NCBI RefSeq assembly: GCF_036365525.1
Contig: NC_090375.1
Coordinates: 95,606,512 to 95,670,511, forward strand
Source: Heterodontus francisci
Lineage: Eukaryota
DNA: 64,000 nt
Direction of reading: 5' to 3'
Shown here: piece by piece, positions 1-64,000 of the stretch
Numbering within the stretch: position 1 is the stretch's first letter
Layout of the letters: every line of letters starts with the position of its first letter
Program-made: the position numbers and the translations under genes
Notes under the pieces: model-generated
Told to the model about the DNA's origin: nothing
Seen by the model: the letters and a program-made list of their open reading frames with translations, nothing else
Databases searched by the model: none

Positions 1-2870
1 ACCCTGCAAAGTCCTCCTTACTAACATCTGGGGGTTTGTGCCAAAGTTGGGAGAGCTGTCCCACAGACTAGTCAAGCAACAGCCTGACATAGTCATACTC
101 ACAGAATCATACCTTACAGACAATGTCCCAGACACTGCCATCACCATCCCCGGGTATGTCCTGTCCCACCGGCAGGACAGACGCACAGAGGTGGTGGCAC
201 AGTGGTATACAGTCGGGAGGGAGTTGCCCTGGGAGGCCTCAACATCGACTCCAGACCCCATGAAGTGTCATGGAATCAGGTCAAACATGGACAAGGAAAC
301 CTCCTGCTGATTATCAACTAAAGCCCTCCCCCCCACTCAGCTGATGAGTCAGTACTCCTCCATGTTGAACAGCACTTGGAAGAAGCACTGAGGGTGGCCA
401 GAGCGCAGAATGTAATCTGGGTGGGGGACTTCAACGTCCATCACCAAGAGTGGCTCGGTAGCAGCATTACTGGCCGAGCTGGCCGAGTCCTAAAGGACAT
501 AGCTGCTAGACTGGGTCTGTGGCAGGTGATGAGGGAACCAACAAGAGGGGAAAATACACTTGACCTCGTCCTCACCAATCTGCCTGCCTCAGATGCATCT
601 GTCCAGGACAATATTGGTAGGAGTGACCACCGCACAGACTTTGTGCAGACAAAGTCCCGTCTTCACATTCAGAATTACCTCCTTCGTGTTGTGCAGCACT
701 ACCACCGTGCTAAATGGGATAGATTTTGAACAGATCTAGAAATGCAAAACTGGGCATCCATGAGGTGCTGTGGGCCATCAGCAGCAGAATTGTACTCAAC
801 CACAATCTGTAACCTCATGGCCCAGCATATCCCCCACTCTACCATTACCATCAAGCCAGGGGACCAACTCTGGTTCAATGAAGAGTGCAGGAGGGCATGT
901 CAGCAGCAGCACCAGGCATACCTCAAAATGAGGTGTTAACCTGATGAAGCTGCAACCCAAGACTACTTGTGTGCCAAACAACATAAGTAGCATGCGATAG
1001 ACAGAGCTAAGCGATCCTATAACCAACGGATCAGATCTAAGCTCTGCAGTCCTGCCACATCCAGCCATGAATGGTGGTGGACAATTAAACAACTAACAGG
1101 AGGAGGTGGTTCCACAAATATCCCCATCGTCAATGATGGTGGAGCCCAGCACATCAGTGAAAAGGATAACGTTGAAGCATTTGCAACGATGTTCAACCAG
1201 AAGTGCCGAGGGGATGACCCATCTCAGCCTCCTCCTGAAGTCCCCCGCATTACAGAAGCCGTCTTCAGCCAATTTGATTCACTCTGCGTGATATCAAGAA
1301 ATGATTGAAGGCAATGGATACTGCAAAGGCGATGGGTCCTGAGAATATTCCAGCAATCGCCCTGAAGACCTGTGCTCCAGAACTTGCTGCGCCCCTAGTC
1401 AAGTTGTTCCAGTGCAGCTACAAGACTGGAATATACCCCGCAATGTGGAAAATTGCCCAGGTATGTCCTGTACTCAAAAAGCAGGACAAGTCCAACCCAG
1501 CCAATTATCCCCCCATTAGTCTGCTCTCAATCATCAGCAAAGTGATGGAAGGTGTCGTCGACAGTGCTTTCAAGTGGCACTTACTTCACAATAAACTGCT
1601 CACTAATGCTCAATTTGTGTTCAGCCAAGGCCACTCAGCTCCAAACCTCATTCTAGCCTTGGTTCAAACATGGACAAAAGAGCTGAACTCAAGAGGTGAG
1701 GTGAGAGTGACTGCCCTTGACATCAAGGCAGCATTTGACTGAATATGGCATCAAGGAGCCCTAGCAAAACTAGAGTTAATGGGAATCAGGGAGAAAACGC
1801 TTCGCTGGTTGGAGTCGTCCCTATCGCAAAGGAAGATGGTTGTGGTTGTTGGAGGTCAATCGTCTCAGCTCCAGGACATTACTGCAGGAGTACCTCAGGG
1901 TAGTGTCCTAGGCCCAACCATCTTCAGCTGCTTCATCAATGACCTTCCTTCAATCATAAGGTCAGAAGTGGGGATGTTCGCTGATGATTGCACAATGTTC
2001 AGCACCATTCCCGACTTCTCAGATACTGAAGCAGTCCATGTAGAAATGCAGCAAGACCTGGACAATATCCAGGCTTGGGCTGATATGTGGCAAGGAACAT
2101 TCGTGCCACACAAGTGCCAGGCAATGACCATCTCCAACAAGAGAGAATCTAACCATCTCCCCTTGGCATTCAATGACATTACGATCACTGAATCATCCAC
2201 TATGAACATCCTGGGGGTTACCATTGACCAGAAACTGAACTGGAGTAGCCATATAAATACTGTGGCTACAAGAGCAGGTCAGAGGTTAGGAATCCTGTGG
2301 TGAGTAACTCATCTCCTGACTCTCCAAAGCCTGTGCATCATCTACAAGGCACAAGTCAGGAGTGTGATGGAATACTCTCCACTTGCCTGGATGGGTGCAG
2401 CTCCAACAACACTCAAGAAGCTCAACACCATTCGGGACAAAGCAGCCCACTTGATTGGCACCCCACCCACAAGTATTCACTCCCTCCACAACCGAGGCAT
2501 AGTGGCAGCAGTGTGTACTATCTACAGGATGCACTGCAGCAACGCACCAAGGCTCCTTCAGCAGCACCTTCCAAACCCCTGTGACCTCTACCACCTCGAA
2601 GGACAAGATCAGCAAATGTGTGGGAACAAATGAAAGTTCCCCTCCAAGCCACACACCATCCTGACTTGGAACTATATCGCCGTTCCTTCACTGTCGCTGG
2701 GTCAAAATCCTGGAACTCCCTTCCTAACAGCACTATGGGTGTACCTACACCACCTGGACTGCAGCGGTTCAAGAAGGCAGTTCACCACTACTTTCTGAAG
2801 GACAATTAGGGATGGGCAATAAATGCTGGCCTGGCCAGTGATGCCCACCTCCCAGGAACGAATTAAAAAA
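1..2870 (+). mobile_element. CR1-group non-LTR retrotransposon 'LINE-A', ORF2 (APE endonuclease + RT) broken by stops/frameshifts, 3' tail present, runs off the window 5' end
   Basis: Motifs PDIVILTESYL, WVGDFNVHH, LDLV, SDH, ALDIKAAFD, GVPQGSVLGP, FADD; 3' tail ggacaattagggatgggcaataaatgctggcctggccagtgatgcccac followed by an A-run. Confidence 0.93.
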
Positions 2871-3314
2871 TATGTAAAATGATGCCTGAACTTGCTGCAA
2901 GTGGCTGCTGTCGATGCCTATCGAGCACTCGGCCTAATATGGTGTAGTTCGCCCTTCTGGTGGAGAATATTGCGCTACTGAATTCGACTTTGTCGCGCCT
3001 ATTTTGGATCTCGAGAACATGTGAGACACATCACAATTTCGACCTCCTGGTGTAAACAAACAAAATGCGCATGTGTGCAAAGGAAGGAAATTTGAGGAAC
3101 ACTTGTACTCCCCCAATGGAGTTGGAATATCTCAGGGTGATGTTCAAAGAAACATTGGAGTCCAAGTAAACAAGATGCTCAACATGTTCAACCAATACAG
3201 AGCAACAACAGCAAAACCAATAGAATGCTGAACTTCATGACTGAAACAGTAGATTGTAAGTAAAACTGTGTGCTCAAACGCAATGCCCTGGTCAGACAAC
3301 ACCTTGAGTACTGC

Positions 3315-3659
3315 TTTTGCTGCTGTTCAATATTCAGTCTGTTAACACCTTTTCTGTACTAATGCTTTATCTTTCAACACACCATTAACATATTGTTTGC
3401 CTTTGCCCCATGACCTTTTGGTCAGCTATGTGGCCTTGTCCAATCTACACCTTCTCCTTTGTTATCTCTTGCCCCACCCCCACCTCACTTGCTTATAACC
3501 TGTGACATTTTTAATATTTGTCAGTTCCGAAGAAGGGTCACTGACCCGAAATGTTAACTCTGCTTCTCATTCCACAGATGCTGCCAGACCTGCTGAGTGA
3601 TTCCAGCATTTCTTGTTTTTATTTCAGATTTCCAGCATCCGCAGTATTTTGCTTTCATT
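3315..3659 (+). mobile_element. Penelope-like element 3' fragment with a 14-bp TSD
   Basis: Direct repeat accttgagtactgc at 3301-3314 and 3660-3673; module gaagggtcactgacccgaaatgttaactctg...cacagatgctgccagacctgctgag recurs at 23650, 25000(-) and 41910. Confidence 0.75.
3523..3559 (+). ncRNA. Minimal type-I hammerhead ribozyme-like motif (variant core CCGAAGA)
   Basis: agtt-CCGAAGA-a-gggtca/c/tgaccc (perfect stem II)-GAAA-tgtt-aact; stem I agtt/aact. Confidence 0.55.
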
Positions 3660-5264
3660 ACCTTGAGTACTGCGATCAGTTCTGACAAACAAAGGAGACA
3701 ATTCTGGAGACAGTGCAGAGAACAGCCATGAGGCTGATCTATAGTGTCAGGAGTCTTAGGTTATGAGTAAAGATCAGAGCGATTTGGGCTTTTCAGCCTG
3801 AAAAGGAGATATGTGAGAGGTGATTTGTTTTGGGATATGAGATAGTGGGGAAGGAGGGAGAAAGCACATATTGTTCGCTGGATGGAGGGTTGGTAGCTGA
3901 AGGGTTTGAGGCGCCCACTTTATAAAACATCTTATCCTCTGGTTCACCATGAGCATCGCTGGTGAGATCCATTCCAATTAGAATAAGGTTAAATAATAAA
4001 GAGGAACAGCCCAATTTTGGTTCAGACTTATGTTTACATTGGATTTACATTGAATTTGGCTTATTAATATTGCAATAAAGAACTGAAAATGCTGGAAATG
4101 CATAAATGGTTCTGGTGGGACTCTTTAACTGTAAGATAAAGGTTAAATTTCTGGTGGGATAAAAACATCACTGTCAAAGTGAAAAGTAGATTCCGATCAC
4201 TAAAGTAACTAAGACAAAGGCAGTATTGAGAGAAATAAACTCAAGGTTTTAGGTCAGGTTTGGTGTTAAAGAGTGATGAATGAGGGCTGGAAGTTTTTCT
4301 GTCAAGATATTTAAGCAAAACCTGATGTGATCAGGCCTGTTAACTTCGCCTGAGCTTGACTATTTGGCTCAGTACAATACTTGCTCATATTAAGTAGATT
4401 TAATTTGAAATATCTTCATGGTGGGGGTGGGGGTGGGGGGGGGGGGTGGTTGGTGGGGTGAGGGTGGCAAATATGACTTTTGGGCTCCCAACCACCGGAG
4501 CCTGTGATGAAGTGACAGCTGTGATTTTGAGTCCCTGTTCTCACTTGAGTCACCAAAAGGGTGTCCTGATGACTGCAGCTCACTGGATTAAAGCTGACTA
4601 ATATTGGACCACACCAACCAGCAGCAAGTTAACTGTGTTTGGTGGTGAGGTGGTGGGGGGGGGGAGAGGCAGGGTGGGTGGTTGAGAAGGGGGCGGTGAG
4701 GTGGAGGGTGGGGGTGAGAGGTGCATTTGGAATTGTGGGTGATAATATGCCAGATTATTTATCTGAGGCATAGACGAAGCAGGCCCCACAAACATAATTT
4801 GAAACTTGTCCCTGATAGGCCTTTACATCTTTGTTGCCCATGGAACCGAACCTAAAATAGCAACCAGGGTCCGAAGACACTGATTTCTGATTTGCATGAT
4901 AGAAGCATCCTATCACCTGAAACAGGCAGGTGTTTTGAGTGCTCAGTGGGAGACTCCTTTCAAAATGGCACTGGCCACATCTGTTGCTGCTTTTTAAAGG
5001 TTGCCTGTTTGCTCAGATCTACATTTTCACATAATGTAATCCATAGAGGCAATTAAGGCTGAACTTTGCCCTCTATCATTCAATCTTACGTTCAAATTTC
5101 AAAGATTTTATAAAACCTGTATATTAAGGAAACGGCAAAAACGCCATTGGAAAATGAAATTCCATAACTGGTTTATATATTAAGAATAACATTAGATACT
5201 TGTAAAATATTTGAAAGTAGTAATCCAATCCCTAGTCGGATCTTGTGCTCAAAACTCAAGGTTG

Positions 5265-5622
5265 ACATTTCAGTGCAGTACTGAGGGAATGATGCACTGT
5301 CAGAGGTACTATCATTCAGATGAAACATTAAACCAAGGCCTGTCTGCTCTTACAGGTGGACGTAAAAGATACCATAGCACTATTTTGAAGAAGAACAGGG
5401 GAGTTATTCCTGGTGTTCTGGTCAATATTTATCCTTCAATGCACACTACACAAACAGATAATCTGGTCATTATCACTTTGCTATTTGTGGGAGTTTGCTG
5501 TGTACAAATTGGCTGCTGCATTTCCTACATTACAACAGTCACTACATTTCAAAAAGTACTTCATTGGCTGTAAAGAACTTTGAGTTGTCCGGTGATCATG
5601 AAAGGCATTATATAAATGCACG
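5265..5622 (+). mobile_element. Deu-domain SINE (SacSINE1/AmnSINE-like) with L2-type tail
   Basis: cagtgcagtactgaggga...ctggtcattatcac..gctatttgtgggagtttgctgtg...gaaaggcattatataaatgca; second copy at 42200-42490. Confidence 0.75.
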
Positions 5623-6521
5623 TTTTTTTTCTTTTCGGGCGAGGAACATAAAAGTGTCTGAAGTAGTGAAAAGGCCCTGAGCAGATCACCCAACTATCAT
5701 CTGGAAATGGTGCAGAATCTGGTTCCACTGATATTCTTCCCCATGCAGCGATTTTCTGATGGAGGAGACGTCAGTGATGCCCAGATCCTTATGTTCAGGG
5801 GGCTTCTCTGGACTAGCTAGGAAATTCAACTTTATAAGCCTTTTGTGAAATTCATGCAAGCTGACAGCTGATGTGAGACCTGCTGAATCCCCAGGAAAGG
5901 CCTCAAACGTTTGACAGCCAAAACTATCAATCCTGGGATGGATCAATCACCCACAAGAAAGATTTCTTAATCTCAAGAGGTGAAGGCACAGAATTAAAGA
6001 TCTTGTGCTTGAAAGTAATGTATTAGCATGGATTGAAGATTAGTTAAATTTGAGGGTTGAACCTTTGGACTTCTTTATCCCAGAGCCATCGATGCTCAGT
6101 CATTGAGTGCATTCAAGTCAGAGATCGATAGATTTTTGGATACTAAGGCATGTGGGTAATTGATCTGCCTCACTCCAGCATTCCAGACCTATGTTGGTGT
6201 AAACGCTGCTGAAGTTACTTTACTGGCACGATGCACCTAATCCGAGCATGCAAATGATACCATTTCTGCAACCTGCGGCAAGACCTGCATCTGTAGCTGT
6301 AGGTGCCTGCATGTTCAGCTCTGCTGCACTTAAGGGGTAGAGGAGGAACCTTGGAATTTCTAGACTGGAGCTATTAGAATTTATGTCATCTAGATCGCTA
6401 CCTTATCTGTAATAACATTCTGCAACTCACATGGTCAGTGTCATACATTTTCTCATCATAAAGTTTTGTACTGTGCATTCATTAAGCCCACTTCATTTGG
6501 ATCTTTAGTAAGAAGAAACAC

Positions 6522-7995
6522 TAATGGTAGCAAGGCCACAGAATGTACTCTGGGTGGGGGAAATCAATGCCCATCACCAAGAGTGGCTCGGTAGTACCAC
6601 TACTGACCGAGTTGGCCGAGTCCTAAAGGACATAGCTGCTAGACTTGGCCTCATTCTCAACAATTTACCTGTCTCAGATGCATCTGTCCATAACAGTCTT
6701 GGTAGGAGCGACCACCACACAGACCTTGTGGAGACGAAGTCCGTCTTCACATTGAGGGTACCCACCATTGTGTTGTGTGGCACTACGACCATGCTAAATG
6801 CGATAGATTTTGAATAGATCTAGCAACTCAAAACTGGGCATCCATGAGGCACTGTGGGCCATCAGCAGCAGCATAATTGTATCCAACCACAATCTGTAAC
6901 CTCATGACCCGGCATATTCCCCACTCTACCATTACCATCAAGCCGGGAGACCAACCCTGGTTCAATGAAGAGTGCAGGAGGGCATGCCAGGAACAGCACC
7001 AGGCATACCTCAAAATGAGGTATCATTCCGGTGAAGCTACAGGGCTAAGTGATCCCACAATCAATGGATCAGATCTAAGCTCTGCAGTCCTGCCATATCC
7101 AGTCATGAATGATGGTGGACAGTTAAACAACTAAGAGGAGGAGGTGGCTGCACAAATATCTCCACCCTCAATGTTGGGGGAGACCAGTACATCTGTGCAA
7201 AAGACAAGGCTGAAGCATTTGCAACCATCTTCAGCCAGAAGTGCCAAATGGATGATCCATCTCGGCCTCCTTCTGAGGTCCCCAGCATCACAGATGCCAG
7301 TCTGATTCGCTACATGTAATGTTGAGAAACGACTGAAGGCACTGGATACTGCAAATGCTATGGGCCCTGACAACATTCTGGCAATAGTACTGGAGACCTG
7401 TGCTCCAGAACTATCTGCGCCCCTAGCCAAGCTGTTCCAGTGCAGTTACAAGACTGGCATCTACCCGGTAATGTGGAAAATTGCCCAAGTATGTCCTGTA
7501 GCACCTGGATGGGTGCAGCTCCAACAACACTCAAGAAGCTCGACAACATCCAGGAGAAAGTAGCCCACTTAATTGGCACCCCATCCATTCACTTTCAACA
7601 TTCACTTCCTTCATTACCGATGCACAGTGGCAGCAGTGTGTATCATATACAAGATGCACTGCAGCAATTCACCAAGGCTCCTTCGACAGCACCTTCCAAA
7701 CCTGCGACCTCTACACCTAGAAGGACAAGGGCAGCAGATGCATGGGAACACCACCACCTGCCAGTTCCCTTCCAAGCCACACACCATCCTGACTTGGAAC
7801 TATATCGCTATTCCTTCAGCGTCGCTGGGTCAATATCCTGGAATCCCTTCGTACCAGCACTGTGGGTGTACTTACACCCCAAGGATTGCAGTGCTTCAAG
7901 AAGGCAGCTCACCACCACATTCTGAAGGGCAATTAGGGATGGGTAATAAATGCTGGCCTGGCCATTGATGCCCACATCCCATGAATGAATAAAAC
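6522..7995 (+). mobile_element. LINE-A copy with internal deletions (RT core removed near 7500)
   Basis: Colinear with 390-1470 of the first copy, then jumps to the ctggatgggtgcagc region (about 2386 in copy 1); same 3' tail. Confidence 0.9.
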
Positions 7996-9469
7996 ATATG
8001 TACTTTGGTGAGTAAGAATTCGTACCATGGCTTTGGCTTGAAACCAAAATTGTGATATCCTGTAAAAATTACTAAATATTTGAGTAAATAACTTACTAAT
8101 AAAGAAGCGAATAAGAAAATTTATAAATAGGTAATAGAGAGTTAAAGACAGCAGCAAATTACTAGCAGCCCAAGCACAATTCATCATAGAGTCCTCAGTT
8201 TTGTTTCTTCTGTGTAATTCTTTCTTGCCTATATATTGTTCTATGATTTATAATCACTATGGACTCTTTCTGCATGAACAAAAAAGTTTCACTTTGATGC
8301 TATCAGTTTATAAGCTCTGCATTTTCCTGTTTTTTATGATGAGACTAAGGATCACTTTAGAACAACCATGACTAGTGTGACTACTTCAAGATGTTAGGTT
8401 CTGGTTTGTTCAGCTGATGATTAGGATTCTGAATCCCAGGACAGTCTGTCTGAATCCCGCTGTCACAGCTGAGCCAGTTTTGTCAGTACTTAGTGCTGCT
8501 GTTACATGAGATGTTTCTGACAGCAAAGTGTTCCACCTCAAGGACAGAAAGCAATAGCACTTCATCTTCTCTTACTGACTCATCTTCTGTTGGTTAAGCA
8601 TGGGGTGACATTGATGGTTGTCATAGAAATGTCTGCTTGGTAGAATGTCTCACCATCCCACGTGAAGAAGATCACATAAAGATGAGAGGCCTTAGAGTAT
8701 TGAATAACTGGAAGATCTGGGGGAAATAAATCAAATCTATTTCATTACCGATAGTGACTAATACCCTAGATTAAAATTAGTTACCATGCTGTTTCTCAAA
8801 AGTGAATGAAAGTCTGAAACACATGCAACAGTGATGATAACATTCTATTTATTTTATGGGTACATGGCTCCTGCTGGAAATTTAAGCATATTGTTAAAGT
8901 TGATTCTGCCAAAAGTTATCTGTTGCTTCACATGTGGAAATAATCATCTTGGACTTTCATTGAAATTAACTGTATGATCTTATGGTCACTGAAATTACTG
9001 ATAATGCATGTAGAATAAAAAAAATAAATTAAAAAATGAGATATTTGCACAAAGATATGATTCATGGAAGATAATTCTTCAAGGAAGTCTATCAACTCTG
9101 ATTCAACTCTGTTGAACAATGTTCGCTCATCTGGTCTTCTAGTTCTCCCCAAAGAACATGTTTCTAAATGCAACATCTTTAATACCTTAAATACCTTTAA
9201 ACTCTAGTGTAAAATTACATTCCCCAATGGCCTAAATATCAAACAGAGATGTTTAATGTTCAAGATGGAATTTACTACTCAATTACCAACCCACTTTAAT
9301 TTCTGCATAATACATTCAAGTCTGATGCTAATGTGAGTAATGTCAGTGTATCTAAGCAAGTTTCACTATCTCAACATAATGCCATAATGTACGATACCTC
9401 CAGGTCAAATGCCAACCTACCGTTTAGATACTATGCAACAATACAATTTACATTGTATTGTTGCATAGT

Positions 9470-12063
9470 AGTATTGAAGAGAAACTGAGTCAGTCTGGAA
9501 GGGAGAGCAAATATAGACCTGTTAAGGCACATGTGAATAGTGTAAGGCTGGATTGCATACACTTTAATGCAAGGCGTCTTACTAATAAGGCAGATGAATT
9601 GAGGGCGTTGATTAGCACATGGGATTATGATATTATTGCTATCACAGAGACATGGCTGAGGGAGGGGCAAGACTGGCAGCTCAATATTCCAGGGTATAGA
9701 ATCTTCAGGCATCATAAGGGAGTGGGGAAAAGAGGAGGTGGTATTGCACTGTTGATCAAGGAGTCAATTACTGCAGTAAGGAGGGATGATATCTTAGAAG
9801 GTTCCTCAAATGAGGCCATATGGGGAGAACTTAAGAACAAAAGGAGGGGGGCAATCACTTGGCTGGGCGTGTACCACAGGCCTCCAAACAGTTAGGGAGA
9901 GATAGAGGAACAGATATGTAGGCAAATCTCAGAGAGGTGTAAAAATAATTGGGTAATAATAGTAGGGGATTTCAACTTACCTAATATCAACTGGGATAGT
10001 CTTAGTGCAAAAGGCTTAAAGGGGGAGGAATTCTTAAAATGCATACAGGAGAGCTTTTGAGCCAGTACGTAGAAAGTCCTACAAGAGAAGGGGCTGTACT
10101 GGACCTAATCCCAGGGAATGAAGCTGGACAAGTGGTAGAAGTATCAGTGGGGGGCATTTCGTGGATAGTGACCATAACTCTGTAAGATTTAAAGTAGTTA
10201 TGGAAAAGGACAAAGATGGGCCAGAAGTAAAGGTACTGAGTTGGGGGAAGGCCGATTTCAATTTAATAAAACAGGATCTGGCCAAAGTGGACAGGGAGCA
10301 GCTACTTGTAGGAAAGTCTACATCAGGCCAGTGGGAGTCATTCAAAAAGGAAATAGTGAGGGTTCAGAGCCAACATGTACCCGTTAAGGTGAAGGGTAGG
10401 ACCAACAAGTCCAGGGAACCCTGGATGTCAAGGGATATAGAGTATTGGATCAGGAAATAAAAGGAGACTCAGGGCAGATTCGGAGCACTGAAAACAGCGG
10501 AGGCATTAGAGGAGTAAAGAAAGTGTAGCGGGGTACTTAAAAAGGTAATTAGGAGAGGGAAGAGGGGACATGTAAAAACATTGGTGGTCAATATAAAGGA
10601 AAATCCTAAGGCGTTTTATAAGTATATTAAGGGCAAGAAGATAACCAGGGAAAGAGTAGGGCCCATTAGGGACCAAAGTAGCAATCTGTATGTGGATCCA
10701 GAGGACATAGGTGAGGTTTTAAATGATTGCTTTTCATCTGTTTACACTGTGGAGAACGACGGTGTAGCCGTAGAGATCAGGGAGGGGGAATTGTGGTATA
10801 CTTGAACATATTAACATTGAAAGGGAGGCAGTATTAGATGTTATAGTGGTATTAAAAGTGGATAAATCCCCAGATCCAGATGAGATGTATCCCAGGCTGT
10901 TGTGTGAGACAAGGGAGGTGATAGCAGGAGCTCTGACACAAATTTTCAGATCCTCTTTGGCCACGGAAGAGGTGCCAAAGGACTGGAGGACAGCGAATGT
11001 GGTACCATTATTCAAGAAGGGTAGCAGGGATAATTACAGGCCGGTGAGTCTAACATCAGTGGTTGGGAAACTATCGGAAAATATTCTGAGGGACAGGATT
11101 AATCTCCACTTGGAAAGGCAGGGATTAATCAGGGATAGTCAGCACGGCTTTGTCAGGGGGAGATCGTGTCCAACTAACTTGATTGAATTTTTCGAGGAGG
11201 TGACCAGATGTGTAGATGAGAGTAAGGCAGTTGATGTAGTTTACATGGACTTCAATAAGACTTTTGATAAGGTCCCGCATGGGAGATTGGTTAAGAAGGT
11301 AAGAGCTCATGGGATCCAGGGCAATTTGGCAAACTGGATCCAAAATTGGCTTGGTGGCAGGAAACAGAGGGTAATGGTCGAAGGTTGTTTTGCGAATGGA
11401 AGCCTGTGACCAGTGGTGTACCACAGGGACCCTTGCTGTTTGTAGTGTACATTAATGATTTAGACGTGAATATAGGAGGTATGATAAGTAAGTTCGCAGA
11501 TGACACGAAAATTGGTGGTGTCGTAAATAGTGAGGAGGAAAGCCTGGAGGAAGGATTACACTGGAGAGGGTGCAGAGGAGATTCACCAGGATCTTGCCTG
11601 GGCTGGAGCATTTCAGCTATGAAGAGAGACTGAAAAGGCTAGGGTTGTTTTCCCTAGAACAGAGAAGGATGAGGGGGGACATGATTGAGGTATACAAAAT
11701 TATGAGGGGCATTGATGGGTTAGATAGGAAGAAACTTTTTCCCTTAGCGGAGGGGTCAATAACCAGGGGGCATAGATTTAAGGTAAGGGGCAGGAGGTTC
11801 AGAGGGGATTTGTGGAAAAATCTTTTCACCCAGAGGGTGGTTGGAATCTGGAATATGCAGCCTGAAGTGGAGGTAGAGGCAGGAACCCTCACAAACATTT
11901 AAGAAGTATTTAGATGAGCACTTTAAATGCCATAGCATACAAGGCTACGGGCCAAGTGCTGGAAAATGGGACTAAAATAGTTAGGTGCTTGATGGCCGGC
12001 ACAGACACGATGGGCCGAAGGGCCTGTTTCTGTGCTGTATAACTCTATGACTCTATGACTCTA
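9470..12063 (+). mobile_element. CR1 (HER1-like) LINE, 5'-truncated, disrupted ORF2 plus 3' UTR
   Basis: YDIIAITETWL, GDFN, DFNKTFDKVPH, GVPQG, KFADDTK; tail gggccgaagggcctgtttctgtgctgtataac(tctatgac)n. Confidence 0.95.
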
Positions 12064-12435
12064 AATGTCTATCCAGTCTGAAGGGCAATCTGACATCTTG
12101 ATGTGACTCCTATTTTTTACTTGATAGTCTGAAATACATTATACTTGTCAGTCTGGTATGTATTTTGACCAAGAATAACTTCTGCACAAATGTGCTGTAG
12201 CAGATCCTTGGATTCAATTTTTCAGGTATTGAGCCCCAAAAAAACTTTAGATGGTTAATATTAAGTTTAACTTGAACTGCAATAAGAAGGTAGGGAGAAA
12301 CTTCATGGGTTGTTTCCTCTGAAAATATAATATTTTGTGAGTAGTCTATGAGAGAGTACATTGTACTTGGTGTACATAAGGAAGAAGTCTGATGGGGCAA
12401 ATAGCCAATTTTAATTCATGCTTACTCAAGTTCTT

Positions 12436-13046
12436 ACTCAAGTATCCTGGACTTTATTAATAGGGGCATAGAGTACAAGAGCAAGGAAGTTATGTTGAAC
12501 ATGGATAGACACTTGTTTGACCTCAGCTGGAATATTGCGTCCAGTTCCGGGCGCCGTACTTTGGAAAAGACATGACGGCATCGGAGAAAAGATTCATGAA
12601 AATGGTTCCAAGGATGAGGAACTTCAGTTATGAAGATAGATTGGAGAAGTTAGGACTGTTTTCCTCGGAGAAGAGAAAGCTGAGAGGTGATTTGATAGAG
12701 GTGTTCAAAATCATGAGGGGTCTGGACAGAGAAAATGTTCCCACCTGTGAAAGGATTGAGAACAAGAACAGATATAAAGTATTTGGTTAGAGAAGCAAAA
12801 GTGACATGAGGAGAAACATTTTCATGCAGCGTGTGGTGAAGGTCCGGATTGCACTGCCTGAGAGTATGGTGGAGGCAGGTTCAATAGAAGCATTCAATAG
12901 GGATTTATATGAAAAGGAAGAAAGTGCAGGGTTACGGGGAGAAGGCAGGGGAATAGAACTGAGTGAATTGTTCCTTCAGAGAGTCAGTGCAGACATGATG
13001 GGCCGAACAGCCTCCTTCTGCAATGTAACAATTCTGTAATTCTGTA
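12436..13046 (+). mobile_element. CR1 LINE 3' fragment (different subfamily)
   Basis: SYEDRLEKLGLFSSEKRKLRGDLIEVFKIM; (ttctgtaa)2 tail; possible TSD aagttctt at 12428 and 13047. Confidence 0.85.
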
Positions 13047-13363
13047 AAGTTCTTTTGATAGCATTTCACTGCTGTATTCTAACTAAGAGATTGATTGAAT
13101 TCCTGGCCAGGGAATTCTTGTGACCCTTTGAGAGAAAAGGATCTGGGTTGGTCTTTCCGTGGACACACACTTAACCCTATCCCAATCATGTAATCGGCAT
13201 ATTTTGGGTGGGCGGGGGGGTGGAAATGTGCACTTGCTGCAGCAGCAATGGGATCACTGTGCTCGCTAAAGATCATAAAATCTTTCGTTAAAAATTTAAG
13301 TTTGAGTAATTGGCAAATAATTATTCTGTGATTGTTTTCTGTGGGGAAAGTGGCTTTTGAAAT

Positions 13364-14317
13364 TGTTATGAACACTGGACTTTGTAGCATGATTATGCTT
13401 TAAAAAACTTATTTTTAAAAGTTTGAGGTAGAGTCAGAGAAGTCAGGTAACCTCACATCAATTCTGCTTAAAGATAAGACAAGGATCTTGGTTACCAGAA
13501 GAACAAAGAACACAGGTCAAAGACCTTTTTGAAAAACAGAGGCTGCAGGGATATAACACCTGAGAAACAATGGATTTCACCCTCCCAGACTTTCAGATCG
13601 TAAACAAGGAGTCAGTGGTTCCGAAAATGTAAATACGGATGGCATTGCTAAAACCTGGAAACAATGGAAAGCCCGGGTGGCTCTGCTGTAGCCATATTTG
13701 TGGACTTTGCATATTGGAAAAGACAATTGGCTATTGACTTTTGATTCCGATAAATTCAACAGATTTTCAGAAGGCAGGCAGGCTGTAAGGAAGACTGGAA
13801 GAAGACCAGCAGTGGCAGCCTCAGAGAGGAGAGAGAGAAGAAACACCAGCTCTCAGAGACTGATACAGCGAAATGCTGCAAAGACTTGAACAAGTTTTGA
13901 AAGTTGAGGTTTGCAGAGAAGTGAAAGACCAACAAGATCACCAGAGATTGCCTTATTCACAGACGTCCGGGTTGAAAGTGCTTGGAAGAAGTGAGCAAAG
14001 AGGACATTGACTTTGAGAAATGTCTGGGAGATTGAACCCATTGCGTCTGGGAGGAGCTTGGGACTTTTAGCTGTAAAGATTTCACCTTCAAGGAAGACTG
14101 TGTAACGGACAAGTGTGGTGTGATGTTTTCAAGTGAAGAAAATACCTTTGTCTGTAATTTGAGGTATTAGCTACGTACAAATTAATTAATGGGGATTTCT
14201 TTCAGTTTAGTTATAATAAAAGTCTTAAATGTGAAATCTGGTTGTGCAATTCTTTAAATTGGTCTGGGGGTTCATATCTCTTGTTTTATCATTGATGGTC
14301 TCACTGAGATCATAACA
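13364..14317 (+). mobile_element. Solo LTR (Gypsy-type termini)
   Basis: 8-bp inverted termini tgttatga...tcataaca, 4-bp TSD aaat/aaac, aataaa near 14215; cadherin-like sequence resumes on both sides. Confidence 0.75.
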
Positions 14318-15869
14318 AAACGAACCTGGTCCCTGCATCCTACTGACCTCCACTCCAGTCTTTTCTGGAGTATTAGCTGTCAGGCTGGGTTCACATGTTT
14401 TAAATATTTTCTGCAGGTGCACACAACTGCGTGGGAAAATTTTGAGCACCTGATAGAGGTAGAGGGAGTTGGATCTACGCTTGTGATCTACCTTCTTTGT
14501 TAGAGGACTGATTAAAAAATTTGACAGAGTTCTAAGGACTTCAATGGCATGACTCTGGCCTGGAGACCCTGGTGGACCCCACTTTCACTTCTGAAAATTG
14601 GCCAATTTCTTCACAAGATCCAGATCACTGGCTGTAAAGGACAAATCTCCAATAGCAGAAACTGCCTAACCAGACCCATCTCCTTACGATGTCATAGTTT
14701 TTGGCTGGGATGGGATTGGTGGAACTTTCTTCTGCCCAGGCCCCAGCTGAAGCTACTCATTGGCTACTCTTCTGGGCAGAGACCAGATGATTTTCTCCCC
14801 CCTCCAGGTCTTGTGTACGCTGTACATCACATTGCATCTCATGCCAAGAGAGAAGTTGGGCAAATGGAAGGAGGATTTGTAGGGAATTCTGGTAGATTGT
14901 ATCATCTCAGCAGTCCTTTCCCTGACACCAGCATGGAAGGAGGTGGATGCCAATAAATGCCTCTGCTCGCTTCTACTGGATTTTATACAATCCAAAATAA
15001 GGACAGAGATCCAGCTTTATTGGGTTGCACCCCAAATTCCACCCCATCTGTCCAGTTAATAATGGCTTTGTACCCGGGACTGAAGATGGTCAGGATCCAG
15101 TGCTTTCAACTGATGATAGAATAGTTTCAACTGACTTTCCATTGGATTCTTTATAAAAGTGGACAGTTTCAGATGTGGTTCATAATCTTCTCTGCACCAA
15201 TTCAATCCATCACCAGAGGGACTTGCTTTTTTTGCTCGTTTTCTTTAGTTTGAACTTTAATTCACCTTTTTTAAAAAAAGTAAGTAATTAAGATCACAAT
15301 TCTTCATACTCTTTGGCAGACTTGTTAGAAAAATTGGCATTTGACAGTAGTGCAATGTGACAGTTAACATTTACAGACATTATTAAGCATGTTCATGACG
15401 TCATTACAGCAGGTTTATCAAGAAACAGTTTGCAGTTAATGGGAGGGAAATTTTATGTCATATAATGAAAAACAGATATTTCCTCTTTAAAGTAATACAG
15501 GCACCAGCATGGCTATTTTTACACTGCATATATTATATGAATGAGGAAAGCAGTTGGAACATAGTACCAATCTTAGTACCATATTTACAGGCAAAATGTC
15601 AGAGTGCACATGGCCTTGAGTAGTGCAGCTAATCACAGCTTCTATTGTAGATCCATTAACATAAGACATATTTGTTGATGTTTTGGTTACTGTCTCATTG
15701 GTGTATATCTTACTTAAATTTCGATAACTCATGCAATTAAAATGATTTCCACTAGTTTTGGCATCCTGCCACATCCGCCATTCAATATAGTTTTTAGCCT
15801 ATTGGCCTGAAAATTGGTTTATCTGTTGGTACGAACTGTGTGAAGGGAACAATACCTGCACTGAGTGGG

Positions 15870-16515
15870 TAGACCTGAGGCTCATGTGATATTGGGTTTG
15901 GGCTTCATTTACATGAGGTTGGTGAGCTGCAGACATCTGCTGGACGTCCCCAGGGAGCTGGTGAAGCAGATTCAAATTTTGGGCCATTGAGATGCCAGCT
16001 GCAGCTCTCAGGTGCATCCTGGGAGGTGGGGAAAGTGATCTAGAGAGAGTGGGTGACTGGCAGAAAGGGGCCAGAGATTGAGAGGGTGACTGAGAGAGGG
16101 AGGAAAGAAATCAGAAGGCAGGGATGGGACCACGTGGGGTCTTTGGCACTGTAGTGGAGCCACGAAGAGCACTTCTGCACCCTTCTGTTCCACATTCAGT
16201 TTTTTTGGTGGTGGCCTCCAACGGTCTCTTTATGGACTGCTGGTTAGGTCGCATGTACATCATATTTTACTGAACGCAGTCGACTGAACTTTCAGGGCAG
16301 CCTGATTTTGCCTCAAGTGGATGTTAGGTTCCCTATTTTCATATGCAAATACATTAATGCCTGTTTCAGGTGTGGGCTTTGAATGCTTTTTTGCTGCTTT
16401 CACCAAGATGATGGGTGGCAAACTTTTGGTGTAATGAATGTGCCCACCATATTAGATGTTTAGCCTCCCATTTTGCACTTGAATAATGGGCGTGGCAATA
16501 TTGATTTCTAGGCCC
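15870..16515. mobile_element. Degenerate non-autonomous DNA transposon (MITE-like); related old copies around 4400-5010 and 59800-60230
   Basis: Ends gatttctaggccc, resembling the window's MITE TIRs; shares an agcac(t/c)tc..ctccaca block with 59990. Confidence 0.45.
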
Positions 16516-16679
16516 TCATGTTCGGCATGTGGAATAACGTTTGGAATTTTTTTTGATGTAAATATGTCCATTTATATGGGGTGAGAAATACTCTTGAATG
16601 GCTCCCCATGGTGCCACCCGATAGTCATGCCCTGGTCTATTTTGTGGGCTGCTTTTCGTGTGGGATTCCAACCAGTAAT

Positions 16680-16843
16680 ACTCGTCTAGAGGTAACAAAG
16701 GCATTGATGAGCGTTTCAGCAGCAAATGAGCTGAGGCAGGGGCGGAGCTGGACGATGTTATTTATGGAGGTAGAAATAGGTAGTCTTAGTGATGAAGTGG
16801 AAATGTAGTTAGAAATGCATTTCGGGGTCACATATGACACTGA
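16680..16843 (-). mobile_element. L2 LINE fragment
   Basis: NIVQLRPCLSSFAAETLINAFVTSR, typical of the L2 ORF2 C-terminal region. Confidence 0.8.
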
Positions 16844-17378
16844 GGGGTGAATCTTACGCCACCCCAGCGAGCGGAATGGTGGTGATGGGGTTGGCATAAA
16901 ATGGAGCGGAAGTAGGCCTTCCCGACCCGATCCCGCCTCCGCTGCCACTTTACATAGGGCGGCAGGGGCGATAAACGGCCCACCCACCCCAAGCCAATCA
17001 AGGCCCATAAGTGGCCACTTAAGGGCCTTCGCCCGCCTCCACGTGGATTTTATGCATGGCAAGCGGGCGGCCAAGGACCGAGAGAAGCTGCGTGGCAAAA
17101 CTGAGCGTCCGGGAGGGGGGCCAACCACCCACAACACCCCCACCAACCAGCCGCCCGTGCCTCGCCGCAGCCCGACCGATTTCCCCCGGCAAGGCAAACA
17201 AAACTTACCTCCTTCCTGGCTCCACGTCTTCTTCTGTCTTCAACTGGGCTGTAGTCCCAGCTGTGGCCACTGCTCCCGATGGCGCTGCTGGGACTAAGAG
17301 CTGCCGACCCGCTGATTGACCGGCAGCTCAATGAGGCGGGACTTCCTCCCTCAAGTGGGTGGAAGTCCCGCCTTGGAA
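16844..17378. mobile_element. GC-rich Harbinger-type MITE, one end lost
   Basis: Left end ggggtgaatcttacg resembles the gggctgaattttac TIR; internal taagtggccacttaag palindrome is shared with the 23400 and 58140 elements. Confidence 0.6.
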
Positions 17379-17995
17379 GAATTGTGCTCCACATCTAGTT
17401 GCATCCCCAGCCAATCTGTTCCAGTACAGCTGTAACACTGGCATCTACCTGATAATGTGGAAAATTCCTGTACACCTGAAGCAGAATAAATCCAATCCAG
17501 CCAATTACTGTCCACTCAGTCTACTCTCAATTATCAGCAAAGTGACAGAAGGTGTCGTTGACAGTGCTATTAAGCAGTGCTTAGGCAGCAATAACCTGGT
17601 CACCGATGCTCAGTTTGGGTTCTGCCAGGGCTACTCAACTCCAGACCTCATGAAAGCTTTTGTCCAAACATGGACAAAAGAGCTGAATTCCAAAGGTGGG
17701 GTGAGAGCGACTGCCCTTGATATCAAGGCAGCAGTTGACTGATTGTTGCTCCTAGTAAAATTGAAGTCAACGGGAGTCAGGGGGAAAACTCTCCACTGGT
17801 TGGAATTATAACCAGCACAGAGGAAGATGGTTGTGATTGTTGGAGGCCGATCATATCAGTCCCAGGACATTGCTGCATGAGTTCCTCAGGGTAGTGTCCT
17901 TGGCCCAACCATCTTCAGCTGCTTCATCAATGACCTTCCCTTCATCATAAGGTCAGCAATGGGGATGCTCGCTGATGATTGCACCGTGTTCAGTC

Positions 17996-19186
17996 TGTTA
18001 CGGCCAAACCAGGAAAAGGCTGAGCGGGGAGCCCTAGACTCCTTCCTCACCTGGTCATAAGGTGAGGAAGGGGTCTCGGGCTCCCCTCTCGGCCTTTTCC
18101 AGGTTTGGACATAACAGTGTTTAACTTGTAAAACACAATGGTTTTTTTAGCTTCTCCTCAGTGAGTCCTTGCTCACTGCTCTCTAATTGTAATTGTAAAA
18201 GAATCAGCCAAACAGATTTTCACAGATTTAAACAAAAAAAAGTGCAAGTTTATCAATCTTAAAACTCTAACTCAGTTAAAACTACCAAAAATACACGACG
18301 CAACCGTGCTAGCATGCATATGCGATGAACACACACACACACAAATAGATACAGAGGAGGAGAAAAAATTAAAGGGGGGAAGGTTTGAAGTAGTAGATGG
18401 AATTCAGTTACTGGTTTTGGGTTGGATGTAAAGTCTTTGATTGAAGTTAAGTCTTGCAGTTCTTGTTGGGGCCTAGTGCACACTTTTAAACTTGTTTCGC
18501 TGGTACCAGAAGGTTGCAGGGGTCTTCTGTCTCAAGGCTTAAGTTACTTCCATAGGTCCCTGGAACTTTGCGTGAGAGAGAGACAGAGAGAAAGAGAGAC
18601 CTTGCTTCTCTTTTGATCTTCAAAAACGGTCTGTCCCAACTTTACTGTGAGCACAATTCAATCAATTACCAGGTTGGCCAGCAGGTTAGTAATGTGATTA
18701 GCTCTTTGTTTGAGACAGCATAACCTGTGAAGCTTCTTCAAAGCTCACTGGACACACTCAGTGGGGAGGTGGAATGCTGGCTTTTACACAAGACAATAGA
18801 GTTATAGAATCACAGAGTCATAGAGTTATACAGCAGAGAAATAGTCCCTTCGGCCCATCGTGAAATGACTCTCAATGTCTTTTGATCATTACTATTGACA
18901 CCTTCCCAAGGGCAATTAGGGATGGGCAATAAATGCTAGCCTAGCAAGCGATGCCCACATCCCATGAATGAATTAAAAAAAAACCCATCTGGCTAATTGG
19001 ATCAGGGAACACTTCCATTGTTTCACTGTCCAACTGTGTCTCAGAATGCAAATGTGCAGCCATGTTGTCAGCCACTGCTCTGTGCTCTTTTTAAACAAGT
19101 TATTTTCAATGTCCCGTAAGCGTTCAAATAGCATCCATATGATGAAATTAATATGTTTCCATTTGGCAGGTGTGGTTTCCGTCACA
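17996..19186 (-). mobile_element. Solo LTR of the same family as 38122-39033, with a terminal inverted duplication and two nested LINE tails
   Basis: tgttacgg...ccgtcaca termini; perfect 4-bp TSD agtc (17992-17995 / 19187-19190); nested CR1 tail about 18797-18862(-) and LINE-A tail about 18905-18983(+). Confidence 0.88.
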
Positions 19187-19639
19187 AGTCCCATCCTCAG
19201 ATACTGAAGCAGTCCATGTCCACATGCAGCAGGACCTGAACAACATTTAGGCTTGGCTGATAACTAGCAAGCAACACTTGCACCACACAAGTGCCAGGAA
19301 ATGAACATCTCCAACTGGACAAAATCCAACTATCTCCCCTTGACCTTCAATGGCATTACCATTGCTGAATTTCCCACCATCAACACCCAAGGGGTTACAA
19401 TTGATCAGAAACTTAACTGGGCCTGCCACCTAAATACCATAGCTACAGGAACATTCTGCAGGACGTTGCTCACCTCCTGACTTCCCAAAATCTGTCCACC
19501 TTCTACAAGGCACAAATCAGGAGACTGATGGAATACTTTCCACTTGTCTGGATAAATGCAGCTCGAACAACGCTCAAAAATCTCAACACCATCCAGGTCA
19601 AAGCAGTCCGCTTGATCCACCACCTTAATGAACTTAGCT

Positions 19640-19997
19640 TGAAAGGGTAGCTGTAGGAAGGATGTTTCTTCTGACTGGGGGCAGGGGTCTAGAACCAGGG
19701 GTCTCAGAATAAGAGGTAGGCCATTTAAGATCAAGATGAGGAGTGATCTCTTGACTCGGTGGGGGGGGGGGTGAAATCTTTGGAATTGTCTACCCCAGAG
19801 GGCTGTGGAGGCTCAGTCATTGACTATATTCAAGACAGAGATTGATATATTTCTAGACATTAAAGATATCAAGGGATATGGGGATAGTGCAGGAAATTGG
19901 CATGGAGGTAGAAGGTCAGCTATGATTAAGTTGAATGGCGGAGCAGGCTCGAGGGGATGAATGGTCTACTCCTGCTCCTATTTCCTATGTTCCTATG
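19640..19997 (+). mobile_element. CR1 3' fragment nested in LINE-A
   Basis: SRTRGLRIRGRPFK-like region; tail ggctcgaggggatgaatggtctactcctgctcctatttcctatgttcctatg. Confidence 0.8.
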
Positions 19998-20368
19998 CTA
20001 AACATTCACTCCCTCCACCACCAGTGTACAGTGGCAGCAGGATATACCATCTACAAAGTGCACTACAGCAACTCGCCAAGACTTCTTTGACAGCACCTTC
20101 CAAACCTGCTACCTTTACCACCAAGAAGACCATGGGAACACCACCACCTGCAAGTTCTCCTCCAAGCCACACACCATCCTGACTTTGAACTATATCACCG
20201 TTCCTTCACTGTCACTGGGTCAAAATTCTGGAACTCCCTTCCTAACTGTGGGTGTACCTACCCCACATGGACTGCAGGGGTTCAAGAAGGCGGCTCACCA
20301 CCACTTCTCAAGGGGAATTAGATTTGGGCAATAAATGCTGTCCTAGCTGGCAACACCCACATCCCATG

Positions 20369-20680
20369 GGGAGGCAGTCCTGCAGTGGTATCGTCGTTAG
20401 ACTAGTAACCTAGACCCCCAGGTTATTGCTCTTGGGACATGGGCTCGAATTCCACCACAGCTGAATAAAAATCTGGAATTAAAAGCTAGTCTGATGATGG
20501 CCACAAAACCATTGTCAATTGTTGTAATAACCCATCTGGTTCACTAATGTCCTTTAGGGAAGGAAATCTGCCATCCTTACCTGATCTGCCCTACGTGTGA
20601 CACAAGCCATTCAGTTCAAAGGCAATAAATGCTGGTCGAGCCAGCAACACCCACATTCCACAAGTAAATTAACAAACAAA
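20369..20680 (+). mobile_element. tRNA-derived SINE carrying the LINE-A 3' tail
   Basis: A/B-box-like agtggtat...gggctcgaattcc, core aatctggaattaaaagctagtct..cccatctggttcactaatg..ggaaggaaatctgc; homologous to 46775-47162. Confidence 0.8.
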
Positions 20681-23247
20681 TTCAGATTTCAGCCAGCTTT
20701 CCACTAGTACAAATATTGATGAAACTTTAGGATTTATTGTTCCAGGGTAAGTTGCCTAAATATTGAATGAATGGTAAAGCTTAATTTAGAGCTTTCTGCA
20801 ATCAAATGTGAGTTTTATTAACTTACACTGTTCCCAATGGGCTTCCATTCTATATTATGTTGTGCCATATAAATTCTCAGGCTTCGTAAGCGAGTGAAAG
20901 ATTCAGAGTTCTGCTATATTCACTTGGACAGATATCAATGGCTGACATGACTACCAACTCCATTAATTATCACCAAGTGCCTAGAGTGGTGTCTGTAAGT
21001 TACAGTAAATCAGTATAATTTTCCATTTGGTAGCTGTCAGACCACAAGGAACTCTTAGGTACAGTGATGTTGAAATAATGTTACAGAGCAAGAGAAACAA
21101 ACTGAAGAATACAATGTTGAGCCACAGAATCTATGTATCATAGCTGTAAAAATTCAATGCTTTTCAACATCTGACTCCTCTGTTTTTAAGCTAATGGAGC
21201 CACATTTGTTCTTGGAAATCCATTACTTTTCCATAGTGGTTAACTTACAATTCCCTAAAGCCTAATGATTTCATTTAATTCCAGTATTTATTTCATTTTG
21301 TGGCATTGCCTCATAATTTTGGTTTATCTTGGACATTTATTTGCAATATTAACAAATCTACTCGGCCTTCAAAGAATGTTCTGAAAGGTTTACATAGCCT
21401 CCTCAGTCGGCTATTTATTCATTGGAATTTCAGGACATGATTCCATCCGTGTTCTGTTACTTTCCTGACTACCTTTCCTACCAACTGTTGGTTGATTGCA
21501 GATATCTCAGGCTTCAGATGTCAACACAGTCAGATATTTTTATTTGAAAGGCTATAACTTCCATGCAATGTTTGGATTGCTTGAATTTCAGGTCTTTTTT
21601 CTGATCAAACTTGCTTTCATAATTAGTTTCACCAGCTCACCCCCTTCTGCAGTGTGCAATGCATTCACCAGCATGTCATAAATGTCGCACAGACTTGCCA
21701 GCAATATCAGACCATAAAGCCAAGCAAAGCATTTGTGTGCCTAAAATTAGAGGTTATAGGGTTCTTCTTTCTTTTGGGCCTCCTTATCTCGAGAGACAAT
21801 GGATACGCGCCTGGAGGTGGTCAGTGGTTTGTGAAGCAGCGCCTGGATAGGGTGCTGATTGAATTAATCACAAGGCAATAAAAGCTCCTGGACCAGAGGA
21901 AGAGGCACTTTGTGGCCTCTTTTTCTGCCCATTTTGAAGCTGACAAGAGCAGGAATCAGCTGTCCTGCCAGCTCCCTCAGCCACCAGCTTCCTGTGGACA
22001 AAGGATACCATGACAAATGGAAATGATGGTTAATGATGCATTAATGCTGAAACAATGTTGGGTGTCAGGAATGCCATTGGGTTCCTAGCATCCAGTGGTA
22101 CTAAGGAGGCAGAGAGGGGGATCCCAGTATTAAACAGCTGCCTTCCTAAATTGCACTAGACAAAGTGGATAAATTAGAAGGTGAATTTCCACTGGGGTTC
22201 TTCTGCTCATCTGCTGTAATTGTGGCAAAGGATACTGCAGAAAACTGAGCTAAATGGCTTAGATTCACCAACTTAAAACAAATTAGGAATAAGCAATTTT
22301 TTTTCTGCAGTCATGACTATTGGCCAGGCTTTTGCAAAACAAGTACCAAAATATTTGCTTCCTCCACCCCCAATACCACCAGAAGTGGGTGATCATGTGG
22401 CTCGATAAATACTTCTGGGAGTCCACCACTACCACTGTTAGGGACACATCAACACGTGGAAGACTTGTCCTAATGCACATCCAGTGGGAACCTTACCAAA
22501 GAAGAAAATCTAGGCTTTACTGTACACAAAGCTTTTCTATATTTTAAAGCTTTGTGGAGGACTAAAATATTGTTTTAAAATTCTACTCACTTTAAGAGAG
22601 GCTAGCAATTATATAAATCATCAGTAAAATGGTGGCACAACAAACTCTTTCACTTGGTGTTCAGTAAGACCATCCAGCACCTGTTTTACAGAGAATTATG
22701 TTTGGGTGCCAATCACAAATGCTAGTAGTTATAATTATATGTGCTGCACTGATAATATTTAGTTGCAATGTTTCAGATGCAGATTTGTACTATTGCAAGT
22801 CAGCTGATCTTATGTACTTCAAGAATTTTGTAGCTCAAATTTACAATATGCTGTTTTATATATACTTGATTCATCATAAGCTTTATAAAATTAAATCTTT
22901 GAAAATTAATATCCATATATTGGGATGACTCTAAGGCTCACTTTGCAATTGCATTGTAAGATTTCTAACAGAAGTAGAAGTTTGTCAGAAAAATATTCAG
23001 TCTTTCACAGTTTAATAAACTCCTGTGTTTATATAAAATAAATCTAGCCCTTCAAAAAAAAAGCACGTAATCTGAAATTTAATAAGCTTGTTACAATTTG
23101 GGTTTCTTTTCAAAATGTTTTTCTTGTACTCACCAAAAGAGTCAGCTTCCACAGGCCAATCTGTGATTTCTATCAGTGAAACTTGACTGATCCATGAAGT
23201 ACAGCAGGGTAAACAACATACTTTTATACTATTAAGTTAGACACATT

Positions 23248-24004
23248 GGCCGGAAATTTCCGGGCCCTTTGGCGACAAGCTGGGAGGCAGGAAGACTCGC
23301 AAAATTGCTTGGGAAGATGTCAGGGGGTGGGGAGGGTTCCCACCATCTTCCCGCCACCATGCCAATTTGCTAGAGGTGGGAAAGTTGGCAGATTAGATGC
23401 CCACTGGGAGGCTATTTGAGCCACTTAAGTGGCCAATTAGGGGCCATTTCCTGCCTCTGTGGGAATTTTGCCCACTTTGGAGGCCCACCACCACATGGGA
23501 AGACCACCCAGTGAAACCTGGCAGCCTCCCAACGGGTTCCAGGGATGGAGGCACTCCATGGCCCATGGAGCTGCCACCCACCGGCAATGGCTGCCCTCAC
23601 TGCAATGGCACCACGGGCTCTGGCATTCCCCAACTCCATTGACCGTTCTTCAAGGGTCACAGACCTGAAACGTTAACTCTGTTTCTCACTCCACAGATGC
23701 TGCCAGACCTGCTGAGTTTTCCCACACTTTCTGTTTTTCTTTCTTTAAGGGTGCCTGGCCATTGAGGCACCCACTCCCTGCAGCTGCAGCCTCAGCCATG
23801 GCTGCTGAACTGCTGGCCCTCTGATTAAGCCGGCAGTTCTTGGGGGTGGGCACCATTCTTAATTGGACAGCAGCCCCAGTGGCAGCCACTTAATTGGCTG
23901 CCGCCGGTAATATACCTCCCCTGATCCCGGTGCTGGCAGAAACAGGTCGTCACCCCCTTTTGGCTCCAACAGCAGGACATCCGCTCCCTCCCCAAAGTTC
24001 AGCC
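23248..24004. mobile_element. Harbinger-type MITE with an embedded Penelope tail (about 23645-23740)
   Basis: Degenerate TIRs ggccggaaattt / aaagttcagcc; GC-rich body related to the other MITEs. Confidence 0.6.
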
Positions 24005-24302
24005 TATTGGAGCTACAATGCTTCAGGGGTTTCACCAGCTTCCCTCTATGACTCAAGCTGCAGACCAGCAGAACAGGGAAATGGGAGAAACTGGTGTTTC
24101 TGTTATATTCCTGCAGGTTCGAATTGTTTTCCATTGGAGTTATAGTGGGTGACTGGTAGAACACTGAAGAGAATTTCAGCCCAAGGAAATAGCACGAAAC
24201 ACCACCATATGCCCTTAATCTCTCTGAAAGATGGAAAAAAAATATCTGGGGCTAAAAATATGAATTTGAATTTATTATAAATGTAAATGTTTGTGGAAAA
24301 AT

Positions 24303-24888
24303 GGGCTGGAGTGGGGTTCAGGACCTCAACCAAATGGGGGTCCCAAGCCTGCACTTGCCAGCAGCGTGACTTGCTCAGTGATTTTCCAGGCGGCAACCTC
24401 CTAACTGTCCATCTCAGAGCTCACCATCCCTTTTTGGACAATGGGCAGGCTCTCTATGCTTGCAGGCCCAATCAGAGGGCTGTCAGTTCTGGAGCCTCGG
24501 CATCTCAACATGGAGACACCTTCTGAAGAACTGAACGTTCAACAGGATAAACGGATGGCTTGCATCTGTGGCTGTGGCCCTCGCAGCCTAGCTGATCCAT
24601 GCTGGGTCGTTTTGCAGAAGGTGCCGCTGCCACCATTCCATCCCCAGTCTGCCATCGGGAGGCTGCCAGCCTTCCAGCTACTGGCTGCAGCCACATCGGG
24701 GCATGTGATGAGTGCCCTCAATTAACACTTTAATTGGCCTAAATGTCTACCTCTGGTGGGTAGTAGTATCACCCCAAAATTGCCTAGAGGAGTGAACACG
24801 GCAGCAGACCAGCATGTTGACTGTAGTGAGAAATTGCTGCCACGCCCGCCTCCAAACCAGCCTCCGCCTCTGTAGCAAAATCTAGCCC
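24303..24888. mobile_element. Harbinger-type MITE
   Basis: gggctgga...aaaatctagccc termini with 3-bp TSD aat/aat. Confidence 0.7.
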
Positions 24889-24997
24889 AATATGTCAGAA
24901 GATTAAAAAATATACAAACCATGATATTATGAAACTTGCTCTATAATCTCAACCATGTTGTGAACGAGCTCTTGGAAAAAACATCAACTACTTTTAT

Positions 24998-25115
24998 AAA
25001 AGCAAAATACTGCGAATGCTGTAAATCTGTAATAAGAACAGAAAGTGTTGGAAAAATACACAGCAGGTCTGGCAGCATCTGTGGAGAGAGGAATAGAGTT
25101 AACGTTTCAGGTCAA
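24998..25115 (-). mobile_element. Penelope-like 3' tail
   Basis: Reverse complement of the gacctgaaacgttaactct...acagatgctgccagacctgctg...gcagtattttgcttt module. Confidence 0.7.
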
Positions 25116-25126
25116 TCAGATCATTG

Positions 25127-27746
25127 ACGTAGCATTCGAAACAAGACAGATGAACTGATAATGCAAATAGAAATAAATAAATACGATCTGACAGCCATTA
25201 CAGAGACATGGCTGTAGGATGTCATAGATTGGGACCTGAATATTGAAGGGTATATGACATTTAGGAAGGATAGGAAACTAGCAAAAGGTGAAGGGGTGGC
25301 TCTGTTAATTCATGATGATATTAGCACATTAGAGCGGGATGACCTAAGTTTAGGAAACCAGGATGTAGAAGTGGTTTGGGTAAAGATGACAAATGATAAA
25401 GGCAAGAAGTTGCTTGTGGGAGTGGTGTACAGGCTCCCTCACAGTAACCACATGGTAGGAGAGACTATAAAGGAATAAATAATGGGACCTTGTCTGAAAG
25501 GTATGGCAATAATTATGGGAGATTTTAATCTACATATTGACTGGAAAAATCAGATGGGCAAAGGTAGCCTAGATGAGGAGTTCAGAGAATGTTTTCGTGA
25601 TAGTTTCTTAGAACAACACGTTCTGGAGCCAACCAGAGAGCAGGTTATACTAGAACTGGTATTGTGCGACGAGATAGGATTAATTGATGACCTCATAGTG
25701 AAGGTGTCCCTAGGCAGCAGCGATCATAATATGATTGAATTTTACATTCAGTTTGAGGGAGGCAAGAATGGGCCCAAGACTACTTTTTTAAACTTAAATA
25801 AGGACAATTATGAGGGCATGAACAGTGGCTAGCACTGCAGCCTCACAGCTCCAGCGACTTGGGTTCAATTCTGGGTACTGCCTGTGTGGAGTTTGCAAGT
25901 TCTCCCTGTGTCTGCGTGGGTTTTTGCCGGGTGCTCCGGTTTCCTCCCACAGCCAAAAGACTTGCAGGTTGATAGGTAAATTGGCCATTATAAATTGCCC
26001 CTAGTATAGGTAGGTGGTAGGGGAATATAGGGATAGGTGGGGATGTGGTAGGAATATAGGATTAGTGTAGGACTAGTATAAATGGGTGGTTTATGGTCAG
26101 CACAGACTCGATGGGCCGAAGGGCCTGTTTCTGTGCTGTATCTCTAAATAAAAAAATAAAATAAATGAAAGCAGAGCTAGCTAAAGTGAACTGGCAAATT
26201 AGGTTAAGGGATAGGTCAATAGAGATGCAGTGGCAGACATTTAAGGGAATATTTCGGAATACACATAATAGATACATTCTAACGAGAAAGGAAAATTCCT
26301 AGGGGAGAACCCACTATCTGTGGTTAACTAAAAAAGTTAAAGATAGTATCAAACTTAAAGAAAAAGCATATCATTGCACAAAGATGGGTGGCAGGTCAGA
26401 CGATTGGACAGAATATAAAGAACAGCAAAGAATGACTAAAAGATTGATAAGAAAGGAAAAATTAGAGTACGAGAGAAAGCTGGTTAGAAATATAAAGACA
26501 CATAGTAAGAGTTTCTATAGACATTTAAAAAAAAGAAGAGTTAACCATGTGAGTGTTGGTCCTGAAGAAAGTGAGTCTGGGGAATTAATAAAGGAAAATA
26601 AGGAGATGGCAGATGAATTGAACAGGTATTTTGCATCAGTCTTCACTATAGAGGATACAAGTAACCTTCCAGAAATAGTTGTAAATCAGGAAAAGGAAGG
26701 GAGGGAGGAACTCAAGAAAATTACAGTCGCCAGGGAAGTGGTACTGAACAAATTGTTGGAGCTGTGGGCTGACAAGTCGCCGGGTCCTGATGAACTTTTC
26801 ATCCTAGGGTCCTAAAAGAAGTGGCTGTGAGATAGTTGATGCGTTGGATTTAATTTTCTAAACTCCCTAGATTCAGGGAAGGTATATTAGATTGGAAAAT
26901 AGCGAATGCAACTCTTTTATTCAAAAAGGGAGGGAGACAGAAAGCAGGAAACTACAGGCTAGTCGCTTAACATCTGTCTTAGGGAAAATGTTAGAAGCTA
27001 TTATTAAAGACGTTATCACAGGGCACTCAGGAAAATTCAAGGTGATCAGGCAGAGTCAACATGGTTTTGTGAAAGGGAAATCAGGTTTAACCAATTTATT
27101 GGAGTTCTTTGAAGAAGTAACATGTACTCTGGATAAAGGGGAACCGATGGATGTACTGTACTTGGATTTCCAGAAGGCATTTGATAAGATGCCACATCAA
27201 AGGTTACTGCAGAAAATTAAAACTCATGGTGTAGGGGGTAACATATTGGCATAGATAGAAGTTTAGCTAGCTAACAGGAAACAGAGAGTAGGCACAAATG
27301 GGTCATTTTCTGGTTGGCAAGATGTAATAAGTAGTGAGCTGCAGGGATCAGTGCTGGGGCCTCAACTTTTTACACTTTATATAAATGACTTGAATGAAAG
27401 GACTGAAGTTGCTAAATTTGCTGATAACACAAAGATAGGTAGAAAGTAGGCTGTGAAGGGGACATAAGGAGGCTACAAAGGGATATAGGTAGGTTAAGTG
27501 AGTAGGCAAAGATCTGGCAACTGGAGTATAATGTGGGCAAATGTAAAATTGTCCATTTTAGCAGGAAGAATAAAAAGGAAGCATATTATCGAAATGGTGA
27601 GAGATTGCAGAGCTCTGAGATGCAGAAGGATCTGGGTGTCCTCGTGTATGAATCGGAAAAGGTTAATATGCAGGTTCAGCAAGTAATTAGGAAAGCTAAT
27701 AGAATGTCATTATTTATTGCGAGGTGAATTGAATGCAAAAGTAGGG
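25127..27746 (+). mobile_element. CR1 LINE ORF2 fragment (same family as 44010-48262), truncated at both ends
   Basis: AITETWL, MGDFNLHIDW, SDHNMIEF, LDFQKAFDK, QGSVLGPQLF, KFADNTK; near-identical to 45040-47650. Confidence 0.93.
25823..26164 (+). mobile_element. HE1/V-SINE-like tRNA-derived SINE inserted in CR1
   Basis: gtggctagcactgcagcctcacagctccagcgacttgggttcaattc head, V-domain tgtgtggagtttgca..ttctccc.gtgtctgcgtgggttt...ggtttcctcccac, CR1-like tail, (aaata)n, TSD atgaa at 25818-25822 and 26165-26169. Confidence 0.9.
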
Positions 27747-28889
27747 TTGATCTGAGTTATCGTGAGCAATGCAATGGGAGATCTGCTAGTTTAAAAAAAA
27801 TCTTTAATTTCTCATTGTTACATTTGTTGATCTCTTTCAATATTTTCCCTGGTATTTCTTTCTTTTCTCTTGTTGTTCTGTTTCTCCCTTCATCAAAGAT
27901 TTTCGTTTCTTCTTCAGTCTTCACAGATTCAGCCTGAGGATATCTGGAGATTTCATCAGTTGATCCACAAAACGTTTAAAATCTGGATTCTTCAATTCAA
28001 TCCTGGAGAATTAACAGGAAATGTATGAGGTTAAACAAGACAGGCACATTTAAAACATATACAATTTGTTTAAAACATTGCAAGATTTTCCTTGTGTTGC
28101 AAACCTGCAGTTTTGAAGCCAGCAATGTATTTCCAGACAAACTTTCTTGAGAAAGTAAACATCTACAGGCATAAAGTTACTATGTGCTAAGCTTGATTTA
28201 CTGTTTCATGAATGAGCCAAAATTATTTCAACATATAATTCCAGATAAAGTAACAGGCGTTCAAAATATCATTAAAATCAGTTATTGAAAAGTTATTGAC
28301 CGTAGCTGTTCTATTGCCAACAAGATATTCCTTTCCATAAATCTATTTTTCTGTATCTTTGGAGATCAAAGAGTAGAATCATAAATACTTGGTGGTGGGC
28401 ATGGATTGTGAAATCTGTGTACCTGATTCACAGTGCACAAAGTTTTGCAATTTTGCTGGGCCAAATGAGACAGAAAGCATATGAAAACCTCAGAGTAATG
28501 GCATCATTATTTACATTAAATAAATATTTTGAATGTGCAGGGGACATCCATGATGCTTTTATTTTGCAGCACTCCATGATATTTTTAAAATCTTTCTCAG
28601 TCAGGGATCTCAATAATTAGGATAGTTATACTTTGTCCAAATGTGAGCTCCCAACTGAGTCTCGCCCAGCGACAGCAAATATCAAAAAAAATCATGGGCA
28701 TATTCTCCAAAATGTTTGATTAATTTTAACAGAACACCCACAATTTACCAATATATATTCCTGACAGGTGAGGCTCGCTGCTGGGAGCACACTCTTCTAA
28801 AATCGGTCCTGTACTGTGTCATCTCCTTGCTAACATCCATTATCTTACTCCTCTGGATGTTGTGTGGAGTTGCTGCATTGCAACATCAT

Positions 28890-29716
28890 GAGCTGAATTT
28901 CGGCGGCGAGCTACAAAAACGGCCGGGCACACGCGCGAGATGTACTCGCGGAGCTGGCATGATACTTAGCGTGGCAGCTCATTTACATGGGCGGGATGGA
29001 TCCACCCTCCTCCGATTATGTGGGGGTGGGGGGGGGGAGGGCTGCGGTCGGTGCTCTGTCCCCGGCAATGGCTTCCGGCACCACTGCGCAGGCGCCGGTG
29101 CAATTTTTAATGGACTTCAAGCCCTTACATTTAATTGACATTTTTAAGGGAACAGTCATTAAAAATTTAATTTGAAAAATTTAATAAATTTTAATTTAAT
29201 AAGGCCCCTCTCCCACCACTCCCTTGATTAAACACTTTATTGATTGCCCTTTCCCCCACACAAAAACTTACCTTGCAATCCTGACCTTTCCCTGCCCCCA
29301 AACTTTATTAACTTTCATCTTCAACCCCTTCCCACCATCCCCTCCACCAATCACAATAGTTTTCCCTGCTCCCCCATCCTCCCACCCTGAAAACATACCT
29401 CCTGCCCCTCCCCACCAGTGTCCCGCATTGGTTCTCTGGTTGGAGATTCGAAGGCACGGGAGTCCCGGCAACTGGCCAGAATATGGCAGCTGGACGGCTG
29501 ACAGGAGCAGATGGGTAATTAATTCATGAATTAAAATATTTAAATTCTGCTCCCGTCGCCAAGCTGCAGGGGGGGCTGCCACGAGGGCCCACTGCCGCCG
29601 GTAATATGGGGCGTGGCCTTCCCGGTGTCGAGGCCTGTGGCGGGCCCCTCCCAGAGGCATTTTCCGGGCCCCTCTGCCATGACCCCCGACATCAGTGGGC
29701 TGGTAAAATCCAGCCC
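28890..29716. mobile_element. Harbinger-type MITE (same family as 57058-57997 and 63210-63906)
   Basis: TIRs gagctgaattt / gtaaaatccagccc; 3-bp TSD cat/cat. Confidence 0.82.
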
Positions 29717-30381
29717 CATGTGTGTAGCATGCTGCACACTATGGTGATGTAGATGCTGGTCTGCATTGTATGATTCCCCTGATCTGGCTAGAAATTTAAA
29801 TTTCTGCTTTAACTTGAGCACTGTGATAGGTACATACAATTCATTGTCAGAGTGCTTGGCAAATTTGTCCCAAAGGGAGACCTTCATTTTTTTAGTTTCC
29901 CAGCTAGCTGGTAAGTTGAAACTACTTTTTTCTCTCCCAGTTCAATGGTGTGATATCACTTGGAGGTCATGGTTGCATAGTTAGGGCAGAATTTAATGCG
30001 GCTGCTAAAAGTGGGAATGGTGGCATGGGGAGCATGGTGAATCACATCAGAGCCATCTGCCAGGAAATCTGACATTGTGACATCAGTTCCGGATTTTGTC
30101 AGAGGTGGGAAAGCACCATGATGGCACTGACGCCCTGACGCGACCGGGAGCTATTTTAAATTGCCAAGCAGTTCTTTAAAATGCATTTAAATATAATTAA
30201 TTGCAACTTAATGAGAGGCTGTCCAGTGTGTAAATGGCGGGTGGCACTCACGTGCCTTCGGGTTCACGTTCGTTAAAACCTGGCAGCAGCAAGGCCGGAG
30301 GCCATATTGTCACAATGGGGGAGCATTGCTGGATAGTGGAAGAGGGGGATTGGAGGCCATTGTCGGACATTGTTGCTGTGT

Positions 30382-30770
30382 GCTCTGCAAGGGGTTCAGG
30401 GTCTCGGGGGGCTCTGAAAGGGGTTCGGGGTCTCAGGGGCTCTGAAAGGGGTTCAGGGTCTCGGGGGCTCTGCAAGGGTTTCGGGGTCTCAAGGACTCTG
30501 CAAGAGGTTCGGGGTCTCGGGGGCTCTGCAAGGGGGTTCAGGGACTCGTGGGCTCTGCAAGGAAGCTCAGGGTCTTGGGGGCTCTGCAATGGGGTTCGGG
30601 GTCTTGAGGGCTTTGCAAAGAGGTTTGGGATCTTCGGTACTCTGCAAGGGGGTTTGGGGTCTTGGAGGGGTTGCAAGGGGTTTGGGGGCTCTCCAAGGGT
30701 TCATTGTGGGTGTGGGGGCAGGTGCGGGGGCTCTGCAAAGGTTCAGTGTGGGTGTGGGGGGGGGGTTGCA
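30382..30770 (+). repeat. G-rich minisatellite, unit about 26-29 bp (gctctgcaaggggttcggggtctcggggg), inside the Harbinger element
   Basis: About a dozen degenerate tandem copies read directly, grading into a gtgggtgtgggg variant. Confidence 0.9.
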
Positions 30771-31049
30771 TTGGGTTAACAAACAGCTGTGTGACTTGGT
30801 TGCTTGGTCAAACCGCTGGAACAGAGGGTGGGCTATCAGTAAGGTTCCCTGAGTTCCATCAGGGAATCCGCCGAGAGAATTGTGAAAAGCTCAGTTGCCA
30901 AGGCAGGGTTGTCTCTGCATTGACAGTGATCTGCAGGTCATAGGGTCACCTTGCATGGGTTCATACACCCTTAATTCTTGGACCCTTGTGGCTTGATGCG
31001 CTGCCTCTGATGGAGGGAGGGCCAAGACACAGCTGCGCCTGCCCGTGAA

Positions 31050-32146
31050 GCTCCACAATGAGATCAACAGCAGCTGACCATGCCAAGAAGGGCCCACCTG
31101 TGCCAGAGAATGCACCGGACCTGACTCAGCTACCTCTAAATGTCTGAGGACCATTGTTAATGAGAACTACGGCTCTCCAGGGAGGCTGTCACTGATTTAT
31201 GCACCCTGCTGCAGAACGAGTTGACACCTGTGGGATTCGGGGTCACCCAATGCCAGTGGCCCTGAAGATCACAGTGGCACTAAACCTCTGCATATCTGGA
31301 TCTTTCCAGGGATCCACTGGGGACATGTGTTGGGTCTCACAGGCAGCAGCCCACCACTGCATCGAGGAGGTGACTGATGCCCTGTTCAAGAGGGCTTACG
31401 ACAATGTGCGGTACTGAACTGAGCCTGACAGTCAAGCTGAGAGGGCCATCTGAGACATCGTTGGATTCCCTCAGGTGCAATGTGTAATAGATTGCACACA
31501 TGTGGTCAACAAGGCTCTTATGGACCAGCCAGCCACCTTCATCAACAGGAAGGGCTTCTATTCAATCAATGTTCAACTTGTCTGCCACCACCAAAAGCAA
31601 TTCCTGCAGGTCTGTGCCTGCTTCCCAGGAAGCAGCCACAACGCCTACACACTTTGGCAGTCCCAGATGCCACAGCTTTTCAAGCCCCCCGCTTGCCTTC
31701 AGGGATGGATTCTGGAGAACAGGGGCTACCCAGTGAAGACATGGCTTCTGGCACCTGTGAGGAACCCTGGCAATGCAGCAGAGGAGAGGTACAACAATTG
31801 CCATGGCTCCACCTGAGCAACCATTGAGCAGGCCATTGGGCTACTGAAGATGAGATTCCGCTGCCTCAATCGATGTGGTGGAGTCTGGCAGTATGCCCCG
31901 GCAAGGGTCTTGCGTATCGTTGTGGTCTGCTGTGCTCTGCACGATCTAGCACTGCACAGCGGGGAGGCCCTACATGATGATGCAATGCCTGAGAGGCACT
32001 CCTCCACTGGTGAAATGGATGCAGAGGAGGGAGAGGGACCAGCAGCAATGGATGTTGAAGACATGGTGCTGGAGGCCAGACAGGTTGAGAGACCCTCAAA
32101 GGAGGCAAGAGAGGAGCTCATAACTACCTATTTCCAGTCACCATGA
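31050..32146 (+). pseudogene. Harbinger (HARBI1-like DDE) transposase, inactivated
   Basis: LKITVALN..SGSFQ..GD..VSQ, GFPQVQCVIDCTHV, NRKGFYSINVQLVC, FPGSSHNA, ENRGYP, IEQAIGLLKMRFRCL; internal stops (e.g. 31415, 31814) and degenerate acidic motifs. Confidence 0.92.
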
Positions 32147-32492
32147 TGTCCACTCACTGAGAATGCAACAAGCACTCACCTTCAGGCATGAATTCTGTCA
32201 CATCCTTCCCATTTGTGTTCCCTGACTTGCGACAAGTTGCAATGCGGACTAGTGCCCATGGAAGAACATATGTTAATAAGGGCTCTCATCACATTGGCAT
32301 GTTAATGAGGGATGTGGTCACATCGGTATTGCTCTAAGGGGGAAGGGGACGTCAACAGCTCACAATTCAGACAGAATGGCAGAGGCGTTCATACAATGAA
32401 ACCTAATGATTTGAACAAAGAATCTTTTAATTAATTAACACAAAACATATAAGATACACCCATGGGACCCAAAGTGTGGCAATGTGCTCTTC

Positions 32493-34560
32493 TTAATACA
32501 TTTGCGGGTGCTCAAATCTGGTGTGATCCAGCAGCAGCTGCTGATCAGGATGCCCCTTAGCCTGCGATGACTTTGGCTGGTGTCCTCTGCCTGCCTGAGG
32601 CCTGGAAGGCTCCGGCTGCCTGCGGGTATTCTGGACTGGTGCAGGACTCCTCTGAGGCGTCGCTGCTTCTGCAGCTGGGCTCACTGGCAGAGGGGCTGAG
32701 GAACCTGTGGTCACACTTAGAGCATCCTCAGGGGAGCCCCCAAATGTGGCTGTCAGCCTCTCCTCCTCCCTTTGAAGGCTCTCTTGAGTCTCCCAGCTCA
32801 CCAGAGAAGTATTAGGAGCTGGAGAAGCCTCCAGGCTCTTGTTTCTTCTCTCACCTTGCTGCTGCTGCATCGAGCTCATGGCCAAGATGTTGGTGTGCAG
32901 CATCTGTGGGATCTGGCTCTCCATGTGGGTCACCAACCTCTTGATGGAGCAATCTATGCATTCATAGGCCTGAGACATGGCAGCAGTCATGGCATAGATG
33001 GCTTCCTCCATCGTCTGCTTATGGTTGCACATGACCTCTGGCATCTCTACCATTTGCTGCCATATCCCTCTCTGCAACTCCAGCATGTCCTGTGCTGTTG
33101 ACACCAGAGGGTCATCATCGGCCTGGGGCTCAGCATGGGCCTGGCCACCCACAGTCCTCCGACTGTCCAAGGCCTTGGTTGTCTCAGCCTCTGCCAGCTG
33201 CTCAGGTGCATGTGTGGTGCTCTCACCAGCTTGTGACCTTGATTCTAATGCCGAGCAGGTATACACTGAGGTGAAAGTATCTGCACTACAGAAGGGTGGA
33301 GAGAGTCATGGGATGGAGCTCTTCTTCAGAGGTGGACGACTGTCCCCATGTGGCTGCGGACCCCTGCAAATGGCAATCTGCATGAGAAAACACAAACATG
33401 TGAGGGTTAGGTTGTGTAGTTCTCCTGATGCCAACTATGCATGATGTGGGTCTCCAATATTGATGCACATGCCGATGGGAGCCAATCTTCACTCTCTTGT
33501 GCGGAGATTCCAACCCCCCTGTCTGATATTGCAGGGCTGCCATGAGTGCTCGCCAGCTCCAAGGCCTCTTCCTCAGGGAGATGAGTGGATGTAGATCTGG
33601 GAGTCCTCTGTCTGTGTGGGCCGTATCCTGGCTGCAGGCCATTCATATATGGTGTCTCACCACCTGCACATCCTGCCTTTTAACTAGCCTTGAAAGTACC
33701 TGAGCTGGTGGTGGTGAGTGTGAGAGAGTGTGACGAGAGAGCGTGACAGTGTTTCCTCTTCATCACTGTCTTCATGCTCTTGGGGAAAGCAAGGGATGCA
33801 TGCTTACACCGTCTGCAGCTTGTAAATCAGAACAGATTGTAGGATGAGGTGTAAGTGGGATGTGAGAAGCAGGATTTGGTATAAGTATACTGCCATCTTC
33901 AATGCTTTCAGCCCTGCTCCTGGCGATGGCCTCAGTCATGACTGTTCCAATGATGGCGAGCACCGTCTCCTCCATGCAGGTAAGGACATACAACTATTCC
34001 TTTTTCACCACCAATTAGGTCCTGCTGCCTCCAGTTATGTGCCCCCTTGCAAATGAAGTGTGCCAGTGAGTGGTGTGCAATGTATTTGGGTGATGTGGCT
34101 GTCATGGTTGAATTAGCTAGCAATGTGTGCAAGCTGTGACACTTTGTTGTAAGGTTTTTAGCAGTGCTAAGTGTGTGAGGGTGAGGTGAAGCTATGAATG
34201 TTATGTATGAGTCGTGATTGATAGAGATTGTGTGCAGGTGAGTAATGACGGTGCGGTGCATTTAGCAGCGTGTGAAGCTAGTGGTGCAGCCGTTGAGATT
34301 TGGCAAATGAAATTGAATTGACCTTGGTCTTTTGTGTGAGGTCATTGAGCTTCTTGCAGCACTGCATTCAAAGCCCCCGGAGCTAGAATCCTAGCATTGA
34401 AAGTCACAGCTATCTGCCTTCGCACAGTTTGTCTGGAGGACCTCCTGGCCCCCTGAGGATGTAGGACACCTCTCCTCTGGTCCATCTCTTCCATCAAGGA
34501 ATCTAGACTAGTGTTCTCTGCCCTGTTGCATCGTGATTCAATGTTCTTCTTGCTCACACT
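32493..34560 (-). pseudogene. Harbinger second gene: multi-exon Myb/SANT-like DNA-binding protein, degenerate
   Basis: SLDSLMEEMDQRRGVLHPQGARR..QIAVTFNA.. then QCCKKLNDLT after a frameshift; long low-complexity last exon (ORF 32493-33266) after a ttgcag acceptor near 33363. Confidence 0.75.
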
Positions 34561-35644
34561 CTCTTCTGCAGCCAGTTCAAGCACCTTCTCCAGCCAGAAT
34601 GCATGTCCCCTTTAAGAGTTGCAGGCTAGTTTTAAGTGGTTTAAGCATCACACAAGCATGGGCCCCATGACATGACTTGAATTCGCTCAGTGGGGCATTT
34701 AGCACAATGTTTACTTGCTGCCTGAATCGAAAGCAATGTGTGCAGGTTAATTACGCATTGCGATACCCATGCCTGTTCTCGGGCCATGTTCAATTTTTTG
34801 GCCTTTTTGTCTTATAATTTTTATTTTCTTGAAAAACAATTCTGTCCATAGTTGAAAAGAATGTAGGGTAAATATAAAATGTGGCACGGAGCTTTATATA
34901 TGAGGAAGGCCTAGCATTGTACCATTACATTTTTGCATTCATGGAGATTTGAGTCAACTACTTTACACAGAGGACATGGGCCTGAAGTTCTGTGGATCTT
35001 TCTTCCTAGAGATGTGCCTTCAGGGAAATTCCATTGCTGGCCCTACCATAGTATTCAGTACCAGCAGAGTTTCCCTAATTAGCATGAAATGGGTCGACAC
35101 TCCTATTCCATCATAATGGAGTAAGTAATGCAGCTCATTTTATGCCCAGCAGCTCAAGCCCTGGGTTAGTTTGAGAAGGGACTATCAGCATCCCAGCTGA
35201 TCATGTCCACACATGCACCTTTCTTTAATGTTCAGGCAAGGGCCTAGCCCTGAACTCCAGGTGAATCTATTATAGTGCAGGATGAGCCACTCCTCTGTTT
35301 ATCCTGGTGTCGTCACTGCCCAACAGTCCCAGCCTGAAAATTCTATTCCCGCATACCATGTCACCCACCCATTAACAGGGATGGATGGATGTTACATTCA
35401 AGATAGCTTCTGCCATCCCCACTGTTAATCATAATGCATGTCGGGACCCAACATGTTCGGGACAGCTTAATTTTTGGATTTTCTGCTGTACTTCTGACAG
35501 ATTTACAATCGGATAATGCTAGAAAGAGCTATGTATATTCAGAACAATGGATTCACGCTGCTTGAAGTGGCAGTAGATTTGGATATTGGTCCAAAAATTG
35601 CTGTTAAAATAATGGTGAGGCTAATATCTTTGCAGTTATTTATG

Positions 35645-36003
35645 TGCAAGGAGCAGCACCAGGCATACCTCAAAATGAGGTGTCAAACTGGTGAAGCTAC
35701 AACCCAGGACAACCTGCGTGCTAAACAGTGTAAGCAGCATGTAATAGACGGAGCTAAGTGATCCCATAACCAACGGATCAGATCTAAGCTCTGCAGTCCT
35801 GCCTCATCGAGTCGTGAATGGTGGTGGACAATTAAACAACTAACTGAAGGAGGTGGCTCCACAAATATCCCCATCCTCAATGATGGGGGAGCCCAGCACA
35901 TCAGTGCAAATGACAGGGCGAAAGCATTTGCAACAGTCTTCAGCCAGAAGTGCCGGGTGAATGATCCATCTTGGTCTCCTCCTGAGGTCACCAACAGCAC
36001 AGA
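35645..36003 (+). mobile_element. LINE-A internal fragment
   Basis: Matches 900-1255 of the first copy (EQHQAYLKMRCQ...EWWWTIKQL). Confidence 0.9.
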
Positions 36004-36009
36004 TATTGT

Positions 36010-36884
36010 CCTGCAAGAGGAAGGATAGAGATGGTTGAGAATGGCAGAGAGATCAACATGACAGTTCAGTACATTTCAGCCCCTTAACTCCTATGGGGGA
36101 ATCTGATGTCTCTCATGCTGACACTCATTGTCAGGGGAGTTAAGGGGGGGTGGCAAACTAAGAAGGAAGCTGGCCTGTGGTCGAAAGGCAGCCATGGATC
36201 TGTCAGGAAGAGATGAAACCCTATCCTCTCAGCCAACGTGGCAGCACTGTTACCCTACCCATGTTATGCAACCTCCCGTGTAGTCACATGCAGTCCTCTA
36301 GAAAGCATCTGGTATGGAGCATTTACCTTGGCAGAAGGCAGGAGGTCATCGACCCTCTTCCTGCACTGGACCCAGGTCTGGTGGGTGACCCTACGGCTAC
36401 TGACCTCCTCTATCATCTCCACCTAAGCTTGCTTAGCCAGGCGGGAGGACCTCTTCTTGCCATCTTGGGGGAAGAGATACTCCCACCTTTTCCCTGCAGC
36501 CTGGAGGAAAATCTATGGGAGGCATCAGTGAACTGTGGGGCCACCCTGTGTCTTGGCTCAGCCATCGTCTTCTGCCCTCCTCGGGTGTGGGGGGTGGGGT
36601 TGGTGGTATGGGGTTAAGGAACTAGGTGGACAGAGTTGTAGGCTGCACCAAGCTGACAATGAGTTGAAGGTAGGAGTGAATGCAGAGCTGTCAGGCCTTT
36701 AAATATGGCACTAGCACCTCCCGATGGTGTAATCCACGACTTGCCTCCCACCCCCGACACATGATTGCGGGGACCCATGCCTCACCTATGCAAAATGGCC
36801 ACTCGCCATGTAATTGCAGTGGGGCAGCAGCCTACGTGATGAAAGCAAACGGCCCCCTTTTCCAGAGCTCATAAAATTCAGCCC
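36010..36884. mobile_element. Harbinger-derived remnant with one TIR
   Basis: Ends ataaaattcagccc|tta, matching the MITE TIR plus a TWA target. Confidence 0.55.
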
Positions 36885-37303
36885 TTATTGTGCACTAAAA
36901 CTTACAGTCAGTGCCCTGGACTTAGAGGAATCCTGTAATCTGAAAAAAATACCTTGCCCTCTTATTTTGTTTCCAGTTGTCCATATGGAAAGTCCTCTGC
37001 TCTGGCATAAAATGCATCAGTAATTTGCTTAATATATTTGTGCATTGAAGATTAACTGATGTTTCTTATGTCCTCTGTGGCAGCCTGGAATAAGTCTGAG
37101 GCATAAAAATTCAGGGCAGAAATTATTTTGACAAGTCAGCTCACAGTATTCAACACAACTCTGTCAAAGTCTCCCTGGAGAATCGTAGCCTGCACATACA
37201 CTGACCCTTAGACAAATCCAAATTAGTTCACTGTGACAAAATCATGTACTTTTTTCCAAGTTTTGATTTAGTGGCTGTTTCTTCAAAACTCAGTCATTGT
37301 GCT

Positions 37304-37960
37304 CATAGAATCATAGAATAGTTACAGCACAGAAGAAGAACATTCAGCGAGCTCTCTGCAAGAACAACTCAGCTCGTCCCGCTGCCCCTGCCCTTTCCCT
37401 GTAACCCTGCAATTTTTTCTCTTCGGGTGCTTATCCAATTCCCTTCTTTAGCCCCAATTGTACCTGCCTCCACCGCACTCTCAGGCAGTGCATTCCAGAT
37501 CCCAACCACTCGCTGCGTAATAAAGTTCTTCTTCATGTTGCCATTGCTTCTTTTGCCAATTACCTTAAATCGGTGTCCTCTGGTTCTTGACCTTTCCATC
37601 AATGGGAACAGTTTCTCTCTATCTACTCTGTCCAGACCCCTCATGATTTTGAACACCTCTATCAAATCTCCTCCCAACCTTCTCTCCTCTAAGGAGGACA
37701 ACCCAATCTACCCATGTAACTGAAGTCCCTCATCCCTGGAACCATTCTTGTAAATCTTTTCCGCACCCTGTCTAAACCCTTCACATCCTTTCGAAAGTGC
37801 GGTGCCCAGAATTGGGCACAATATTCCAGTTGAGGCCGTACTAGTTTTACAAAGGTTCATCATAACTGCCTTGCTTTTGTACTGTATGCCTCTGTTTCTA
37901 AAGCCCCAGATCCCATATGCCTTTTTAATCTCTTTCTCAACCTGCCCTGCACCTTCAACT
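37304..37960 (-). mobile_element. CR1 LINE 3' fragment
   Basis: SLEERRLGGDLIEVFKIMRGLDRVDREKLFP...TRGH; (ttctatga)n tail. Confidence 0.92.
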
Positions 37961-37961
37961 C

Positions 37962-39640
37962 ATGGAACATAAGAAATAAGCGCAAGATTGGGCTATACAG
38001 TCCCTTAAGCCTGCTTTGTCATTTAAAAAGATCATGGCTGAACTTTTACATCAACATCACTTTCCAGCCCTATCCCATATCCTTTAATTCCCTTCATGCC
38101 TTAAAACCTATCGCTAACTGTTGTGACGAAATCACACCTGCTAAATGGAAATGCATTAATTTCATCATATGGGACACTACCAAAATTTTTTTTACTGGAC
38201 ATTGCACAGAACGTGTTTAAGAGAAACAGAACTGAGCGGCTGATCTGAGAGATCGTTGAATAGAGAGACAATGGGAGTGCTCACTGATTCAATTAACAAG
38301 ATTGATCTGGGCAATCATAATAATCAACCTTCTTTGTCTGTGCAAGATCGAGCGCTCCACACCCCAACGAGTGTAACTGGAGAAATTTGAGAATCAACAA
38401 CCCATGCAGAAGATGCTGTTTCAATCAAAGTGCTGGTCACATGACTTACCTGCTAGCCAGACTGGAGGCTGTTTGAATTGTGCCTCACAGAAGGTCTCTG
38501 CTCTCTCTGTCTCTCTCTCAAGCAAAGTCCAAGGGGCCCACAGCAGCAGCTTAAGCCTTAAGACAGAAGACTTCTTCAGCCTTCTGGTACCAGAGAAGCA
38601 CATTTGAAAGTATGTATTGGGACCCAGCAAGAACTCCAAGACCGCAATTTCAACCAAGGACTTTGCAGCAAACCAAAAGACAGTAACTGAATTCCATTTA
38701 CTACTCCAAACCCCCCCATAATTCTTTCTCCCCCTCTGTATCTATTTGTGTGTGTGTTTATATTGTATGCATGCTAGCGTGGTTGTGTCGTGTATTTTAG
38801 TAATTTTAACTGAGTTAGAGTGATAAGGCTAATAAACTTACATCTTTCTTGTTTAAACCTAAGAAAACCTGTCCAGTTGGTTCATTTGCAATTACAATTA
38901 GAGAGCAGTGAGCAAGGACTCACTGACGTGTTAAACTAAAAACACTGTGTTTTAAAAGTTAAACCCTGTTACGGCCAAACCATGAAAGGGGCAAGAGGGG
39001 AACCTGAGACTCCATCCTCACCCGGTCTAAACACTATCTAGAATATATGCATCCACAACCATATGGGGTAGAAAATTCCAAAGACTTAAAACCCTCTAAG
39101 GAAGGAAGGAATTTCTCCACGCCTCTGTTCTAGATGACCAATCCACTATCCTGAGACTATGACCTCTAGTTCCAGACTCATCAGCTAAGGGAAACAGCTT
39201 CTCAGCATCTCCTCTGTCAAGCCCTCCAAGAATTTTATACATTTCAATGGGATCAACCCAGATTCTTCTAAACTCCAGAGAATATAAGGTCCATTCTACT
39301 CAATCTCCTCCTAGGACAGACCTTTCATTCCAGGAATCTATCTCGTGAATTTTGTTGCAATTTTATAAGGCAAGCATATTATTCCTTTGGTAAGGAGATG
39401 AAAAATGTATACAGTACTCCAGGTGTTGTCGCACCAAAGCCCTATATAATTGCAGCAAGACTTCCATACCCTTATACACCAACCCCCTTGCAATAAAAGC
39501 TAATATACCATTTGCCTTTCTAATTACTTGCCAAACTGGCAAGTTAGCTCTCTGTGAATCATGTACAAGGATACCCAAATTCCTCTAAATATCAACATTT
39601 ACTAATTTCTCATCTTTTAAAAAATAAACGTAGTATGTCT
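37962..39640 (-). mobile_element. Older CR1 3' fragment split by a solo LTR
   Basis: VIRKANGILAFIARGLVYK..VLLQLYRALVRQHLEYC; 3' tail at 37962-38040; 5' truncation near 39635. Confidence 0.85.
38122..39033 (+). mobile_element. Solo LTR
   Basis: tgtgacg...aaca termini, TSD ctgt/ctat, aataaa at 38831; homologous to 18061-19186 reversed. Confidence 0.85.
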
Positions 39641-39746
39641 GACTATGACAGGTGAGATCAGCTAACTTCCTGCTCCAAATGGACAGACTGAGTGAGCACC
39701 TGAGGCACAGGGAAGGACCTTGAGGCCCTCTAGACTTGCCAATTAC

Positions 39747-40019
39747 CCCAAGGTATGTCGGCCCCTGCAAGAGGCTGGCATGCTGGATGCAACAGGAGTA
39801 TCTCCCCGTCATCGCCACTTAACTCAATCACTTTCATTGCCCGATATGTCTCATCCTGGTTGGGAAGCATATTGCTGGATTCAGCATCAGGGATCTCCTC
39901 ATCATTCCTCAGCCACGTCGCATTGATAGCCCATGGATAAAAGCCCATCACAAGAGAGTCTCCAGCACACACTCCCTCTCACTCATATTGCCAATGAACA
40001 CCTCCAGGGTGGCTTTCCT
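39747..40019 (-). pseudogene. Orphan MHC-like Ig C1-set exon (class I alpha-3 / class II membrane-proximal type), frameshifted
   Basis: EVFI...SLVMGFYPWAINATWLRNDEEIPD..SSNMLPNQDETY..MKVIEL..YSCCIQHASL..IPW; ctgcag acceptor, phase-1 TGG-G|gtaatt donor, 273 bp; first Cys codon reads TCT. Confidence 0.85.
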
Positions 40020-40529
40020 CTGCAGCGGTAAGTTCAGCAGCTAGCCAAGCCAGCATATTGTACCAATCTTAACACAATGTAATGTTGAGAAGTTTTTGTT
40101 ATAGTTTCCTGTGTATAAACACCCAGTATCTCAATTATTAGGTTGCTACCAAGAAAGGGTGAACAAATTCTTGTGCCACAAAGTTTCCCCGGCCACAGAA
40201 TTAGTCCAAGAGAGAGAAAAAAAAAATAAAAGATCACAAGTATTTAAAAACGGAAGGACTTGCATTTACATAGTATTTTATTGTCTTTAGGATATCCCAA
40301 AGTGCTTTATAGTCAATGAATTACTTTTGAAGAGTAGTTACTATTACTATTTTGTAGGAAAATGTGGCAGACAATTTTCAAAAAGCATAAATTTTAATTT
40401 TGAGAGCAAAAAATGTCCAGGGTATACTTCTGATTCAAACCATACTCTTGGGAAAATAGTGGTTGGAAATGCACAACTTTTCACTGAGAAAACTGCAACT
40501 GAATAGGAATCGTGTCCTGCTGGAGGAAG

Positions 40530-40912
40530 TTGAGCTTGAACCTGTCAGAGTATCCCACATTAATTCCCGTTTACTCATCACTCCTGCCCTTGATGACCTA
40601 CATTGGCTCCCAGTATCTCAAAACCTTAACTTTAAAGTTTTCATCCTCATCCCTTCCTGTCTCTGTGACCTCTTGAAGTCCTACAACCTGCACTGTGCTT
40701 TCAGCCGCCTAGGCTCCACAATCTGGAATTACCCCTCTAAAACCCATTAAGTCTTCACCCCCTTCTTTACCTTTAAGACTCCTTAAAATCTACTCCTTTG
40801 GCCAAGGTATGATCACCTTTTCTAATACCTCCTTGCTTGGCTTGGTGCACATTTTTCTTACGCCTTGGGACAGTTTGCCACATTAAATGAGCTTGATAAA
40901 CGTAAGGTGTTG
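40530..40912 (+). mobile_element. L2 LINE 3' end
   Basis: LITPALDDLHWLPVSQNLNFK; tail ccttgggacagtttgccacattaaa...ataaacgtaag. Confidence 0.75.
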
Positions 40913-41910
40913 CTATTTATAATAGGTATAAACAACAGTGGAGACAAAAAAACGTATCTATGGAACTCCGCCATTCATAGGCAGAACCTTTTCTATTGAT
41001 CATCAGCTTCTGTTTTCCATTACCAAGCTATTTTCAAGCCAGGTAACTAATGCTGCATTAATTTTATGAGTCATTAATCTTCTTTGTAAGACATCCACAG
41101 ACACCTCATCACATGGTATCTAAGTTACAGAGGAGAAACAGTCGTTTGAACACCAGAACTGATGAGGTAAAAAAAATTCGCACATTCACACAAACAAAAA
41201 GTCAAACATCTGGGGAGTGCTTCAAAGAACACAACATTATAGTGCACTGATATCATAATGAACAGACAGAATAAACAGCAGCACATTTATATGGCACCAA
41301 ATGTAATTACTGAGATTTTACTGACTTTCATGAATTAAAAACATTACAAAAGAGCTACTCAGGTAAAACATCACTGGCATTTTCAAGTAGATAAAACCCC
41401 AGTCATTTTTATTGACCTATTAACAGTTTTTCCAGTTTTTTTTGTTCACATTGTAAAATTATTTTACTGACTTCTTATAGTAATACTACTTTCCCAGAGC
41501 CAGGATGTCTGTACTTTAAATGTAAAATGAGAATGGAAGTAGACACAATTATGGTCTCTACTTTTGTGGGAGCTCTGCAGAGGAATGAGTGATGTTTTCT
41601 GACGTCCAGTTAGATATGTATATTTTAATGTGTTCTTTAGCTCCAAACAGAACCCATATATTACTAGTCCTGGGCAAGCCCATGTGGAGATCCTTCTCTT
41701 TCTGGAATCATACTGGACAGGTATGGTAGGTTTTAGTGATGTTACAAATAAATCAAGTCACAAACTGAATTAATCTCATCTAAGTCCTCTGCACCTGACT
41801 CCAAATGAGAAAGCAATTTCTGGTATCAGCACGAAGGTGCTCCGCATTTTTCTTTTAACACATTTCTTGTGAAACTTATCAGGCACAGTGCAAAATTGAG
41901 TTGAGAACTA

Positions 41911-42008
41911 ACAGTTCTGATGAAAGCTCATAGGCCTGAAACGTTAACTCTGTTTCTCCACAGATGCTGCCAGACCCGCTGAGTATTTCCAGCACTTTCT
42001 GTTTTTAA
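41911..42008 (+). ncRNA. Penelope tail with a canonical-core minimal hammerhead motif
   Basis: agtt-CTGATGA(41917-41923)-aagctcataggcct-GAAA-cgtt-aact; palindromic AACGTT in place of stem III. Confidence 0.65.
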
Positions 42009-42199
42009 TTTTAGAGCTATCGCATTGTGAATGAGGTACCATTTGAAGTATTGTGCCCAACAGTTGCCCTTTTGGACACTCTCTTACTGTGTCAAAATTG
42101 CACAGTTCAATTTTCTACAAGCAGAGCTGACAGCTGAGAGAAAATAGTTTTACAGTGGGATCAGCAGCATAAACACATGTCCAAGAGAATTCCATCCAA

Positions 42200-42490
42200 T
42201 GGTTCTTCTTGCTCACATCGATGTAAAAGATCCCATAGTATTATTTCAAAGAAGAGCAGGTGTGTTATCCCTGCTGTCATGCTCAATATATTTCCCTCCA
42301 TCAACATCTCAAAAAGCAGATTACCTGGTCATTATCACATTGCTGTTTGTGGGAGTTTGCTGGTGTGCATACTGGCTGCTGTGTTTCCTGCATTACAACA
42401 ATGACAACTCTTCTAAAAGTACTTCATTGGCTGTAAAGCACCTTGAGATGTCCAGTGGATGTGAAAGGCGCTATATAAATGCAAGCCTTT
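42200..42490 (+). mobile_element. Deu-domain SINE, 5'-truncated
   Basis: Homologous to 5350-5622; ends gtgaaaggcgctatataaatgcaag. Confidence 0.8.
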
Positions 42491-42619
42491 CTTTTTTCTT
42501 TTATCTTTCATTTGGGTACTGTAGACCAGCGCTTATTGACAACCTCATGACTGCTTCTTGCCACCACAACCTGCTTCTTCTCCCCACGGGTACTGCACCA
42601 AGTACAGACCCCACTAACT

Positions 42620-43230
42620 CACTGTTTAACCCACCCAGGCTTCCAATCTGCTGGTATTCACAGGAATGGAACTCATGATGGTGCATCCTGAGGAAGATTG
42701 TCCTTCTCTGATATAATGTGTCTTCTTCATGGTCTTGCTGTTGCAAAGGACCTAGAGCAAAGGGACAAGAGATAGCATGGCAATAACAGACAGAGTACCA
42801 AGTGACTGGCTTTACAATGAAACTTGCAGTTGTTAAGCTGGCTAAATATGTGTTGTTTTGCTGTGTTTACAGGGGTACAAGTAATAGGCAGATTCCCTGC
42901 TCAAAGATGCTGCCCGCCTCAGTAGTTCTAATTCTCATTGCTCTTGGTCACTGGCTTCCAGTGTTCTCTGTTTATCTGGGAACAGATGCTGGGTGTTTCT
43001 CCCATGGTCTTACTCTTCTTCCTTGTGAAGCATTTCCTGCAATGAATCCAGGTCCTGGGGATGATGCCACTGGAACTCACAAGTTTAGTCATTTCTTTTC
43101 AGGTCTGCTGGGTGTGGATCTTTGGAATCTTCTTCCTATTTGTGGGGAAATGAATGGCCCACATTGCCCTCACCTCTTCTACCTCCACGACCTTCAGGGA
43201 GGCAACAGAGGAATTGAGGGCAGCTTGCAA
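42620..43230 (-). pseudogene. Remnant of a second Harbinger Myb/SANT-like gene
   Basis: SLKVVEVEEVRA..IHFPTNRKK....T*KEMTKLVSSSGIIPRTWIHCRKCF fits the Myb/SANT-like consensus; downstream exon after ctctag near 42751. Confidence 0.65.
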
Positions 43231-44009
43231 CTGATTTGGAAGAATCAACTCATTGCAGCAGTATTAGACAACTGTCTACTTTCTTTAAGAAGTGCATTCA
43301 CTCACTACACAGACCTCAGGAGGCCTGCGGGAAATCCCGCCCTAAGAGTGGGTTGGGAGCTAGTTCCCAATGCAATCGGGTGGACAATCAGCTACAAATG
43401 GATCCTAGAATTAGAAAAGACTAGCTTTCAAATTGGTAACATTCGACAGGTTTGACCCCATCTGCTCAGAACCCATTTCCAGTTAAAATTCCCTCTGTGG
43501 TCTCTTGGTCATGATACAAGTCTGTCCAGTTCAGCAGAGGCAGAAATCTTAAGGTTGCCAGGAATGTGTGGAGGGGTCTATAAACACAGATCCCTGGATA
43601 ACAAAACATCTTGTTGCATTTAAGAACATAAAAAGCTAAGAAATAGGAGCAGGAGTAGGCCATTCGGCCCTTCGAGCCCTCTCCACCATTCAATGAGATC
43701 ATCGCTGATCTTCTTTGTATTTGATGTCTTTTCTTAAACACACCACATCAATTCAATCATACATCCCATGAGAATCCCCAAGGAAATTTCCATCTTCCCC
43801 ACTTTAAATGGCAGCAACAATCAACACAATGAAGAAAAATCTTAGGAGGCAAGAAATAAACAATTGTAAAAGTGGCACACTACCCTGCAAAACTAACTAA
43901 TGCATCCAGCAAAATGCAGAAAAATGCTATCGCAACCCGCCAAAGAAATCTTTAACAATAATCTTTTTAGGAAAAACATTATACTTGAGCAAGCCAGGCC
44001 CCAGTATTT

Positions 44010-47000
44010 CTGCTGCAGACACTGTGACACATCAGGGAGGGGGAAAGTTACCTGGATACTTTGTACCAAGAGGCGGTCACACCCCTAAGGCAGAGTCTTC
44101 TGACTTGGTTAGTGGTCAGGGACAGGAGAGTGTGGCTGCAGCTGAGGCAGGTAAGGGACTCCATAGGGCAGGCGTGCAGGAGCCTTAGCCTTTGCGATTG
44201 TCTGACAGGTTTGAGGTTCTTTCAGCTTGTTTGGATGAGAGTGGGGACTGCAGGTTGGATGAACTAACTGACCATGGCACCATGGTACAGGAAGCCATTC
44301 AAGTGGGGAGAGCAAAAAGAAATGTAATGATAGTAGGGGACAGCATATTTAGGGGGATTGACACTGTTCTCTGCAGCAAAGAGCAAGAGTCCAGAGGCTG
44401 AGTTGCCTGCAGGTGCCAGGGTTCGGGACATCTGCTCAGGGTTGCAGAGGAACTTACAGTGGGAGGGGGAGGATACAGTCCTCGTGGTCCATGTAGGTAC
44501 CAATGACATGGGGAGGACAAGGAAGGAGGTTCTGCATAGTCAGTATGAGGAGCTGGGCACCAAATTATGAAGCAGAACCTCAAAGGTAATAATCTCTGGA
44601 TTATTACCTGAGCCATGTGCAAATTGGCATTCGGCAAATAAGATTAGAGAAATTAATGCATGGCTCAAAGACTGGTGTGGTAGAAATGGGTTCTGGTTCA
44701 TGGGACACTGGCACCAGTACTGGGGAAAGTGGGGGCAGTACTGTTGGGACTGTACACCTGAACTGTGCTGGGGCCAGTGTTCTAGAGAGCCGCATAACTA
44801 GGGTAGTAGAGAGGGTTTTAAACTAAATAGCGGGGGCAAGGGATCAAATTTGGGAAGATATGGTAAATCAAAGAGTAGAGACTAGGCATGAGAGAAAGGT
44901 ATTAATATGGGAAATGATAAATCGATCATGACAGGAAGGGATAGAAAGTACAAATCTAACAGTAAATCACCAGTCAGAGCTAGACGTTCCAAAAATAATG
45001 AAAAAACTAAACTAAAGGCTCCATATCTGAATGCATGTGGCATTCGAAACAAAACAGATAAACTAATTGCGCAAACAAAAATAAATAAGTACGATCTGAT
45101 AGCCATTACAGAGACATGGCTGCAGGATGACATAGATTGGGACCTGAATATTGAAGGGTATATGGCATTTAGGAAGGACAGGAAGCTAGGAAAAGCTGGA
45201 GGGGTGGTTCTGTTAATTAATGATGGTATTAGTACATTAGAGAGGGATGACCTAAGTTCAGGAAACCAGGATGTTGAAATGGTTTGGGTTAAGATGAGAA
45301 ATGATAAAGGCAAGAAGTCACTTGTGGGAGTGGTGTACAGACCCCCTAACAGTAAACACATGGTAGGACAGAGTATAAAGGAAGAAATTTTGGGAGCTTG
45401 TCAGAAAGGTACGGCAATAATCATGGGGGATTTTAATCTACACATAGACTGGAAAAATCAGACTGGCAAAGGTAGCCTAAATGAAGAGTTCATAGAATGC
45501 TTTTGGGATAGTTTCTTAGAACAGCACGTTCTGGACCCAACTGGAGAGCAGGCTATATTAGACCTGGTATTATGCAACGAGATAGGATTAATTGATGACC
45601 TCATAGTGATGATGCCCCTAGGTAGCAGCGATCATAATATGATTGAATTTTACATTCAGTTTGAGGGAGAGAAGAATGGGTCCAACACTAGTATTTTAAA
45701 CTTAAATAAGGGCAATTATGAGGGCATGAAAAAACTAGCTAAAGTGAACTGGCAAATTAGGTTAAGGGATAGGTGAATAGAGATGCAGTGGCAGACATTT
45801 AAGGGAATATCTCAGAATACACAGGATGGATACATTCTAATGAGAAAAAAAATTCCTATGAGAGGATCCACTATTCGTTGTTAACTACAAAAGATAAAGA
45901 TAGTTTCAAAATTAAAGAAAAAGCATATAATTGTGCAATGATGGGTGGCAGGTCAGAATATAAAGAAGAGCAAAGAATGACTAAAAGATTGATAAGGAAG
46001 GAAAAATTAGCGGATGTGAGAAAGCTAGCTAGAAATATAAAAACAGTACGAGTTTCTATAGATATTTAAAAAAGAGTTGACAAAGTGAGATTTGATCCTA
46101 TAGAAAGGGAGTCTGGTGAATTAATAAGGGAAAATAAGGAGATGGCAGATGAATTGAACAGATATTTTGCATAGGTCTTCATTATAGAGGATACAAGTAG
46201 CATACCAGAAATAGCTGTAAATCAGGAAATGGAAGGGATGGAGGAACACGAGAAAATTACGATCACCAGGCAAGTGGTACTGAGCTGAGTGGTATTGTTG
46301 GAGCTGCGGGCTGACTAGTCCCTGGGTCCTGATGAACTTCATCCTAGGGTCCTAAAAGAAAGGGCTAATGAGATAGTTGATGCATGGTTTCAATTTTCCA
46401 AAATTTCCTAGATTTGGAAGATTTCATTAGATTGGAAAATAGCAAATAGGGAGGGAGACAGAAAGCAGGAAACTACAGGCCAGTTAGCTTAACATCTGTC
46501 TTAGGGAAAAATGTTAGAAGCCATTATTAAAGACGTTATTGCAGGGCACTTGGAAAATTTCAAGGTAATCAGGCAGAGTCAACATGGTTTTGTGAAAGGG
46601 GAATTATGTTTAACCAATTTATTGGAGTACTTTGGAGAAGTAACATGTGCTGTGGATAAAGGGGAACTGGCAGATGTACTGTACTTAGATTTCCAGAAGG
46701 CATTTGATAAGGTGCCGCATCAAAGGTTTTTGCAGAAAAAAAAGCTCATGGTATAGGGGGTAACATATTGACATAGTGGTAATGTCACTGAACAATCCAG
46801 AGAGTTAGGTTAATGCTCTGGGGACATGGGTTCAAATCCCACCATGGCAGCTGCTAGAATTTAAATTTAATTAATTAATAAAAATCTGGAATTGAAAGCT
46901 AGTCTTAGTAATGGTACCTTGAAACTCTCATCAATTGTAATAAAAAAGACCCCATCTGGTTCACTAATGTGCTTTGAGGGAAGGAAATCTGCTGTCTTTA

Positions 47001-48262
47001 CCTGGTCTGGCCTACATGTGACTCCAGACCCACAGCAATGTGGTTGACTCTTAACTGCCCTCTGAAATGGCCTAGCAAGCCAGTCAGTTGTCAAGGGCAA
47101 TTAGGGATGGGCAACAAATGCTGGTTTTGCCAGTGACGCCCACATCCCTGAAAGTAAAAAAAGGCATTGATAGAGGATTGGCTAGCCAACAGGAAACAGA
47201 GAGTAGGCATAAATGTGTCATTTTCCTGGTTGGAAAGATGTAACGAGTGGTGTGCCATAGGGATCAATGCTGGGGCCTCAACTTTTTACAATTTATATAA
47301 ATGACTTGAATGAAGGGACCAAAGCAATGGTTGCTAAATTTGCTGATAACACAAAGATAGGTAGGAAAATAAGTTGTGAAGAGGACATAAGGAGGCTACA
47401 AAGGGATATAGATAGGTTAAGTGAGTGGCCAAAAATCTGGCAAATGGAGGATAATGTAGGAAAATGTGAAATTGTCAATTTTGGCAGGAAGACTAAAAGG
47501 AAGCAGATTATCTAAATGGTGAGAGATTGCAGGGCTCTGAGACACAGAGGGTTCTGGGTGTCCTAGTGCATGAATCGCAGGTTCAGCAAATAATTAGGGA
47601 AGTTAATAGAATGTTATCGTTTATTGCGAGGGGGAATTGAATGCAAAAGTAGGGAGGTTATGCTTCAGTTATACAGGGCTTTGGTGAGACCACATCTGGA
47701 GTACTGTGTACAGTATTGCTATCCCTATTTAAGGAAGGATGTAAATGCATTGGAAGCAGTTCAGAGAGGGTTTACTAGATTAATATCTGGAATGGGTGGG
47801 TTGTCTTATGAGGAAAGGTTGGACAGGCTAGGCTTGTATCCGCTGGAGTTTAGAAGAGGATGAGGCGGCTTGATTGAAACATATAGGATTCTGAGGGGTC
47901 TTGACAGGGTGGATGTGGAAAGGATGGTTCCCCTTGTGGAAGAATCTAGAACTAGGGGTCACTGTTTAAAAAAAAGGGGTCGCCCATTTAAGACAGAGAT
48001 GAGGAGAAATCCTTTCTCTCAGAGAGTTCTGAGTCTTTGGAACTCTCTTCCTCAAAAGGTAGTGGAAGCAGAGTCTGTAATATTTTTAAGGCAGAGGTAG
48101 ATAGATTCTTGATAAGCAAGGGGGTGAAAGGTTATCGGGTGTAGGCAAGAATGTGGACTCAAGGTTACACAATCAGATCAGCCATGATCTTATTGAATGG
48201 TGGAGCAGGCTGGAGGGGCCGAGTGGCCTACTCCTGCTCCTAATTTGTATGTTCGTATGTAC
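44010..48262 (+). mobile_element. Near-full-length CR1 LINE: ORF1 (SGNH esterase-like) + ORF2 (EN-RT) + 3' UTR, disrupted
   Basis: ORF1 NVMIVGDSIFRGID, GARVRDI, VVHVGTND; EN ORF 44907-45776; LDFQKAFDKVPH, KFADNTK; tail ggcctactcctgctcctaatttgtatgttcgtatgt. Confidence 0.95.
46775..47162 (+). mobile_element. tRNA-derived SINE with LINE-A tail, inserted in CR1 RT
   Basis: tagtggtaatgtcact...gggttcaaatccc head; tail aagggcaattagggatgggcaacaaatgctgg...gcccacatccc plus A-run; imperfect TSD gacat/ggcat. Confidence 0.87.
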
Positions 48263-48601
48263 ATGCCCATATGGGTGATGTGTGTGAATGTTTGAGATTG
48301 GACAGTTATTCAATGTCATTAAATTTGGCGTGAGATCTAACTTAAATGAAAACTGCATCTAAATGAGTCTTTATTCGAGTTTCCAAAATCGCATGTGAGC
48401 AAAACCTTGTAAAATCAGGCTGTGATATATACAAAAATAGATAAGGCATGCACAGAAAATTAGCATTATGTTCAGTGTTCCATCTAGTTCTTTTTTGTTG
48501 TTCATGGCCTGTTCATTTCAATGTTCAATACCCTTAACTTTTTATGCGGCCAAGCATATGCATTATCTTAAACAGGACAACTTGGGAGCGGCCTGCGCAG
48601 T

Positions 48602-49907
48602 ACATAAGAACATAGGAACATAGGAAATAGGAGCATGAGTAGGCCATTTGTCCCCTCGAGCCTGCTCCGCCATTCAACCAGATCATGGCTGATCTTCTAC
48701 ATCAATGCTATTTTCCCGCACTATCCCCATATCCCTTGATTTCTTTAATATCAAGAAATCTATCGATTTCTGTCTTGAAATAATAACTGATTCTCGCTAG
48801 TCTCTTGGTTCTTTGGTATTTCTGGGAGGTTTTTTGTATCTTCCTCCGTGAAAACAGACACGAAGTATTTGGTTAGTTTCTCTACCATTTCCTTATTCCC
48901 CTGTCTCTGCCTGTAACGGGCTGACAATGGCTTTGCTAATCTTTTCCTTTTTACATACCTATAGAAGCTTTTACAGTCTGTTTATATGTTTCTCGCCAAT
49001 TTACTCTCATATTCTATTTTCTCCTTCTTTATCAGTTTCTTGGTCCTCCTTTGCTGAATTCTAAAATGCTTCCAATCCTCAGGCTTACTTTATTTTGTCA
49101 ACTTTATAAGCCTGTTCCTTTGATCTAATATAATCTTTATCTTCGCTTGTTAGCCATGGTTGGATCACCTACCCTGTTGGGTTTTTGTGTCTCAAAGGAA
49201 TGTAAATTTGCCGTAAATCATGTATTAATTCTTTAAATGCTAGCCATTGCCTGTCTACCATCATACCTTTTAATGTAGTTTTACAATCTATCACAGCCAA
49301 CTTGCCCCTCATATCTTGGTAGTTTCCTTTGTTTAGATTTAAGACCCTAGTTTCAGATTGAATTATATTACTTTCAAACTTAATGTAAAATTCTATCATA
49401 TTATGGCCACTCTTCCCTTGAGGGTCCTATAGCAGATGATTAATTAGCCCTTTCTCATTGCACAATACCAGATCTAAAATAACCCATTCTCTAGTTGGTT
49501 CCACATCAAATTGTTCTAGAAAAGCATCTTGTATAGATTCCAGGAATTCGTCCGACACAGCATTCGTGCTAATTAGGTTTACCAAGCCTATTTGTAGATT
49601 CAAGTCCCCCATGATTACTGTATTACCCTTGTTACATGCACCTCTAATTTCCTGATTTATATTGTGCCCTATATTATCACTCCTGTTTAGTGTCCTATAA
49701 ACAACCCCTAACAATGTTTGCCATCCATTGCTGTTTCATAGCTCTACTCAAACTGATTCTACACTTCAATCCAAGATCCTCTCTCACTAACATACTGATC
49801 TCATCTTTTATTAACAGTGCTACCTTACCTCCTTTTCTTTTTTGCCTATCCTTCCTAAATGTCAAATACCCTTGAACCTTCAGTTCCCAGCCTTGGTCAC
49901 CCTGCAG
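48602..49907 (-). mobile_element. CR1 LINE (3' tail plus EN region, RT deleted); continues at 54315
   Basis: LQGDQGWELKVQGYLTFRKDR, MGDLNL, HNMIEF; (ttcctatg)n tail at 48602-48625. Confidence 0.88.
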
Positions 49908-50153
49908 ACACCCGGGCAGCATCTTTATCTGGAACAAGCGCAGCAGCCTACAGTCTACCGGAAGCTCGATGCGGAGGAGCAGGTGGCCCGAGTGCCCATG
50001 AGGCGGTCGTCGAGACTCAGGGCCTCAATCCAGCCTTGGTTGCCCTTCCACCGTCACAGCTGGGAGCCGGGAAAGAAGCTCCACCGTGAGCTGGATGGCG
50101 ACCATGAGCGCAGCGTCAGCCTGGAGGACGCCGACATTGAGGAGGCCGTGCAG
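49908..50153 (+). pseudogene. Captured CpG-rich exon resembling the AKAP13/Lbc-family RhoGEF PKA/14-3-3 site region
   Basis: EEQVARVPMRRSSRLRASIQPWLPFHRHSWEPGKKLHRELDGDHERSVSLED aligns by eye with the recalled AKAP13 stretch VP..S.LRSS..SPFRRHSWGPGK..HRS..SLEG; abrupt GC/CpG rise inside a CR1. Confidence 0.6.
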
Positions 50154-50199
50154 GCTGTGGGCTGGCCCGCTCGCCAGGGTTGCGACCCACGCCGGACGC

Positions 50200-50513
50200 C
50201 TCCCCCCTCAATTCACCTTCACACCCCCTTCCCCCCTCGCACCCCCTACCCCCTTGCACCCCCTTCCCCCTTCCCCTCGTACCCTCTTCCCCACTCCCAC
50301 TCGCACCCCCGCTCCCCCTTCCCCTGCACCCCATTCCTCCCCCCCTCCCCCCTTGCAACCCTCTCCCTCCTCGCACCCCCTTCCCTCCTCCCCCTGGTAT
50401 CACCCACTCCCCCTTCCCCCCTGCACCCCCTTCCCCCCACCCACTCCCTCTCTCAACCCCTCCCCCTCGCACCCCCTCCTACTCGCACCCCCTCCCCCCT
50501 TCCCTCTCCCTCC
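50200..50513 (+). repeat. C-rich low-complexity tract (cccctcgcacccc-like units)
   Basis: About 310 bp almost entirely C/T on +, so dense G-runs on -. Confidence 0.9.
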
Positions 50514-53500
50514 ATGAAATCACACAGTTTACTTGTTAGGGCCCCTGCTCAGGGATAGGAGCTAACAATCCCACTGCCTTTTGGGCACGTTGGGTGAGAC
50601 CAAGGCTAAGGGAGTAAACCCTAACAGAAAATCCAGAGCAGAACCCCTCAGGTGGTGATGTGTCACCTTTGGCATATTTCTGGCAGTTCCCGCAGCCATA
50701 CCAGTGCCAAACGTCGTGCTCTGCACTCCTTTGGATCCCACTAGGAAGACCGAGAGGGGGGTTTTGACGCTTGGGCAACTCACAACCTCCATACATTCCG
50801 CCCAGGCATGCTCCATGGAGAGGTCACTCCATAGTCGCCTCACAGCGACCAAAACAACATGGAAGGCAGCAGTTACGGGTTATAAGTCCAGCTCAATTGG
50901 CATAGAGATTGGGCGCCATTGGTTGCCTTTGTCGATGGGAGAGGTCATCGCATCTCACTGGACAGCTACCGCCCGCCTCAAACCGGGCAGCCCCTGGTCA
51001 GTAAGGTTCTGTCCCACCACAGTCCACCTGCTTCAATGGGTGCTTGGAGCTGAGGGTCATTGCCCGACAAGTGGACTGTAACACCGCACCAAACAGCATG
51101 ACACAAAAAGGAAAGAAGGCACCAGCCCTTCGTTTTGGAAGCTGGAACGTCAGAACTATGTGTCCTGGCCTGTTGGAAGACCTTACACAAATCAACGACT
51201 CTGTGAAGACCGCCATCATTAACAATGAGCTCAGTAGACTCAATATGGACATTGCAGCACTTCAGGAGACATGACTCCTGCGAGCGGATCTCTAAGTGAG
51301 AAGACTACACCTTCTACTGGCAGGGCAGGGATCCTGAAGAACCAAGACAGCGTGGAGTGGGCTTCGCCATCAGAAACTCTTTGTTCAGCATGATAGAGCC
51401 TCCCTCAAATGGCTCGGAACGCATACTGTCCATCTGACTGCTCACTGCCTCTGGTCCAGTACACTTACTCAGCATCTATGCTCCAACACTCTGCTACTCA
51501 CATGAAGTTAAAGACCAGTTCTACGAGGAACTCCATAATATTATTAGTAGCATTCCCAATACCTAACATTTGTTCCTGCTGGGGGACTTTAATGCCAGGG
51601 TTGGGGCCGACCATGACTCCTGCCTTGGGCGCTATGCCATTGGAAGGATGAATGAGAATGGACAGAGACTGCTGGTGTTGTGTACCTATCATAACCTCTG
51701 CATCACCAACTCATTCTTTTACAATAAACCCTGTCACCAGGTTTTAATGGAGGTACCCAAGATCACGTCATTGGCACCAGCTAGATCTCATCGTCACAAG
51801 GCGAGCCTCTATAAACAGTGTTCAAATCACATGCAGCTTCCACAGTGTGGACTGCGACACTGACCACTCTCTGGTGTGCATCAAAGTTAGACTCAAACCA
51901 AAGAAGCTGCATCACTCCAAGCAGAAGGGCTGCCCACGCATCAACACTAACAGAATTTCTTATCCACAGCTGTTACATTAGTTTCTAAATTCACTTGAAA
52001 AAGCCCTTCTGCAGGGGATGCAGAGACCAAGTGGGCCCACATCAGAGACACCATCTATGACTCAGCAATGACCACCTTTGGCAAATGTGAGAAGCAGAAT
52101 GCAGACTGGTTTCAATCTCACTTTGAAGAGCTGGATCCTGTCATGGCCGCTAAGCGCATTGCACTGTTGAACTACAAGAAGGCCACCAGCGAGTTAACAT
52201 CCGTAGCACTTAAAGCAGCCAGAAGCGCTGTACAAAGAACAGCTAGGCGCTGTGCAAATGACTACTGGCAACACCTATGCAGTCATGTTCAACTGGCCTC
52301 CGACACCGGCAACATCAGAGGAATGTATGACGGCATTAAGAGAGCTTTTGGGCCAACCATCAAGAAGATCGCCCCCCTCAAGTCTAAATCAGGGGACACG
52401 ATCACTGACCAACGCAAGCAAATGGACCGCTGGGTGGAGCACTACCTAGAACTGTACTCCAGGGAAAATGTTATCACTGATACCGCCCTCAGTGCAGCCC
52501 GGTCTTTGCCAGTCATGGATGAGCTGGACGAACAGCCAACAAAATCAAAACTCAGTGATGCCATTGATACTCCAGCCAGTAGAAAAGCCCCTGGAAAGGA
52601 CGGCATTACCCCTGAAATAATCAAGAGAGTCAAGCCTGCTATACGCTCAGCACTCCATGAACTGTTTTGCCTGTGCTGGGATGAGGGAGTAGTACCACAG
52701 GACATGCGCGATGCCAATATCATCACCCTCTATAAGAACAAAGGTGACCGCGGTGACTGCAACAACTACCGTGGAATCTCCCTGCTCAGCATAGTGGGGA
52801 AAGTCTTCACTCGAGTCATTTTAAATAGACTCCAGAAGCTGGCTGAGCGTGTCTACCCTGAGGCACAGTGCGGCTTTCAAGCAGAGAGATGCACCATTGA
52901 CATGCTGTTCTCCCTTCGCCAGCTACAGGAGAAATGCCACGAACAACAGATGCGTTGCTTTCATAGATCTCACCAAAGCCTTTGACCTCGTCAGCAGACG
53001 TGGTCTCTTCAGATTTCTAGCAAAGATTGGATGTCCACCAAAGCTACTAAGTATCAACACCTCATTCCATGACAATATGAAAGGCACAATTTAGCATAAC
53101 AGTGCGTCATCAGACCCCTTTCCTATCCTGAGTGGCATGAAACAGGGCTGTGTTCTCGCACCTACACTGTTTGGGATCTTCTTCTCACTGCTGCTCTCAC
53201 ATGCATTCAAGTCTTCAGAAGAAGGAATTTTCCTCCACACAAGATCAGGTGGCAGGTTGTTCAACCTTGCCCGTCTTAGAGCGAAGACCAAAGTACGGAA
53301 GGTCCTCTTTGCTGACGATGCTGTATTAACATCCCACACAGAAGAGTGTCTGCAGAGGCTCATCGACAGGTTTGCGGCTGCCTGCAACAAATTTGGCCTA
53401 ACCATCAGCCTCAAGAAAACGAACATCATGGGACAGGACGTCAGAAATACTCCATCCATCAATATCGGCAACCAAGCTCCGGAAGTGGTTCAAGAGTTCA

Positions 53501-54307
53501 CCTACCTAGGCTCAACTATCACCAGTAACCTGTCTCTCGATGCAGAAATCAACAAGCGCATGGGAAAGGAGTCCGCTGCTATGTCCAGACTGGTCAAGAG
53601 GGTGTGGGAAAATGGCGCACTGACACGGAACACAAAAGTCCGAGTGTATCAAGCCTGTATCCTCAGTACCTTGTTCTACGGTAGCGAGGGCTGAACAACG
53701 TATGTCAGCCAACAGCGACATCTCAACTCATTCCATCTTCGCTGCCTCCGGAGAATCCTTGGCATCAGGTGGCAGGACCATATCTCCAATGCAGAAGTCC
53801 TCGAGGCGGCCAACATCCCCAGCATATACACCCTACTGAGCTAGTGGCGCTTGAGATGGCTTGGCCATGTGAGCCGCATGGAAGATGGCAGGATCCCCAA
53901 GGACGCATTGTACAGCAAGCTTGTCACTGGTATCAGACCTACCGGCCGTCCATGTCTCCGCTTTAAAGATGTGGCAAACGCAACATGAAGTCCTGTGACA
54001 TTGACCACAAGTGGTGGTAGTCAGTTGCCAGTGATCGCCAGAGCTGGCGGATAGCCATAAAGGTAGGGTTAAAGAGTGGTGAGTCGAAGAGACTTAGCAG
54101 TTGGCAGGAAAAAAGACAGAAGCGCAAGGAGAGAGCCAACTGTGTAACAGCCCCGACAACCAATTTTATCTGCAGCACCAGGGGAAGAGTCTGTCACTCT
54201 AGAATTGGCCTTTATAGCCACTCCAGGCGCTGCTTCACAAACCACTGACCACCTCTAGGTGCTTACCCATTGTCTCGAGAGACAAGGAGGCCAAAGAAGA
54301 AGAAGAC
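50514..54307 (+). mobile_element. Near-full-length RTE-clade LINE (EN-RT, C-terminal zinc finger), disrupted
   Basis: FGSWNVRT, DIAALQET, LLGDFNARVG, NYRGISLLS, FIDLTKAFD, GMKQGCVLAPTLF, LFADDA, ICST..RVCHSRIGLYSH; (gaa)n tail. Confidence 0.95.
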
Positions 54308-55081
54308 AGTGGAATGGTAATTAGATTATACCTGTTTACTTCTATTTGTGCTCTAAATTCATCTACCTTGTTGCGACTGCTGCGTGCATTTAGATAGAGT
54401 GCCTTTAATTCTGTTTTTATATTATTTTCACATCCTCTAGCCTTATCTGCTGCTGCACTCTTAGGTTTGTATGATCTGTCCCTTCCTGCCACACTCAGAT
54501 TATCAATTCTCTTATTATTACCTTGCTCTCTTCCCTTCTCCTCTCTCTGTAAATGATCACATCTTCCCTCATTTGATCCCTCGCCCCCACTATTTAGTTT
54601 AAACCCCTCTCTACTGCTCTAGTTAGACTCACCAGAAAACTGGTCCCAGCATGGTTCAGGTGAAGACCGCCCCAATGGTACAGCTCCCACTTTCCCCAGT
54701 ACTGGTGCCAGTGCCCCATTTCTCCCATACCAATCTTTGAGCCATGCATTTGACTCTCTAATATTATTTACCCTATGGCAATTTGCTCGTGACTCAGGTA
54801 ACAATCCAGAGTTCATTACCTTTGAGGTTCTGCTTTTTAATTTATCCCCCTAGCTGCTCATACTCCTTACGAAGAACCTCTTTCCTAGTCCTAACTATGT
54901 CATTGGTATCCATGTGGACCACAACAACTGGATGCTCCCCCTCTCAATGCAAGTTCCTCTCCAGCCCTGAGCAGCTGTCCCAAATCCTGGCATCAGACAG
55001 GCAACACAGACTTCTGGACTCTCACTCTTGGCCTCAGAGAACTGTGTCTATCCCCCTGCCTATACTATCTCCTACTATGAA

Positions 55082-56120
55082 TATACAAACATACGAACCT
55101 ATGAATTAGGAGCAGAAGTAGCCGTTTGGCCCCTTTGTGCTTGCTCCACCATTTAATAAGATCATGGCTGATCTGACTGTGGCCTCAACTCCACTTTCCC
55201 GCCTACCCCTCATATCCTTTGACTCCCTTGTTAGTCAAGAATTTATCTACCTCTGCCTTAAAAATATTCAATGACCCTGCCTCCACCGCTCTCTGGGGAA
55301 GAGAATTCCAAAGACTCACAACTCTCTGAGAGGAAATATTTCTCCTCAGCGCCGTCTTAAATGGGGGACCCCTTATTTTTAAACCGTGTTCCCTCGTTCT
55401 AGTCTCTCCCACAAGGGAAAACATCCTTCCAACATCCACCCTGTCAGGTCCCCTCACGATCCTATGTGTTTCAATAAGATCACCTCTCATTCTTCTAAAC
55501 TCCAATGGATACAGACCCAACCTGTCCAACCTTTCCTCATATGGTAACACCCCCACCCCATCCCAGGTATCAGTCGAGTGAACCTTCTCTGCACTGCCTC
55601 TAACACATTTATATCCTTTCTCAAATAAGGAGACCAAAATTGTAGAGTACTCCAGTGTGGTCTCACCAATACCCTATACAACTGTAGCAAAAAATCCCTA
55701 CTTTTATATTCCATTCCCCTTGCAATAAATGACAACATTCCTTTGCCTTCCTGGTGGACACCAGTGTGATCCACGGCAACCACATCTGCAGAGTTCTGCA
55801 ATCTCTCACCATTTAAATAATATGCTGCTTCACTATTCTTCCTACCAAAGTGGATAACTTCCCAATTTCCCACATTATACTCCATTTTCCAAATCTTTGC
55901 CCACTCTCTTAACCTATCTATATCCCTTTGCAGACTCCTTATGTCCTCTTCACAACCTACTTTCCTACCTATCTTTGTGTCATCAGCAAATTTAGCAACC
56001 ATACATTTGGTCCCTTCATCCAAATTACTGATATAAATTGTAAATAGTTGAGGCCCCAGCACAGATCCCTGTGGCACTCCACTAGTTATAGCTTGCCAAT
56101 CTGAAAAAGGCCCATTTATC
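55082..56120 (-). mobile_element. CR1 RT-3' fragment nested in CR1 ORF1
   Basis: SGVPQGSVLGPQLF, KFADDTK, YEERLDRLGL; tail at 55082-55180. Confidence 0.9.
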
Positions 56121-57057
56121 CCTACCACCACCACATTCCTATTTATACCCCAGGCTTGCATGGCTTCCTGTACCACAGTGCCATAGTCAGTTTGCTCATC
56201 CACCCTGCAGCCGTCGCTCTCATCCATCCAATCTGAAATAACCTCAAACCTGTTGGACAATTGCAAGGGCTGAGGCTCTTCCACTTCTGCCTTCTCGATC
56301 CCCTTACCTGCCTCACTCGCAGTCACACCCTCTTGTCCCTAAGCAGTGACCAAATCAGAAGACGCTATCTTAAGGGGTGTGACTGCCTTCTGGAACAAAG
56401 TGTCCAGGTAACTTTCCCCTTCCCTGATACATCGCAGTGCCTGTAGCTTGGTCTGCAGCTCACTGACTCTGAGCTGAAGCTCCTCAAGCTGCAGACACTG
56501 CAGATGTGGTTGCCATGGATTACACTGGTGTCCACCTGTTCCCACATACTGCAGCCACAACACAGCACCTGCCTTGCCATTTTTATTGTGTTTTAATGAA
56601 CTATTTGATTCATTAAATTATTTTTGTTTTTAAGAATAGTTTTTAAATTTTTTGAAATTAATGCCTCTACTCACCAACCACTTACATAATTAATGTAAAT
56701 CTCAGTAATACCAATAAATCTTACCACTTATAAGATAGCTACTTGAGAGTTATTTTAAAAATGGAAAAGGTTCCATTTTTCAAATTTTCCAGCTATTTAT
56801 ACACAAGCCCTAACAGCAGTTACTCCCCAATCAATCAACTTACGGCTTTCCTGTGATGTCACTTGTTGATTTTTTTTTGCACTCTTCAATGCCAGCTCAT
56901 GCTGACTTCCAGCTGCAGCCACAGTCACCTCTCCACTCTCCCAGGTAAGTGCAGGCTCCGAGCCTCGGGCTGGATTTATACTCTCCCTCTCCGGTGCGTT
57001 TCCTCACAGATCCACTGCCTCTCTGCTCTCCCAGGTTAAGTGCAGGCTCTGAACCTT

Positions 57058-57997
57058 GGGCTGGATATTAAGAGACTGCTGATGCTCCTGGCGACGTCGA
57101 AGAGTCGCCGCAATTTCCCACATGGCGGCTCATTAAATAGCCGGGGCGACCCGCTCGCCCACCCCCCCCAATCACGTGGAGGTGTGGACAGTCCGTTCAC
57201 CGGCAATCGCACCATATTTAAAGAGCAGCCAGCCCTGCCGGCAAATTTCAATTTTTAAAGTGAACTCCCCCAAAATTTATAAAATAAAATTGTAATACCC
57301 CTTTCCAACCCCTGAATAAAAATTACAGTAGGTTTTTGCCCTTCAGCCCCTCAAAACACTTTTGTATTCTGACCTTCCCTCGCCCCCCTGACTGCACAAA
57401 GTTGAAAGTGCATCCCTTCCCATCATCCCCTACACTGATGATGCTTTTTTGACCCCGTTCCCCATGACCCCGTTCCCCACCCCACCCCCACCGCAGTAAA
57501 AAAATCTTAGCTCCTTCCCTCTCCCCACCAGTGTCACACTTGCTTACCTCAGAAGGGGGATTGAAGGCACGGGAGTGCCAATGGCTGCGCCGAAGATTCT
57601 TCTTAGAACAGAGGAAACTGAGGGGTGACTTAATTGAGGCGTACAAAATTATGAGGGGCCTTGATAGAGTAGACAGAAAGGACCTATTTCCCCTAGCAGA
57701 GAGGTCAATTACCAGGGGGCACGATGGGCTGAATGGTCTCCTTCTATGGTTCTATGGTTCTATGGCCCAGAAGATTCAAAGTATTATGAGTTAAATTTAT
57801 TCATCCCATTAATTTAAATATTTAAATCCAGGTCCTGTCGCCCAGCGACAGAGGGGTCAGCCACAGAGCCTCACCACCGCCGTGAGGTTCGGGCCTGGCA
57901 ATCCCAGCGTCAACCTCCATGGTGGGCCTCTGCTGCAACCATCTTCTGGCATTCCCCGCCAGGGAGCCTGTGTTGTGGGCTTGATAAAATTCAGCCC
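57058..57997. mobile_element. Harbinger-type MITE with a nested CR1 scrap (about 57595-57765)
   Basis: gggctggatat / ataaaattcagccc ends; body homologous to 28890 and 63210. Confidence 0.75.
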
Positions 57998-58069
57998 ATA
58001 CTCTCCCTCTCTGGTGCGTTTTCTCACAGGTCTGCTGTCTCTGCTCTCCCTGGTAAGTTACCTTCCGGA

Positions 58070-59120
58070 TTGCTGTGCATCCACATGCCAGAGGTCCCAC
58101 CCACCACTGGTAAAATGCTAGCAGTGGTGGGAACAGACCCTTAACTGGCCACTTAAGTGGCTTAATTGACCCCTGGGCTGGTTAATTGGCATGGCAGCGG
58201 GTAGATGACGGGCACTCCACCCCTCCCTCATTCTCTTGCCATTTTACAGGCCCGCACACCGGCTCCCAGCCCGTCCCCAGAGGGCTGGTAAAATCCAGCC
58301 TAATATAATTCACAGTTCTGTCCTTTCACTATTATTTGTAGTATCCCCTTTTCGTTTGTATCATCAATATTGCACATACTCAATAAGACCCGTCATGCAG
58401 CTTATCTTAGAACCTTACTATGGAATCTTCCCGGCCTTGTGGTGAAGTGTCTGGAGGCTGGACCGGGTGAAAAATGAGAAAACAACGTGTCAGGTCAGCT
58501 ACCCGATATGTTCCCGTCTCTGAACGATCTTGCCGGAGGCAGGGCCAAACCAGCAATGGCAACTCACCTGGTAGCGGTGGGTAACCAATTCGGACAACTA
58601 GGTGCCAAATGGGGGCAAATTGATGAAGCTGCCCAGATCTTCCCAATGTTGGATGGACCCCCTCGCTGAGGTTGAAGTCCGGCAAGTGGCTGGAGGCAGC
58701 CTTCCGACTGCAGGCTGGGGGCCATCAACGCCTCCTCTAACACCCCCCATCCCAGAGCCGTGGGGATCAGAGGGCCACAGCTACAGCCACAAGCAAGCCT
58801 GTGGAGTGGATTCTCCTCCATGATGATGGCCCGACAGCTGTGGCAATTCTTTATTTTTAACTGTCCAATTTGAGGCACCCATGCTGTCCCCTACTGCGTC
58901 GGCAGCATTTTCCTCCCCAGTGGAGCTCCTGGTGTTCACAGCTTTGGGGTCTCTGATTGGGCCTCCGGCCTCAGGAACCTGCCTACTGTCCTTAATTGCA
59001 TTGGAAAAGCGGATGTGGCGTTGAATCGGCTGCCTCCCATAAGATCACGGCACAGTGCGCACTTCTGACCCATGCAAGGTCGGGACGCCAGAAATTTTTC
59101 AAAGGGTACAAGGTTCCACC
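58070..59120. mobile_element. Two further degenerate Harbinger-type MITE pieces
   Basis: gtaaaatccagcc|taa at about 58288-58303; ggccacttaagtggc palindrome; GC-rich bodies. Confidence 0.5.
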
Positions 59121-60231
59121 CTTTGACTTTTGAGATGAATTGCGGGTTTCCTGCACTGTAAAGAAAGTTCAATATCTTCACCTGGGCTATAGCACGGCTC
59201 CTTTGTTTGACCAGCATCTTATTTGTTTATTTCCCCTGGAGGGATATTTTCAAGCAATCTCATGGGAGTCAGCAAAGTAATTTTTGTTTGTAGTCTCTTT
59301 TTTGTTGTTCCAACTGCTGATAAAATTTTGCGTCGAAGTAAAAAAATTTGTATAATTGACAAATCAAAATTTTCTAGAGCCTAAAGTATCTATCTACTGA
59401 ATGTATTTGCAATTCTGTACAGTGTTTACCTTTCCTAGGGTCTCAGTCTCTCCTCCAAAAGACAATGGATGCTGCACAAATTGAACTTTTCAATACTGAA
59501 CATTAACAGATTTTTATTGGGTAACAGTATCAAGGGATGTGCACCAAAGGTGGGCACATGGAGCTGAGGTACCGATCAGCCTTGATCTGATTGGATCACA
59601 TACAGGCTTTGGAGGCTGAGTGGGCTACTCCTCTTCCTATGTTCCGATCACATCACATCTGCAGATATTTTCAAAAAGTAAAACTGGAGCAATGGCAGAA
59701 ATGTAATGAATTACAGAACAGTCGACTGACTTTGGTTTGCTATGGTGATAGGGTAGCCACTGTGATCATGCGCTCACCTGATTGCAGCAGCTGTCTTTAG
59801 TGATCAGACCATGTTTATGGCTGTTGGGACACTTTGAAGTAGCTTGGTGGTTGGGAAAGGGAGGAAATCATCTGGTTCCTAGTTCTGAGATGATTGACAA
59901 AAAAGAGCTGGGGAGAGGTGATCCTGGAAGGGTGGGGGTCGGGCAGGGGAACTGGTAGTTGGCTGATATATTATTGTGAGGCCCTGAAGAAGCACCTCCT
60001 GCTCCTTGTGGCTCCACAAATATGAATTTTTTTTTCAGCTTATATTGGTCCCTTTAAGGGCTGCTGGCCAGGCAGCTCCATGCTGGGGACCAATGGGCGA
60101 GGAAAACTCAGCGCAGGCCCCTCCCATTGAGATGTGAAAATCACACTGGGGCCCTGGAATGGGCAATGGACCTCAAGTTAAGTATTTAGACAAGGTGCAG
60201 ATGTGTTTTGAGCAGGAGAATTGGCCATCTT

Positions 60232-61745
60232 TTAAAAAAAATTATTTATGGGATGTGGGCATCGCTGGCTAGGACAGCATTTATTGCCCATCCCTAATTG
60301 CCCTTGAGAAGGTGGTGGTGAGCTGCCTTCTTGAACCGCTGCAGTCCATGTGGTGCAGGTACACCCACATTGCTGTTAGGAAGGGAGTTCAAGGATTTTG
60401 ACCCAGTGACAGTGAAGGAATGGCGATATAGTTCCAAGTCAGGATGGTGTGTGGCTTGGAGGGGAACTTGGAGGTGATGGTGTTCCCATGCAACTGCTGC
60501 CCTCGTCCTTCTAGGTGGTAAAGGTCGTGGGTTTGGAGGGTGCTGTCGATGGAGCCTTGGTGCATTGCTGTATTGCATCTTGTAGATGGTACACACTGCT
60601 GCCACAGTGCGTTGGTGGTGGAGGGAGTGAATGTTTGGAGATGGGGTGCCAATCAAGCGGGTTGCTTTGTCCTTGATGGTGGCGAGCTTCTTGAGTGTTG
60701 TTGGAGCTGCACCCATCCAGGCAAGTGGAGAGTATTCCATCACACTCCTGACTTGTGCCTTGTAGATGGTGGACAGGTTTTGGGGAGTCAGGAGGTGAGT
60801 TACTCGCCGCAGGATTCCTAACCTCTGACCTGCTCTTGTAGCCATGGTACTTATATGGCTACTCCAGTTCAGTTTCTGATCAACGGTCATCCCTAGGATG
60901 TTGATAGTGGGGGATTCAGGTTAGGGGTGCGGCACGTTCTGGAGCTCAGGTCTTCAGTACTATTGTTGGAATATTGTCAGGGCCCATAGCCTTTGCAGTA
61001 TCCAGTGCCTTCAGCCATTTCTTGATATCACATGGAGTGAATCAAATTGGCTGAAGACTGGCATCTGTGATGCTGGGGACTTCAGGAGGAGGCCAAGATG
61101 GATCATCAACTCGGAACTTCTGGCTGAAGATTTTTGCAAATGCTTCAGCCTTATCATTTGCACTGATGTGCTGGGCTCCCCCATCATTGAGGATGGGGAT
61201 ATTTTTGGAGCCACTTCCTCCTGTGAGTTGTTTAATTGTCCACCACCATTCATGACTGGATGTGGCAGGACTGCAGAGCTTATATCTGATCCATTCGTTG
61301 TGGGATCGCTTAGCTCTGTCTGTCACATACTGTTTACGCTGTTTGGCATGCAAGTAGTCCTGGGTTGTAGCTTCACCGGGTTGACACCTCATTTTGAGGT
61401 ATGCCTGGTGCTGCTCCTGGCATATCCTCCTGCACTCTTCATTGAACCAGGGTTGATCCCCTGGCTTGATGGTAATGGTAGAGTGGGGAATATTCCAGGC
61501 CATGAGGTTACAGATTGTGGTTGAGTACAATTCTGCTGCTGCTGATGGCCCACAGCGCCTCATGGATGCCCAGTTTTGCCTTGCTAGATCTGTTTGATGT
61601 CTATCCCATTTAGCACAGTGGTAATGCCACACAACACGATGGAGAGTATCCTCAATGTGAAGATAAGACGTCGTCTCCACAAGGACTGTGCGGTGGTCGC
61701 TCCTACCAATACTGTCATGGACAGATGCATCTGCGACAGGCAGAT
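60232..61745 (-). mobile_element. LINE-A copy with the RT core deleted (junction near 60920)
   Basis: ORFs 60294-60890 and 61042-61680 match the C-terminal and post-EN parts of copy 1; tail at 60245-60305. Confidence 0.92.
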
Positions 61746-61789
61746 TATGGAGGAAAGCTCAAGTATGTATCCATTTCAAGGCACACTCG

Positions 61790-62880
61790 AAAATCAATAT
61801 GGGTAGGCCTCAGGCACACAAGGTTAGATGGCAAGGTTTACAATCTATCAAGGTTGAAAACAAAGACAAAAACACATCACGTCTTGATCAGAGAACTCCT
61901 CTATGCTGATGATGCTGTGCTAGCTGCTCACATGGAAAGTCAGCTACAAAGACGCATGGACAGTCTCTCCCATACCTGTAAATTGTTATCCTTGACTATA
62001 GGCGTCAGGAAAACCGTGGTCATGGGACCAGGTGTTGCATGTCCGCCCTTGCTCACACTAAATAACACCCCAATGGAAGTGGTTAGCAAATTCTGTGACC
62101 TTGGGTCCACAATGACAGACCGTGATGCAGAGCTCAATACCGCATAGGGAAAGCAGCTACCACCTTTGGCTGACTTGCGAAACACGCATGGGATAACACC
62201 AAGCTGACCCTTTGGACCAGCTGATGGTTTATAAGACCTGTCTTCTCAGCACCTTGCTGTATAGCTGTGAAACATGTGAAACAGCTACCAGGAAAAGAAG
62301 CTCAATAATTTCCATCTTCGCTCTCTGCGCCACATAATGGGTATATCCTGGCAGGACAAAATCACAAATGTGGCAGTCCTCTCAAAGACAGAGCTACTAA
62401 GTGTGTTGGCACTAATCAAATGGCTTCGATGGATCGGACATGTCCATAGGATGCAAGATGGTCACATACCCAAGGACCTTCTGTATGGTGAAGTAACCGG
62501 AGTCAGACGACCAAAGGGGCTCCCAAAGCTCCACTTCAAGGATGCTTGCAAGCGTAACAAAAAGGCCCTAAATGTTGACTATCGCACTTGGGAGTCACTA
62601 GCTGGCGAAAGAGGGAAATGGCGACACATCCTGTGGACTGGTGTGCACTACCACAATAATCAATTGCTCTAGCAGCTTGGCAACCGGCGTCAATGTCAAA
62701 AACAAAAACTCACAGCATCACCTGGCAGCTTCATGTGCAGCACTTGTGGCAGAACCTGCCTCTCAAGGATTGGCCTTCACAGCCATCAACAAAGGGGCAC
62801 CAAGAGAAGGCACCCCATCTAAATGGATTGTTTGCTGTGTGTCCATCATCTTTCATTGATGGAAGGATTCCAATCAACCA
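61790..62880 (+). mobile_element. Older RTE LINE 3' fragment
   Basis: TRLDGKVYNLSRLK, ELLYADDA, LRWIGHVHRMQDGHIPKDLLYGE, CSTCGRTCLSRIGLHSH. Confidence 0.9.
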
Positions 62881-63209
62881 GGCCTTGGGCAGAAAATGGA
62901 ACTTTTTTTCAAATTTTCATTTGCCCAACATAAATGGGGCAACAGACAAATGAAAATCTGCTCCCACATATCTTCACCTGCAGCATAATTTCAAATGAAC
63001 TGGAACACGGCTTTGGCATTTACATAACAGCCAATTTTAAATGCCCACCTGGCAGAAGTAATGCAGGCAAGGGGCATAATGCGGCAGGGGGGGCTTGTGC
63101 TGCATCTGGATGTGCTTCCCTCCTACCTTACCATTTTTACTTGCCTGAATTCAGACATGGGAAAGTCACCCTTGCCAAAGAAGCAGAGGGTAATTTAAAT
63201 GACAACATG

Positions 63210-63906
63210 GGGCTGAATTTTACGTGTGCCGCTGCGGGCAACGGCGTCCGGCGCCACCTCGTAGGCTCTGGTACCTTGTTTAAATGGCTTTAAGCCCTTA
63301 ACACACATTAAAATTTTTAAAGATGGATTGCACTTAATATGTTTTTAATAAATAATTAGGTGAGGGTGGCCCTTCCCCAACCCCCCCCCCCCCCCCCCCA
63401 TGGTCATTTCATTGCCCGAAATGACCATCCATTGATTTTACAAAGACCTGAACTTTTTCCCCAACCTTCAATCTTTTGCCCTTCAACCCCTTTCCCACCA
63501 TTCCCACATCCAATTACAATTGATTTCCTAGCTCCTCCACCCCTCCTGCTCTGAAAATTCCCCCTCCCCACCAGGTTCTCGCCCAGAACTCCATGCGGAG
63601 TTCCAAAGGCGCGCGGAGTTCCAAAGACGCGCAGAGTACGAAGGGCGGCCGTAATATCGGAGTGGGACGGCTGCCGCCTGCAGGTAAGTTAATTTGAATG
63701 TCATTAGGGCTCATTCTAATATGGAGATGAAGGGCCTGCCACCTGGCGGCGGGGAGCAGGGGGGGCCGCACCGAGGTCGCCCCACCGCTGGTAATATGTG
63801 GCGGGCTCTTCTCGACGTCGTGGGTCGAGGCAGGCCTCCCCCCGCAGCATTTTACCGACTCCCGCACCGCGACCCGCAGTGTCAAGGGGCCGGTAAAATT
63901 CAGCCC
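63210..63906. mobile_element. Complete Harbinger-type MITE
   Basis: Perfect 14-bp TIR gggctgaattttac / gtaaaattcagccc with 3-bp TSD atg/atg. Confidence 0.92.
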
Positions 63907-64000
63907 ATGATGTCCCAATGACATCACACTACTTTAACCGGGGCCAGTATGGTCTCCATCCCACCAACAAAAGCTGGTGACAGCAAGGATCCTGGCCACA

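Follow-up and report, generated by a model that had tools for sequence, protein, structure and literature searches.

The DNA analyzed here, a 64,000-nucleotide stretch of the Heterodontus francisci genome (hereafter the window), carries on its minus strand what is probably (we put the likelihood at about 60%) a dead, old fragment of an MHC class Ib gene, retroposed from a partly spliced transcript that was copied by the machinery of a CR1 element. The fragment belongs to a lineage that we call group X, crosses a spliced exon junction, lies 5′ of a same-sense, truncated CR1 with its tail, and is accompanied by no other MHC exon in the window. The coordinates of the individual features are collected in Table 1.

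Table 1. Features of the MHC-derived fragment and the adjoining CR1 element (positions are those of the window).
Feature	Position	Strand	Basis or remark
Class I α3 (C1-set) exon, 266 nt	39747..40012	-	Pfam C1-set match and placement in the group X tree
End of α2 exon, last 13 nt (L-Q-R-K + G), joined to α3 with no intron	40013..40025	-	12.4 bits
Probable further α2 (exon 3) remnant	40026..40102	-	NKNF..HCVK vs NKYFK..DCVK
120-nt linker with donor-like GTAATT start	39627..39746	-	Intron 4 or decayed TM/cytoplasmic exon; part may be a CR1 relic
5′-truncated CR1-type LINE, C-terminal part of ORF2	39031..39626	-	66-68% to two other copies in the window
~900-nt repeat interrupting the CR1, bounded by TG..CA and by eye similar to a solo LTR	38121..39030	.	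Matches 18061-19187 at 67-80%
CR1 3′ end and tail, inferred continuation	37964..38120	-	Matches CR1 3′ ends

Identity and Decay of the α3 Exon

The C1 exon recognized in a preliminary description of this DNA is real, although alignment to its relatives places its start at 40012 rather than 40019, and thus gives it a length of 266 nt rather than the 273 nt of that description, which is the length found in the relatives. The motifs listed there (GFYP, TWLRN, LPNQD.TY, YSC.IQHASL and the terminal W-G|gt) are all present on the minus strand, and the MHC origin read from them holds as well. The middle frame matches the Pfam C1-set family (PF07654) at 31.6 bits (cut-off 21, E 2e-07), a scan of the window with lineage-specific profiles gives the α3 exon 210 bits against a background of <29, and a PDB search with the same frame places class I-like chains at the top (9CH4, MR1, CD1), with class II and IgE chains far weaker. 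The domain groups with class I and not with non-MHC C1 domains.

The exon carries three frameshifts, with indels of net -4 (~39960), -2 (~39801) and -1 (~39761), as sized by hand reading against the relatives and against the loose ends of a parent-like contig described below. The first of these deletes the first Cys codon of α3, as had already been noted, together with several frameshifts, from the sequence. None of the four frame pieces contains a stop codon. With its frame broken and one of its two cysteines gone, the α3 copy is a pseudogene.

Placement in a Class Ib Clade

A search of 1.84 billion representatives with the fragment returned 65 matches, and from an alignment of those in sharks and coelacanth we obtained 142 class I proteins, of which 120 were listed. 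When the fragment was aligned in a frameshift-aware manner to 159 stored proteins (those longer than 700 aa being left out), the best 12 were all members of group X, with scores of 321 to 194; one UGA protein ties the twelfth group X score, and two skate members of group X score lower, at 178 and 151. An α3 tree of 55 rows places the window copy among 17 group X rows with a support of 95/91, with its branch position inside the group being without support, and the nearest α3 identity (71% over 84 columns) is to the basking shark protein P0079, also of group X. In a second tree, built on α1-3 with 35 rows and with the window copy left out, group X, UGA, UFA and UEA-type sequences form separate clades, those of group X and UGA both with a support of 100, and the sister link of group X and UGA is without resolution. 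The trees, in which W-category, class II, B2M and UDA rows were left out, group the window copy with none of UAA, UBA, UEA(UCA), UFA and UGA, and the placement among class I lineages called for in the preliminary description bears out the possibly non-classical shark origin proposed there.

Lineage labels were matched by eye to supplement S10 of PMC10751288, in the portion of that source available to us. In the same portion, and again by eye, group X matched none of UAA, UAA-2, UBA, UCA, UDA, UFA, UGA and UHA, nor did it resemble any of three UDA sequences. As judged from these alignments and trees, group X is a conserved elasmobranch class Ib clade, found in sharks and rays and distinct from the labelled lineages. 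Its named records come from Pristiophorus, Heptranchias, Cetorhinus, Carcharodon, Mustelus and Scyliorhinus, and further from Hemiscyllium, Chiloscyllium, Stegostoma, Pristis, Mobula, Hypanus, Hemitrygon and Leucoraja. Most have one or two members, in contrast to the 11 near-identical ones of Heptranchias perlo (P0071, P0187-P0196). In several sharks, group X and other class Ib genes lie on contigs of equal size, and in Heptranchias the group X accession is consecutive with that of UGA on the same contig. A sawfish gene with the same product name, a match by name only, spans 21.8 kb and is classed as an MHC-Ib gene lying within the MHC. Our literature search found no name for group X, which may be an unnamed lineage; Almeida 2020/2021, a thesis and the work on UFA/UGA may name it. 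No Heterodontus protein of group X is among the matches listed, and the parent gene may be unannotated.

The window copy has the motifs YR.MK.IELSGDD and HASLLQG in common with its group X relatives, from which it differs in having no leader, no α1, only a small part of α2 and no intron 3, in addition to its frameshifts and lost Cys. Its best PDB match is shark UGA (nurse shark UGA, which is the 9CH4 sequence; P0035, P0204-P0209), and group X and UGA both carry AGFHG..KG and N.YFK.LLE.DC; however, identities to the middle frame of the window copy are 20-22/49 for UGA vs 29-36/49 for group X. The Callorhinchus sequence that S10 labels UGA (P0156-P0158) falls outside elasmobranch UGA in both trees.

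A 724-nt contig assembled from a DNA run, possibly of the source sample, is 80.5% alike to the fragment over 39801-39954 with no gaps (30 differences in 154 nt) and has an intact frame; at its loose end it encodes EGERVLRLSC, which is how the Cys region broken in the window looks when undamaged. Since a parent-like locus exists, the lineage is not lost, and the idea that the fragment may record a divergent MHC lineage finds no support: living sharks and rays still carry the clade, and this frame-intact relative is present in the same sample.

One tract of the exon stands apart. The residues AINATWLRNDE, encoded at 39898-39930 on the minus strand, are identical to the UFA protein P0144 (11/11), whereas group X matches only 5-7/11, and the parent-like contig differs from the window copy over this tract. 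At the DNA level, UFA and the window have 7 differences in 42 nt here. Either a short stretch was converted by a UFA gene, or three changes coincided by chance. Loose ends of run contigs at 39902-39943 both translate to 20/20 residues of Heterodontus francisci UFA P0144, and in three possible-RNA runs only a UFA-type transcript matched over 42 nt, which has no bearing on expression.

A Spliced Junction between α2 and α3

The relatives have a phase-1 intron exactly at the α2/α3 junction: the gene models P0033, P0083 and P0040 continue into intron sequence, those of P0111 and P0060 skip at this position, and the domain files (S10) in the part of PMC10751288 available to us are cut at the same spot. 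In the window, by contrast, the 14 nt 5′ of the true α3 start score 12.4 bits as an α2 end and -2.9 bits as an acceptor (the acceptor and donor matrices being generic), and the sequence before 40012 is purine-rich. Null anchors scored as high as the α2-end LQRK in 0/1500 cases in an anchored protein test and in 0-2/600 cases in a second anchored test; each null test was run with three to four gap-penalty sets, and the whole range is given here and below. The copy is not a lone exon, the α2 end being directly attached to it. Because there is no acceptor at the exon start, and α2 codons are joined at the site of the relatives' intron, the loss of intron 3 exactly at this junction, as compared with the proteins of the relatives and not with parent DNA, points to splicing and thus to an RNA intermediate.

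If the fragment were instead a single genomic exon still flanked by intron sequence, and had travelled either as DNA or as RNA that was never spliced, LQRK would have arisen by chance with a 7-nt insertion. The splicing does rest on a single junction, the donor is intact, and the earlier-proposed CAG acceptor at 40020 scores 5.8 bits, in the top 6.5% of 8880 AG sites, but it sits 7 nt out of register with the exon start of the relatives, and those 7 nt together with six more encode the α2 end LQRK. By coincidence, the inserted nucleotides would have to read R-K-(A), following L-Q in register, which, with the scarcity of null anchors matching LQRK and the purine richness just 5′ of the α3 start, makes this account quite improbable in our view, and the capture of a lone exon as DNA, one of two routes suggested in the preliminary description, conflicts with the spliced junction.

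The firm α2 signal spans only 13-14 nt. The stretch immediately 5′ of it is aligned to α2 in 11 of the best 14 alignments listed from the frameshift-aware search, but nulls reach the match beyond LQRK, to ~40100, in 176/1500 cases (21-139/600 when anchored), and the stretch alone has a local p of ~0.006-0.06 (5-45/800 nulls). On this alignment evidence we take it as a probable, not firm, further remnant of α2, with the 5′ truncation point likely near 40100. Unanchored protein-profile scans separated neither the α2 tail nor a TM remnant from background. A by-eye α2 match at 40110-40190 was rejected, as no model backed it.

The 3′ Linker

The intron-like sequence 3′ of the exon, previously put at about 110 bp, measures 120 nt from the donor-like GT (39746) to the first alignable CR1 base (39626). 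Its description as intron-like is likely correct, given that its first 6 nt score 4.3 bits as a donor vs -8.4 as a TM exon start; this donor is equalled by 13.7% of 6650 GT sites. By eye, the start of the linker also resembles the KLQV read-through in gene model P0076. From these scores, intron 4 was probably kept on the 3′ side of α3.

The linker could instead derive from a connecting-peptide/TM/cytoplasmic exon that has decayed and been shortened by an internal deletion, in which case the fragment would be a retrocopy of a fully spliced mRNA, with the CR1 either joined by template switch or a later insertion in which the 3′ part was lost. Against P0073 and P0079, ASLEGLKV aligns with ASQGGLKV and WSRKLADLT with WRQRPSDVT, and the TM model gives p ~0.015-0.10. 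Nevertheless, the TM-like match is reached by 21-67/800 and 9-61/600 nulls, the anchored protein test for TM scored 0, and the WSRK stretch also resembles the HFGRK codons of CR1 by eye, such that a TM remnant in the linker is weakly supported. As the donor-like start of the linker does not suit a TM exon, and as the window profile scan found no remaining mRNA beyond the CR1, we consider a fully spliced source unlikely.

The CR1 Element and Neighboring Repeats

A same-strand, 5′-truncated CR1 does lie 3′ of the exon, as previously described, in the same sense and with its tail present. It is alignable from 39626, is split by the ~900-nt repeat and ends near 37964, and its last part matches the CR1 3′ ends at 48615-48773, 48175-48254 and 55150-55229. 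The CR1 family name and the tail motif are provisional assignments, as are the names SINE and LTR-like for repeats of the window. The copy has no poly(A) tail, and its 3′ end is the CR1.

No target-site duplication (TSD) of at least 7 nt encloses exon and CR1, there being no 7-mer common to 40090-40260 and 37930-37975, and at 20% decay a TSD could have been erased. An exact 13-nt direct repeat (40122-40134 and 40609-40621, 487 nt apart), probably a chance occurrence, was rejected as a TSD, as was a 6-mer candidate. The Jukes-Cantor (JC) branch of the CR1, estimated with no subfamily consensus, is 0.34 vs 0.23 for fragment to relative, and by this measure the CR1 looks older than the MHC fragment or of another subfamily. 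This difference fits either an older, intronic CR1 or a different subfamily, and thus co-insertion of CR1 and fragment is not shown. Of the LINE template switch envisaged in the preliminary description, a LINE-linked, RNA-based move is retained, whereas the switch itself finds no TSD beside it and shares the field with an intronic or later-inserted CR1.

Both copies of the TG..CA repeat (38121-39030 and 18061-19187) sit inside a LINE. Just upstream of the fragment lies a SINE-tail-like repeat (40224-40387) that recurs at 5496-5623 and 42397-42513, followed at ~40500-40750 on the plus strand by what is, from its motif, presumably an L2-like 3′ end.

The Fragment Stands Alone in the Window

Lineage-specific profiles found no α1, α2 or TM exon elsewhere in the window (24 kb upstream and 39 kb downstream). 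The best background scores for α1/α2/TM are 25/28/24 bits, compared to at least 93/120/28 bits for planted decayed exons, and TM is thus the weakest of these negatives (28 vs 24 bits). tblastn with the 65 protein matches showed no further MHC-like sequence outside the fragment, and an upstream search with α1 and α2 of six distant class I proteins gave none either. Of 163 candidate ORFs in the non-repeated sequence, 149 were searched against Pfam along with one more; this search, which short exons could escape, gave nothing above cut-off and named no host gene or MHC-region neighbor. Rfam and metagenome scans came back empty, and a word-seeded protein search with the α3 middle frame returned no match. 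The earlier statement that peptide-binding-domain and TM exons are missing is therefore right for separate α1, α2 and TM exons in the window, and has to be amended for the attached LQRK end of α2; that the fragment lies outside any MHC gene holds within the 64 kb and reaches no further.

These searches bear on whether the fragment is a resident pseudogene of an MHC class Ib cluster that deletions and repeats have worn down, for which the preliminary description had pointed to α1/α2 exons upstream on the minus strand; the profiles looked for such exons and found none. Group X is multicopy in Heptranchias (the 11 near-identical members), and the UFA-identical tract could represent local gene conversion. 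However, the lack of further MHC exons and of MHC-region genes across the 64 kb argues against residence, erosion does not account for the exact loss of an intron, and we regard this origin as highly improbable.

Proposed Origin and Comparison with Known Systems

Retroposition from a partly spliced transcript would have proceeded as follows. A nuclear transcript of the parent, with intron 3 removed and intron 4 still in place, would have been reverse-transcribed by CR1 machinery, presumably primed at the CR1 3′ tail. The reverse transcriptase would have jumped from CR1 RNA to MHC RNA ~120 nt into intron 4, or else the CR1 was already resident in intron 4 of the parent and co-transcribed. Synthesis would then have passed α3, crossed the spliced junction and halted inside α2, putatively near 40100. 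As it has no promoter, leader or α1, such a copy would have been dead on arrival, and the fragment presumably does nothing today. The three frameshifts, and the repeat insertion that splits the CR1, would have come later.

The dead MHC copy itself is of an ordinary, common kind. A count of 14,081 retrocopies in cartilaginous fish, with CR1 or Tx1 credited outside mammals, is given in the part of 10.64898/2026.06.26.734816 available to us. The window copy resembles the processed pseudogenes of these fish in its spliced junction, 5′ truncation and decay, but has no poly(A), ends in CR1 and probably has its second junction unspliced. LINE 3′-tail recognition and template switching by the CR1 reverse transcriptase are described in PMC3747384 and PMC5729268, and 10.1101/2025.02.02.635956 reports both kinds of LINE/mRNA chimera, as far as these sources could be consulted. 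Like LINE 5′ chimeras (mRNA/LINE-1, and the CR1 template-switch PittSINE), the window copy has cellular RNA 5′ of a same-sense LINE; unlike them, it has no TSD that could be found, internal rather than first exons, and CR1 instead of L1. It would be a case of a LINE with 3′-tail recognition copying host RNA. CR1-driven retroposition of an MHC transcript requires germline expression of the parent gene, and presence or absence of the copy across sharks would date it.

In the consulted part of PMC10751288, elasmobranch class Ib genes all lie within the MHC, in a search that needed >50% query cover. This mapping stands, as it concerns genes and the window copy is a fragment. PMC12562908, likewise consulted in part, distinguishes the lineages UBA, UEA, UDA, UFA and UGA and terms UFA and UGA CD1-like. 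Group X would be a candidate third CD1/MR1-like molecule beside these two. A bolder reading, which joins a CR1-primed chimera outside the MHC, an 11-codon tract converted from UFA, and group X as an undescribed class Ib lineage maintained in both sharks and rays beside the CD1-like UGA, is offered tentatively, and we consider it doubtful as a whole.

Other Elements of the Window

The region 31000-34600 is, by eye, what we take to be a decayed Harbinger/PIF-like transposon, with DDE nuclease-like frames at 31454-32146 and a Myb-like frame near 34342-34611. On the plus strand, 51000-54100 is presumably a long RTE-type LINE whose frames run to 328 and 199 codons. A 222-codon open frame with no Pfam match occupies non-repeated DNA at 42787-43455 (plus strand).

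Follow-up and report, generated by a model that had tools for sequence, protein, structure and literature searches.

Retroelement subfamilies that capture exons of host genes have so far been described from primates, namely SVA_F1, pt_SVA_D6 and a few L1s. According to PMC6139936, chimpanzee pt_SVA_D6 carries exon 1 of STK40 and human SVA_F1 exon 1 of MAST2 (94 and 84 copies), and many pt_SVA_D6 members have undergone further 5′ transductions, with exons of eight other genes. The human mRNA-L1 5′ transductions presented in PMC13174262, e.g., RAP1GDS1-L1PA2 and MAP3K13-L1PA5, amount to 17 insertions, mostly single, and their RNA is described there as driven by the host promoter. In the accounts of PMC7245038, PMC5786205 and PMC4844689, RTE-derived SINEs bear heads of tRNA, 5S, 28S, snoRNA, 7SL or GC-rich sequence of unknown origin, and several families of RTEs have been predicted to bear a 5′ self-cleaving ribozyme (PMC5786205). 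As PMC3747384 has it, RTE-clade and CR1-clade LINEs are thought to depend on their own 3′ end for copying; therefore, read-through in cis combined with splicing would be the route by which these clades move host coding sequence. Our literature search returned no shark or RTE case (the family may sit in Repbase or Dfam, which lay outside the search) and nothing joining TUBGCP4, ARHGEF2 and a retrotransposon; closer parallels are possible in Additional file 6 of PMC6139936 and in Table S5 of PMC13174262.

Here, we analysed a 64,000-nt stretch of Heterodontus francisci DNA (hereafter the window, whose coordinates are used throughout), in which a CR1-type LINE is interrupted by an RTE-type LINE preceded by sequence that derives from two host genes. 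The window contains only repeats, and nested insertions are common in it. Contigs were taken from four runs, X1 and X2 (DNA) and X9 and X10 (RNA by guess only), all made from a single sample, from which the window itself may come. The contig evidence comprises the 32 of 11,937 pieces and the 24 of 1,119 loose ends listed.

Results

Comparison within the window shows that a single CR1 endonuclease domain is interrupted by a 4.4-kb insert (Table 1). The minus-strand frame runs through YNLITI to 54313 and resumes with LQGDQG from 49907. The two halves are collinear with an intact copy at 44892-45776, and contigs matching the left CR1 flank continue into right-flank letters (loose ends behind 49906, 49907, and 49911). 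The initial annotation was thus right that a CR1 had been split by a composite insert, and the CpG-rich coding-like piece, the C-tract (314 bp) and the plus-strand RTE (50516-54306) that it placed in the gap are all found there. The interrupted element, taken to be a CR1, has lost its RT region, with an internal deletion near 48780-48817, and ends in an 8-bp repeat tail at 48602-48636.

Table 1. Features of the composite insertion and of its CR1 target (window coordinates).
Feature	Position	Strand	Evidence or remark
CR1-type LINE, 3′ part: rest of endonuclease domain, linker and 3′ end	48602-49907	-	Pfam Exo_endo_phos_2, E=2.6e-5; collinear with in-window copy
AGACA, possible left TSD copy (5 bp)	49906-49910	+	Alternative: imperfect microhomology, from CR1 AG and a TUBGCP4 piece altered by one transition
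TUBGCP4 (gamma-tubulin complex component 4), first coding stretch, 3′ part, codons 12-26	49908-49953	+	PDB protein matches and RNA-run contig
ARHGEF2 (GEF-H1) long isoform, N-terminal exon fragment, about residues 90-175 of XP_067878945.1	49954-50201	+	Protein match, tree, mRNA-type contig
Degenerate C-rich minisatellite; unit length about 15-25 nt, with CGCACCCCC at the start of many units	50202-50515	+	TRF, unit split
RTE 5′ UTR, start approximate	50516-51097	+	Summed contig depth
Single RTE-type ORF, endonuclease and reverse transcriptase, full length, dead	51098-54248	+	Protein alignment, RVT_1
RTE 3′ UTR and (GAA)n tail	54249-54306	+	88% to second RTE 3′ end at 21762-21847
AGACA, possible right TSD copy, overlapping the RTE tail	54304-54308	+	Letters
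CR1-type LINE, 5′ part: start of endonuclease ORF and end of upstream ORF	54309-55078	-	76% to 45110-44330; tblastn, residues 1-72 of in-window copy

The pentamer AGACA, previously remarked at both edges, is indeed present there, but it is weak as a TSD, because random junction pairs share a 5-mer in 7% of cases, the CR1 family reads CCATGTCTC or CCACGTCTC at the insertion site, and about 5-8 bp of the CR1 have been lost. A second RTE 3′ end of the window is flanked by a 7-bp TSD, so that a short TSD is nonetheless plausible for the composite. The letters cctgcag, once read as an acceptor-like left junction, are not the acceptor of the TUBGCP4 exon, because these letters are CR1 coding sequence, and what comes next is the TUBGCP4 piece from its middle on.

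The coding-like segment, formerly taken for one exon, consists of pieces of two genes. For the first, truncated at its 5′ end by the CR1 junction, the top five of seven PDB matches were to residues 12-26 of GCP4 (12 of 15 residues identical; lowest E=0.033), a modest match on its own. In the presumed RNA runs, a contig (depth 144 in X9 and 132 in X10) matches the window up to 49953, and in X9 it extends upstream of the match as HELLLALSG, which we take to be GCP4 residues 3-11. These matches indicate that 49908-49953 derive from TUBGCP4; the 21-aa piece had no match in Pfam or in the ESM Atlas.

The second piece is 81% identical over 80 aa to a horn-shark protein (E=7e-30), the nearest protein with a name being a truncated model of 616 aa. 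The initial annotation had proposed AKAP13 as the parent on account of the motif PFRRHSWGPGK; however, the shark ARHGEF2-like protein scores 128 bits and seven tetrapod ARHGEF2 proteins 43-54, against 34-40 for ten AKAP13 proteins, with 40 bits for the best full-length AKAP13. In a tree of 23 rows picked from 118 proteins, the piece falls on the ARHGEF2 side of the ARHGEF2/AKAP13 split (support 100/99), and AKAP13 parentage was rejected. Over 49953-50200, a parent-type mRNA contig aligns to the window with 28 differences, plus 9 gap letters. The piece has an in-frame deletion of 9 nt after 50118 that is common to most of the family. The piece ends at RRTP, apparently inside the exon. Its GC content is 0.67, and its CpG o/e is 0.79 vs. 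0.30 for the window. The 64 kb hold no other ARHGEF2 coding stretch, and a resident ARHGEF2 gene was rejected. As the unit moreover ends in the RTE tail, it is not a processed pseudogene, in which several exons of a single gene and an mRNA 3′ end with poly(A) would be expected. Searches of Pfam with the 97-aa segment gave no match and of PDB with the ARHGEF2 piece nothing relevant, while 304 pattern matches in a JGI metagenome scan came down to one locus, a chance antisense match in an unrelated bacterial-type ORF.

Several observations bear on the junction between the two pieces. The TUBGCP4-type match in the RNA runs stops at 49953, after CAG, and the ARHGEF2-type mRNA match begins at 49953, an overlap of 1 nt. 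Of the genomic contigs, one of 2,778 nt with 9 gap letters starts its match at 49949, across an acceptor-like TACAG, and another at exactly 49954. Furthermore, skate and ray AKAP13 proteins show a short indel 29 residues before the shared motif, as an alternative donor would give, and TUBGCP4 exon 1 presumably ends at codon 26, on the model of the human gene, whose boundary a literature search did not yield. The position 49953|49954 thus looks like a splice-type exon boundary, the boundaries being taken from alignment ends, from the paralog AKAP13 and from the presumed human exon end. That the join occurs in several insertions is suggestive only: X2 record 17 (14% diverged, without the 9 nt) crosses it, with 26 letters to its left (threshold 31), and a variant letter at 49945 in 13-14 DNA contigs may be the other haplotype of the window locus. 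A TUBGCP4-ARHGEF2 fusion protein was rejected, as the two frames are out of phase and that of TUBGCP4 stops at 49999-50001; therefore, the host cargo reads as a 5′ leader, perhaps a CpG-rich promoter.

The C-rich tract (C at 207 of 314 positions; TRF periods 18, 23, 33, and 97) is a minisatellite of variable length: the interval from 50270 to 50424 measures 153 nt in the window vs. about 510 nt in X9 record 26, and many contig joints lie inside it. An intron had been suspected here; however, no GT stands at the start of the tract (the first is at 50279), and other copies share this minisatellite. The ARHGEF2|tract join bears no splice signal and lies in C-rich surroundings.

Summed contig depth rises from about 16,000 at 50515-50584 to more than 200,000 from 50585, within the RTE 5′ end. 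The ORF, which lacks an ORF1 partner, matches proteins of 1045-1049 aa with PF03372 and PF00078 end to end; against one EN+RT protein of 1049 aa, the alignment covers residues 1-1044 and is broken into four pieces, in frames 3, 1, 2, and 1. These contain no fewer than 3 frameshifts and, measured on three references, 10-12 stops. The 3′ UTR is short (about 45 nt, then (GAA)n). The element is complete but dead. The named best protein matches come from marine invertebrates (up to 65%) and bear no clade names; we take the element to be an RTE from its layout. In this decayed copy, Rfam gave two weak matches at the RTE 5′ end, far below the gathering score, and no ribozyme, and the fold is nothing unusual (z=-0.56).

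The window copy differs by 11% from the parent-type mRNA. CpG has become TpG or CpA in the window copy at 6 of the 13 listed differences of the host-gene part, and in 12 of 31 rows tested (40 shown, 272 in all). Retained CpGs had been read as the mark of a recent event, an age we reject because of this divergence and of the frameshifts and stops of the RTE.

The insert is not a one-off: the composite, or parts of it, is present in many diverged copies, 9-16% distant from the window. At eight listed positions in 50015-50189 of the ARHGEF2 piece, 41-82 contigs (X1) and 44-89 contigs (X2) carry another letter, with a summed variant depth of 809-5,585 vs. a window-identical depth of 6.6 (X1) and 5.1 (X2), depth not being copy number. 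The linkage of ARHGEF2, tract and RTE recurs in other diverged copies, as seen in bridging records: X9 record 26 matches 50016-50270 and 50424-50741 (ARHGEF2 exon, tract and RTE 5′ end) at 9-11% from the window, position 50201 is bridged by X1 record 6 and X2 record 20, and position 50515 by X1 record 7 and X2 record 22. No contig among the 32 pieces listed spans the whole composite, and none of them shows a second full-length copy or a TSD at another copy. Depth drops toward the 5′ end, from thousands at and beyond 49990 to about 250 at 49972 and about 140 at 49945, and X1 record 3 (272 nt) and X2 record 17 (20 nt) continue upstream in unlike sequence. Being multicopy and found joined to the RTE 5′ end in other places as well, the segment belongs to the 5′ end of a minor RTE lineage, so that the objection that it might be a standard part of the RTE 5′ UTR is half borne out. 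It does not belong to most of the family, for which the summed depth is higher by a factor of about 40 to 400.

The parent-type 9 nt account for a depth of 11 of 5,916 in X1, 0 of 5,796 in X2, and 36.9 of 53.4 in X10 (presumed RNA). Their near-universal absence from the DNA depth points to a common founder for most copies. The 9-12 gap letters in some records, namely X1 records 1, 2, and 4 and X2 record 19, suggest copies that retain the 9 nt, and there may therefore have been more than one founder of the composite copies.

Discussion

We consider it probable that a multicopy RTE lineage gained host exons by splicing-linked 5′ transduction, from putative source loci and at putative exon boundaries. 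As in splice-mediated 5′ transductions, the host piece lies in sense, 5′ of the element and inside one insertion. Of the earlier proposal of 5′ transduction or template switching, host RhoGEF sequence in sense 5′ of the RTE and its arrival as a whole in one CR1 site hold, while AKAP13 and the recent date do not, and the intron lacks support. The composite would be ordered as the end of the TUBGCP4 first exon, the start of the ARHGEF2 exon, the C-rich VNTR and the full RTE. In a first step, an RTE with a C-rich head would have been fused to an ARHGEF2 exon in mid-course, either because it inserted into a copy of the ARHGEF2 gene or because a template switch took place at C-rich sequence, and the founder of most copies would have lost 9 nt. 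Judging from the junction positions, the unit, with the splice acceptor of the exon, would then have come to lie downstream of the TUBGCP4 promoter; TUBGCP4 exon 1 would have been spliced to the ARHGEF2 acceptor in an RNA reading through the RTE. The anatomy further suggests that the endonuclease and reverse transcriptase of the RTE copied this whole RNA in cis from the (GAA)n tail. The outline of the last step can be seen in the window: a copy whose 5′ end had been truncated within the TUBGCP4 exon entered the CR1 endonuclease gene at a few bases of imperfect microhomology, with about 5-8 bp lost, and then decayed.

The founder could instead have arisen without splicing in cis, through two template switches of the RTE reverse transcriptase (from RTE RNA to ARHGEF2 mRNA to TUBGCP4 mRNA) or through trans-splicing, which we regard as unlikely. 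All parts of the composite are in sense, the ARHGEF2|tract join fits a switch in C-rich sequence, foreign heads are often gained by RTEs in the cases treated in PMC7245038 and PMC5786205, and PMC13174262 gives no intronic source element for 15 of 17 human mRNA-L1 chimeras. However, the TUBGCP4|ARHGEF2 join apparently combines an exon end with an exon start, neither of which a switch needs, and trans-splicing would still require an acceptor on the element. We think it very unlikely that the copies are segmental or tandem DNA-level duplicates of one block: although the contigs show insertion sites poorly and the truncated 616-aa model may mark a duplicated region, the window copy has sharp ends inside the CR1 and terminates in the RTE tail, depth declines 5′-ward as in LINE truncation, the upstream sequences in X1 record 3 and X2 record 17 are unlike, and the copies lie 9-16% from the window. 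More improbable still is a host-gene retrocopy that entered the CR1 before an RTE landed beside it. The weak TSD and the frequency of nested insertions in this repeat-only window would allow such a sequence of events, which is largely refuted by the same exon-tract-RTE order in X9 record 26; moreover, the host piece lacks a separate tail. Finally, a unique and recent event in which one AKAP13-like exon was captured together with its intron is refuted as stated and barely credible, for all the motif shared with AKAP13 and the still high CpG o/e, given 128 bits for ARHGEF2 vs. 40 for AKAP13, a second gene, a tract that does not start with GT, and a multicopy, 11% diverged unit with a dead RTE. 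What might survive of it is an origin of the tract in ARHGEF2 genomic sequence close to the exon.

Splicing-linked 5′ transduction lends itself to a tentative extension, which we rate somewhat below even chances: a serial exon trap in sharks, in which the ARHGEF2 acceptor would catch the first exons of genes where copies land (TUBGCP4 in the window copy, other genes at other sites), each supplying a CpG-island promoter, and the autonomous, VNTR-bearing composite would have reached hundreds of copies. If true, evolution of the SVA kind would have taken place in a LINE outside mammals, one believed to copy no RNA but its own. A multicopy RTE with exons of two genes would mean that the cis route has been active in cartilaginous fish, and would provide a dated series of copies for testing captured CpG-rich exons as promoters. 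Such copies scatter RhoGEF-like and GCP4-like fragments, by which gene annotation and read mapping may be misled. The window copy is dead, and we claim no function for it.

Among known systems, AviRTE-type LINEs as portrayed in PMC4844689 resemble the shark RTE in layout, with a single ORF of about 3.2 kb, a long 5′ UTR and a 3′ UTR of about 40 bp; two peptide motifs of the shark ORF were absent from all nine supplementary files searched. Like the RTE-derived SINEs of the reports cited above, the shark composite has RTE sequence behind an unrelated piece of cellular RNA and was amplified; in those reports, however, the SINEs are short, non-autonomous and built of bipartite RTE ends with mostly non-coding RNA heads, whereas the composite retains the entire RTE ORF and its head consists of what appear to be protein-coding exons. 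With the mRNA-L1 cases in PMC13174262 it appears to have in common sense first exons ending at splice donors and fused to a near-full-length autonomous LINE, but those described there involve one gene each and the L1 clade, whereas the shark composite lines up pieces of two genes, has a VNTR in between and occurs in many copies. As in pt_SVA_D6 and SVA_F1, such as PMC6139936 describes them, a GC-rich first exon appears spliced to a VNTR-bearing retroelement that was amplified into a subfamily. Unlike in these, the inner piece would be an internal exon cut short, with the acceptor apparently supplied by the first captured gene and not by the element. SVAs are non-autonomous, moved by L1 and found in apes, whereas the carrier in the shark is an entire RTE-type LINE that has EN and RT of its own; with this full EN+RT ORF, the shark composite is an analogue of the SVA and LAVA elements and not one of them.

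The composite at 49908-54308 is real, richer than first noted, old, dead and one of several copies. The analysis establishes the order and identity of its parts, the single interrupted CR1, the other exon-tract-RTE copies, and the decay.

Features of the insert and of the surrounding window
Feature	Position	Strand	Remarks
Insert	49908-54308		
TUBGCP4 piece	49908-49953		
ARHGEF2 piece	49954-50201		
C-tract	50202-50515		314 bp, 66% C, degenerate units of 15-25 nt
ITHS codons	50399-50410		encoded once by the tract
Short hairpin	50536-50566		close to where the RTE begins; contigs show an opposite-strand joint, 50532-50568; overall fold not unusual
RTE ORF	51098-54248		
CR1 endonuclease frame	54313/49907	minus	stops at ...YNLITI (54313), picks up at LQGDQG (49907)
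Same CR1, linker to 3' end	48780-48817		passes straight across; RT region deleted
Unbroken CR1 copy	44892-45776		
RTE of same family	21762-21847	minus	86 bp, 5'-truncated, 7-bp TSD ACCCTAT
Minisatellite	30382-30701		G-rich, 29-bp units, about 11 copies
Open frame	32493-33305	minus	270 aa, GC-richer stretch; possibly from DNA transposon
RTE-like RT fragment	61614-62672	plus	second, diverged; adjoins minus-strand LINE

Insertion site

The 64-kb window is nearly all LINE-derived and holds no further parts of TUBGCP4 or ARHGEF2; evidence from outside it came from protein databases and one comparison with public contigs. As the initial annotation proposed, a single CR1 is split by one insert: the two frame halves are collinear with the unbroken in-window copy, and CR1 contigs matching the left flank carry on, in their loose ends, into right-flank-like letters (in the DNA contig run X1, 77 behind 49906, 35 behind 49907 and 36 behind 49911). 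About 5-8 bp of CR1 were lost. The AGACA reported at both edges is present; as a TSD it is questionable, given a 7% chance of a shared 5-mer between random junction pairs and a left copy for which CR1 AG followed by insert sequence, allowing a single transition, would also account. A short TSD is possible, since the window's second RTE 3' end carries a clean 7-bp one.

Two host genes and their join

The coding-like segment, first taken for one AKAP13-like exon, derives from two host genes, TUBGCP4 (encoding GCP4) and then ARHGEF2. The 97-aa translation matched one protein among 121 candidates, the ARHGEF2-like XP_067878945.1 of the horn shark Heterodontus francisci (81% over 80 aa, E=7e-30), and tblastn carries the match on to RRTP at 50201. 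With 22 chosen relatives, bit scores were 128 for this protein, 43-54 for tetrapod ARHGEF2 and 34-40 for AKAP13, and a 100/99 tree split places the piece with ARHGEF2, which argues against AKAP13 as source gene. The motif PFRRHSWGPGK does occur in AKAP13, but is common to both paralogs. The match breaks off inside a stretch that vertebrates conserve, so the exon appears truncated. In the same tree, three short AKAP13-like-named models from sawfish, lungfish and lizard (P0007, P0011, P0015) group with ARHGEF2 and look like misnamed ARHGEF2 N-termini.

The opening 46 bp of the insert show no relation to ARHGEF2. Translated in a different frame, they match GCP4 residues 12-26 (12/15 identical); GCP4 chains were the top five of seven PDB matches (best E=0.033), and Pfam and ESM Atlas gave no match. 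Taken alone, this protein match would be modest evidence. Independent evidence comes from a contig found in X9 (depth 144) and X10 (depth 132), runs taken as RNA by guess: it matches the piece as far as 49953, and its X9 form extends upstream as HELLLALSG, which we take to be GCP4 residues 3-11.

In the alignments the join resembles a splice junction. On its left, the TUBGCP4-type match ends after CAG at 49953, and codon 26 is presumably the end of human TUBGCP4 exon 1. A parent-type ARHGEF2 RNA contig (X10 record 12, 1,083 nt) aligns from 49953, overlapping the TUBGCP4 match by 1 nt. A 2,778-nt DNA contig (X1 record 1, with 9 gap letters) aligns from 49949, spanning an acceptor-like TACAG, with 2.5 kb of unlike sequence beyond; from its alignment, rather than its letters, we read it as the ARHGEF2 gene or a copy with intron. 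Skate and ray AKAP13 proteins show a short indel difference 29 residues upstream of the shared motif, as an alternative donor would produce. Reading through the fusion shifts the frame and meets a stop at 49999-50001.

X1 record 2 (DNA, depth about 11, 10 gap letters) aligns exactly from 49954; a joint of equal depth connects 49954 with 50495 on the opposite strand, pointing to a copy inverted at its 5' end, and a joint also lies at 50180. X1 record 3 and X10 record 13, without the 9 nt discussed below, carry 272 and 234 nt of unlike upstream sequence, which may represent further captured exons or ARHGEF2 intron.

The C-tract, earlier read as intron, does not open with GT. It is a length-variable VNTR: between 50270 and 50424 the window has 153 nt and another copy about 510, and many contig joints lie inside the tract. 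ITHS follows RRTP in the parent protein and was encoded in 3 of 2,000 shuffled tracts (post hoc test); the C-rich codons of the exon itself may have given rise to the VNTR, or ITHS may be chance.

Other copies

The DNA runs X1 and X2 and the runs X9 and X10 come from one sample, perhaps the source of the window; the comparison left out the RTE body, and 32 of 11,937 matching pieces are described. At eight listed positions in 50015-50189, another letter was found in 41-89 contigs per DNA run (41-82 in X1, 44-89 in X2), so that the capture was not a one-off event; their summed depth, which is not copy number, was 809-5,585 against 6.6 (X1) and 5.1 (X2) for window-identical contigs. On this evidence the ARHGEF2 piece is multicopy. 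The 9 nt restoring LEGLED of the shark protein, deleted after 50118 in the window, are rare in DNA (depth 11/5,916 in X1, 0/5,796 in X2) but dominant in X10 (36.9/53.4), which argues that most copies share a deletion absent from the gene.

X9 record 26 contains 50016-50270 followed by 50424-50741 and has diverged from the window by 9-11%. Exon-to-tract (X1 record 6, X2 record 20) and tract-to-RTE bridges (X1 record 7, X2 record 22) were also found. In the TUBGCP4 part, a variant at 49945 occurs in 14 and 13 contigs, at depth 130-139; the join itself is crossed by X2 record 17, with 26 letters to its left, below the comparison's bar of 31; none of the 32 described pieces spans the whole stretch. 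Depth is about 140 in the TUBGCP4 part, thousands in the ARHGEF2 part, about 16,000 at 50515-50584, and exceeds 200,000 from 50585 onward, a gradient that nested lineages and 5' truncation would be expected to give. The family is mixed, because X9 record 30 has unrelated sequence before tract and RTE head, and some records seem to retain the 9 nt.

Age of the copy

Retained CpGs had suggested a recent event. The window copy differs from parent-type mRNA at 28/248 positions (11.3%), and its divergence from the other listed copies is 9-16%; CpG decay in it explains 6 of the 13 listed host-part differences and 12 of 31 rows tested (40 shown minus 3 CR1 and 6 tract rows). The RTE ORF aligns in four pieces with residues 1-1044 of a 1,049-aa EN+RT protein and is interrupted by three or more frameshifts and 10-12 stops. 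All this speaks against recency: judged by its sequence the copy is old and dead, and the high CpG of the host piece is a property of the source, not youth. The best named protein matches of the RTE (57-65% identity) are from snail, sea star, lancelet, crab, coral, oyster and shrimp; this lineage may move horizontally.

Possible origin and known parallels

Probably a founder joined the ARHGEF2 exon to a VNTR-RTE, either through a template switch or because the element inserted into a copy of the gene; TUBGCP4 exon 1 would have been spliced onto the retained ARHGEF2 acceptor, and the long RNA copied in cis by RTE. Either one fused source locus or serial capture in two steps would fit. An autonomous RTE subfamily trapping exons serially is a tentative reading, which we think somewhat improbable. 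A functional ribozyme at the 5' end, which PMC5786205 predicts for a number of RTE families, would remove host-exon leaders; Rfam and fold prediction, a weak test on a decayed copy, detected none in the RTE head.

RTE and CR1 are treated as requiring their own 3' ends in PMC3747384. Our literature search, with repeat databases and most subscription papers outside its scope, found no shark or RTE precedent. Closest in logic are pt_SVA_D6 and SVA_F1 (PMC6139936), which likewise add extra exons upstream; human mRNA-L1 chimeras (PMC13174262) show the same pattern in an autonomous LINE, but in only 1-4 copies; and the heads of RTE-derived SINEs (PMC7245038, PMC5786205, PMC4844689) are mostly non-coding, in contrast to the coding exons here. 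The composite would act like an SVA_F1-type transduction subfamily, yet is not SVA.
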